DNA of 64,000 bases from Lama glama (taxonomy: Eukaryota). Below, piece by piece: positions 1 to 64,000 of the stretch (the first letter of the stretch is position 1; each line of letters starts with the position of its first letter). The notes beneath the pieces were generated by a model. That model had not been told where the DNA came from and ran no database searches. It saw only the letters and a list, made by a program, of their open reading frames with translations. The stretch is from assembly GCA_028534125.1 (NCBI GenBank), contig CM052816.1:53260001-53324000 (forward strand). The letters run 5' to 3'. The translations under genes were made by a program, and so were the position numbers.

Positions 1-575
1 AATGAGATTAACTATACACTGATAATCTAGAATAAACTATAAAAAGGAAAAATTAAAACACTATTTCAGACTGTCATTTTCATTTTTTAAATATGACTAT
101 TAGATCAGCATTGTATAGTGTGTAGATTTATTTTTTAGAAAGATAATTAATTTCATTTAAATTAATTAGTTAACACATTCTCTTGGTTCAAAATTCAAAA
201 GGTAAAAAAGTATCCTGTCCCTCAGGCAAACAAATCCCTCAGTCAACCAATGTTTCAGTTCTTTTGTGTCCATTAAATATTTTTTGCATGTATAACAAAT
301 ATGTATAAACAGTCTTTGTTCCCCCCACTTAACAGAGTGGTAGTGGCCCACAGACATTGTCTCTGCCTTGTTTTTTTTTTTTTAACTTAATATATATTCA
401 CACTCACTTCATATTAAGATGAGGAACTTCCTCTTTTTTAATGGCTTAATAATATTTTATTGTATAATATACTAGGATTTATTTAACATATCCCTGCTGT
501 CTATGCTTTGCTACTTCACATAAAGCTGAAATGAATAGCTTCCCACATCAGTTATTTTGTACATTTGAATAAATA

Positions 576-2455
576 CAAGCATACCGTGTTTTATTGTGCT
601 TCCCTTTACTGTGATTCACAGACATTGCCTTTTTTACAAATGGAAGGTTCTTGGCAACCCTGTATCCAGCAATTCTCTCAGCACCATTTTTCCAACAGCA
701 TTTGCTCGCTTCACATCTCAGTGTCACATTTTGGTAATTCTTGCAATACTTCAAACTTTATTATTATTATTATTATTGTGTTTGTTATGGTGACCTTTGA
801 TCAGTGATCTTTGCTGTTACTATTGTAATTGTCTTGGGGCACCACAGACTTAGCCCCTATGAGACGACAAATTTGATAGATATTGTGTACTCTGATTGCT
901 TCACTGACCAGCCATTCCCTGTGTTCTGACTGCTCCACTGATTGGCTCTCCCTCCATCTCTCTCCGTCTCCTCAGGCCTCCTTCTCCCCAGAGACACAGC
1001 AATATTGAAATTAGGCCATTTAACAACCCTACAATGGCCTCCAAGTGTTCAAGTGAAAAGAAGAGTCACACATCTCTCAGTTTGAATGAGGAAAGTATGT
1101 CAAAAACAGAGACAGGCAGAAAGTTAGAACTTTTGCATTTAACAGTTAGCCAAGTTGTGAATGCAAAGGAAGAGTTCTTGAAGGAAATTACAAGTGCTTC
1201 TCCAGTGAACACATGGGAAGAACAGAAACAGCCTCATTGCTGATGTGGAGAAAGTTTTAGTGTTCTGGTTAGAAGATGAAACCAGCCGCAATATTCCCTT
1301 AAGCCAGTCTAATCCAGAGCAAAGCCCTAACTCTCTTCAATTCTGTGAAGGCTGAGAGAGGCAAGGAAGCTACAGAAGAAAAATCTGAAGCTTGCAGAGG
1401 TTGGTTCATGAGGTTGAAGGAAAGAAACCATCTCTATAACATAGAAGTGCAAAGTGAAGTGGCAAGTGCTGATGTAGCATCTGCAGCAAGTTGTCCAGAA
1501 GATCCAGCCGAGATCACTGATGAAGGGGCTACACTGCACAACAGATTTTCAGTGTAGATGAAACAGCCTTATAATGAAGGAAGATGCCATCTAGGGTTTT
1601 CATAGCTAGGCAGAAGTCAATGCCTGGCTTCAAAGCTTCAAAGGACAGGCTGACTCTCTTGTTAAGGGGTAATATAGCTGGTGACTTGCAGTTGAAAGTG
1701 CTCATTTACCATTCTGAAAATCCTAGGGCCCTTGAGAATTACACTAAATCTACTCTGCCTGTGCTCTATAAATGGAAAAACAAAGGCTGGTTGACAGCAC
1801 ATCTGATGACAACGTGGTTTACTGAATATTTTCAGCCTACTGTTGAGATCCACTGCTTAGAAAAAAAGAGTCCTTTCTATATAGCACTGCTCATTGACAA
1901 GGCACCCAGTCACCCAAGATCTCTGATGGAGATGTGCAAGGAAATTCGTATTTTTTTTTATGCCTGCTAACATAATATCCATTCTGCAGCCCATGGATCA
2001 AGGAGTCATTTCAATTTTCAAGCCTTATCATATAAGAAATACATTTCGTAAGGCTATAGCTGCCACTGTTAGTGATTCTTCTGATGAATCTGAGTAACGT
2101 CAATTGAAGACCTTCTGGAAAGGACGCACCATTCTAGATGCTGCTATGAACATTTGTGATTCATGGGAAGAGGTCAAAATATCAACATTAACAGGAGCTT
2201 GGAAGAAGGTGATTCCAACCCTCATGGATGACTTTGAGGGATTCAAAACTTCAGTGGAGGAAGTAACTGAAGATGTGGTAGAAATAGCAAGAGAACTAGA
2301 ATTAAGTGGGCCTGAAGATGTGACTGAATTGCTGCAATCTCAGGATAAATCTTGAGTGGATAAGGAGTTGCTTCTTATGGTTAAGCAAAGAGAATTGTTT
2401 CTTGAGATGGAATTGACTTGCAGAAGATGCTGTGAAGATCTTTGAAATGACAAAG
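576..2455 (+). mobile_element. Tigger1-like (TcMar-Tigger) DNA transposon, degenerate, 3' part missing
   Basis: Starts after TA (574-575) with CAAGCATACCGTGTTTTATTG, resembling the Tigger1 left end. Broken ORFs match a pogo/Tigger transposase: 1034 MASKCSSEKKS, 1345 [15 protein letters not shown], 1584 MPSRVFIARQKSMPGFKASKDRLTLLL, 2104 KTFWKG. Confidence 0.9.
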
Positions 2456-2982
2456 GAAATTTACCATTTTAACTAGTTCCATGTGTACAGTTCAGTAGCA
2501 TTAAATACATTCATTCTGTTGTATAAGCATTATCACCACCCATTTCTAGAGATTTAAAAATGTCTCCCCAAACTGAAACTTCAGTATCCATTAAACAGTA
2601 ACTCCCTATTTTGACCTTCCCCCATTTCCTGGCAACCAGCATTCTATTTTCAGTCTCTGAATTTGACTACTCTGGGAACCCCATATAAGTGAGAACACAC
2701 AGTATTTTTCCTTTTATGATTGGCTTATTTCACTTAGCATAATGTCTTCAAGGTTCATTCATGTTGTAGTCTGTGTCAGAATTTCCTTCCTTTTTAAGGC
2801 TAAGTTATATTTCATTGTATGTATATACTATATTTTGTTCATCCATCTATCTGTTGATTTACACTTGGGTTACTTCTACTTTTTGGCTATTGTGTATAAT
2901 GCTGCTATGAACATAGGTATATAGAAATTTAGGTTCTGTTTCAAATTTTGGGTATACCTCCACAAGTGGAATCATATAATTC

Positions 2983-3485
2983 TGCTGACAAAAAATTTAG
3001 TCAATAGTCAATCTAAAGGAGAAACAGAAAACTTTATTCAAGCCAGCCTGAAGATTGTAACCCAGGAGACAGTCTTTAGAAAACTCTGAATACTGTTCCT
3101 TTTGTTACAAGTTGAAGGCACAGTCATACACATTTTCAAGACAAAGGATCATACATCAGAATGACACACTGACATTTTGCATGAAGTTCACCAAAGATAC
3201 ATAGTCCAGATAAACTTGTACTAAGCAAGCAATAGGTCACCATGACCCCTTACAGGATCGAGAAAGGAAAAATTAATCTTCTAAGGACTTACATTACTGT
3301 TGTCAGAAGAAGGAAAAAAATATTGGTCTTTATGGTCAAACAGGCATTCCCACCTTTGAGGAGTCTGGTTAATATATAATGCAGATGCATATCACACATA
3401 AGGGAGGACCCAGTACAGATGGGGAATATGTTATGCTAATTTTTCTTGTCCTGCCTTAAGCCAAATTTTATTCCAATTTAAACCA
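2983..3485 (-). mobile_element. Solo LTR, ERV1-like
   Basis: TG...CA termini with 4-bp target site duplication (TSD) ATTC at 2979-2982 and 3486-3489. The L1 sequence resumes on both sides. Minus-strand AATAAA near 3033-3038. Confidence 0.75.
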
Positions 3486-3524
3486 ATTCTATTTCTAATT
3501 TTGTAAGGAACAGCCATACTCTTT

Positions 3525-3698
3525 GTGTGTGGGAGGTACTTATTTTTATATTTATTTATTCTTACATTTATTTATTTTTATATTCATTTATTTTTATATT
3601 TATTTATTTATTTTTAATGGAGGTCCTGGGGACTGAACCCAGGACCTCATGCTTCCTAAGCTCACGGCTCTACCACTGAGCTATACCCTCCCCCCTCA
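3525..3698 (-). mobile_element. tRNA-Ala-derived SINE (Vic-1-like)
   Basis: Reverse complement GGGTATAGCTCAGTGGTAGAG...GGTTCAGTCCCCAGGACCTCCA with AT-rich tail. 17-bp TSD with 2 mismatches at 3508-3524 and 3699-3715. Confidence 0.85.
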
Positions 3699-5480
3699 GA
3701 ACTGCCAAACTCTTTCTCCATAGTAGCTATACCATTCCTGCCAAGAGTGCACACACATTCTAATTTAACCACATCCTCACTGACATTTGCTATTTTTAAT
3801 TGATACCTCATTGTGGCTTTGATTTGCTTTTTCCTAAAAGTTAGTGGTGTTGCACCTCTTCCCATATGTTGTTGGCCATTTTTATATCTTCTTTGGAGAA
3901 ATGTCTATTCAAGTCCTTTGTCCATTTTTTAATCAGAATTTCTTGAAATTGTTGAGTTGTAGGAGTTGTTCGTATGTTCTGGATATTAACCCTACTCAGG
4001 TATTTGATTTGCAAAATTTTTTTCATTCCATAGTTTGTCTTTTTTTCGTGATTCTTTGTTTTTAAGATGTTTGGGCTTAGAGTGATTTGGTGACTTGTGA
4101 AGATCACACATATCTTTATTGGACCCTTTACTGGACTTGAATATGGGTCTCTGCTCTTTACCTAATCTTTTTTTCCCACTATTTCCACTCTGTGACATCC
4201 GGTCACATCAACATAAAAAGTAGTTTGTCCTATGGCATTTGATACTGGATAGGCAAAGTACCAAGCAAGAATTGTAACTGGTCCTTCAGGTGACCCAGCC
4301 TCTTGCTACTTTCTCCTCTTCATCATCCTCTCCCATTATCCAGCGAGGATGCTTATAGAGATACAGAACACACCTGGGTGCTGGTAATTATATCAATTAG
4401 TTACTTAATGAATTAAATTTATTTTCATTATCATATCCTCCTTAAAATGTTCTATTCTGTTCCTTAAAATGCTTTTAAGAATCAGAACATGTTTTCCAAA
4501 GGCTATTTGTTTACTTTAACAACTGCTCACTATTTCACGGTGATGCCAGTTGATGGGTTTTTCTACCACATTTTAAAGAAGAGACTAATTCGATGGAGCA
4601 AGCTTCCATGCTCTCCAAATTAATCCCAATGATGCTAATAGATGCAGGCCACTGCCTTGTATGGTGCCTGACACAGACCAGGCCTCCAATTAATATTTGT
4701 CAAATAAATGTCTTGATGCTACAACGAAGGGAGAGGATTTGTAGGGAAAGTGGGCTCAACTGCTTCTTGACTTAGCAGGGGAAATGGAGCTGCGTTTTCT
4801 AAACTTATAGCCTCTGTGGAAATGGATTTTATTGCTCTCATTCTTCATGTGTGAGACTTCGGGATACAGCATCCTTGGGAGGAGGCAGGAATAAATCTTT
4901 CCAGGAGAACACAGCCAGCAAGCAGCCTTTCTGGCTGGATGTTGAAGGGAGACAAGATTTGGGCCCTTTTGATCAAAGCAACTTGCTTCCTCATTGAATT
5001 GTGAGAAGCTTTGAAAAGGGATTCTTGAAAAAACAACACTATTTGGCCTTTCGACATAAGTTCTTTTCAACAATGACCCTTGAGTAAATCCCTGGACTTT
5101 CCTGGGCCTGTTTCTTTTCATCAACAATGACAGAGTTGAACCAGAAGAGCTGTCCTACTTAGGCTCCAAAAGGCTCTATTTCTATTTCGGTAATTCAGTT
5201 GGAAAGAATATCTGGAGAAAGAAATTGAGCGGCTCTAAGAGTTATATGTAAATACTCTATTTTAAATCAGATCCTCCCAGTCACTAAAGTGTATGAAAAA
5301 CTTAAGATTCTTCCCCTCTTTAGTTTTTATTTCAATCATTACCTCTAACTTGTAATCTCTATGTATAACCTCAATTACACACTCAATATGATATACATCT
5401 CTTACATATGATTAGATTCTAATGTGGGAGCATCATAAGGGTATTTCAAATCAACTGAATATTTGATTTTTATTGGTTAA

Positions 5481-5948
5481 TGTGGCCGTGTTGTCAGACT
5501 GCCTACCAACCAGATTATCTTTCCTATGTTTAGAGGTAATTTTCCATTTTAGGAGTCTTGCTTTCCCAAGGTACAGTTCCCAAAACTCACTTTCCCAGCT
5601 TTCCTGACAGCTAAGATGTAGCAAGCCTGTGACCGAGGCCCTGCTAATCAGATACACCAATCTGAGATTTGGAGTGAGAAGCAGCGGGTGTGATAAAGCA
5701 GGCATCGGGTGGAGCCCCTCTTCTAGAATGGGTGTGGCCAGGGCAGCGGTGATGCACGGGGGTCCGTGTATCCAGGGTCAGCCATGAGGTCACCCAGGGA
5801 CTGGTTTGAATGTTGTTTATTCAGATCAGTCTGACTCTGGCCCTCCTGGAGGTTCTTTGAACTTCTGACTAACCTTTAATAAATCCTTTCCTGCTTACAT
5901 TTGATTGAGTGGATTCTGTTGCTGGCAAACAAGAACATCAACTAACAG
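5481..5948 (+). mobile_element. MaLR (MLT1-like) solo LTR
   Basis: TGTGG start and an MLT1-like end (AATAAATCCTTTCCTGCTTA...GTGGATTCTGTTG...ACTAACA). Subfamily uncertain. Confidence 0.6.
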
Positions 5949-6590
5949 AATTTATTCCAAAATAATCTCTTAAGAGTCCAGGATCTAAGTATTTCCTTTC
6001 TAAGACAAAAAACTAATCTTCGAATTATCTGTCCTTAATTTTTTTTTAGTCCATAAAATAATATGACTGATGCTTTAGTAACGGTTATTTATTCATTCGG
6101 CAAATTTTGTGCTCAGAGCTGAAAAGGATATGGTGATTAGTAAGTCACAAGCCCTGTCTCGGAAAGCTCACATCTGTCTTAAAGCTGAACGTCTATTACT
6201 GGATGACTTAATAATTACAATAGTGCCTAACGCTAATGAGTACTCACCCTGCTCCAGGCACATGTGTCAGCTCACTGAATCATCCCAGCGACTCTTGACA
6301 GTAGGTACAGCTCTTACTCCTACAGATAAGGAAAGCAAGGAGCTTCCCCGTGCTAAGCCACTTACGCATGACCACATAGCTAGTGAGCAGCAGAGCTGAG
6401 ATTCAAACTCAGGTGGTCTGGCCCCAAACTACACATCCTTAACACAACTCTATGGCAGTAAGTTTGTGTCACTGTGAGAGTTTCAGTTGAGATAAAGTTA
6501 TTTATATTTGTCATGTTTGAAACTGCTTCCCTCTTGTAAAATTGAGAAACAATCACAAGGAAAGAGTAAATTCTTCTCTCCCCTTTTATT

Positions 6591-6727
6591 TCTTTTTTTT
6601 TGGGGGGGTGATAATTAGATTGATCAATTGATTGATTTTTTAAATGGAGGTACTGGGGATTGAACCCAGACCCTCATGCATGCTAAGCACGCACTTTACC
6701 AATTGAACTATATCCTCCCTCTTCCCC
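6591..6727 (-). mobile_element. tRNA-Ala-derived SINE (Vic-1-like)
   Basis: ATGGAGGTACTGGGGATTGAACCCAG...CATGCTAAGCACGC core with a T-rich tail on the left. Confidence 0.8.
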
Positions 6728-7339
6728 CTCCCTGCTTTTATTTAAAAGGTAAAATTGATTGCCCAGATGGACCATAATCTTTCCCTCAGTTTCCTTGGGC
6801 ACAGCTGAGAGGGACTAGAACTTTCAAAAAGATGATTTAAATCCTACACCTCTCTGTCCTTGCTTTTACCTCTTTGTCGCTTATTCTCACCACAACAGCC
6901 AAAGTACTTCTGTCCCTTCTCTGTTAAAAACCCTCCTGTGTCCTCTCCTATGACTCAGAATAACAGCCAAAATCCTTGTGAAGACTGCCAACTCCTGACA
7001 TAATCTCACTTCCCTAACTTCTCAGGTCTCAGCTCCTGTGTCCTCTCCTCTCTCACTGTGTCCCCAGGAACCCTGGTTCCTTGGCTCTTTCTTGAACATG
7101 CGGGGCAAGTTGGCTTTGACCTTTCTGGACTGCTCTTCTCCAAGATATCCATGTGTTATTGTCCTTATCTACTCCAGGTTTTTTCTTGACAGTAACCTTT
7201 TTAGTAGGAACCCTCTCTAACATTTCAGCCTTATCTCACTGACATAGAGAAACAGTTAAAATGGCCATGTTGGCTTTCCTTTTTATCAGATTTCAAAATG
7301 AATGGTTTCCATATTTTAAATGGCAATGATGCATTTTTA

Positions 7340-8685
7340 TTTTATTTTTTTAATGAAATATAGTTCATTTACAATGTTGTGGTAGTTTCTGGTATATAGC
7401 AAAGTGATTAAATTATATATATATTCTTTTTCAGAATCTTTTCAATTATAGTATATTATAAGATATTATATATAGTTCCCTGTGCCATACAGTAAGACCT
7501 TCTAATTTATTTTATATACAGTAGTTTGTATCTGCTAATCCCGAACTCTTCCTTTGTCCCTCCCCCGTCCCTTTCCTGTTTGGTAACTATAAGTTTGTTT
7601 TCTGTGTCTGTGAGCCTGTTTCTGTTTTGTAAATAAGTTCATTTGTGTCATTTCTTTAGATTCTACATATAATTGATGTATGATATTTTTCTTTCTCTTT
7701 TCTGTCGTACTTCACTTAGAATGATAATCTCTAGATCCATCCATGTTTGTGCAAATGGTATTATTTCATTCTTTTTTATGGCTGAGTAGTATTCCATTGT
7801 ATGCATATACCACAGCTTCTTTATTCAGTCATCTGTTGATGGACATTTAGGTTGCTTCCATGTCTTGGTTGTCATAAATAGTGCTGCTATGAACATTGGA
7901 GTGCATGTATCTTTTTGAATTAGAATTTTCTCTGGAAATATGCCCAGGAGTGGGATTGTTGGATCATATGGTAACTCTATTTTTAGTTTTTTAAGAAATC
8001 CTCATACTGTTTTCCACAGTGTCTTTACCAATTTACATTCGTACCAACAGTATAGGAGGTTCTCCTTTCTTTACACCCTCTCCAGCATTTATTATTTGTA
8101 GACTTTTTGACAGTGGCCATTCTGGCCAGTGTGAGGTGATACCTCATTGTAGTTTTGATTTACTTTTCTCTAATAATTAGCAATGTTGAGTATCCTTTCA
8201 TGTGCCTATTGGCCATCAGTATTTCTTCTTTGGAGAAATGGGTCTTCTGCCCATTTTTTGATTTTTTTTTTTTTGAGTTGTATGAGCTGTTTGTATATTT
8301 TGGAAATAAAACCCTTGTTTATTGCATCATTTGCAGATATTTTCTCCTATTCTGTGCATTTTCATTTTGTTTATGGTTTCCTTTGCTATTCAAAAGCTTG
8401 TAAGTTTGATTAGGTCCTATTTGGATTTTTTTGCCTTTGTTTCTATTGTCTTGGGAGGCTGACCTAGGAAAACATTGCTATAATTCATGTCTGAGAATAT
8501 TTTGCCTATGTTCTCTTCTAGGAGTTTTATGGCATCATGTCTTATATTTAAGTCTTTAAGCCATCTTGAGTTAATTTTTGTGTATGATGTGAAGGAGTGT
8601 TCTAACTTCACTGATTTACATGCAGCTGTCCAACTTTCCCAACAGCCCTTGTTGAAGAGACTGTCTTTTCTCCATTGTATATTCT
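7340..8685 (-). mobile_element. 5'-truncated L1 with TSD
   Basis: Minus-strand ORF2 remnant (8417-8611 [21 protein letters not shown]) plus 3'UTR and poly(A). Perfect 14-bp TSD ATGATGCATTTTTA at 7326-7339 and 8686-8699. Confidence 0.9.
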
Positions 8686-10794
8686 ATGATGCATTTTTAA
8701 AGTTGCACTGTTTTCCAGTGCTCAGTGTGAACCCCCTCCTCTACCCTAATGCTCCCTCCATCGCCTCCAGCCAGGACCTATATTCTGCTTGTGCAGCCTG
8801 CCATTCCACTTCCTGATGGACTTTCCTGCACCAGTTTCCCCAGCTTCAGCTTCTTTAAGCCAACACAATCTGATGCTAGTCTGTCATACATCATGCATTG
8901 ATTCCTCAAAATATTTCTGGCAAGGGAATTCAACAAGGCAGCATAAGACAGTGGCTTATTCATCTTTGCATCCCTTGATCCTAGCATGGTTGGTACATTC
9001 ATTCACCCACTCATTCATTCATTCAGCACATCTTTTTTTGAATTCTATAATGTGCCAGGTACTGGGAACACAACGATTAACAAGATATTTTTTCTGCCCC
9101 TCCTAGTAGGAAACAGGCAAGCAAGTAGGAGTTCTCAACAGCATATTAAAACTTGGTTATAGTTATTCAAGATGAATGTGGGGTGCTATGGGAGGGGTGC
9201 AGTGACTGTCAGAGGTCAAGCACTAGGAATATGTTATTTGGATAGTGTAAGAATGAGTGAGTGAATAAATGCATGAATGAGTGAGTATAGTTAGTATGAA
9301 AGCACAGAACCTTCAAGGTGAGTAGTCACCATCACATGGAAAGATGCTTCTCCAATTTCACTATTTTGAAGAGGTCAGCTCGTATGAATCCATATCATAC
9401 AAAATACAACTTTTATTCCCCTCTCCCTCCTCTTCTCTGCTTTCTATTCAGACCAAATAGCAGGATGAAATAAAATGTGATTTCCAGAGTACCAGCAATG
9501 CCTTAGTCAGCCTGGCCCATCTACTTGATTAAGACTCTATTAAAATAACTCTGATGTCAGGCAAAATTGCACCCTTCTGAAATCCTTTTCAGCGTTTTCG
9601 TTATTGATTAAACAAGATATCTGCTTATCTTCAAGGCAGCTGGCTGTACAGCCAAAGTGTGTTGCTTAACTTTGCTTACGATTTTGCTTAAGGTTATCAA
9701 GTTGTGGCTGTGTTTGTGGGGAAGCAGGAGTTGTTTTCCCAGCTGAACTTCACCCCTTAGTTTCAGCAGATCTCTTCGATCCCTTCTGATGGTTTCCATG
9801 CCAGCTGCTTGCAGGTCTGTGTTGCTGATTCTACACAGCACAGCAGGGTTTATCAGAGGGCCATCTCCTCTTCTCGAAACTCCCTAGTACAGTAAACATC
9901 TGCTGTGGGGCTGGAAAGAGCTCGTTCAAGCTTGTTTTCCTTAGTTTCACTGATCTTTAACTTTTTACAGACAATTACTTTTTCCTTAATTTCCCTATAC
10001 CAAATCAGAGCCTGTAGAAATTTCATTTTTTAAGAAAAATCCTCATTTTTATGTTAAAATATTTAATGTAAATTACAAGTAGTAATTTAATATTTTAGTA
10101 TGCATCTCTCAAAAGGACAAGATTAATTCTGATTCCTTAATACTCAGTCCATATTAAATGTTCCCAATTTGCACCCCAAAGGTCTTTTATAATAGGTTTG
10201 TCAAAAGTAGGATCCAATCTAGGACCACGCATTGCATGGGTTTGTTCTATACAGGTGAGCACTCCCAACACACTGACCTGTGGAATGGCAGGCCAGCTGC
10301 CCTATAGAGTATATGATTCACCTGATTGCTTCCTTGTGGCATTGTTTGCCTTGTTCCTAGATTGCCTGTATTTCCCTTAAATTGGGAGTGAAATCCAAAG
10401 ACTAGATTGGATTCCACTCAGGCACTTCTGGCTGATGCATCATTGGTGATGGAGTGTTTCTCATTCTGTATCACAGCAGGAAATTCATGATACCTGATTT
10501 TACCACTTTTATCAGAAATCTCAATAAAAATTTTAAAACTATAAAAATTAAAAAATTTTGTATTTCATTGAAAAAGTAATAACTACCCACATTAACACAT
10601 TTAGACACTAAAAAAGATATCAGAGAAAAGGAAGTCATCCTTCTACACCATACTTTCAATCACTAGTCTCCCTCTTTTAAAAGGGAAGCGTTCCTCTCAG
10701 AAATACTCTGCATACATGACAGGAGCATATTTTCATTTAGAACACATCTGGGAGATCCTCCCATTTCAGTACATGTTAATCTCACATATTCTTT

Positions 10795-10910
10795 TTCTGG
10801 GGTGGGGGTAATTAGCTTTATTTATTTATTTTAATGGAGGCACTGGGGATTGAACCCAGGACCTCGTGCTTGCTAGGCATGCGCTCTACCACTGAGCTAT
10901 ACCCTCTGCC
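10795..10910 (-). mobile_element. tRNA-Ala-derived SINE (Vic-1-like)
   Basis: ATGGAGGCACTGGGGATTGAACCCAGGACCTCGTGC...CTCTACCACTGAGCTATACCC. Confidence 0.85.
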
Positions 10911-13166
10911 CATGCATGTATTGTTTTAATGGCTCCATGACTTATCATCCTGTAGATGTTCCATAACTAGTTCACTTAACTAGTATTTCACAGATGGATA
11001 TTTTGGTAGCTTCCAGACATAGGCTTTTGTACAAATATGAAAATAATTGTAGGTTGCATTCCTAGAAACAACATTGTTTGTCTCAGGGTGTGTGAATTCT
11101 AAATTGGAATAGATAAGGCCAGATTGCTTTCTAAATAGTTGTACAAGTTTCCACGTCTATAAAAAGCATATGTGTGATAGTGTCTTTTCCCTTACACCGT
11201 TGTCAGCATAAGGTATTATCAGTTTTTTTGGGTTTTGTCAATGACAGGTGAAGAAAGGTATCTTGTCTTCATGTATATTTATCTAATTTTGAATATGTTG
11301 CATATCTTTTCTTACACTTAATAGGTTAAGGAAATCTATTTCCTGTAGATTAAGGAAAGTCTCCCTTAGTATATCGAACTTTTTTTTTCTTATAACAACA
11401 GAACAAGAGGGAAAGAGGTTTTTCAGAAAAACTTAAATGGTTATGGACACTAGGGGAGGTGGGGAGGAAATAGTATGAGGTGCATGTAGGGGACACAGGA
11501 GCTGAGAGTTGATCCGCAGAAGTTTCCTAAGAAGGGAGAGGATCTTCTTTCTTGGAAGGGAAGAGGCAAGTTACCACATTAAGAGATAATGTGTTCAGAA
11601 TGTTCAGAAGCTGCCTGAACTCACTGTCAGTGCCAGCAGCACCTCACATCATCCTTACGAGGTACACTGTGCTTCCTGGGGTCCCTGACTCACTGCATCA
11701 TATCCTACAGCGGAAGAGTGACCAGCAGGCAAGGGTGGTGATGCTAGTACTGACCCAAGGCTTTGCTTGGTCCCTAGCTGGGTACATCTCCCTCTCACAA
11801 CACCTGTAAGCCAATAAAATGGGGTGGAGTGGCGTTCTGAATGCTAACCACATGGGTGAGTCCCCCTCACAACATCTGCATAGGTGGGAGGACGGTTGAA
11901 CTAGGGCAGCTCAAGACTCCCTTACTGGAGAAGTGGTTACTAACCCTCATTACACATTATTCCTGTTTGACTTCACCTTTGTTTAATTAATGCATACATT
12001 TAAAATTTTCTTATATGGTGAAATGTGTGAGTTTTTACTTTTATGGATTTATGTTTAAAATTTTTATTATCTCTGAACTTGTTCTAAGAGATCCAACTTT
12101 TTCTTCCCAGATGTGATGAAATGTCCAACATCATTAAACAATCCAGCTTTTCCTCAGACCTGAAATACCCCTTTATCAGACATTAACATATATGTTTTAT
12201 ATATGTGTATAATTGATCTTTTTTTATGCAAGCATCTGGTAACTTTAATTACTGAGTTATGTGTAGTGATCATATGGTAAGGCCACACTTTCCTCACTAC
12301 CTCTGTTTCTAATTTTCCCATTGCTCCTGTAGTCCCGCCCTCCACCCTTGCAATACGAACTTGAGAGTTTGCATGTGTATTTCCCCTCAGTCTTGATGAT
12401 TTTTTTCCACTGGGATTATATTGCATTTGTTAATCAGTTTAGAACAGCTTTGCTTCTAAAAGTACTGTCTTTTTTCTTTATGAGTATGTGTATAGATGTA
12501 TTCATCTTAGTTTGCACCCTTAAATTGACTTCAACAGCTTATACCTTTCTTGTTAATATTATTCCTAGACAGTTAGTCATTTTGCTGAAAATGTAAAATA
12601 GATCTTCTACTATACTTTCAAAATAGTTGTCATGTATAGAAAAAGGTAGTGATTTTGTATATAAAAATTTTTTTGATATATAAAATTTTTAACCAGCCAC
12701 TTTACTGAATTTTCCTATTATTTGTAAGAGCTTTCTAGATGACCTTCTTGAGAGTTCTAGCAATGTAACTATTTCATCTGCATAAAATACAATTTTGTCT
12801 TCACTTTTCCAATATTTTTAATGGTAATGTGTTGTCTAGTATTGTCAGACCATGGTAACAAGAGTAGGGTATTAAGTATACTTTCTTTACTGTATTTGGG
12901 GGCACAATTATTAAATTGGAGTTAGAACCACATGATTGAAATACTTTTCTTAAATATGTTTTTATTATTACCTAAGCTGTGATCCCATTACTATATAAAT
13001 TTTGAATCTCCCAGTGTAGGAAATCTGTTTTTTAAAGACTTTATTGGTTACCTCTTTGTCCCTGGGAAGTTTTACCAACTTCTATCTCATCAACATTCTG
13101 CTCCAAGTTGAGTGTACTACACTCAAAATGAAAACTATGTGTTTCATAAATCAAGGATGGCTTTTG

Positions 13167-13167
<1 letters not shown>

Positions 13168-13217
<50 letters not shown>

Positions 13218-13229
13218 TATATATATAAT
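13168..13229. repeat. (TA)n microsatellite
   Basis: Long TA dinucleotide run with one interruption. Confidence 0.95.
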
Positions 13230-14295
13230 AGAGAGGGGAGAAAGAGAGGGAGAGAGGGGAAAGAGAAAGAGAAGAAAGAGCCTGGAATATGATAAGTAAT
13301 ACACGTTTGTTATTATTCCAAAGAATGGTCAAAAATTTTCAAATACTCAAACACTATAAAAGGTAAATTATTTTTAATTTTATTAATTGTTGCAAATTGA
13401 TAACAGTATTTTTGAAAAAACAGGGAGAAATCAGCACATAGCAAATAGCTCAATGTAAATCAAGAAAATGTTAGACCAAGATAGATTTGAACTCTAAGTT
13501 TAAAAACGTTCTCCTAAAACTGTTTATCTATTTTTATTTATTTTAAACAACGAACAGTAAGTATTTTATGGAGTATCTATTAGTATGCTTGGCACAATGC
13601 TAAACACTTTAAAGAAAAATATATGAAGCATATTGCATGATTCTTGTCCTTAAGTAGTTTGTAATCTAGCTATTTGTGATTATAGAGACACATTAAAAAA
13701 ATTCTAGGACTTAACATCTTTAAGTAAAACTGTTTTTTGAAAGCAATCACTTTGGATGGTTATATGATTACTTCAATAATCCTGCCATTGCTCAGAATAT
13801 TTTTTGCTTCTTTTCATTTGGGATTGCCTTTGGAGTCATTATAGAAATCATTTAAGAAAGGCAGACTCACTGATTTAGTTTTAATTTAGAATGCCACCCC
13901 ATCTTCCTCCTATGCCTAGTTTAGTCACCTGAATTAATTACTGGGTTTGGTGCTCAGTGACTTCTGGTTATTTTTAAATCTCACACTCACTCTACAAGAC
14001 AAGTTTTGCTATTCATGATGACCTTCAAGGCATGCCCTGCAGCATTACTGCACAGGAAGTATCTGGAGGACCAGGAGCCTTTCTCATCATCTTTGCATCT
14101 CCTCCAGCATCCTGCTTGGCACTCAACCACAGCAGGAGTGCAGTACGCATCCTGTTTTAAATTGACAACATATTATCTGTTCAGCAGCTGGAGACATCAA
14201 GGTGGCATGAGGATAGAGGCAAGGAAGGGTTCCAAGTGGGACTTGAGGGTGATTGCTTTCCGTTCTGCTATTTCAGTGTTTTCTTTCACTATTCC

Positions 14296-14377
14296 TTAGA
14301 CGTCTGGCTTTAACAGTGAAGGACAGAAAGGTCTGCCTGAAGCTGGCAGCAGATTCTCCCAATACTCTCTTCTAGCC
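14296..14377 (-). pseudogene. BHMT2: BHMT2 exon 8 (terminal coding part)
   Basis: aaaacgcag|G GCT AGA AGA GAG TAT TGG...; translates [26 protein letters not shown] with TAA at 14296-14298. Confidence 0.92.
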
Positions 14378-14856
14378 CTGCGTTTTAAAAAATACATAGT
14401 TGATTAATGGAAAGATTCATACCTATTTTATAAGCCCAATATGTTATATACATATTTGCTAAATACACATAATTTTAGTGGATGATCAAGCTCAAGTTGA
14501 ATTTAAGTCTCAACATACAGACAAAAAATATGCCCATATCCATTAATGCCAGGAGTCTACATTTCTGTCCTCAATAATAGTCACTGGGTTTCACACTGCC
14601 TTTCAGAAAAAGGCAATGTGTTTGAATTTACATGGTTCTGTGAATTACATTCATTCTGAAATTTCTATAGCGGGGTCCTTCTAGGTCTACTTAATAACAT
14701 AATGGCAAGTATATGAAGCCAGTTTTTAATGTACTGAGAAAGTAAAATTCTTCAAAAAGTAACTAAGGACAGAATACAAATTACTTTGTCAGTATTCATT
14801 CCTTGTTTTTAGACAAAGAAGAGTACAAAGTTTCCTGGTCACAGACCTCTATGTTA

Positions 14857-14870
14857 AATATATATATATT

Positions 14871-14907
<37 letters not shown>
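14857..14907. repeat. Compound (TA)n(TG)n microsatellite
   Basis: Seen directly. Confidence 0.9.
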
Positions 14908-16609
14908 TTTACAGTTTTTTCCACTTTACTTAATGAAATAATGAATAAATCAATATTTTTGGATGATGAAAATGTCAGAAATCTAGGGTGTCTACAGGTT
15001 TCTGTGTAATCACAAATTTTTGCGAACATCAGTATGTTTGGGAGTTTAGGGTGTAAGAAATTTCTGGCTTTATTCTACAGAATAATGTTTCATCTTTAAT
15101 TGTTCATGAGTTTTAAGGATCCCTAGACAATGCTTATTAAAATAAGCCATTTCTCACTTATATGAACTATTTTAATCATCACCAAAGTATGATTTCCTCA
15201 CCTTTTAATTATATTTCTATTTAGTACTTTTTTTCTAAGCCTGAGACCTATAAAAAACATCTTGAATAAATATCCCTATCTCCCAGAAGAAGTGTTTGCC
15301 TAAATGATTTCTTGCCTACTTTTACAATCCAAATTAATTTACATTAGGAAAGTTGTTCCAGTGCAAAAATAAAGACTGTTCTAAGTCCCACTGAAATAAA
15401 GTACAAAATGGATTGAAGACATAGCAGCACTAATTCAAGAAGATAGCCGAGATTGTGGCTGGTTTCTAGAAGATGGAAAAGGTGTGGCATTGTATTGACA
15501 GATGAGAAAGAAAGAGATAGAGAAATTCAAGGGGACCCCAGAAAAATGTCTTCCATAAATAAAGTGATTGATTATAACAAATAGCATAATTTAGATATTG
15601 GAAGATCTTCGAGAAGGTGAAGGCCTTTTATTCTTCTTTCAACAATAAAAAAGAAAGTTAATTAGAAATTCCTAGAAAACCAAATGCTGTACAAAGAAAG
15701 ACACAGTCCAAGGAGGAAACAAATTAATATATGGCCTGAATTTGGACTACGGATGAAATGTAAGAAAAGAGAACCAATTTGACCTTGATGCTTGGAACAT
15801 TCTCCTACAAGGGCTCAAGTTTTGTAAAAATAGGTTTATTTCTCTTTCTCCTTAGTTTCATGCTTACCGCTTGGTTCTGCAGTGAATGATGTTTAGAAAA
15901 TCATGACCAGGATATTAGATTGAAAATTTTACTGGAGGCACCAAGATATGGTAGATACCAGATATTAAAGCAAGACAGAAACTCTGCAGAAATTCCAAAG
16001 TAGGTGGCTAAGAACCAGACAGATGACTCACCTGACTCTACACTGGAAAATCTAGATCCCAGAGACCAGCAGGTTGGCTGGTGAGTGAAGAGGATGTGGT
16101 TAAATTGAGATCAGACCACACTCTCCAAGTTTGTCTCAATAGAAGAAGGATGAAAAGTCTTCTAGGCAGTTTAAGCCTTCTTGGAGAGGCAGGGCCAGCC
16201 TAGGGGTATTTAAAATCAAACCCAAAAGAGTCACCAGGAAGGAAAATGAGACTCCCAAAATAGGATGGGAGCATATTTGTAGTGGCCTGCTGATAAAAAT
16301 CAGGATCTGAGGGTGAAGCAGAGAAAAAGTTTTCAGAGAAAAATGCAATGCCTGTGACATGAGAAATATACACAGAAGTTTCCAGGGGGAAGCGTCTAAA
16401 GAACCATAAACGCACTCATGAAGATCTGCCAGGCCCAGAGAACGTGGCCTTCCTTTTAGGCTGCTGGTCTTTGAATCTGAAGAGGTCAGAAACCATGATG
16501 AACAAGATGAGAAGGGAAGGTTGGAAGCATAAGACAGAGAGGGAGAAGGCTCAGACTGGCCTTCCCTGGTTTCCTGCATATTGAAAGCTTCTGCTGGAAA
16601 AGAGGAGAA

Positions 16610-16659
16610 GTTTTAAGTTTGAAACTTGTTCCAGGTTTTAAGTTTGAAACTTGTTCCAG
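16610..16659. repeat. Perfect 25-bp tandem duplication
   Basis: GTTTTAAGTTTGAAACTTGTTCCAG x2. Confidence 0.95.
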
Positions 16660-17510
16660 TAAACTAAATGCTTAATTACTGTGTTAACACTGTGTTTGCT
16701 AAGTCAAATGGTCATGGGCTTTCTATCGCCTAAGAGTATTCAAAGAAGTTCTGGGGCATGCCAGTGTTTTCAAACAGGAACACAGGAAAAGAGTTCACCC
16801 ATGGAGCAGGTTTAAAGAGACAAAAGGAAACAAAAATAAAGTTGTATTCTGATTATATTTTATAAGCCCTCCTTTTTTAACATGACAATTATAATAATTC
16901 TGTAAATGTTATTTACTAGCTTTATATCTTTATAATAAATCTACAGACAAAGCTTGGAAAACTTAATTATAATTACAAAGCAGAACACAATGGTTATAAA
17001 CCTTGATGATTTGAAAGAAATGGTATACCTTCAAGAAGCCATGAGGTAGATGAGGGAGGAAAGGTAGAGGGAAGCAGAGTCAATTCTTATTTTACAGAGA
17101 GTGGAATCAAGAGATACTGCCTCATATTGATGAATTTAAAAATAACTGGTTAAATATGAAATTCAAACTTATAAAGATAACCAACAGAACAAGCAAAAAT
17201 GTAATAAGTCAGAATTGGGGGAAAGTGAACAGGGAAAGGGAAGATTATGTGATTTAAATTTCTTAACTTTCATAAAGAGTAATTACCACTTAAAATTGAT
17301 AAAACAAAAATAAACAAATAAGACTTCAAAACAAATGGCAAACAGGTGACCCTTAGAAGTAGGACTGGTGTCAGGAACAGGATGGCTTCTATTGTCATTT
17401 TACACACTTCTGTGCTTTGAATTTTTATCACCATGTGCATGAATAATTATTTACAACAATAAATAAAAGAGATGAGAGGAAAATAGTAATGTTAATTTAA
17501 AAATTCCTAC

Positions 17511-17739
17511 CTGGCTCTAATTCAAGGTTTGATGTGCATACTGAGACCACTTCCCCAGCTGCCATGTTTTTCTGAAGCTGGTGGCAAAAATCCCCTTTCC
17601 GGGGCCAGCTCCTCTGCCATCGCCCTGATGTGGTAGGGCTCAAATCCGCAGCACCCGCCTATGTACCTGACCCCCAGGTTGCAGGCCTCTCTGGCATATT
17701 TTTGAATATCCCATCTGGTTGCAACTCTGGGCTCCAGTC
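17511..17739 (-). pseudogene. BHMT2: BHMT2 exon 7 (229 nt) with in-frame stop
   Basis: ttacag|GA CTG GAG CCC...GCC AG|gtagga; translates [79 protein letters not shown] at 17522-17524. Confidence 0.92.
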
Positions 17740-17807
17740 CTGTAATACAGTAGTTAGAGCACTCCTGTTACCATCTTGGTTTTCAAAGGATCGATGTTCT
17801 GATGGGT

Positions 17808-18307
17808 NNNNNNNNNNNNNNNNNNNNNNNNNNNNNNNNNNNNNNNNNNNNNNNNNNNNNNNNNNNNNNNNNNNNNNNNNNNNNNNNNNNNNNNNNNNNN
17901 NNNNNNNNNNNNNNNNNNNNNNNNNNNNNNNNNNNNNNNNNNNNNNNNNNNNNNNNNNNNNNNNNNNNNNNNNNNNNNNNNNNNNNNNNNNNNNNNNNNN
18001 NNNNNNNNNNNNNNNNNNNNNNNNNNNNNNNNNNNNNNNNNNNNNNNNNNNNNNNNNNNNNNNNNNNNNNNNNNNNNNNNNNNNNNNNNNNNNNNNNNNN
18101 NNNNNNNNNNNNNNNNNNNNNNNNNNNNNNNNNNNNNNNNNNNNNNNNNNNNNNNNNNNNNNNNNNNNNNNNNNNNNNNNNNNNNNNNNNNNNNNNNNNN
18201 NNNNNNNNNNNNNNNNNNNNNNNNNNNNNNNNNNNNNNNNNNNNNNNNNNNNNNNNNNNNNNNNNNNNNNNNNNNNNNNNNNNNNNNNNNNNNNNNNNNN
18301 NNNNNNN
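17808..18307. other. Assembly gap (exactly 500 N)
   Basis: N run between BHMT2 exons 4 and 7. Confidence 0.99.
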
Positions 18308-18416
18308 TCTACACAGAGGAAGCAAGGGCACGCGACAGTCCAAAACCCTCACGAAAGTTGAAGGCTACGCAGTTTTGCCAAAATACAGTGATCCTTTCGT
18401 GTGACTCTAGGCTTAC

Positions 18417-18612
18417 CTCTGTGATCAAGAAAGCCACGTTTTTCCTGGCAAAAATCTCTAGCTGGAGTCAAAAAAGTTTTAATCCTTGCTTCATCCTTGG
18501 AGTGTTTGTACAGTGATGTCTGGCAGACCCCCCCCTCCCCCGCTATCAAAGCATCACCTTTGCCGGCTACTTCTCTGGCAAGGTCACAGGCAGCGAAGTT
18601 GACAGCTTCCCA
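18417..18612 (-). pseudogene. BHMT2: BHMT2 exon 4 (196 nt) with frameshift and stop
   Basis: cctcag|TGG GAA GCT...ACA GAG|gtaagc; reads [45 protein letters not shown], then shifts frame to [19 protein letters not shown]. Confidence 0.9.
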
Positions 18613-19583
18613 CTGAGGCTGGACAGCAAGAGCTCCAATGGTGAGCCTGGCATTTTAAAGGTGAACTTTAATAGATAACAGAGGGGGTAATGAGCAAGCA
18701 GGATGAGTACAAGTCACTGGTTTAAACTGCAATTCGAGAAGACCAGCAGAGTTGGGTACCGTGTCCTCTACCACCAGGGAGCTTGCATTTCCGTTATTGT
18801 GCTGACCACACTGGACATTAGTAAATGCTCATTTGTTCGTCTCCCACCCTTTACCTGTGAGCCACTTCAGAACAGGGTCTATGCCTTTGGATCATCTTTG
18901 TATCTGCCACAGAGCACGGACTTAGCAGGTATTCATTAAACGTTGGTTGGTTGAATGAATAAATGGACATTAATATTTACAAGTAATAACACTCTACACT
19001 TGCAGAGTATCTTACAATACTTCCATATCCTTCACCTTATCCGCTTTCCTCAACAACTCTATGCATATAAGCATAGATTATCTCCATTTTGCAGAGAAAA
19101 TCCCTGCTTCATGCAGTTAAGTGTCTTGCACAAAGTTACATAGCAGGTAGGTGGCAAAGTTGGGTATTAAACCCCATTCTCCTTCCTAGGCCAGTGCTGG
19201 GTTCCCTAGGCCCACCCTGTCTCCAGATGGAGAAGTCAGAAGAGAAGAAAGTGAAATGAGAAAGTAAAAAGAGCCTCTATAAAGTGTTCTTTCTCTATAA
19301 GAAAATAGCACAGAAGGACGGCCATGCCCTTCCAATGGCCTCTTTTCTCCCAATTCTATCCTCTCTCCCTCCCCTAGATAAAGAGACAGAAAAAGCTCGT
19401 TTATTTAGCACGTGTATGTTTACATAATGATGAATTACTTAATAAACATTTTATGTGGCGGAGTCTGTAATGAAGTGTAGTAACACATCGGGTCAGTTCC
19501 ATGGATGCCCCAAAAGAGGTGGTTTTATTGTAGACGAGCCCTGGCTCCCTCCCCCACCACCCACCTTCCACATTACAGTTTAC

Positions 19584-19675
19584 CTGACGGTCCATATTTT
19601 CTTCACTGGCAGAAAAGGTGAAAGTCTGCATAACATTTGATCCCACTCTCAAGAGTTCCATGTGAAGGTGACCGA
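19584..19675 (-). pseudogene. BHMT2: BHMT2 exon 3 (92 nt)
   Basis: ttcgtag|TC GGT CAC...CGT CAG|gtaaac; translates (V)[30 protein letters not shown]. Confidence 0.92.
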
Positions 19676-21044
19676 CTACGAAGGAGTTGTTTTTTTCACT
19701 GAAATTAAAAAAATGAAAAGTCACAGAAGCTATCATTTTCAGCAGCAGCTTACCCACCCACATCTCTTTCAATCATACACAACTCCAAACCTAATACTTG
19801 TAAAGAAATTCCGATTCAGGTCAGTAAAATTCAGGGACAGGACAAGGCAGAGACCCCATGAAGTGGGGGCTGTTTAGAGTAGCCTCGTATTGACCTGCTG
19901 ATGGGCTGCGTCGCCTGGTGTGGTCACGTGCAGGTATTAAGGCCTGGGTGGCCAGCTGTCCCTTGGGTCTCTTGGTCTAGAGAGGGTTTATTCATTTGCC
20001 AGTGTCACGAAGGATGTAGCTGGTCTACTTACAGTCGGCACTGGGGAGCCCCCCAAGAAGCACGAGGGCGTTCTCACAGTGGGCAGACCGTATGTGGGTG
20101 GCGCCCCATCTAATGGATTTAACGGCAAGCAGCTGGGTAGACGCAGTCAGGGAGCTTTCCTTGGCCCATCATAAAACCCGTCCTCTCTCTCTTCATCTCC
20201 CCGCACCCCCACCTCAATCTTTATCCTTGCTATTTCAACTTTCTTCCTGGTTTAGCAAAAAAGATCTTCTAAAATTAAGAACACGTTCTTCTTGGGCCAG
20301 ATGAAAACTTCCTGCTAGGTACTAGAGAGACAGAACTTTGCCCTACCATCTAACTGGGTGTCTGATGAAACAATAACCAGGGCCATCGGGTACTCATGAT
20401 ATGCGGGGCATTTCACGTGGGTTAACTTGCGAGTCCTCACAACCAGCTCCTGTCATGCGCCCATGTGACAGATGAAGAAACTGATTCTCAGAGTTCAAAT
20501 GACTTGCTCACGGTCACTCAGCTGATCAGAAGGACCAAGACATGACCCCACGTTTGTCTGATACACTGTGCATCTATGAATAAAATCAGAGCAAATCAGA
20601 AGTTCCATTCCCAGCTTGTATCCTGTTTCACCCCTTTCTTCTTTGGCCTTATTTTCCACTCTTAATTTAGGAGAACAAATACAAAAAAGAGCAAAAAGAG
20701 AATTTAAGTTCTAATTTGATGTTACTAACCAATCCAATTACAGTTTCTACCTCTAACTCTTTTTTTTCAGCCAGGAGGATGAGATAAAACTGTGTTTATT
20801 TCTTTGCTCCTTCCGTTCCCCCAACAGAACCTTGCTGTCTACTGTCTATGCTAAGCTAGTGATTACCACCATTAATCATCCCTACCAAACATACTGTTTT
20901 AATATTGTATGCAAATTAGCAAGAAAGGTGCATCTGAAGCAGTAACAATTTTGCTATGTTAAGGAAACTCTTTAGTATACAAGAGGGACATATTCATGGA
21001 ACAAATATTAAGATGTACATTTTAGTACCCCCTATATGTGAATA

Positions 21045-21050
<6 letters not shown>

Positions 21051-21087
<37 letters not shown>

Positions 21088-21089
21088 GT
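21051..21089. repeat. (TG)n microsatellite
   Basis: Seen directly. Confidence 0.95.
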
Positions 21090-21286
21090 AAGGGGGAGGA
21101 AGGATGGGGAGAGAGAGAGGTCATTTTCTTCTATTTGGTTTGACACATGTACTGTCACTGTCTTGACATCTTGGACATTTTGGCAAATGAAACAGTCCTT
21201 AGAAAACACTCGCTATTCCTTACTTTCAGTCAGATTTAAGCAAAATGTCACCCAGATAAACCCTCTGTGGCAATGCTGGCACCAAC

Positions 21287-21418
21287 CTGCATTAGGGCAC
21301 TCTGCTACTGCTTCTGGAATCCAGAGCCCAGCCTTCACATAGCCCCTCTTCTCCAGACTGAAGAGAAAGCTGCCATCTCCAACCACAACCTCTCCACTAT
21401 CCCGATGTTCCAAAATAC
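21287..21418 (-). pseudogene. BHMT2: BHMT2 exon 2 (132 nt, one base short of frame)
   Basis: cttcttccag|GTATTTTGGAA...GCAG|gttggt; the ancestral frame reads [43 protein letters not shown]. Confidence 0.9.
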
Positions 21419-23415
21419 CTGGAAGAAGAGAAGAAAAATCACCTAAGACCCTTCTTTTTTCTCTAAAAGCAGTTTCTAAATTTAGGAAAGGTGGTACAGT
21501 CCTCTTGCAGCCCCCACTCTGTTAAAATCATCAGTGCCTAATTGTGTTTCAGAAAGACTGAGTAGACTCTATGTCTTGGACAATCCAGGTCCTTAGTTTG
21601 TGCAAAATTCTGTGACTATTTTTGCTCAAATGCCATTTAACCCAAGTCAGATATAGTGAAAGTACTGATCTCATGATCGTTATTTTGGTTGTTCAACATG
21701 TTTGCGGCAATAAGTAAAAAAGCAGACTTCAGATCTTTTAAGTCCCTCATCTAGTCTCTTTCTATTTTACTACCTTTCTAGAGAGTCAGCCCACCCGTAG
21801 CCTGAATAAAAGGTTGCATCCAGAGCAGTTTTCCAAGACTTCCGGTTTTCACTGTCAACAAAGTGCTTCCCCAGACGCCTGCACAGCTCGCCCTCTCACT
21901 TCCTTCAGGTCTTCGCTTAAGGGTCATTTTTTTCAGAAAGGCCTTCCCTGTGATTGATTAAAACAGCAAACACCCCTCCACACCCCTCCCTGGGGATCCC
22001 TGTCCTTCTGGTGTAGATGGCAAGAGTTGAGACACAACCTTTTATTGAAAATACAGGACAGTTCATCTCAGCCCTGCCTACAGCAGCACCCACAGACCAG
22101 AGCATGAATGGGGGATGAAAGGCTCCAACTGCCCCTTCTAACCAGTCACATCTGCCACCCAGGAAGGTACATTAGAAGCAGCTGGACTGAGACTGAGCAC
22201 AGGCCACCATCCCAGCACATCTCTGTTCTCCTGTGGAGGGCAGTATGTTAGTACTGTGTTAGCCATAAACACTCTTCTGACAGAGAGAGCTCCTGACTCT
22301 GTTTCTTTTTCTATACTTTATATCTAAAGATGAATTTCAGCTGAATATAGAAGAAATGTTAATATATTCTGTGATTCTCACCTCTCTCTCTAGTCCTTAC
22401 ATAAAATGAAATCTGTTCTTTTTGTTTTGTGCTTTTGAAACAACAAAAAAAAAGACTTAAAACTTCAACTTTGCATTGAGACCTTCCCACATGCCAGGTC
22501 TAGTTCTAGGCAAGAGGGATAAATGCTGGAATAAGACCTGGTCCCTGCCCTCAAGAAGCTCCAAGCCTGGCTACCCTGAGGAAGGCCATCAGAGCAACAG
22601 GTCATCACGGCCCAGCATGATAAATAAAGGCTGCAGAGGGACATGGGGAGAGAGAATCAGAGGTGTAGTCCTCTGCATAAAATCTTGTCTTGAAAAATCT
22701 AACCCATTTCAATGAAGCTAACCATGTTAAGAATCAAATTTAATCTTACACATCAAACAAAACACTGGTCCACAATTTGGGTGTTATGGGTTAGTTTCTC
22801 ACCTCCCACATCCCATTTGTCATAGGGTTACACCACATGTATCCATTTAACACATCTCATATATGTCCCCCCATCCTTACTGCCCCCTGGACGATTGAAA
22901 TGTTCTCTAGTTCACTCCAGCTTACTCTAAACTATCTTCCATTGCTGCCAGAGCAACGCCTTGCCTGCCCTTCTCCTATCTGTGATGACATCCTCCTTTG
23001 TATCCTGCTTACCTTCATACAACCTCTGTTCCTGCATCCATCACCTGTACCGCAGCACCTGGTTACTTACCTGCTGCCTCCGTTTGGCTGTGAGATGCTT
23101 GAGGCTCAGGTGACATCTTATCTCTGTCCCTACCACCTCATAAACACCTAACAGCGGGCTCTTCATAAACTACGCCACGAATTAGCAGACAGGACTGTTT
23201 TGAAAATGTCACATAGCTCACATATGCTACAAGTTTGGTCCTGATGAGGAGGAAAAATAATGATACTCTTTAACAGAAAATTAGCTAGGGTTTTAAGACA
23301 ATTATAGTGTAAATTTTGACTGTGCCCTCATGATGCCAAGTAAAGGTAAAACATTTTGATCTGTCATCTAGATGTTTGTCTGACATTTTAAATTTTGCCA
23401 GTTTTCTAAACAGCC

Positions 23416-23510
23416 ATTAGCATGCATGAGGTCCTGGGTTCAGTCCTCAGTACCTTCGTTAATAAAAAAAAAAAAACTAATTTCCTCCCCTCCCCCCAAA
23501 AAGTTAAAAA
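23416..23510 (+). mobile_element. 5'-truncated tRNA-Ala-derived SINE
   Basis: TTAGCATGCATGAGGTCCTGGGTTCAGTCCTCAGTACCT followed by an A-rich tail. Confidence 0.7.
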
Positions 23511-24964
23511 AATAAAATTCATAAAATACAGACAATTAAAATAAAATTATAAAATTTATAAAATAAAAATAAAAAAATATAGACAGTTCTAGAATGACAG
23601 AGGACTGTAAAATAAAAAGCACTGTAAATTATTTGCAGTATTTTCATATTTTCATTCTACCCTCTCTTTCAGTTTGGCAGTGACTCCGCCTCAGATCTGA
23701 TCATGAGCTCTGAGAGGTATTTATGCCCCCTTTTTGTAGATAGCAGTATCTACACCTCTTGGATTGAAGATCTGGCTTCAGGGCACCTCTATTCATACAC
23801 AGAGAAGACCAACTTTACCCTGTTGCAAGAAGCTGCCAGAGGTCCATTCTGTTTAAAATATCTCCCTATTTGTGGGAAATTGCCACCAGGACTCCTTTTT
23901 TGGGTTTAAGAAGCAATTGGAGGAGTCCTCTGTGGCAGCTAAATGAATTCTTAATATGCACCTGTTAGCTTAGAAGAGTGGTGACATTAGCTCCACCCCA
24001 CTCACATTTTAACACCCAGGTACATATTAACCTGTATTTTTGTGTGATAATGTTGGTGTTGCCAAGAACAGAGGCCAGGAAGAAATAAAACAGGGACAGC
24101 ATATTTTTAAAAAGCCTTAAAAAAAGAACTGGTAAAAATGAATATAATATTAGGGAAAGTTTAAAGAAATCAGCACTGTGTTCTTTTTCTTCAATGCCCA
24201 TATTTTACTTTTTAAATCAGAAAACATGTCCAAAATGTGTGGGGGTTTTTTGTTTCATTGTTTTTTAAACCTATATTCCACATCTTATATAACTACTACC
24301 ATTATTGTGTCCTTCCTTACAGTGTGTGGATAAATATTTTTATACAGTTGGGATCAGTCTGTGATTATGATTCGTATCTCCTTTTGTAACTTAACATTGC
24401 CAAAGCACTTTGCCTGTTGTCATATGTAGCTTTTTAATTGGTTGCCTAATAACTTATTAAGTGGATGAACTTGGATTTATTTAGGGAGCCCACGACTGTA
24501 GAGCATCTTGGTTTTTCCTAACTTTTTAGTATAAATAAAATGGTGGTGCACGTTTCCGAGTCTGTATCGCCCCTTCCTTCCCCACTCTTTCTTCTGCATT
24601 AGGAGGCACAGATGGGTTGCTTTGAGGAATTTGGAGGTGTACTAGTTCATGTCCTTCCTAATTGTTTTGTCACCCCTTCTCCCCACCACTCACACAACCA
24701 GCGTAGAAATGGGGGACGAAGCGACAGCTGGCAACTAGATAGGGAAGGGGGAGCCGAGAGACAGGGAGTACCTGATGAGATGAGGTGAAACCCTCCTCCG
24801 TGCCCTTCGCATCCCACTCTCCAACCCTGCCTGTGAGTGTCCGCTCCTGGACAGGTTTCAGGCCAGTGCAAGGTTTGGGGGCTCAGGCAACGGCCACTTC
24901 CCAAAACATGAAGGGAACCAGCTCTTGGGCCATTGAATAGATGGGCTGTGGGTGCGGGTGGGCT

Positions 24965-25310
24965 GATTGTAGAAGATGTGAGAGCAGCCGGAGTCTGAAG
25001 GCTAGATTTCAAATCCCCACTCCACTTGGACTAGAACGGTGACCCTGAGCTAGTCGTCTGAGCCTCAGTTTCCTCACCTTGTAAAACGGGGATAAACGTG
25101 AAGAGATAATTTGTGTAAAGCACTCGCGCAGTGCCGGGCACCGAGTCAAGGCCCCACAAATGTTACCCAAGATTGTAATCTCATCCTAACACCTGGGCAG
25201 TACCGTCGTCCCCGCGACTCGCGATCGGGTAAACCGAGGCTCAGAGCCGTCCAGGTGCCTCGCCCAGGCTGCAGAGGCTGGCTAGAGTCAGAGTTGGAGC
25301 CCCGCGGCCA
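24965..25310. mobile_element. Two MIR-like SINE fragments in opposite orientation
   Basis: MIR core CTGAGCCTCAGTTTCCTCACCTTGTAAAACGGGGATAA on +, and a reverse core GGTAAACCGAGGCTCAGAG near 25229-25247. Confidence 0.6.
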
Positions 25311-25347
25311 GGAGGGCTGAGTAACTCTCGGGATCTCCCAAACTCAC

Positions 25348-25380
25348 CTTCTCAGCGCCGGGGCCTCTGAGCGGTGCCAT
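25348..25380 (-). pseudogene. BHMT2: BHMT2 exon 1 coding part (33 nt)
   Basis: ggcgcgATG GCA CCG CTC AGA GGC CCC GGC GCT GAG AAG|gtgagt = MAPLRGPGAEK (human MAPAGRPGAKK, recalled). Confidence 0.85.
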
Positions 25381-25526
25381 CGCGCCAAGGCTGTGCGGGC
25401 GCGGGGTGGAGGGGAGCGCGCGGGGCCAGGAGCCCGCCCCTCGCCCGGGGGGAGGCTCGCACCGCCGCGGCCGACTGCTGCCCTCAGAGCAGGGGCCCGG
25501 CCCTCGCCCTTGGCCCGGGTCTCGCC

Positions 25527-25627
25527 ATGTTCCGCTCAGGCGGGCAGTGGCTGCGGGGCCTCCGGCTGCCCCGCTTCCCGCCGCGGGGCACCCCCGGCCG
25601 CCCGCGCTCCGTCTGCAGCCGCGAAGG
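25527..25627 (+). CDS. DMGDH: Dimethylglycine dehydrogenase exon 1 (mitochondrial presequence)
   Basis: gccATG; MFRSGGQWLRGLRLPRFPPRGTPGRPRSVCSREG is Arg-rich and acid-poor; donor GG|gtgagt. Confidence 0.92.
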
Positions 25628-26514
25628 GTGAGTGGGGCCGGGTCTGCTCGGAGACCTGCGGCTGGGCGGCTGCGGGGTGCGAGAGCGGGGCCAAAGCGGT
25701 CCCCAGCTTAGGAGCGCCTCAGACCCCCAGAAATGGGCATTGGGGTTTCTTCTTGAATTACTTATGTTTTCTTTTCCATGCCCAACCGTCCAGAGTGAGA
25801 GTGTCAAAGGGTTTCCGGTGCCAAGACTCTCCTATCCCAACCCCCTTCCCCAGTCGACTGCTGGCAGTGTCTTCTGTATCTATCCGGAGATGGTCTATGG
25901 GGAGGCAAACACAGGTGTATATACGGTCTGTGGTTTACTTATACCTTGATTTTTACAGTATGTCTTGGAGAAGCTCATGATCTAGCTAGGAAGACCCTTA
26001 TACAAATAAACATATCAAGCCACCAAGCAATAATTATAATTAGAGAAGTAGGTACACGGTGAGAGGAAGTTACACGAGGAAGAGCATCGTATTCCATCTG
26101 GCTCTCTTCAGCCTGGGACACATTGGAGGGAGGAGGTGATCCAAGATTATAGATAATGAACTTCATGATGAGTATGGTTTTTTATGATTATAAGTGCTCT
26201 TAAAGTAAACTAAGAAAAATATTCTCTAGATTATTTGAGGAAAGTCATCTGTTCACAATTATTTAGCTCTATTAGTTATTTACAATGGGTGGGGATTACG
26301 TGGAATGGGGTTCAAATGCCTCCCCCCGCAACTGGGTTGCCTAAGTTAAGTTTAGGCTCCTCAAATGATTAAATCAGTACATGGACATCTCACAGGAACT
26401 AGATGTTAAGCACTAGAGGAATAAGTAAGGAGAAGTGCACTAGTCAGGAAAACAAACAAAAAAACTGTAACTATCACAGCCTAGTAAAGCTACCATTAAA
26501 AAAATGTCTTCCAG

Positions 26515-26689
26515 AGAGGGAAACCCACCCTTATCTGCAGAAACACAATGGAAAGACAGAGCAGAAGCAGTGATAATTGGAGGTGGCTGTGTTGGTGTGA
26601 GTCTGGCTTATCACTTGGCCAAAGCCGGCATGAAAGATGTGGTCCTCCTGGAAAAATCGGAGCTCACTGCTGGATCTACCTGGCACGCA
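26515..26689 (+). CDS. DMGDH: DMGDH exon 2
   Basis: ccag|A...GCA|gtaaga; [58 protein letters not shown], with the FAD-binding GxGxxG and the His of the covalent-flavin motif. Confidence 0.97.
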
Positions 26690-28674
26690 GTAAGAAAGAC
26701 ACCCCAAAACTGTTATGTGCACTGAATCATGCACTAGTGAAATTGATTTCTTTCCCTTTCATAGCTTCCACTGTGACTTCTTTAGACTGAGCCCCCTTTC
26801 CATAGTGTGTTGCCGTTGGTGTACTTCAAGGGGGGGTGTGGTGATCAACTTTTATGATATTGATAATCTTAAGAAGATAATCTTGAACATATGGCTTCTG
26901 GATTCAAATCCTAGCTCTGTCATTTTCTACTTATGTGACTTCTGGCAAGTTACTTAAGTTTCCATTTCCCAATGTGTAAAATGGGAATATTAATAGTACC
27001 CACCTTATAAGGTTGTGATGAAGATTAAATTAGTATGTGTAGAGTTACTATGGTAAGTGTTTAGTAAATGTTGGCTTTTGTATCAAAGGATAGTGGCTGT
27101 GTGATCCTGAATACAGGCCTGAGACCTTTACCTCTGTTCCGCTCACCTGGCTTTAGTGGTCCTTCTATATTTATTGATTTATGATTTTAATTTAGTGCTG
27201 ATGGACAAGAGACCATGAGATATTAATAGGATGTTGGGCTAAATGTTTTGAATGAGAGTTTTATAAAAACAAACCCACGTGACCCTCTCAGATGAGAAAT
27301 CATCATCTCATTCTATGAAAATAGCTTTCTAGGGTGGGGACGAAGAGGATTGTTCCAATTCTGATAGTCTGGCTTAACCTCGGTTAGTCTTGAGGATCTT
27401 GAGGAGTGGATGGTGAACAGAACCCTGGGCCCGGGCTTGTGAATATTGATTTTCTCAACTGACTCAAGATAGATGGAAGACAAAATTGGACGTTCTCTAG
27501 GAGACTCCTGAAGGTCAGGGGGTCTCTATTATTGAACTAGAAAAGTTCATATCACACTAGATACCAAGATGTAAAGAAGGATGGGATGTTTGGCTGAAAG
27601 TTAGGGAGCCCCACTCACAGTTACATGTTATGGGGCTGTGCAATGAGAGCCAGCATTTTTCTCCAAAAAAGTAACCATGCATATGTCCACATACTTACAC
27701 AAGCACTTGATGCACAGCTGAGGATTCTGGTCCATAAAGGATGACTGATGAACTTTAAGGGGAGTGTTTTTAAGTTCAGGAGAACCAATTGCCCACCAAT
27801 GCCCACCACTACCACAGAGGAACCTTATAAATACTCCTAAACCAATTTTATTTTAAACAGATTGTGTTCAGATGTGCTTTCCAGGATAAATTAGCTGCAG
27901 AATGAGGGGGCCAGACACTTGACTGAGAGAACCTGCTTCATATAATTGCTTAGAATTCTTTGTCTGGATACCACATTGCATCTGCCAGAGTTGATAAAAA
28001 GGGTTTTGGCATACAAAAGCTAGATATTTTCCTGAGAGTGATTATTCAGTATTTATTCAGCAAATATTTGTGGGTTACAATCTACATGCTCATTCATCAA
28101 ATGGATTATAAACTATGACAAATGTCTGTTCACCAATTCACCAGGTTCTAATTCCCAGCAATTTTCCAATTCTTGGATTTTGGAAATTTCAGGAAAGGGA
28201 ACAGGAGGGCTGCTCCACTCAAGGAAATAGTGGGGACTGGGAGAAGGAAAAGTCTTTGCTTGTTCAAAGTCCTTATCCTTAGAGGAACACACATGTTTTG
28301 CTAGTTTGAGTCCACATTGTACACCATCCCTTCGTATTCTATCCAATGGCATATATTCCTAAAGTCATTTAAGTCATCCTGTTTCTTCACTTGTTGTCCC
28401 ATTTCTGAATCTGCAAACATCCCTTGCCTGAATAACTTTTAGGGACTTAATGTATATTATGTTTGTTTCCTGGCTCTCACATTACTTACATGGTTCAAAT
28501 GGGTTTTTAGAACTGTCACAAGCCTTATGCAATGTGTGTTCTCATCCCAAAGGACTGGTTGATGATTCTCAGTTTCTTGCCAGCAGTAAATTACTTCTTA
28601 ACAGATAAACCATCAACATTTTGAGAATGTTCTCTTTTTTTTTCCCGATATTTCCTTTCCTCCTCACTTTTAAG

Positions 28675-28773
28675 GCAGGTTTAACAACTTACTTTCATCC
28701 TGGAATAAACTTGAAGAAAATACATTATTATAGCATCAAACTTTATGAGAAACTGGAAGAAGAAACTGGACAG
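28675..28773 (+). CDS. DMGDH: DMGDH exon 3
   Basis: taag|GCA...CAG|gtaaag; [33 protein letters not shown]. Confidence 0.97.
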
Positions 28774-29351
28774 GTAAAGACATTTAACTTGAAATTGTCT
28801 TTTAGGTCAGTTTCTCAAAGATATGTTAGATTTCTGAAGGATTTTGATACCATCATGTAGAGCTGTGTGCCCTGACATCAACGGCATGTGTTGTGTTTAA
28901 TGTGGTGGAGATTCTGATGAGCGTTTAAGATAAGAACCTCTGGAGACTGCTTCACAATCAATTTGACTTCTTAAAGTGTTACCTATGTAATTACCTGCTT
29001 TCTTGATTTTTTTAATGAAGAAGAGAATGAAAAGCAGCTTTCAAAAATATCTTTAGTCAGCTGCTGTATCTAGACACTAAGAAATCAGAGCCTTTCAGCA
29101 CTGGATTGCCAGGGATCTGACAAAAGTACGTGACGTATTGTCAAATGGCTTTGAAAAATACTTCACCAAAAGCCCCTCACTTTTATTTTTGTCTCTTCTC
29201 ATATAAAATGGGACTCTCAAAGTGGCAGGCAAGGAGTACTCCTAGACTAAGACTAAAGTCTACTTAAATTAAAAAAAATATTTGTTTATTTATCTTTTGA
29301 GCTGTCTAATTTATTTTGCACACTTTTTAAATTCCTCTTTTCTGGGTTTCC

Positions 29352-29472
29352 TTTTTTTGGGGGGGGTAATTAGGTTTATTTATTTATTTTTTAATGGAGG
29401 TACTCGGGATTGAATCCAGGACCTCATGCAGGCTAAGCATGTGCTCTACCATTGAGCTATATCCTCTCCCCC
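29352..29472 (-). mobile_element. tRNA-Ala-derived SINE (Vic-1-like)
   Basis: ATGGAGGTACTCGGGATTGAATCCAGGACCTC...GAGCTATATCC core with tail. Confidence 0.85.
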
Positions 29473-29928
29473 TTACTTAAATTTTTCATGCTATTTCTCT
29501 TGCCTAAAACCATCACATGGCTCCTCACAGTCTACAGGACAGTAGCCAAAGATGAAGGGCTTTCATCAGCTGCGTCCTGCCTGCCTCTCCAACATATTCT
29601 CTTGCCACTCTTTGCCCTCCTCAGATGCTTCAGCTCTTCTTAATGATGTACAGTTCTGGAATGTACTGGGCTCTCTGCCTGAAACAGCATTCCCTCTGGC
29701 CCTCATTTCAGCATTCACCCTCCACCCTTCCTAAGGGTCATCCCCTTTGAGAGGCTGTCCTCGATTCCCCCACCCAGTGGTCAGGCAGTGCTGAGGGCAC
29801 ATCTCTTGGTTCTAAGACCATGTGTGCACACCCTCTTATAACACAAATCTTTCTTAATCATGGTTGTTACTTTACTAATTGGTCTTCCCTACAAACCATG
29901 GGCAAGTTGAGGCGAAGGACTGCATCTT

Positions 29929-30063
29929 ATTTTGGGGGGAGGGAGATAATTAGGTTTATTTATTCATTTATTCATTTAGTTATTTTTATGGAGGTATTGG
30001 GGATTGAACCCAGGACCCTGTGCATGCTAAGCACACACTCTTCTGAGCTATATCCTCCCATCC
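29929..30063 (-). mobile_element. tRNA-Ala-derived SINE with TSD
   Basis: Same core; perfect 14-bp TSD AAGGACTGCATCTT at 29915-29928 and 30064-30077. Confidence 0.9.
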
Positions 30064-30542
30064 AAGGACTGCATCTTTGATCTGTGTCCCCGACGGCCTC
30101 GCTGAGTGCTTGGCCAACTAAACTAAAGGACTTCCATACCTGCCAAATGAGTGTTTATTTCAATTCATACTTAATTTCATCACTACAATATTCTGATTCT
30201 TCACGTCCCTCCTCAAATCCTTTGTTTTTCTTTTTTTTCTACATAATTTTCTTTCAGTCTGTGCGTGAACACTGTCTCATGTTACTGTAATTATGCATTT
30301 AGCTGTGTGCCTTCATCTGCAGACTATAAGCTCCATCCAGGCAGGGTCTTTGCTTCTCTTGTTCACACCAGCATCTCTGGGGCTTAGCATAGTGACTGGC
30401 ATAGAAGAAGCATCTAGTAAATAGTTGCTGAATAAATTTGTCTTTTTATGCAAAGAAGTTATATAATTGCCTCCTTCACTGCATAGTAAATCTCTTTTCT
30501 TGACATTTGCATTTTCTTGTGCTGGAGAAGAACCATGTTTGA

Positions 30543-30794
<252 letters not shown>

Positions 30795-32069
30795 TAAGAT
30801 TAGAAAATGTTATTTAAAAATTTAATTAAAAATAGAAAAACTTTGTGCACACGTATTGAATGGCAAAATCAGATGATTCATGCTGAAATTTGGGTAAATT
30901 ACAAGGTGGGTAATTATGTATGCTAAATAAAATAAAGGTAGTGAACAATCTTATTAGCTTTCTATCTATGACAACTGAGGAAACACTTTCAATACTTCTC
31001 TGTGACTGTATCCCCCAGATCTAGAGGTTTCTATGCACAAACCTTCTGTTTGAGAAATGCAGAGAAAACAATAACCTGGTGTAGTAAATGTGTGAATAGA
31101 AGGCCTGTGTTACTAAAATTGTTTTTTACGAAGTCAAAGGTAGAGTACATGTTATATTGCTACACAAATGTCACCTGACTCATGGCTGTACTACCCTGAC
31201 AGGCTGTATGTCAGGTATTGATCTAGTTTTAACCAAATCTGGCTGGAAAAATCCACTTGGGAATTTAGTGTCTTTTTGCTGGGTGATAATCCCATTTGAA
31301 TAATAACAACGACTAATACTACACTACCTCACAGGACAGCACATGCTTCTGTACTAGGCGTGATGCTAAGCCCTTTACATGTATAATCTCATTTAATCTT
31401 CACAATCATAATAGAAGGTGTATATTATTACTAAACAGGAAGCTGCAGTTACATAGCGAGCCCAAGCACATCCAGCTACAAAGAGCTGGAGCAGAGATTT
31501 GAAGCCAGGCTCTCTGACTCCTTTGTACGTACTACCTAAGGGTACAAGGTGGGGCTGTTCAGGGAAACAGAGGCTTGTGTTCCTCCCTGGTGACTCCTGC
31601 AGTGTCGCTGATCCCTGAGGGTTCATCGCATTGATCTGGGAGTTGGGTTTGTCTGCCCTGGTGAGTCTTTACAGGCTACTGGCCCTCCCTTGTCTATAGT
31701 TTTGTGTGATGTCAGCATGGTGGCCGATTGGTGTTGGATTGCATTGTCTGCATTGAAATTCTGCCACTACTACTAGGTAGAGTATTCTTAGATCTGTTTG
31801 TATGTCAACCTTGGAATGCTTTGCTGGAAGTCCTCACCATCAGAGATTTTTCTGAAGGACATTAGTCAATGAAATGTGTGAGAAGAGTATTCTCTGGATC
31901 TAGGCAGGGTGCCAAATCAAATAGATGGTCACTGCATGCAGTCACATGGTCACTGTGTGAGGACTTATCCATTATAAAACACCAATGTGACATTTGGAAG
32001 TCTACAGTAAATAGCAAATTTCCATTAAAATCCAAAGTCTCTTGCACTAAACCTATGATAAGAGATTGG

Positions 32070-32505
32070 ATTAGTTATCCAAAACTTCCCACAAAGAAAA
32101 GCTGGGGCCCAGATGCCTTCAGTGGTGAATACTACCAGACATTTAAAAAAGAATTAAGATAATTCTTTACAAATTCTTCCAAAAATAGAAGAGAAGTGAA
32201 CCCTTCCCAATTTATTCTAGGAAGCCAGAATGTATTGCTATGCTACCAAACTTGACAAAGACATCACGAGAAAAGAAAGACCTGTATATCTTACGAACGT
32301 AGATGCAAAAATTCTCCACAAAATACTAGCAAACTGAATTCAGCACATATAAGGAGTATTATTTAGCATAGCCAAGTGGAATTTGTCCTGGTTCTGCAGG
32401 GTTGGTTTAACACCTGAAAACCAATCAGTGTAATACATCGTATGACTAGAGTAAAGGACAAAAACACATGATCATCCCAATAGATGCAGAAAAAAATTTG
32501 CAAAA
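32070..32505 (+). mobile_element. Old L1 ORF2 fragment
   Basis: KLPTKKSWGPDAFSGEYYQTFKKEL followed by degenerate DAKIL..ILAN and HMIIPIDAEK-coding sequence. Confidence 0.8.
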
Positions 32506-33458
32506 GCCTCTTGCTCGTGGTTGGTATTGGATGAGACCGAACTATACTACTTCAGTGCTCACTCCTTGTTTCATCTGAGTTTAATTCTTTGTTTCCCCCA
32601 CAATGCCTACCCTCAAGCCCATGCACAAAGTAGGTTATTTAAGAACTAGTTGTGGAATGACTCAATCAAGTATACATTTTCTTGACACCAGATATATACT
32701 TAACATGTGAATTTATTAATAATATTAAATAATTAAATATAAATAATTGATCAACTAGCATTAAATTTAACAGCAAATTTCAGAAACTAAAATAGTAATG
32801 CTTAAACAAGAAAGAAGTTTATTTCTTTCATTCAGGCAGTCCAGGGCTTGAATGCGGACTCTTTTCCATGAAGATTTCAGGCCTTCTGGATCATTGCTCT
32901 GTTATTCGTAGCGTGTGACTCTTTTGTTCTTATTTCAAGATGGCAGCTAGAGTGCTAGCCATCACGTCTGCGTTCCAGACAGCAGGATGGAGGAAGGAAC
33001 AAAGAAGAAGGGGCAGAGGGCGTATGCCATTGTCTTTTCTAAATGGTTCATGGAATCTGCCATGTGACACTTTTATTTGCATTTCATTGACCAGAACTTA
33101 GTAATAGTTGTAGCTATCAGGTGGAACTAATAGTTGCCAACTATTGGAAACTTTTTGTTCTTAGTGGTCATGTGTCTAAATAAATATTTGTTTTCTATTG
33201 CTATGCTGGGGAGAGGAAAATGGATATTGGAGATAATTGCAAGCCTCTTTCAAATAGCCTGTCTACTTAACTCTCAGTGTGAGTCCTGCCTAGGTCTGAG
33301 CTTGGAGATGGGGGGGAAAACAGAGGAGACTCAGCAATCTGATGCCATGATGCATTTTTAAAGTCCAGTTTTATTAAACATTTGCTGGAAGGATATATTT
33401 ACACTGAATGGATATATATTCATTCATTTGAATATTGCCTCCTTTATGATCAATTTAG

Positions 33459-33686
<228 letters not shown>

Positions 33687-35641
33687 TAGTGAGTTCTTTT
33701 CCTAGTGGCAAAGAAATAAGATATCTAGGCATGAAGTAATGTCTTATACTATGAATGTTGTTATGAAACACTGTGATGCTCCCCTGGTGAACATTTTGTC
33801 TGTTTCTAAGCTACAGAGCTCTCCCTCTATCACTTTGCTCTTGGTGTGTGAGATACGACTCTGTCCTTGGTTTTCCATAGCAAGTTGGTATTGTTCTCTG
33901 TGAGACATTTTATTCTGCTCCAGATCATGTTTTGCCAAATTATGCTGCTTTTTCTTTCCTATGTTCACTGTTTCAATAATAACCAAATTCTAATGTTCAA
34001 ATTCATGAGCAACCTCTTTGCTCTCAATTTGCTTTTTAGAGCAGATTTGATCATTTGTGTTCTTTCTTATCCATTTTGATTACTTGACTCTATTCAAAAA
34101 ACTTTTTAATCCTTTTCCTTTCAGTACATTTTTAAACATATTTCATAATCTTTTCTTTGGGTTGTTCTGTTACAATTTAGACTCAGAGTAGTGGAGGCAA
34201 AAGAGATATTTGAGAGAATCTAACAACTCACTCATTTTCCGTTTGTGGAGACCAATGTCCAAAAAGGTTCTGCTACTTGGCAAAATGACAGTTATGTCAG
34301 AGCCAGGACTTGGATCTGGGTCTTTTGATCCTTGAGTTAACACACTTTCTAACAGGTCATTTTGCCTGTGAAATAATTTTCAAATATCACACATAAAAAA
34401 TAAATTTTGTGCAAATGAAAATGCTTGCATAGTCTAAATTGGCCTAATAATTTATATTTATCTACAGTTTGTAATGGTCAATTTAGAGCCTAAAATAAAT
34501 ATGAGGCAGCTACTAACTTTCTCGTGGTCTGCTTTTTGAGTCATTGCTTAAATTTATAAAATAAAAACCGTCTTTATTATTTATAAAATCAGATGATATG
34601 CTATGAGGACATGGCAGAAACATGTACCCTTAAGATTCTTTCTTCTAAATCATAACTTCTGATTGGTGTTATTTTTTTTTAACAAAGCATTTTTAATGGT
34701 CCTGGAAAAAGTCATATGTCTTCAGTATTTAAGAGTTTAAGTTAATATTTCTGAATCTTTCTAACCCATGACCCACATTTAAAAACCATAAAAATCTTTG
34801 CCTTCTTTTATATAATTTGAAATTCAAAATAATGTAAAATGACTTACCTAAAAAATAAAAGGGCATAAAACATTGCTTTGTTTTTGAACTTTAGTTGTCC
34901 CCCCACCCCAAGGGAATCCCCATCAATTACTCCCTACTGTCCTTGGGCACCCAAGTCTCAATTCTGCTAGAAGACCTAAGGCAACGAAATCATTCATCCT
35001 GTTTTTCCAAGTAGTAAGATTTCTTTGTATTCTTGCAACTTTCTTTATGGCCTTATGAATTCAGCCTCTAAAAACATTTGACAGTTTTCACAGTGATAGT
35101 AAATACGAAAGAAACATGCCCTGACTTCATATCCAGCAGCCATGGCAGACATTGCTAATTGATCACTGCACTCATTTCAGAGAGTCTTGGACAAATCCTA
35201 CATTTTTGTTGACACAGTGCTTTGGGTAGCTACACACTCCCAACTGATATTTGGAGAAATAACATAGAAGACCTTAATTTAACACATTTATTTATTGTTT
35301 TCCTAAAATGGATAAATATTTATTTGTACAATACATTGCCATTGTAATACATTTTTCCCCTCAAACCATAATCTGTGAGGAATAAGGAATCCCTGGAGAG
35401 AAAAAATGATTTCCAAAGAGATCTGACCTAAATCCAGTACACTGGTTACCAGATGAAGTGTTCTGTGCAGCTGTGTAATCTCGTGGGGTGATTGGGGCAC
35501 GGGAGGACAGTACCAGGAGGTCCTGCTTCATTCTTTGCTTGTGATGCCTTTAACTCAGCCACGTCCGAGTTCCTGTCTTTGGGTCTCAATAACTCCAGGC
35601 AGCTCCTTATTCAAAGCTGTGTAAAGAACTGGGCTGTCTCA

Positions 35642-35688
35642 CACAACATTGTAAAATGATTATAAATCAATAAAAATGTTAAAAAAAA
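35642..35688 (+). mobile_element. Extremely 5'-truncated L1-type tail insertion (47 bp)
   Basis: Perfect 19-bp TSD AAAGAACTGGGCTGTCTCA (35623-35641 and 35689-35707) flanks a short tail with AATAAA and poly(A). The same tail occurs on the element at 38105. Confidence 0.85.
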
Positions 35689-38104
35689 AAAGAACTGGGC
35701 TGTCTCAATTCTCAGTTCTTTCTGCATTCAGATCATATCTCTGGCCCATATCTTTTTTTCCTTTTTCTCTTCCGTCTCTTCTTTTCCACTGGACATAAGT
35801 TATTGGAGAATATCTAACTGATCACATATTAGTAGTCCATGGAAGGTGTGGAAGGGTATGTGTTTATTTATTTATAAGTCTGTTTTCAAAAAAACCTTAG
35901 GAGTTCCCTAAAAAGTAAGCCTCAGTAATTGGGGGTGAAGTTTTGGATATGGCCTCTTCTAGAATTAAAGCTAACAACAATTTTATGAATAGAAGCAACC
36001 ATCTGCAGACTGCATCATGCTAACACAATTTGGAATTTGTGTCTGATGGAGTGTTCCCCAGAGTTACTCAGTGAGACCAAGTTGTCTCACAAATTCTGTT
36101 GAGCCCCTCAGGCAGCTCTGAAACCTAATTACAATAACCAGGATATAGACTTGAAAATATAACCAAAAGATGAAAGATGTGAAGGTTGCTGGTATCCACT
36201 CAATTGTACCATAACCTGCTAAAAGTTTCTTTATGTGGAGTCATGACAGAAGGCTGCTGAGTCTTCAGGATATCCATGAAAAAGAAAGTCTAAAAGTAAA
36301 AATTTGTCAGTTTGCTGATGTGTCTCCAGCGCTGTCCAGGTCAGTGGGGATCTTTTGACCAGAAACACATTATTGCTGATGGTGTGACCTGGGCAAATTA
36401 CTCATTTGTAAGACGGAGATAATAATTCCTATCTCAATGAGTTATTATGACCAGTAAATGAGCTAATAATGTAAAGTACCCAGAAAAGTCTTACCACATA
36501 GAAAGCACTAAACAAATTAAGCACAATAATGATGATAATTATTGTGATTATTATAATTATTTTCTTGAAGGTCTATGCCCTGGTCTGGGAAACACTAGCA
36601 TCAGATGTCTCAGCTTCTTGGTACCAGCCTGAGGATTCCCCCGCTCCTTTCACTTGCTGTGTAGACATCCAGCATCCGTTATGCTGGTAAATTGACTTCC
36701 CAGTTTTCAGTGTACGTGCCTAAGAGTCACAGTGGGAAGTTTCCCAGGTGGCTGGCTGGGAAGCTGTATTTTAAATAATTACTGCAGGTACTGTACTGTC
36801 TGCACCAGATGGTCTATAAAATATCTTTTGAGAAACACTGCTATGTAGGTGTTCCTACAGGAGAGAGAATGTAGGAACCTTATTCTTGAGCAAACAGAGC
36901 TGAGGAGCAGTTTCTGGTACTGCTGCCTTCTTGGTGTGCAGTAGGCTAATGTACCTTTAGTACTGCTTAAACACAGTTTCACTTTACCTTCATTCTGCCC
37001 CTACCATCAGGGGCAGCTCAGGGGCAAGGGCAGGAGCTATTTATTATGATGCAAGCTCTTCCTTTGCACAGTGATGAATGTCTCTCTTGACCTCACTTTC
37101 AGTTGACTCATTAAGCCTGAGATAACTTTGTAAACTTTACTTAAGAATTTTCCTAATGTAGTAAAATCAGAAATGTGATTGGGTCATGCCAACATGAAGC
37201 CCAGGGTTCAGCCAAAAACAATTGCTTAACTTTGCCGATACTTTGCTTCAGAGAATGTCACTGCATAAACCATCATTGTCTCTGCACCCTTCATTTTAAC
37301 TCCACTTCTATTAATCACTGCATTTTAAAAAATAGTACCTATTTTCAGTGCTCACTTTTGTTGACTCTTCTTTTCAGTGTTTTTCAGGTGATAACAGTAG
37401 ATGATAGAGGATTCCTCCACATTTGTCCCTCTTCTCTTTGAACTTAGTAGGGTGGGTGATCTGGCAGGGGTTGAAGTGTAGTCCTGGCAAGATTTGGGTT
37501 AACTTGCTTGACATATAGAGGAAGCGAATGCTGCCAAACATCACCATCATAGGGGAAAACAGTGTAGAGCTATGGGGTTTGGAACAATATAGTTATGTGA
37601 TACTTATGTGTACATTTCCACTTTATTTTAATGATTAAATGCATTAATAAGCAGGCAATTAGGCTCAGAAATGTATAAATATGTTTGACTAGGACAAAAT
37701 TTATTTTCTCCAATTTATGTTTTTAATTGAAACGTATATAGGAAGGATACTGCAGTGATTTGTATTGCTAGGCATAATATTTTGGCTATTTATATTTTAA
37801 AACTGCGCCAGTGCATATAACTAGAACATGTGGCTTTACCATGTTTTCCTACAAAGTCCTGACATTGGTAATTGACATATTCCTACCAGTAAGAATAAAT
37901 TAAGTCTTTATTAGAAGACCACCAAACAGCCCTAATGCCCACAGGCAAGATTTCTGGTTTGCAAATGGGTGCTCATTTCTGGGACTGTTATCCAAGTGTG
38001 ACCAACTTAGCTGTTAGACCAAAACAAAACAACAGAACACAAGAAACACAAGGGTGATGTTTAGATGGCACATGAAAGTACATAATCTGGGTTCCTAGGC
38101 TCTT

Positions 38105-38406
38105 TTTTTTAACATTTTTTATTGATTTATAATCATTTTACAATGCTGTGTCAAATTCCAGTGTTCAGCACAATTTTTCAGTCATACATGGACATATACA
38201 CACTCATTGTCACATTTTTTTCTCTATGAGCTACCATAACATTTTGTGCATATTTCCCTGTGCTATACAGTGTAATCTTGTTTATCTATTCTACAATTTT
38301 GAAATCCCATCTATCCCTTCCCACCATCCACCCCCTTGGTAACCACAAGTTTGTATTCTATGTCTATGAGTCTATTTCTGTTCTGTATTTATGCTTTGTT
38401 TTTTTG
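38105..38406 (-). mobile_element. L1 3' end fragment with TSD
   Basis: Poly(T) and antisense L1 3'UTR; 12-bp TSD TCCTAGGCTCTT at 38093-38104 and 38407-38418. Confidence 0.85.
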
Positions 38407-39686
38407 TCCTAGGCTCTTAATTGATGATTTGCATCTAGTGCTGAACTTTATAATGACAGAAACTTCAGAACTCCTTATTAGTTTGAAAAAAAAAAAGCAG
38501 AGACAGAAATGGTTAAAAATCTAGAGAATGCAACCTCTAAAGAAATAACTTAAGATTCTCTAGTCATTTGAATGATTATTCAAAATTATTATGAAATAAA
38601 CAAGAAAGTAGAATCCCTTCTCCCCAAATAATTCATTAATGGGTCAGGTGACCCCACATCCCTGCCAAATAATCATTTTTTATCATTTTAGATTTTCAAA
38701 TATCTTTATACAAGTGAAGGAGTCTTGGATTTTTAAAATAGTTTTTCTGTAGCAAGAAAGCCAATAAGACATATCAATTCCAGGGTCTTCCAGTGTAAAC
38801 TTGAGCCCATCTCTTTCTCTTGCTGGACTTCAGTTCCACCTCTGTAGACTGAAGACCAGCAGGGAGAATCAAGGGTCCTTTTAGCCACAAACTACCTGGT
38901 TCCATCTTTTGCAAAGTAAAAAAATAACACTTATTTCTGCCAAGAACACGGTCCCCATAACACTGTGAAGGATGAAGCATAGATTGTGGAATGACCCCTG
39001 CCCCCATTTGTGAGCCCTCCCCACCTTGCTGTGACACCTCCTCCCTCCTGCTCTGGACTCCCAGGGCTTTTGTGCCTTTGCAAGAAAGGATCTTACTAAC
39101 ATACTCAAACTAAATTTTTAAAATAACAGAGAAAACTTAATGTGCTATCTCTCTCCAAGCATATACATTTCGAAGTTTGAGTTAACAGAACAATTCTGTA
39201 TTTGTAGAATTTAGTGGGGTGGGTAGAGGGCCTGACCAGCAGGGCTTTATTATGCATGATTATTATGTTGGTCACATCAACACGGGGCCTCTTCCATTGC
39301 CTGACCATCCCTGTTCTGCAAGTAAGGTCAGTCCATTACTGTCTTTCTTATCAACATTTGTACATTTTATATATTTGGGTTGTAAATTTTTTCCCTTCAA
39401 ATAATTTTTTTTTTCTGCCCACCTTTGCTTCTGGGCAAAATACTTTTTCAGGAATGGAGTTCCCTTAGATTACAGTGTCTTCAAAACTCTGGGGTAGCGT
39501 GAAAGATTGTCTTGTCTTCTCTTCCTCCATTCAGTTTTACAATGACAAAAAAAATTTAAAGTTGTTATGACATTCTTTGGACTTTGCCATGAGTACTGAA
39601 GTCTTCTAAATGTTTTCTTTTAATTTAAATCACTGTATCAGTGTCAGATGTGGTACATTTATATATGTGGTGGCACTGCAAAATGA

Positions 39687-40091
<405 letters not shown>

Positions 40092-41437
40092 TGAATTCTG
40101 TTCTCATATCCCTTTGAACTATCACCACAGGGAGTGAGGGAGGAGAGTTGGTGGTGGAAAAGCTGATAAAAGATGCTCCCTGCTGCTTTGGGAGGCCCCA
40201 GGTGATTTTTACCTGCCCACACCGACCTCCTGCCTTCCTCTTTTTCCCTCACTCCCCCTCCTACTTGGTCTAGTATCTAGATTTGGATATAGCTGCTTTT
40301 GTGCTTTGACAGTTGGAAACACGACAGGTATCAGAGATAGGACATCCAGACTGGTAAGAATGAAAGCTTCCAAGTGTCTAGCAGAGCAGGGTAGGTGGGT
40401 CTTCTAAACCGAAGCCCTCCCTGATTGCATCAGTGGATGTGAGGGAGCCTCAGGCCTCTAGGCTAACACAGGATGTACCATAGTTACGCCTTCAGGTTCT
40501 GTAAGGAAGAGAAGAACCTTTTTTTGTTTTTCATGAAACATTTCTGCAGAGGCAGATGAAGGATTGGGTCACCTAGGGAAGTATCTCAGGTTTTAATCTA
40601 TAAAACAAGTTAAAATGTCATGGGGACACACTTATTATAGGGAATATAAAGAAATGGAGGAAACTGTGCTTTCTAGAGTTACACTTTGATAAGCTCGTTG
40701 GGCTAGGGAATGACTCCCCCCTCCTGCTCTTCAAAGAACACCTGGGTCCCCGTCACTACAACTGATTGCTAAATCGCCTTCTGCAGGAGCTGGGCCAGTG
40801 AGCTGAGGGCTTTGGTTTTGCTGAGTGGGCTCGGCATGTGTTTGGGCCTGCATGGAACAGCTCCGGATCCCAAAAGGATAGCTGATCTGCCACCTGGGAG
40901 CCTCCCTCTGTGCCCCTCCCCGACGCTGACAGCCTTTCCTCCAAATAAATGTTGAAGAAATATTTAAATAATTCCAGTTGGAGGGAGAACCTCAGTGTGG
41001 GCTGGCCCTGGGCACCCACATGTCCTAGTCTAGGTGAATCTGCAGGCCTCCATGCCACTGACCCAACCCACAGTCCAGAGGAAGAATGAGAAGCTGGCTG
41101 CCGTGTGGGAACATCACCAGTACGGGTGGAGGCCTTTGAGAAGCTGCCCTGTGGCCCTGCTTTCAATCCCAGTGCCAATTATGGCTGAGAAGACGATTGT
41201 CTTCCAAGACCCTGACTCTTTTCCCAGCATTCTAGCCCTCAGATATGTGTGGGATGGGGTTGAGGCATGAGGCCTGCATACCATTCCTTCCCTCCTGAGA
41301 GTTAAAAGGTGTCTAGAATCTTAGAGTAGTTTAATCCTTATCCCCAGGGTCCTGACATGACTTTGTAAACTCCCATTGCCCTCACCTGGGAGGATGGAGC
41401 ACTTTGATGGTTAATTGAAGGCTAAAAGCTCTCTCTT

Positions 41438-41535
41438 TTATTTATTAATTTTTTTTTAGTGGAGGTACTGGGGATTGAACCCAGGACCTTGTGCATGCTA
41501 AGCATGCGCTCTATCACTGAGCTATACCCTCCCAC
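41438..41535 (-). mobile_element. tRNA-Ala-derived SINE with TSD
   Basis: Near-intact tRNA-Ala(AGC)-like body plus A-rich tail; 16-bp TSD CTAAAAGCTCTCTCTT at 41422-41437 and 41536-41551. Confidence 0.9.
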
Positions 41536-41859
41536 CTAAAAGCTCTCTCTTGACAAACCAAGTTATTGTTGTTTGTTTTTTTTAAATTGTGGTTGTATTA
41601 AATGCTAATATGCATAAATTAAAATTTTCTACAAAGGTTAACTTTCATGATTTATTGTTTCAAGAAATAACATTATTATTCTCAGGAATATAATATAGTA
41701 GTATAATGGTATTCATCTACTGATAGTGAATATTAAGTTTAGATTTAAAAAGAAAGAAAATACTTTCCTAACAGGCTATCTTTAAATGTTAGCTGATTAA
41801 GAGATTTAAATCCCTTTAGAGCACATGTCAGGGCAGCCGTGGCATCTTGACCACAGTAG

Positions 41860-42072
<213 letters not shown>

Positions 42073-43149
42073 TGAGTATCTCCATGTCAGTCAACTTTTA
42101 TGAGAGAGTCATATATTTTAGATAAGTCTTGTCCTATAATCTCAGGCCAAAAATGGAAAATGGGGGAGAGGCAGAGAATTTTCTCCCTTTCATGACTAAT
42201 GAAACACAAGGAATAAAAATTTTCAGTCTTAAAACGTTGACTTGAATAGGTTTTAAAGATCTATACACAGAAAGGCAATAATTTCCTGGAATTTTCTCTT
42301 TGCATATTTCCTGCCATTTCCATTATTTGTGTCTCCTTTCATGCTGTGAATATTCAGATAGGTCTATTTGCCCCAGTTTTACAAGGATGTTTTCATAACA
42401 CAGTGTGACAAAGATATTTCAAATTATCAAATATATAATGTATCTGATACCATTTTCACCGTAATTCATGTTTGTTCAACATGATTTGCTTCTTTTCGAT
42501 TCCTCGGATTCCTTACTATTTAATTCCATTACCCATTTGATGTTTCATCTCTAATATTTGCCTCATTAATTTGGTGACTATTAATGTCAAGCCTACTTTA
42601 CTGTCATATCAGAATTTCTAATATTCTATTTTTCTTCCCCATTTTATTTGGCCATTTATTCAACTGATAGTTGATGATGCCAGCTGTGTGCCAGTTGGAG
42701 TACTAGGTGCTGGGCTACAGCTGAGGACATGGCAGTAAGTCTGGCCAGAGGCCCAAGGCTGGTTGGGGTGCTGTTCTTCTAGTACAAGAGAGAGGCTGGG
42801 TCTGAACTAAGGGGACAGCAGTGGGAACTGAGAGACAGGAGACAAAATTGTTTAGATTTGGTGATCGATTACATTAGGTCTTAAGGGAGAGAAAGAAATA
42901 GCAAATGACAGCCATCTTTCTAACTTGACTCCTGGTTGAATGCTGGGACCAAAGGGAGAAAGCACCAGGAAAATAATGAGTTCCATTTTTGACAGGTTGG
43001 GTTTGAAGTGTTGAGTTTAGGTCTTTGTAATATCCAGAGGGAGAAAATCAGATGGAGCTATGAGGCTGGAAGATCTCATGTAACTGAGGGCTTAGATAAT
43101 CACCTATGGAGTCCATATGTAGGCGTGTGCATGTGGGAGTGTTGCTCTT

Positions 43150-44805
43150 GTACATCATTTGTATATGTTCTTTGAAGAAATGTCTCTTTGTATACCTCGC
43201 CCATTTAAGAAATTGGATTATTTGTCTTTTTATTGCTGAGTTGTTGTTCTTTATATATTCCAGATGTAAGACCTTTTTCCAATACATGACCTGCACATTT
43301 TTTTCCCATTCTGTGGGTTTTTTCTTGGTGGTATCCATTGAAGCACAAAAGTTTTTAATTTTGATGAAGTCCAGAATGTGTTTTTTCTTTTTTTTTGAAT
43401 GTAATTTTGATATCATATATAAGAAACCATTTTTTAATACAAATTAATGTTAAGATTTCTACCTGTGTTTTCTTCTAAGAGTTTTAGTTTTAACTCTTAC
43501 ATTTAGGTCTTTAATCAATTCTGAGTTAATTTTTGTATATTATGTGAGGTAGGGTCCCAATTTCATTCTTTTGGGGATAGCGAGTTTTCCTAGCACCAAT
43601 TGCTGAAAAGACTATTCTTTACTGATTGAATTGTGTTGGCATCTGTGATATCTTTTTTTGTGATGCCACTTCTGAGTGTCCGGAAATTCAGTGCAGTTTT
43701 GATACTAACTCCCAGAGTTAGTGCAGACCCCACTAATTAAGGACTCAGTCCCACAAAACTGTTCCCACTTCAGAAGCCAGTTTCAACTTCCAGGGATCAC
43801 CTGTACTTCTGACTGACAGGCTACAGACTTCGAGGTTCCTACAACCCCCTCCTCAGGTTTGATAATTCACTAGAATGACTCACAGAACTCAGCAAAACCC
43901 TACTTACTTTTAGCTGTTTATTATATAGAATACAACTCAGGAACAGCCAAATGGAAGAGATGCACGGGACAAGATATGGGAGGGAAGCTTCCATGGTGCT
44001 GAGCTTCCATGCCCCCTCTGGTGGACAATCTTCCTAGCACATCAATGCGCTCACCAACCCAAAGGCTCTTTGAACCCTGTTGTTTAAGAGTTTTTTATGG
44101 AAGTTTCATTACATTTGCACAATTGATTAAATTATTGACCATTGGTGATTGAACTTCTGGTGACCAGCCTCTATTCTGAAGCTGTCTAGCCCCACTGCTC
44201 CCCTCTCCATTGAGTGGTATCATTAGCATACAAAAGAACATAAATTCCAAAAGGTTTTAGGAGCTCTGTGCCAGGAACTGGGGACAAAGTCCAAATATTT
44301 ATTTATTTTTATTATACCACAAAATCCTTGTCAAAAATCAATTCACCATATATGTATGGATTTATTTCTGAACTTTCAATTTTATTCCATTGATCTACAT
44401 GTTAATCGTTATGCCAGTACCACAGTGTCTTGATTACTACAGTTTTGTAGTAAATTCTGAAACTGGGAAGTGTGAATCCTCCAACTTTGTCCTTTTTCAG
44501 TATTGTTTTGGCTATTCTGGGCCTCTTATATTTTCATGTAAAATTTAGGACCAGTTTGTCAATTTCTGCAAAAAAACAAGCTAGGATTTTGGTAGGGATT
44601 GCATTAAATCTATAGATCAACTTGGGGAGTATTACCATCTTAACAATATTGAGTCTTCTGATTTATGAACATGGGATGTCTTTCCATTTATTTAGGACTT
44701 CTAAAATTTCTTTCAACAGTGATTTCTAGTTTTCAGGGTATGAGTTTTGCACTTTTTCTTTTTGCTTAATTTATTCCTGAGTATTTTATTCTTTTTGATT
44801 CTGTA
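43150..44805 (-). mobile_element. Old L1 ORF2 fragment split by an LTR
   Basis: Minus-strand ORF 43048-43416 has LDFIKIKNFCASMDT...PTEWEK. The L1 sequence continues across the LTR at 43644-44321. Confidence 0.8.
43644..44321 (-). mobile_element. Solo LTR, MER21-like
   Basis: TG...CA termini interrupting an L1. Internal ACCCCCTCCTCAGGTTTGATAATTCACTAGAATGACTCACAGAACTCAG recalled as MER21-family; TSD degenerate. Confidence 0.65.
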
Positions 44806-47765
44806 ATCAATCACTACATTATTGATTTAGTCAGCAAATATTTGCATATCATTGATTGTAAGCCGTGCTCTTTATCTGTGAGTAAGCAGACAGCATCCCT
44901 GGCCTCATATTTATACCTCAATGAAACACCTGTTACTAAGGAAATTAGAAAGTTGCTTTTTTTGGAATACCAGTTACTTATCACCTGGAAATTGTATCTA
45001 CTTGTGTGGGGCTGTTGTCGGACTCCTGCTGTCATTTCTGTGGGTAATTCTCCCAGGTTGCAGACATTGCGAGGTAAATGGGGAAGGTAACAGGTCGGGG
45101 CAGGCAAAGTGCTTCACTCTCTTTGAGCAGTTTGGCCTGACCCAGAAAGGCCTTCTTAGTATTTAAAAGTTGAGATTGTTAAGATATTTCTCATGTAACA
45201 TGATGGAATGCTCACATTGCTGCCCCTCCCAGCTAGTATCAGAGTCCATTCCATGGTTCTGAAGGCCAGTGGTTTCCATATCTGGCTGAGCACCAGAATC
45301 GTCTGAGGGCTTGTTAAAGGGCAGAATCTCTACTTTGTGGTTAGTTACATGTGTTTCATCCTCCTTTGCAGCTTATCTATGAAATTCCTATTATTTGTCA
45401 GTAGAATCTGTGAAGGATGTGTTGAACTGGAGAACCCACAGGCAGAGTCCCAGACACCCCTCCTATAGACTCTGATTCAGGAGTCTGGAGAGGGGCCCAG
45501 GGGTCAGCATTTCAGTGTCACCTGTTTTTCTGTTACAACCAGTCCAGAGAGTAGGTCATTGCAAACTCTACCTATATGCCAGCACTCATTTACCTTACAG
45601 ATTACCCTCAGTCAAAGCTGTTTTACTTTTATCCCACGTCTAACAAGTTATCCTGGTTCTAGGTGACTAACACAATGTACGCCAAAATGTTTAATGAGTT
45701 ATGCTGAATTGAATCTAGCTTTCCTGGCTTAGAACAGACTATACACAGCAAACTTAAAGAGAGGGGAGTGCTGTAAGGTGTAATACCTGGCAGTTTAACA
45801 GGAATCATAAAAAGGCAGATACCAACACTCAGAAAGCATAGCAGCTGGGCCACGTGGAAGACGCGGGTTCTGCAGATTAATGCTGGACATAGAAAAAGAG
45901 CCTAACTCTCCTCTCGTCATCAAGTTCCCTTTCACTTCCACTTCACACATTACTGCCTTCTGAAAATCTCATCAGTTGGGCAGCCACCCTCTGTTGTTGG
46001 TTATATAAGAGCCCAGAAGCCGCCATGTCTCGCTTGCCTACTAAGTGCCCTTAAATGCCAAGTCAGCTCTCCACCAGCACCCTAAAGAAAGCGTGCACAT
46101 GAGGAGACTAAAGCTCAGGGTGAGTCACCACTCGCTCAAGGTCACACAGCGAGTAGTGGCAAAACAAAAATCATACCCAGGTCTCTCTTACTCTTTGCTT
46201 TTATACTTTCCACCACTAAACCAAGGGCTCTCAATAGATGTTTCACAGCACTCAGTTGAATGGGATTTTACAGATAACTTGTTGATGATGGTTAGAAAGC
46301 TGAAGTGTGCCTTGTGAAAAGGGCAAGAACGTGCTGGTGTAGCAGTGAGCCACAAGAAACCGAAGCACAACCCTGGCTATGCCCAAGGAGTCTGCCAAGG
46401 ATGTGGATTCTCTCTGTTATGTGTGTCTTGGCTGGAAAAAGATTGAGAATTATTGAAGAGAAAATAAAGTCCAATAACAGGGAGTGTACCCGGGAGTCAG
46501 ATGACTGACTCTGTATCCTGAATCTGCACTTTATGGCTGTGTAACCTTTTTTAACCCCTGTGTGCAGGTTGGTTTTCTCATTGCTGCAACAGAGTTGCTA
46601 AAGTGTAAATCAGCTGGTACATGTTAGGCGGAAACAATGTCTAGTAAATGGTAAGCCCTCAAATTCAGTGGAACTTTATATAGTTTCAAGTCTTGTAAAC
46701 AGGATCTCTAGCTCTCAAAAATGGCAACTGTTGGATATCATACATGGGGACTGGTTAAATGGGTAAACATTTTAAGCATATAGCTCATATATATATATAT
46801 ATATTTTTTGGTTTCTTGAAACTTAATGAGATAGTTTTTGGGTAATTTAGATGAGCCATGTATCTTTTTAAAACTATCCAGAGACGTATAAATTGCTGCC
46901 TTTTTACTCTGCTTGAGCAATATCCTTATAACAAATATAGACATTCGTTTTTATAAAAGGGCAAAACTGGTATCTTGTTGTGGGAAAAGTTAGTTAACAT
47001 TTTCAGTCTTTGCTAAAGTCCTCCCATGCTCTTAGAAGAGCATGTGATTCTGGCTAAGTAACTGTTTTCTGGGATACTGGAATTTCTTGCATTTTGAGGT
47101 CCACTTGTGTGGCTCCTTTTCTTGGTCATCTCCCCATGATTCTCTGCTCATCCATTTCCTCAGAAGCTTCTCTTGACTTAACCTGCAGATGAACTCACAG
47201 TGGAGTCTTTCATCAGACAAGAGTGAGAGGATAGAACTGCTCGTGGGCAATGTCAAGCTGTGATCCCCCCATCTGACGTTAAAGTCTTCGCCAGTCATGC
47301 TCTTGGTTTTATAGCATCTTCATGTGGAAATAGAAAACAAGCCCACTCTTCCCATCAAGTCTGTAGGTGATGCTGCTTTGTCCGAATGCTTCTAGGATGA
47401 CGGCCCAAGATCCTTGCACAGAGGCCATCACTAAGGGGACCTGAAATAAACAGAGACTAAGAGATGGGCATACCGCTCTACAGTGTACATATTTCTCCTG
47501 CAAGGTTCCTATTAGTCAGGATAATCATAGCTCAAGAGGGCTGATGAGGTACCAACCACATCTGCCTGTTTGCTTCCTTTCCTCCAATTTCCTAAAGTAA
47601 GCATCCTTACTGGCTAAGACTCAGGCTATTTTGCTCTTGAAACTGGAAACTAACTATCAAGTCAGGCACATTTAGACACCTAATTTTTTTTTTGAGGAAA
47701 AAAATGATAGTATAAAGATTATATTGACTATGTGTTCTGAATAGCACAGAACACTCCAACTCTGA

Positions 47766-48041
<276 letters not shown>

Positions 48042-48259
48042 TAAATTTCAAAATTGACTTACAGCGTCTCTGACTCAAGATGCTTTTTATTCTGAGCATT
48101 GTGGAGGGGTGGTTAGGGATTCTAAAAAGCATGTGCCACTAAGACACAACAAGAAATCTATGTGAATGTTTGTATCTAATAAGAGGAATGCATCAGTGAT
48201 TTTAACTTTTAAATCTATTTTTACTCCACCCTTTGATGATCAATATAAATGACAGTTTT

Positions 48260-48650
48260 GTTTTTTGTTTTTTGTTTTTTTTAGTTTTTCTTTTGAAGTA
48301 TGGTTGATTTACAATGTGTTAGTTTCTGGTGTACAGCATAGTGATTCAGTTATACATACATATATTCTTTTTCACTATAGGTTATTAAAAGATATTGCAT
48401 ATAGTTCCCTGTGCTATGCATTAGGACCTTGTTGTTTATCTGTTTTCTCTCTAGTAGTTAGTGTGTACAAATACCAAATTCCCAATTTATCCCTACCCCA
48501 GCTTTGCTCACTGGTAACCATAAGTTTGTTTTCTATGTCTGTGAGCTTTTCTGTTCTGTAAATAAGTTCTTTTGTGTCATATTTTAGGTTCCACATATAC
48601 ATACTATCATATGGTATTTGTCTTTGACTTACTTCATTTAGTATGATAAT
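48260..48650 (-). mobile_element. L1 3'UTR fragment
   Basis: T-rich tail followed by antisense L1 3' end similar to 7340-7720. Confidence 0.8.
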
Positions 48651-48824
48651 ACAACTTTTGTTTTTTTAATGTCCATATATATGTGTATGTATATATGTAT
48701 ATATGCATACATGCACATATATATGCTTCTGGACTTTAAGTACTGTGTTTTCCATTTTCTGAATCCCTTCAAAGTATTTTAGTTTGGGTTATACACTATT
48801 TAGAGGATCGGTTTTCCTTTTCAG

Positions 48825-48978
48825 TTGGTTACCCTAAAGAAGAACGGTTTGCCGGGAGACCAACTCAGCGAGTCAGTGGGCTTTATAAAACCCTGGAGTC
48901 TAAGTGTTCCATGGGCTTCCATGCAGGCTGGGAGCAGCCACACTGGTTCTATAAACCAGGCCAGGACACTGGGTACAG
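48825..48978 (+). CDS. DMGDH: DMGDH exon 9
   Basis: ttcag|TT GGT...TAC AG|gtaagt; [51 protein letters not shown]. Confidence 0.97.
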
Positions 48979-50647
48979 GTAAGTAAGCGACTTAACCTGC
49001 CTGTGGCCTGACAGCCAAATGAAATTTGGGGGTAGAATGGAAGGACACCAGAGAAGTGTCATGTCCCCCTCCCATCCCATCACTCCACCCTATTCCAAAG
49101 ACCACTGAGCCTTTTCCCACAAAAATTCTTTTCTGGTAGTGGAGGCATTAGTTTATCCCACATGACACTGGCCCACATCCAGGACCCATGTGGCCTCAAG
49201 AGTCCTACAGCCAGCCCAGGTGAAGCCTCTGCTTGGCATTTTCCAGTTGCTCAGAGGAACCTTCCCCACCCTCTCCAAATCCCCACATGGCTTCAGGTGG
49301 CTCCTGAAGGTTTGTCCTGGTTTAGGATGCCTGGTCGAATCACATGGTATGGAAGCAGTGTGGAAATATGGATTTTCTATTTGTCAAGGGATATCTGAAA
49401 GCAACTGCTTTCTAGTGTATGTGCACTGAATCATGCAAATTATATGCACTGCTGATAAATTACAGGAAAATTAGCATAAAACATAAAACATGTCACTAAA
49501 ACAATTCTTTGAATTCCCCTAAAATTGTTACCATTGTTGTACTCGGATTACATGTCATTGTTGTACTTGGGATTAATAGTGATCATATATTTTTTCTCAT
49601 GAGAATCCACAAACCTAGGGAAAACAAATAGCAAACCTAGAAATTATGTTACCTTTTTAGAAACGTGTCATTTTGTTTAAACAGGTTTTGCTGCCTACTT
49701 TCAGACCAGATCTGAATGGTCCAAAGTGTGGTAGAGGCCCAGTTGTTGATTAATGAATGTGGACTCTGTAGGCAGCCAGTGGAGATTACCTGGGGGCAAA
49801 ATGCTAGTTTGGTTTTTCCTAAATGACCCAGATAAATGCGAGGTCTGTTCTTCAGCTTGTGCTGTTTGGACCTACCCTGTTTCTTTTACTATTTTAATAA
49901 TTAAACCACTGAAAACTCATTTTGCAGACTTAGCATCCTGCTCTGAAGTTAAAATACCACATTAAAAGTCCGCCCTGTGGAGTAGAAAGGACCCTGCATG
50001 ATGAGTCAGGAAACCTTTGTTCCAGGCCCAACTCCGTCATTAACTAATAGAAAGGTCTTAGAAGTCACTTTGTGCCTTTTCTCCAAAAAGTGAAGATGTT
50101 GGACCAGATCTTTGCTTAGTCCAGGTGTGGACCAACAGCATGACCATGTAACCTGGGAGTCTGTTAGGGTGCAGAACCTAGGGCCCCACCCCAGACCTGC
50201 TGCATCAGAATCTGCACCTTAACAAGTGTGAGTGATGTTGTATTTGCATAAATGTTTGAGAAGCACCAGACAAGGTAGCTCTACCTCCCCTGCCCCCATA
50301 TTCTGATTCAATTAGGACCCCCAAATTAGTATTTTTAAAATGCTCCCCTAGGTGATTATAATATGTGTAACAGGACTGGTTGACTTCTAGGCTCTTTTCC
50401 AGATCTGAGAGCCCATGTGTCCTATCTTACTGTCTAATTAAGTACTACTTCATTCACTATGAAGTGAGTCAGCGAATCGGTAATAACTTAAAAAAATCAG
50501 ATTCCAATATATGTGTGATTTGCAGAACAGGTTGCATTTTTCCCCCAAATGAGATTTTCTAGATGTATAGGCCTTATTAAAATATCCTGATTCTGTAATT
50601 TTCTGAAAATGAATGACTGTTGTTTTATGACAAACATTGTATTTTAG

Positions 50648-50813
50648 GCCAAGTTTTCGTCGCACAAACTGGTTTGAGCCTGTAGGCTCTGAGTATAAAC
50701 AGGTTATGCAAAGAGTAGGGGTGATTGACCTGTCACCGTTTGGCAAGTTTAACATCAAAGGCCAAGACTCCATCAAATTGTTGGACCATCTCTTTGCAAA
50801 TGTCATTCCCAAG
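50648..50813 (+). CDS. DMGDH: DMGDH exon 10
   Basis: tttag|G CCA...AAG|gtaaat; [55 protein letters not shown]. Confidence 0.97.
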
Positions 50814-51277
50814 GTAAATAACCTTATAGGGGTACAAGGTCCAGGATTCTGGCCTGCCTAATTCTCTATCCCCTCATTTTCAAAAAAATCAATGTGTTAT
50901 TTCAGTCCATGTAATGATTTCTGTATGAACATCAGAACTCTTCAACTGACCAGGGGTATTCTAGCTAATTTTCAAATTTAAATTTTTGTTGAATGAATTA
51001 TCATCTATGGACCTCATGACTTTGCTTAATTGTATCCATAGGAACTGCAAAATTGGCTGAAGTGTAATTACTATGACAAGTAATTATCATGATCATTGAA
51101 ACTGAAAATTTCTAAATTAATCTTGGGTTTAGGTTTATAGATAGTTCACATAATTGAAAGACAGAAGATTCAGCTGTTTCTCATTGTTAACACCCACATT
51201 TTTATTTTCATGTGGTGTTAAAAGGATACGTAAGATATCTATTTCATCCTGAGATAATTTAAAATTCTTTTGTGTAG

Positions 51278-51409
<132 letters not shown>

Positions 51410-52617
51410 TAAGTGTACGACTGGTTAGAAAATGTTCTATGAATTATATATTGACTCAATCTTGCGCTAAGATTTTCTTTTACCGGTAATTGAAAGTACA
51501 ACTTTAATTCTTAGACCTCTTTTTTTTAAATACATTTAATATCTTTTATAGGAGATTATTTGAAGTGAGGGCCCCTGTCCTATTTCCCTCCAATGGATAG
51601 TCCATCCGTAGGGTTTATTGGTTCTAAATAATATTAACTCCCATTTAGTAGCATCACCAATATGTCAGAACTCTTTCTACATATTATCTCAGTTAAGTCC
51701 CTTAACGGGCAAGGTATATGTTTGTCCTATTTTCAGATGAAGAAACTGAAGTTTGGGTTAAAGTAACTTGCTCAAGCCAGTCTTTTTGATTCTGATGCCC
51801 ACATTCAGTCCCCATCAGTGAACTGTACTCCCCTGCCAGGTTACCTCCTTCCTTTTTCATGCTTCGTGCTCTGTAGTCCACAGCTGCGTCTAAATGTTTG
51901 ACCTGCCAAATCGATCCTTCACATGAATCTTTAGTCTACTCTCAAATGTGTAGTCTTTAGTATTCCAAGAACATTTGGAATACTGTTTTATGAACATCTT
52001 ACTCTGACAGATTCTCATACCAGTTGTAAAATGATGCAAATTATATCATCCAACCCAAGATGTGTTGGGAACCATCTTTGTAGCTTAGCTTTGTGTAAAT
52101 CCAGATGATCATTTTATGATAGTCTTGTGTAGTTCCAGGGTCTGCTCAATAAATTATAAACAGACCCTACAACTGGGTTCCCATAACTCACCAAGGCTTA
52201 GAAATTGAAACTAGTCTTTAGAGTTTTTGTCTTTCCTTTGTGATTGTCAGAGCAAGTGTGTGTCTGGTGGCAGGCACATTGTTAACCTTTAGCAGCACAA
52301 GTGTGCCTCCTGTGTACAGGTATTAGAGAAAATCTGGGTTTAAATCCCATTTGCAAGATTGAATCATTAGTTTAAATGCAATAGGGCTGTCACTATTTAA
52401 AAGAACTGGATGGCAGAGCTCTTTAAATTGAAGGCTCCTTCTATACTGTGAAAAATTACCCACAAATTTACAAGAGAGTGGTTTAAAGAGAATCATTTAA
52501 CATCTCTGGGACTCAGTTTCCTCAACTTTAAAAATTAGGTGATTATATGAAATGACACTCTAGGGACCTTCTGGTAATTCTAGACGCAGAGCTTATCTTC
52601 AGAGAAATAATCTGTAA

Positions 52618-53070
<453 letters not shown>

Positions 53071-53310
53071 TAGTCTGAGGGAGTCGTTCCACAGATTTCT
53101 GGTTGTTGTTCCAGTCCCATAGCTAGCTGCCTACATTTAGAAAGGTAGCCAGGAAAGTGGGAAGAGGATGGCTGTTGGGATAGTCGGAAGGGCTGACAGA
53201 ATATGCAGGCCAGCTGATTCCATCTGGGAACATTCAAAATGGCCTCCCATAGAGTCTCCCATGGAGGATCATCTTGAATGTGTCAGGCACTGCACTTAAA
53301 ACATTACCAT

Positions 53311-53514
53311 TATCCTCAACACCCATTTATGATAAAAACTCTCGCCAAAGTGGGTATAGAGGGAACATATCTCAACATAATAAAAGCTATATATGACAAA
53401 CCTACAGCCAGCATAGTTCTCAACGGTGAAAAACTCAAAAGCTTCCCACTAAAATCTGGGACAAGACAAGGATGCCCACTATCACCACTCCTATTCAACA
53501 TAGTCCTGGAAGTC
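53311..53514 (+). mobile_element. L1 ORF2 reverse-transcriptase segment running into the gap
   Basis: Open frame [66 protein letters not shown]. Confidence 0.92.
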
Positions 53515-54014
53515 NNNNNNNNNNNNNNNNNNNNNNNNNNNNNNNNNNNNNNNNNNNNNNNNNNNNNNNNNNNNNNNNNNNNNNNNNNNNNNNNNNNNNN
53601 NNNNNNNNNNNNNNNNNNNNNNNNNNNNNNNNNNNNNNNNNNNNNNNNNNNNNNNNNNNNNNNNNNNNNNNNNNNNNNNNNNNNNNNNNNNNNNNNNNNN
53701 NNNNNNNNNNNNNNNNNNNNNNNNNNNNNNNNNNNNNNNNNNNNNNNNNNNNNNNNNNNNNNNNNNNNNNNNNNNNNNNNNNNNNNNNNNNNNNNNNNNN
53801 NNNNNNNNNNNNNNNNNNNNNNNNNNNNNNNNNNNNNNNNNNNNNNNNNNNNNNNNNNNNNNNNNNNNNNNNNNNNNNNNNNNNNNNNNNNNNNNNNNNN
53901 NNNNNNNNNNNNNNNNNNNNNNNNNNNNNNNNNNNNNNNNNNNNNNNNNNNNNNNNNNNNNNNNNNNNNNNNNNNNNNNNNNNNNNNNNNNNNNNNNNNN
54001 NNNNNNNNNNNNNN
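53515..54014. other. Assembly gap (exactly 500 N)
   Basis: N run. Confidence 0.99.
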
Positions 54015-55252
54015 GTTTTTATGGCTGAGTAGTATTCTATTGTATAAATATACCACCTCTTCTTTATCCAGTCATCTGTTGATGGACATTTAGGCTTTTC
54101 CCATGTCTTGGCTATTGTAAATAATGCTGCTATGAACATTGGGGTGCAGGTATCATCCTGAAGTAGGGTTCCTTCTGAATATATGCCCAGGAGCGGGATT
54201 CCTGGGTAATACGATAAGTCTATTCCTAGTCTTTTGAGGAATCTCCATACTGTTTTCCACAGTGGCTGCACCAAACTGCATTCCCACCAGCAGTGTAGGA
54301 GGGTTCCCCTTTCTCCCATTTGTGGAACTTTTAATGATGGCCATTCTGACTAGTGTGAGGTGATACCTCATTGTAGTTTTGATTTGCATTTTTCTGATAA
54401 TTAGCAATATTGAGCATTTTTTCATGTGCCTATGGGGCATTTGTATGTCTTCACTGGATAATTGCTTGCTAAGGTCTTCTGCCCATTTTTGGATTGGGTT
54501 TATTATTATTATTATTATTATTATTATAATAAGTTGTATGAGCTGGAATTTATATATTCTGGAAATTAAGCCCTTGTCAGTCTCATCTTTTGGCAATATT
54601 TTCTCCTATTCCATAGGTTGTCTTTTTGTTTTGCTTATAGTTTCCTTTGCTGTGCAAAAGCTTATAAATTTAATTAGGTCCCATTTGTTTATTTTTGCTT
54701 TTATTGCTATTGCCTGGGTAGACTGCCCTAGGCAAACATTGCTAAGATTTATGTCAAATAATGTTTTGCCTATGTTTTCTTCTAAGAGGTTTATAGTGTC
54801 TTGTCTTACGTTTAAGTCTTTAAGCCATTTTGAGTTTATTTTTGTGTATGGTGTAAGGGAGTATTCTAACTTCATTGATTTGCATGCTGCTGTCCAGTTT
54901 TCCCAACACCATTTGCTGAAGAGGCTGTCCTTATCCCATTGCATGTTCTTGCCTCCTTTGTCAGATTAACTGACCAAAAGTTTGTGAATTTATTTCTAGG
55001 CTCTGTGTTCTGTTCCATTGATCCGTATGTCTGTTTTTGTACCAGTACCATGGTGTTTTGATTACTGTAGCTCTGTAGTATTGTCTGAAGTCTGGGAGGG
55101 TTATTCCTCCTGCTTCATTCTTTTTCTTCACTATTGCTTGGCAATTCTGGATCTTTTGTGATTCCGTATAAATTTGAGGATTATTTGTTCTATTTCTGTG
55201 AAAAATGTCCTGGGTAATTTGATAGGGATGGCATTAAATCTGTAGATTGCTT
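54015..55252 (-). mobile_element. L1 ORF2 C-terminal region with its 3' end running into the gap
   Basis: Minus-strand ORFs [16 protein letters not shown]..., [12 protein letters not shown]..., [10 protein letters not shown]...TCTPMFIAALFTIAKTW...EYYSAIK; internal (TTA)n at 54501-54530. Confidence 0.92.
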
Positions 55253-56840
55253 CTATTTGTTTTTTTAAATAAACTTCTTTCTAAATATAATTGAATTGTA
55301 CTTTTAAATTTTCATTTCTCTTATTGTGAATGAGATGAATATCTTTTGAGTATCTGCTTCCTCTTTGGCTAACTGCCTTTGTGGCCTTTGTTCATTTTTC
55401 TATTGGTTAAACCAATACGGGAGGTGGAGAGGAAACTAATTAGTCTTTTGTCTGTGATGTGAGTTATAAACACTTCTTCCAGTTTATTGTTCACCTTTTG
55501 ACTTTGCTTACGGTGGCTTTTCTGTGAAAAAAAAATTGTGTTGTTAAATTTCTCTTTTCTTTTAGCCTTCTGGATTTTTGGGGGGTCCTATTTGGAAAGG
55601 CATTTCTCACTCTGAAATTTTGAGCATTTTCATGTTTTCTTCCATTCTGTGTGTGTTTGGTTTGGTTTTCACGTTTTTACCTTTGATGCATTTAGTATTA
55701 ATTTTACTTTAAGGTGTGATAAAGTACGGATTCAAATGTTCTGTTTTCTCATGGCTATCCAGTTGACTTGAAATGTTGCACGAATCATGTCACATTCATG
55801 AGGTCTCCATGTCTTCTGTTCCACTTGTTCTTGCAGGTCTTTATGTGATGGTCCTGCACTGTTTTGAGTATTTCAGCCACGTAATGCATTTGAATATCTG
55901 GTGGGACTGCTTCCTCTTATTTATCATTTTTATAATTATCTGAGCTACCCTTTCTAGTTTATTTTTCCATGAAAACAGCTTCTTAAGGTAACTGCATGGT
56001 GATATTACCAATCATGAAATGTGATTAGGCTAAGATGTTTGGGATTTTTTTCTGCACACAAAAGCAGAAAGTAGGAGGTAACTTGACATCCTAGAAAGAA
56101 AACTGGCGCTCAGAGGGACGAATTTCAGTCTCCCATCTGCAGAACATTCTGTGGCCTTGAGCTAAGCCAGGGTGATACTTGAAATGACCCGAGTGGTAAA
56201 GATTAATGAGGGAAAACAAGCCCCAACTTTTTATAAGATCATTTTTCTCTTTTAGTAATTTTAGGAAGCCAACTCTCTCGGGGTAGTTGAATCTTTCTTA
56301 ATGATTAGGAATCATGCAAAATTTCTGATTGCTCATCTGTGGTACTATTTGGGTATAGTTTGCTAAAAAGCAAATTGTTCTAAAAGCTTGGTAAGAGAGT
56401 GGTGAATGGAATTCAGTTTTTAGAGGTTTTATTCACAAACATTTTGTTAGGCTTTCCCATATTTTTCAACAAACCAATGAATCTAATGAAAGTCTCTTAG
56501 AAGCGCATTTTTGTTACTTTCCCATTGCAGTTTCAGGGTTGTAAACCCTCACATTTCTGTGTTCTGACTAACGTACAACAATATTAAAAGCACAGGACTT
56601 GGCTCTTGTTGCAACTTTCCTGCCGAAGGGATCAAAGGCATTTGCTATTGTTCCTTCCCGATTCTCCCGGGATACTGGGAGATTCTGCAGTCTCTTGCGG
56701 TGCATACTTGTAAAATGTCTTGGATTTGCAGAGGTTTTCATATTATTATTTAATAATGGGTCTCAAGATTTCAGGATTTCTACCAAGGGAAAAAAACAAA
56801 GCTCAAAAGTTCAAGTAAAGCATGAATTAAAAGGAAAGAA

Positions 56841-56933
56841 GAGGGGAGGATATAGCTCAGTGGTGGAGTGCGTGCTTAGCATGCGTGAGGCCCTGGGACC
56901 AATCCCCAGTACCTCCATTAAAAAAAAAAAAAA
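56841..56933 (+). mobile_element. tRNA-Ala-derived SINE (Vic-1-like)
   Basis: GGGGAGGATATAGCTCAGTGGTGGAGTGCGTGCTTAGCATGCGTGAGGCCCTGGGACCAATCCCCAGTACCTCCA plus poly(A). Confidence 0.88.
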
Positions 56934-56990
56934 CCTGTCTAAAAGATATATTTGTTAAAAAGCAAGCAGAAACTGAAGCTCTAAAACCCC

Positions 56991-57692
56991 TGTTGTATAT
57001 GGAATTGTGGTTCCAAAAAGATATGTCCAAGTCCTAACCTCTCGACCTATGAATGTGACCTTATTTGAAAGTAAGGTCTTTCTTTTTTCAAGTTATTTTT
57101 TAAATTGAGGTATAATTTACATATAACATTTTGTAAGTTTAAGGTGTACAGCATGTTGAGATGATACATTTATGTATTACCACCACAGCTTCAGCTAATA
57201 TCTCTCTCACATTGCACAACCATTTTTTTGTGGTGAGAACAATTGAGATCTAGTCTCTTAGCAGTTTTGAAGTGTATGAGTCAGTATTACTGAATATTGG
57301 AAATAGGGTCATCATGGATGGATTTTAAGTCAAGGTTCTCAAGAGGAGATCATCCTGCATGTAGAGTGGACCCCAAATCCAACAACTGGTATCCTGATAA
57401 AAGAAAGATTTGACATACAGAGACAGAGAGAAGATGGTGTGAAGATGGAGGCAGGGATTGGAATGTGTTTACAACCCAGAAAACGCGAACGGACTCAGGT
57501 GGTGCCTGAAATCTAGGCATGGAAGGGATTCTCCCTTGGATCCCAGAAAGAACCAGCCCTGGGGCATCTTGGTTTCAGACTGCTAGTCCACTAACTGTGA
57601 GAGAACACATTTCTATTGTTTTAAGCCCCCTTTGGTAATTTGTTGTGATAATTTGTTATTGGGGGGACAATGAGGCCACAGGAAACTCACAT
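56991..57692 (+). mobile_element. MLT1-type MaLR LTR interrupted by an antisense L1 3' fragment (about 57085-57295)
   Basis: AAAAGATATGTCCAAGTCCTAACC...GAATGTGACCTTATTTG and TGTGAGAGAACACATTTCTATTGTTTTAAGCC are MLT1-like motifs. Boundaries approximate. Confidence 0.75.
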
Positions 57693-60600
57693 GGACCTCT
57701 TTACCTGTCAAGAGAAGCTGAGCAGAAAAGCTTTTGTTCTCAGAATCCAGGAAAATTGTGAAGCAGAAGAAATACTTCACAGCTTCCTTGCTCCCTTCAG
57801 TACCCCCAGCCCCTATCCTGACTCCCAGGACCTCCACCCGTGATCAGCTACCACAGCTTACAAGCTGGTTCACAGGATGGTGGAGCCCAGTCGTGTGGGG
57901 GTGTTGACCCTCTCAGGAATATTTTTATTCCTAAAACACTTGGGAAGGGCTTTATCACAAAGGAATTCTCCTGCTGGAATCTCTGGAACTGGCACATGGT
58001 GGGGTGGATTTTACAGAGGCCTCCCTGTCCTGTCCCCCTCCCCACTTCCCCAGGGACCCTGGGTTCCGTGGCTTCATTAGAGCAAAGGAAGGTCCCCACC
58101 ATCTCCAGCTGCACCACTGCCCTTTCCTGGCCCAGCGCCCTGCAATGAGTGGGGCCGGGGCGGGCAGGGCAGATTGGCCGGGAGGTTAAGGCTTGTGGGG
58201 GGCTGTGGGGAAACTGACCCCTAACCCCACTCCTATCCCACACCCTGTCAAGTGTTCGGTGAAGGAATGACTTCTCAGGAATCTTTGGAGTGAGCTTTCT
58301 TTAGGGGAGATGAAGAGAAATGCTTATTTCAGGCAAGAGCAGAGGGCTTGGGTGGGGGCTGGTGTATGTTAGCACAGAGACAGGAGCTTCCACAGATCTC
58401 ACTGAAATGAAGGGAGCAGCTGAGCTGAGCAGCCTCAGAAAAATCACAGTGAAAATTTTTCGCATTTCTCTTTGGTTTTTTAGCTTAGAAAAATTCAGGA
58501 GTGGGGGGAAAAGGCTGGTTGGCACAGTCTGGTTGTGGTGGGTCCAGTTACTAGGGAGAGAGGAGGTGTGCAGGACTGAGATTGGCTTAGTCCTGGAGGC
58601 CAGGGGAGGGAGTCGGGAAGCCTCGGTTTCCTCCTGGCTGACAGCAGATAAGGCCCTGAGAGTCTCTGGGGCTAAAGTCAGGGAACTTGTTTTCCTCCTG
58701 CCGGGCCAGCTTTGGGCTATTCCTAACCAGGTTCAAAATTGTTGCCCTGTAACATTCTCTCTGGCTCCTGGATATTTTGCTGATGGGTATAACCTCATTA
58801 TGTTCCTAGTCAGTAAACACTGAGAATTGACATTTTAGTCTAGAAAGTGTTATCTCTATGGAACTAGTGGATGGGTTGTAAGTATGGTTGGTTGAACTCC
58901 CTTGTAGTCATATTGGTCTGGGGTCAAAGTGCATGTTGTGGTAAGTTCCAGAAACGGACTCTGAGCATATTTTCTCTTTCATGTAGTACGGAAGTTTTTA
59001 TTTGCCTGAAGTAAATGTCCAACAGTGTCCCACCTAAACAGAGTCTACAGATGACATACTTCAAGATACACTGTGTCCCCTGCAACCTGAAGAATGTGTC
59101 CACTAATGTTCAGTTTCTGTAAACGACACTGGTGTGAATGAAGCGCAAACCACAGTTATGTTTGTCAATCTCATGTAGGGTGGGGCAAGGTATTTCTAGT
59201 TACCTGGTTCACTTCTGAGGCCACCTTTCTGAGAAACACCACCGTCTCTTACCACTCTTCCAAGCTAAAACCTTACCAAACCGCAGCAGCTCTGGTGAGA
59301 TTCCAGGCACAGCCCACTGGCACCTGACAAAGGCAAAAAAGACATTTACTCATGGCTGGCGGGCTCACCTGCAGTTTCAGGTGTGGAGTTAACTCAGGTA
59401 TGTCATCTTTTAAAGCTATGGCTCCAAATCTGCTACGTGTGCATTGATCTCTGCTTATGGAATTGCTACTTGTGTTCATTTACGCAGGCCAGAAAATATT
59501 AATATTATAAACTTCTAAAATGCCATTTGGTAGAAAAGTTAAAAAATATAATGTTTCCTTAAGCCACAAAAATATAGCAACGCTTAATTTTAGGACTCTG
59601 TATTGTTAGGGTTGTATGTGGTGTTTGATCCCTGAAAAGGGTGTTTGCCAGTTTAAAGTAACTCTCTGCCTTTTTCATCCTTTAACTCTTGCTATCTCCC
59701 CATTCCAGCCCACCACTCCCCCCACACCCCCCACCAAGAGAAAGCCTGCAGGAGGCCAGTGGTCTCATTCCATCGTTTAAAGGACTGAATGCAATCATCC
59801 ACTTGGGGATTCCATCCATCAGATCAAATGTTTGGGTTTGTTTTGTTTGGTCAATGAAAAAGCCCCAATTGGCTGTTTCCCAGTCCAGTCTACATACCAC
59901 CGTGTGAAAGCCAAGACCAAGCGTCCTCCCAAGAAACAAGAGAAAATGGGTAATTCTGTGAGCTGAGAAGCCAACAGTTCTCCATCCTTCCCACCAAAGC
60001 CTGTTCAAAATTTAACACTTTGTTTGCCTGTCCAAGGTCTCCAGAAGTGGAGGGCAGAGGAGCAACCACAGCAGCCAGCCTCATTCACTCATTTATTCCA
60101 GTAAACTTTTGCTGAGTATCTATTATGTGCCAGATGCTGTTCTGGGTCCTGTGATAAAGCTGTTGTGTGGAGGAAGAAGGTTCAGGACACCCACAAATCA
60201 TACCATATAGATTTAAGGTCAACCCTGGAGAGAAATAGTCTTAGAACCTTATGGCAAAGACATTGTCATCACTTGTCTCTGCCCCACGCTCCATCCCATA
60301 TCCATCCTGACAAGTGAATATGGCCAGTGGCAGAGAACTCACTCTTCTCACGTAGGACTGCTCTTCCCATCAGTTCCAGCTTCGCCCCCTAGAAAGACAC
60401 AAAAGCATCATGTTCCTTCTTACCCATGATCACCCTTCCAACATCTGAAGTCAGCTGCCATGTTTCTGTCAGTCTTCACACTAAAGGTAGGGACAAGTTT
60501 GTGGGAGGATGGCCCCAGCTGGGTCCAAGGAAATACCTGGGTCTTTCTGGAAACTGCTGGGGCATATCCACCAGAAGTCTGTTTGAATGAGTCTGTGAAG

Positions 60601-62294
60601 ATCCTATTAGGAATGAATTTATCCAAGAAGAGGAGTAAGACTGAGGTGACTAGCTTGATCCATCACCAAGCCTTGATCACTGGAGAAAGGGGCAAACCTG
60701 AGCAGAGCTCTGGGTCTCAAAACGGACTTTTCAAATACATGTGTGTGTATATGCATAGAAAAGGAGTGAGACAAAATGTTGGTTTCTTTTTTCCGAGAGG
60801 TTGGGTGATTTTAATGTTTTCTTTATACTTTCAAAATATTTTCATATTTTCTACAATGAATATATAAAACGTGTTAATAGAATACAATTTTATTTTAAAA
60901 ATAATTTAGAAACTAATTTTCCACAGTGATCAACTTGTCTCCTCCTTTTCACTGTAGAACAGAGGCCCTCTAGTTTACATAATAAACAATATTCATAAAA
61001 TGCTGTTGAGATCAGCAAATACGCATTGTAGAATTGTTCGCGTGTTATTTGTTGGTATTACCCTCTCTCTCTCCAAGTGTCAGACAGAAAACATCTGGCA
61101 CTAGGCCCATAAGGACGCTTTAAAATTCCTTAATGACTTTCTTTAAACAAGCAAATCTTCATTAGCATTTGTATATTTGAAAAAATAAAAATAACCGCCG
61201 ATAAAAATCTGTTTTCCCCTAGAAGATTGCAAAGGATCTCTTAATGAAGGCTGGAGACCAGGGCATAAAGGGAAAATTTCTAGAGCAGTTAAGCAATCTT
61301 TCTTAACACATAATCATGTTCAACTAAAATTGGTTTTCAGATTCTTAAGAGATTGACAAAACTGATCAAAAACATTCACACACGTGAAAATGACCATCTA
61401 GAGAACTTGGTTTGTAGTTTCAGAACTTAGGGAAACAGTGACTCTGAATTATATTTTGTGACCAAGTGATTATTGAATGCATGGGATAAGATTTCCAGTA
61501 AGCATCTTAAAACTTTTAAAACTATAGATTCCATTTTTCTCAACTCCGTTGGTTGGGTGGTCATCAGATTTTGTTTCTTTCTAACATCATGGTAATCACA
61601 CAAACAAGCTGTTTTCTATTTCATTGCTGGGTTTAAGGTTACAGGGTGAAAATGGTCACACTAAATCAGTGTTAAGGCTGGCTCACTTGAGACACATGTT
61701 TCCAGATGGGCCCTGGGATGCGATGGGATCTCCTTGGAGACCAGTGGCTTTGAGGAGTTTGATAAAATGGGATTAGGAATAAACTTGACTCATTTGCAGT
61801 TCATTGATGGTCTCTGGTCTGGAAAAATGCTCTTTAATGTAACTGAAATAAGTATTTCAAAATCGAAGTGGAGAGGGGAGGATTGAAAAGGTTAAAATTA
61901 TCGCCCAAGACTTGTGATTTTATGGACCTTTTTTTTCCTTCCCTAATTCTTATTTAGTCCTATGTAATGATGACCTCTTCACAGTTGCCACGGAGGTAAC
62001 TGATTTAAATGGGACACACTGAAGTGACTCTCGTTCCTAGAAGGAAGCAGAGTATACACTAGGGTCCCTCTCATCTCAGGAGGAAGATGAGTTTAGGGAA
62101 AACAAAACTTTGAATGGTTGACTTTTTTGACTTTAGGAAAACATGTTTGGGATTCTCTAAAATTAATGTGAAATGAACCCTATGTTGCATCCTAGCTTGT
62201 GGTGGAGCAGTTCACCTAAAAGTTCATTTACAGTCAATTCTCAACTGTTAGACACAAGTTCTTCTGTGTATTTACGGAGTCTTCTTGCTAATAG

Positions 62295-62775
62295 TGTTAC
62301 CGAAGGCAACTTTGTGTGCCCGATGCACTGTGAGGCCGAACAAACTGAAACATGAGTTTGGAGCAGAGAAAAGTTTATTGCAGGGCCGAGCAAGTAGGAT
62401 GGGGTGGCTCATGCCCAAGAAAACCACAAACTCCCCAAAGGGTTTCAGCAAAGCATATTTAAAGCCCAGGTAAGGGAAGGGGGATCGCAGGGTACATGAT
62501 CAGCTCGTGCACAGTTCTCTGACTGGTTGATGTTGAGGTAACAGGGTGGTCAACACTACCCACCCCTAGGTGCCAAAAGTTCTGGGAGCCACGTGCTCTT
62601 GATCATCAAATAGTTCATTTCTTCCTGTTGGTGGCAGTTTTTAGCATCTGAAAAAACTCAGGAAATATACATGACATACTGTTATCTGGGGACTTCAGGA
62701 GGACCTACAGCAGAGGATATGAGGGAGGGTCTGACCCTGGAAGGCCCCTCAGGGTCCTGGTCCTGCTTGGTTACA
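62295..62775 (-). mobile_element. Solo LTR, ERV1-like
   Basis: TGTTAC...GTTACA termini and minus-strand AATAAA (TTTATT at 62374-62379). TSD imperfect (ATAG/GCAG). Confidence 0.65.
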
Positions 62776-62779
62776 GCAG

Positions 62780-63000
62780 CACAATTTAGTGTCCAAAACT
62801 TGAACTCTGGAACCAGGCTGCGTTCAAATCCCAGCTTCATTATTTACTGGCTGTGTGAACTTGAGCAATCACTTCATCTCCCTGTGCTTTGGCTTTCCAC
62901 ACCTGTAAAGAGGCAGTAATTACAGGAGCTCCTCATATAATCGGTGTGAGGATTAAAAGAGTTACTACACGTAAAGCAGAGAGAATAGCGTTTAGCATGT
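62780..63000 (+). mobile_element. MIR SINE (other MIR fragments near 6200-6450, 19000-19180, 20390-20560, 26890-27075, 31310-31530, 36380-36520)
   Basis: GTTCAAATCCCAGCTTC...TACTGGCTGTGTGAACTTGAGCAA...GTGAGGATTAAA MIR motifs. Confidence 0.7.
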
Positions 63001-64000
63001 GCCGCCAAGAAACTCCTCTCCGTGTTCTTCTTTTTCTTCTTATTTTAGAATTAGCTTTTCTTGCTAAAACGTATGGAAAAAAAAAAAAGTAACCACTGTT
63101 ATTATTATGGTCTAAAAAGATGAATATTCTTCCTGAAGTTGTTAATTATTATCAAATGGAAAAATCTAGCATTGGAGAGAATGCAGCTCCGTATTTCAAA
63201 ATCATAAAGGTACTTGTTTCTCTACAGGTGTCTCTTTTTTCCTTTTTGTGGTTCATTTTCAGATGTGACAGAGGTGACTTCTTGAAAGGGGCATTTGATG
63301 AATGCTCTACATGGGAGAAAGGCTAGAAACATGAAAGCTTTTTTCAAGATAATCAAGCAGTGAAACAAAGTGAGATTCTCATCTGCACCTTCTACAGGAG
63401 CAGTAGCACTTCCGGTCTGTCAGCATCTTCTGGTTCATTCCGGGTTCCTCATCACTTTTTCTTCTTGCAGCTGTTTGCTAGGTGTTGACACTGGAAAATC
63501 ACCTGCTCCCAATGCCTGTTTGGCCTTCTAGGTCGTCCTGAAGGTCATTCTCCCCCAGACGAGATGGCCTTACTATGCTTTGCTTTGCTTTGCTTTCATT
63601 CACTTTTCCTTTTATATTTTAGTTTCCTTCAAGAGTTTCAGTGTGCTTTTTTTCTTTTCTTTTCCATTCCCTTCAATAGTTACTTGGAATTTCCCACTTG
63701 TGGGCTCCACTTTCCGAATCCCGACGCTCTGCACCTCTTTGGAAGGCTTGCTTTTATTTCTCCTGTCCAGGTCATCTGTGCAAATCATTAAAGTTAGCGA
63801 GTTAGTACTAATGGCGGGACAAGTCCATCAATGCAGTCTCCCCTCCGTGAAAGTTTACTTTTCTGGTTCAGTGTCTTTTACGGCAAAGCTTGTTAAGAGC
63901 CTTTATTGCCTGAAGAAGGTGCCTCCTGGAACCTTAAGATTTCCATTTTCTGCACAGGACAGGGCCCGGCTGAACTCTGGACGGTGCAGGCAACTCCTGA

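Follow-up and report, generated by a model that had tools for sequence, protein, structure and literature searches.

The window analysed here, a 64,000-nt stretch of the Lama glama contig CM052816.1, contains BHMT2 on the reverse strand and DMGDH on the forward strand, placed head-to-head with their start codons 146 bp apart. This is the usual arrangement at the BHMT2/BHMT locus; BHMT itself was not found in the window. BHMT2 encodes S-methylmethionine-homocysteine S-methyltransferase, which converts S-methylmethionine, a plant compound also known as vitamin U, to methionine. Six of the eight BHMT2 exons (1-4, 7 and 8) are visible, all of their visible splice sites are GT-AG, and exons 1, 3 and 8 keep their expected lengths. 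The features are as follows:

14296..14377, reverse strand: BHMT2 exon 8, coding portion, ending in the usual TAA stop; missense change S359L
17511..17739, reverse strand: BHMT2 exon 7, 229 nt, with W333*; missense changes Y280C, I301M, T330I
17808..18307: assembly gap of 500 N, the presumed site of exons 5 and 6 with zinc ligand C208
18417..18612, reverse strand: BHMT2 exon 4, 196 nt (192 expected); missense changes D145A, A149T
19584..19675, reverse strand: BHMT2 exon 3, 92 nt, normal length; missense changes R57G, Q58H, F63L, A66V
21287..21418, reverse strand: BHMT2 exon 2, 132 nt (133 expected); missense changes R16H, L17R, T45I, H52C
25348..25380, reverse strand: BHMT2 exon 1, 33 nt, with ATG and GT donor intact
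25381..25526: CpG-rich spacer, 146 bp, between the BHMT2 and DMGDH start codons
25527..52891, forward strand: DMGDH exons 1-12, 2032 nt, open, GT-AG; the local control

Exons 5 and 6 were not found anywhere in the 64-kb window and presumably lie in the gap at 17808-18307, into which the C208 position would also fall, while the zinc ligands C290 and C291 are kept in exon 7. Deletion of these exons was considered and rejected, given that both gaps in the window are exactly 500 N and that DMGDH exons beyond exon 12 are likewise unseen beside the second. The spacer (GC 0.83, CpG observed/expected 0.80) probably acts as a bidirectional promoter common to both genes.

In alignment, 201 of the 234 visible residues are identical to pig BHMT2 and 171 to camel BHMT (the two paralogues being nearly the same in exon 7), and in a tree of 31 sequences six BHMT proteins form a clade (support 100) with the window sequence outside it. 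A 9-residue N-terminal insert that is present in BHMT and absent from BHMT2 (PMC4516251) is absent from the aligned exon 3/4 junction of the window gene, and its stop TAA (14298-14296) stands right behind residue 363, so that the C-terminal oligomerisation helix of BHMT is missing. A BHMT fragment was rejected because alignment, residue identities and tree place the gene with BHMT2, as was a processed pseudogene, since introns and GT-AG sites are present at the syntenic position. The first-pass annotation had named this gene BHMT2 beside DMGDH, and synteny, exon alignment and tree bear it out. Mammalian BHMT2 (pig NP_001191700, P0316; minke whale P0249; white-tailed deer P0052) has the same DMGDH neighbour, exon lengths and phases, and likewise lacks the BHMT insert and the C-terminal helix; unlike it, the window gene has its frame shifted at two places and interrupted by two stops, with two codons inserted and 12 invariant residues changed.

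The frame-breaking lesions are four, in three exons, and two of them are base substitutions. One nucleotide is lost at the acceptor/Gly12 codon of exon 2, leaving only two Gly12 bases after the AG (21420-21419). In exon 4, a 2-nt deletion in an A run leaves four bases (18480-18477, reverse strand) where two Lys codons are expected, and a TGA at 18470-18468 (reverse strand) creates R133* in the ancestral frame (pig numbering); a further TGA at 17524-17522 (reverse strand) creates W333* in exon 7. Lesions in exons 2, 4 and 7, on both sides of the gap, had already been proposed, and all three sites were found at the positions given for them. Exon 4 also has a 6-nt in-frame insertion, adding two residues, in a G-rich tract (18540-18529, reverse strand), which was absent from the first-pass list of lesions.

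No open 363-codon frame exists: the spliced frame goes out of register at codon 12 and ends at codon 39, with further stops at codons 133 and 333. The exon 4 deletion would put the frame back, which would then run into R133*. There are 14 AG sites from -90 to +60 nt around the exon 2 start, only 2 of which restore the frame, and the pyrimidine tract of each is poor (5 and 7 of 20; the canonical site has 18). An alternative exon 2 acceptor was rejected as a rescue, given only these two poor candidates and the persistence of the exon 4 and exon 7 stops, and rescue by exon skipping was rejected because W333* stays; an isoform skipping exon 4 would still lose its last 31 residues.

At the protein level, 112 visible BHMT2 positions are invariant in 44 intact eutherian BHMT2 proteins, and 12 of these, spread across five exons, are changed in the window. 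When the 44 proteins were left out one at a time, each showed 0-3 changes (none in 27; 22 changes in total). DMGDH, the local control, has 1 of 355 residues changed among those invariant in 31 references (Fisher P = 2e-7 for the comparison with BHMT2), and its 12 exons are 98% identical to Camelus, as would fit a South American camelid and the camelid origin that the first-pass annotation had thought probable. These exons had been described as free of lesions, which holds for all 2032 nt, with every splice site GT-AG and no stop. In the tree, the terminal branch of the window BHMT2 is the longest of the 31 sequences (0.142, against 0.029 for pig and 0.005 for camel BHMT). The BHMT2 changes bear the mark of relaxed selection, a pattern that does not arise from run-length errors, and together with the lesions they uphold the pseudogene state that the first-pass annotation had assigned to BHMT2.

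It might be argued that BHMT2 is intact and looks broken through consensus errors in a fragmented assembly close to a gap, as each of the three indels is in a base run or next to one, and the distance to the gap edges is 161 nt for the exon 4 stop and 284 nt for the exon 7 stop. However, run-length error leaves two lesions, the substitutions, unexplained, the gap is 3.1 kb away from the exon 2 lesion, and the disparity in invariant residues between BHMT2 and DMGDH also speaks against it. So do public sequencing runs: of 362 words sampled from 18320-21700 (a stretch that leaves out W333*), 95-99% were present in each of 14 DNA-type runs carrying four organism labels, and all 14 exceeded the share of at most 0.913 expected for a run that has none of the window's lesions and none of the ten missense changes there. 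Six of the 14 are a possible source of the window DNA, P1 and P6 being the only studies without such a run. Run X1, which bears no possible-source mark, reaches 0.99, where the three lesion sites alone would set a ceiling of 0.965 (P = 0.014); for lesion sites alone, word shares of 0.95-0.97 are uninformative (P 0.5-0.97). Word sharing thus gives indirect support to the window sequence in aggregate and not to any single lesion. Taken together, we find assembly error scarcely credible.

The window BHMT2 shows about 0.05 changes per replacement site, and we roughly estimate that the gene has drifted neutrally for 20-40 My or more (range about 19-68 My; 13 events), so that Camelus is predicted to share the loss, which we consider probable; in South American camelids the loss is also predicted to have reached fixation. 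Old World and New World camelids split 16-17 My ago. The proximity of this split to the lower bound of about 19 My would suit genuine lesions of recent date, limited to South American camelids or polymorphic, alongside a working BHMT2 in Camelus, as would the lack of any Camelus BHMT2 sequence among the matches listed. Yet the replacement-site change is far above that expected for the 2-3 My since the Lama-Vicugna split (PMC7331169), the 95-99% of words are common to four organism labels, and Camelus BHMT and DMGDH are among the matches listed where Camelus BHMT2 is not; a recent loss therefore appears unlikely. No camelid BHMT2 protein is among the matches listed, although, with 15 members listed from each of three clusters of 40, 60 and 120, an intact Camelus BHMT2 could be hidden there. 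The best of 415 proteins reached 84% to window exon 2 and to exon 4, with no camelid BHMT2, and a metagenome scan with exon 4 yielded no camelid host contigs and one unrelated 39% match (41 of 64 parts scanned). It is also conceivable, the search having covered the 64-kb window and protein listings, that a duplicate elsewhere keeps the function and the loss is not unitary. But it is the syntenic copy, next to DMGDH, that is broken, and no camelid BHMT2-like protein is among the protein matches listed, making a functional second copy highly improbable.

We conclude with considerable confidence that the syntenic camelid BHMT2 very likely gives no enzyme, given its two frameshifts, two stops and 12 changed invariant residues, and that its sequence likely reflects tens of My of neutral drift. 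Any transcripts from the CpG-rich promoter that BHMT2 probably shares with DMGDH would be targets of nonsense-mediated decay. Six RNA-type runs held 0.05-0.10 of the words of 18320-21700, near the exonic share of 0.098, and are not counted as evidence of transcription. The animal would be left without the S-methylmethionine route of homocysteine remethylation, and would depend on methionine synthase and on BHMT, for which Camelus ferus has an intact 407-aa model. We hypothesize that the most likely cause is relaxed selection, in that a foregut fermenter may receive little intact dietary S-methylmethionine and obtain methionine from microbial protein. Foregut fermentation is insufficient alone, as five deer models and a snub-nosed monkey protein have 0-2 invariant-site changes, and no paper showing foregut destruction of S-methylmethionine was found in the literature searched.

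The proposal of a 'lineage-specific' loss may be too narrow, because bovid BHMT2 models also look damaged. This applies to 13 of 13 cattle, yak, sheep and goat models examined (among them cattle XP_003586562.3, labelled 'LOW QUALITY PROTEIN'; yak P0283; sheep P0244 and P0290; goat P0118 and P0243), which are protein models and not DNA, whereas five deer models keep the tested residues. Like camelid BHMT2, the bovid models look broken and have raised invariant-site changes (7-8 in cattle, 6 in yak, 5 in goat), but their apparent lesions differ: Bos models lack a stretch including W160, and those of sheep and goat lack zinc ligand C208 or more. It is tempting to speculate that foregut-fermenting artiodactyls have lost BHMT2 more than once, with one loss in stem camelids tens of My ago and independent losses in Bos and in sheep and goats, and with a shared cause in foregut microbes consuming S-methylmethionine before absorption, though we hold this only tentatively. 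If true, this would make camels, alpacas and the chief ruminant livestock natural knockouts for BHMT2, and deer would serve as a built-in control; and if the bovid lesions are real, livestock transcriptome papers that take BHMT2 expression as methyl-group metabolism (e.g. PMC13211359) would have been reading a pseudogene.

No report of camelid BHMT2 loss was found in the literature searched (among the matches listed, the best 30 of 6,239 and 30 of 49), and BHMT2 is absent from the supplements of PMC6386725 (9 files) and PMC5865188 (3 files); an excerpt of PMC11694762 gives it as non-significant (rho -0.144, Q 0.88). According to one survey, BHMT2 is present in every mammal examined; the survey's taxon table contains no camelid and no BHMT2 entry for cow (PMC4516251). 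The contribution of the enzyme across species is called a research priority in a review (PMC13209565). Unitary loss of a dispensable enzyme is an ordinary type of event; the camelid BHMT2 instance appears to be new. A camelid would be a likely natural BHMT2 knockout of millions of years' standing, in which the enzyme's unsettled bodily role would become testable, the prediction being that camelids are unable to convert vitamin U to methionine.

BHMT2 has been reported inactive in viable C57Bl/6 mice (PMC4516251), for which an excerpt of PMC13209565 cites Liu et al. 2010. Normal development is compatible with absent BHMT2 activity in these mice, a point in common with the proposed camelid loss, but theirs is a strain-level difference in a species whose protein is intact (P0005), whereas the camelid case would be an old structural loss of a lineage. 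GULO and UOX are unitary pseudogenes of mammalian metabolic enzymes. Unlike losses of that type, the camelid case is known from the sequence of a single locus; like them, it presents a gene that retains introns at its orthologous locus, carries several independent lesions and shows relaxed constraint.

The BHMT2 gene of this window is very likely a real and probably old pseudogene in a camelid. The window is mammalian DNA interrupted by two gaps of exactly 500 N each (17808-18307 and 53515-54014), and tblastn with six BHMT2 and BHMT proteins as queries places BHMT2 exons 2, 3, 4, 7 and 8 on the minus strand, with DMGDH starting 146 bp away on the opposite (plus) strand. The features that bear on the reading frame are:

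25380-25348, minus strand: BHMT2 exon 1
BHMT2 exon 2, minus strand: 132 nt where 133 are needed
BHMT2 exon 4, minus strand: 196 nt where 192 are needed, a G-rich tract having gained 6 nt and an A run having lost 2 nt, with R133 changed to TGA
17511-17739, minus strand, BHMT2 exon 7: W333 changed to TGA (pig numbering)

Exon lengths and in-frame TGAs bear out the first-pass annotation, which had described a BHMT2 beside DMGDH with frame lesions in exons 2, 4 and 7. Canonical splicing ends the frame in a stop at codon 39; the two frameshifts sum to three bases, such that the frame is regained late in exon 4, with R133* two codons on. At the start region of exon 2 only 2 of 14 AG sites examined restore the frame, both with poor pyrimidine tracts. 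Skipping of exon 4, as in the common isoform of 299 residues (human isoform 2, for example), would leave the lesions of exons 2 and 7 in place. A stop close to the last junction escapes decay by the usual rule; since W333* lies 11 nt upstream of that junction, it would by itself escape decay and remove the last 31 residues. Intron 7 also holds a perfect 25-bp tandem duplication (16610-16659).

The gene is BHMT2, not BHMT. It has neither the 9-residue insert nor the C-terminal helix that are hallmarks of BHMT (PMC4516251), its visible residues are identical to pig BHMT2 at 201 of 234 positions versus 171 for camel BHMT, and it falls outside a BHMT clade with support of 100. Exon 7 alone cannot tell the paralogues apart (69/74 to pig BHMT2, 70/74 to camel BHMT); such likeness between tandem paralogues could account for the adjoining assembly gap.

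As the first-pass annotation had also held, the 12 visible DMGDH exons (2032 nt) are free of lesions, with GT-AG at every junction and zero stops. They share 646/658 residues with Camelus ferus and C. bactrianus and 628/677 with pig, which points to a camelid near Camelus but distinct from it, probably a South American one. The sole DMGDH change at an invariant position is G228E in exon 5 (33459-33663), where Camelus keeps G. DMGDH exons after exon 12 were not found in the remaining 11 kb (52892-64000); exons 13-14 probably lie inside the second gap. Next to that gap is an interspersed repeat that recurs at 7773-8685. No BHMT2 exons 5-6 were found in the window, and we rejected their deletion because these DMGDH exons are likewise unseen beside a gap. 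In DMGDH intron 1, an open 44-codon stretch (25795-25926) matches, at 39-40 of 44 residues, a peptide of several Camelus DMGDH isoform models (P0123, P0124, P0127, P0128) and is likely an annotated cryptic exon.

That the BHMT2 breaks are sequence error is suggested by the position of all three indels in or beside base runs and by the distance of the stops from a gap edge (161 nt for exon 4, 284 nt for exon 7), but a substitution test independent of the indels makes this explanation highly improbable. For this test the visible exons were read through, an X marking each break, and aligned to 49 BHMT2 and 6 BHMT proteins; 44 of the BHMT2 proteins served as reference, with five bovid models left out. 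The window changes 12 of the 112 visible columns invariant in all 44, spread across exons 2, 3, 4, 7 and 8. Leave-one-out changes among the references are 0-3 each (27 with zero), scores that are lowered for those with close relatives in the set, and lone lineages (among them pig, horse, elephant and tenrec) also show only 0-3. The contrast is weaker at a 95% conservation threshold (15/161 versus up to 8 in references). The same test on DMGDH against 31 references gives 1/355 changed (BHMT2 versus DMGDH, Fisher P = 2e-7), and the terminal branch of the window BHMT2 is the longest of 31 (0.142; mouse 0.100, pig 0.029, camel BHMT 0.005).

Public sequencing runs speak to the same question. Searching short words from 18320-21700 listed 24 runs, 14 of them DNA-type under four organism labels and with 95-99% of 362 sampled words; 6 of the 14 are possible sources of this DNA, and P1 and P6 are the only studies free of such runs. 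Were the three lesion sites in this stretch errors, ~12.6 words would be expected missing, for a ceiling of 0.965; the run X1, not marked as source, reaches 0.99 (P = 0.014 assuming even sampling), while shares of 0.97 or less are uninformative on these sites (P 0.5-0.97). With ten missense changes also counted as errors the ceiling becomes 0.913, exceeded by 14/14 runs. The word shares support the window sequence in aggregate rather than any single lesion, W333* being outside the stretch.

Genuine loss of BHMT2 can be roughly dated. The 13 events (12 missense and W333*) fall in a set of 113 invariant codons and correspond, at 2.3 replacement sites per codon and with background not subtracted, to ~0.053 changes per replacement site (95% range 0.027-0.095). 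With a rate of 7e-9 per generation and a generation time of 5 years (PMC7331169), a hand calculation gives ~38 My (19-68), far older than the Lama-Vicugna split of 2-3 My (PMC7331169); separation from Camelus is put at 'more than 11 million years' (PMC13751797). A cruder check, from 4 differences in the 44-residue intron-derived peptide common with C. ferus (0.041 over both branches, 0.011-0.115), is compatible with this age and too loose to decide. The Camelus split lies at 16-17 My, and the loss probably predates it.

No camelid BHMT2 protein appeared among the matches listed (including the best 120 of 905, 8 in another search, and cluster listings, with 15 listed members for each large cluster of 40, 60 and 120); Camelus BHMT (P0302, 407 aa) and Camelus DMGDH did appear. 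Taxon Table S1 of PMC4516251 includes no camelid, and its cow is without a BHMT2 entry. We found no report of the loss in the literature searched, whose scope excluded subscription journals, bioRxiv supplements, some supplement content and TOGA tables; the loss appears unreported so far, and an automated loss call may well exist in such sources, e.g. TOGA tables.

All 13 bovid BHMT2 models tested look damaged: 6/6 from Bos are without a stretch that includes W160, and 7/7 from sheep and goat lack at least the zinc ligand C208. Beyond these 13, another two models from Ovis are BHMT2-BHMT fusions. The flagged proteins (cattle, yak, sheep, goat) are P0040, P0282, P0071, P0283, P0275, P0284, P0244, P0290, P0243, P0118, P0350-P0352, P0058 and P0353. 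Invariant residues changed number 5-8 in cattle, yak and goat, and 15 in sheep, a count inflated by a mis-modelled region. An independent loss in Bovidae is possible, as judged from annotated protein models, not DNA; we count it as a lead only, because such models are annotation products and BHMT2 mRNA is detected in sheep liver (PMC13211359). The deer and musk deer models number eight. Five of them keep the tested residues, with no more than 11 positions missing; the other three have the 299-residue form that lacks exon 4, which may be the ordinary isoform or may conceal an exon 4 lesion. Wapiti, red deer and musk deer (P0288, P0289, P0291) were seen only in this form, that of red deer being named 'BHMT2-like'.

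With no open BHMT2 frame, any transcript would presumably be degraded, and remethylation would be carried by BHMT and methionine synthase. The BHMT2-DMGDH spacer is CpG-rich (GC 0.83, CpG ratio 0.80), and may persist because DMGDH needs it. BHMT2 methylates homocysteine using S-methylmethionine of plant or yeast origin (PMC4516251), and the cause we favor, on thin support, is that foregut fermentation may have cut the S-methylmethionine reaching the host and so relaxed selection; one table row reports S-methylmethionine-dependent methylases in rumen metagenomes (PMC5114307). However, deer and a colobine retain intact BHMT2 proteins, counter to this cause. A camelid loss would make the role of BHMT2 testable, though the gene is already known to be dispensable. 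In C57Bl/6 mice, which are viable, BHMT2 is reported inactive (PMC4516251).
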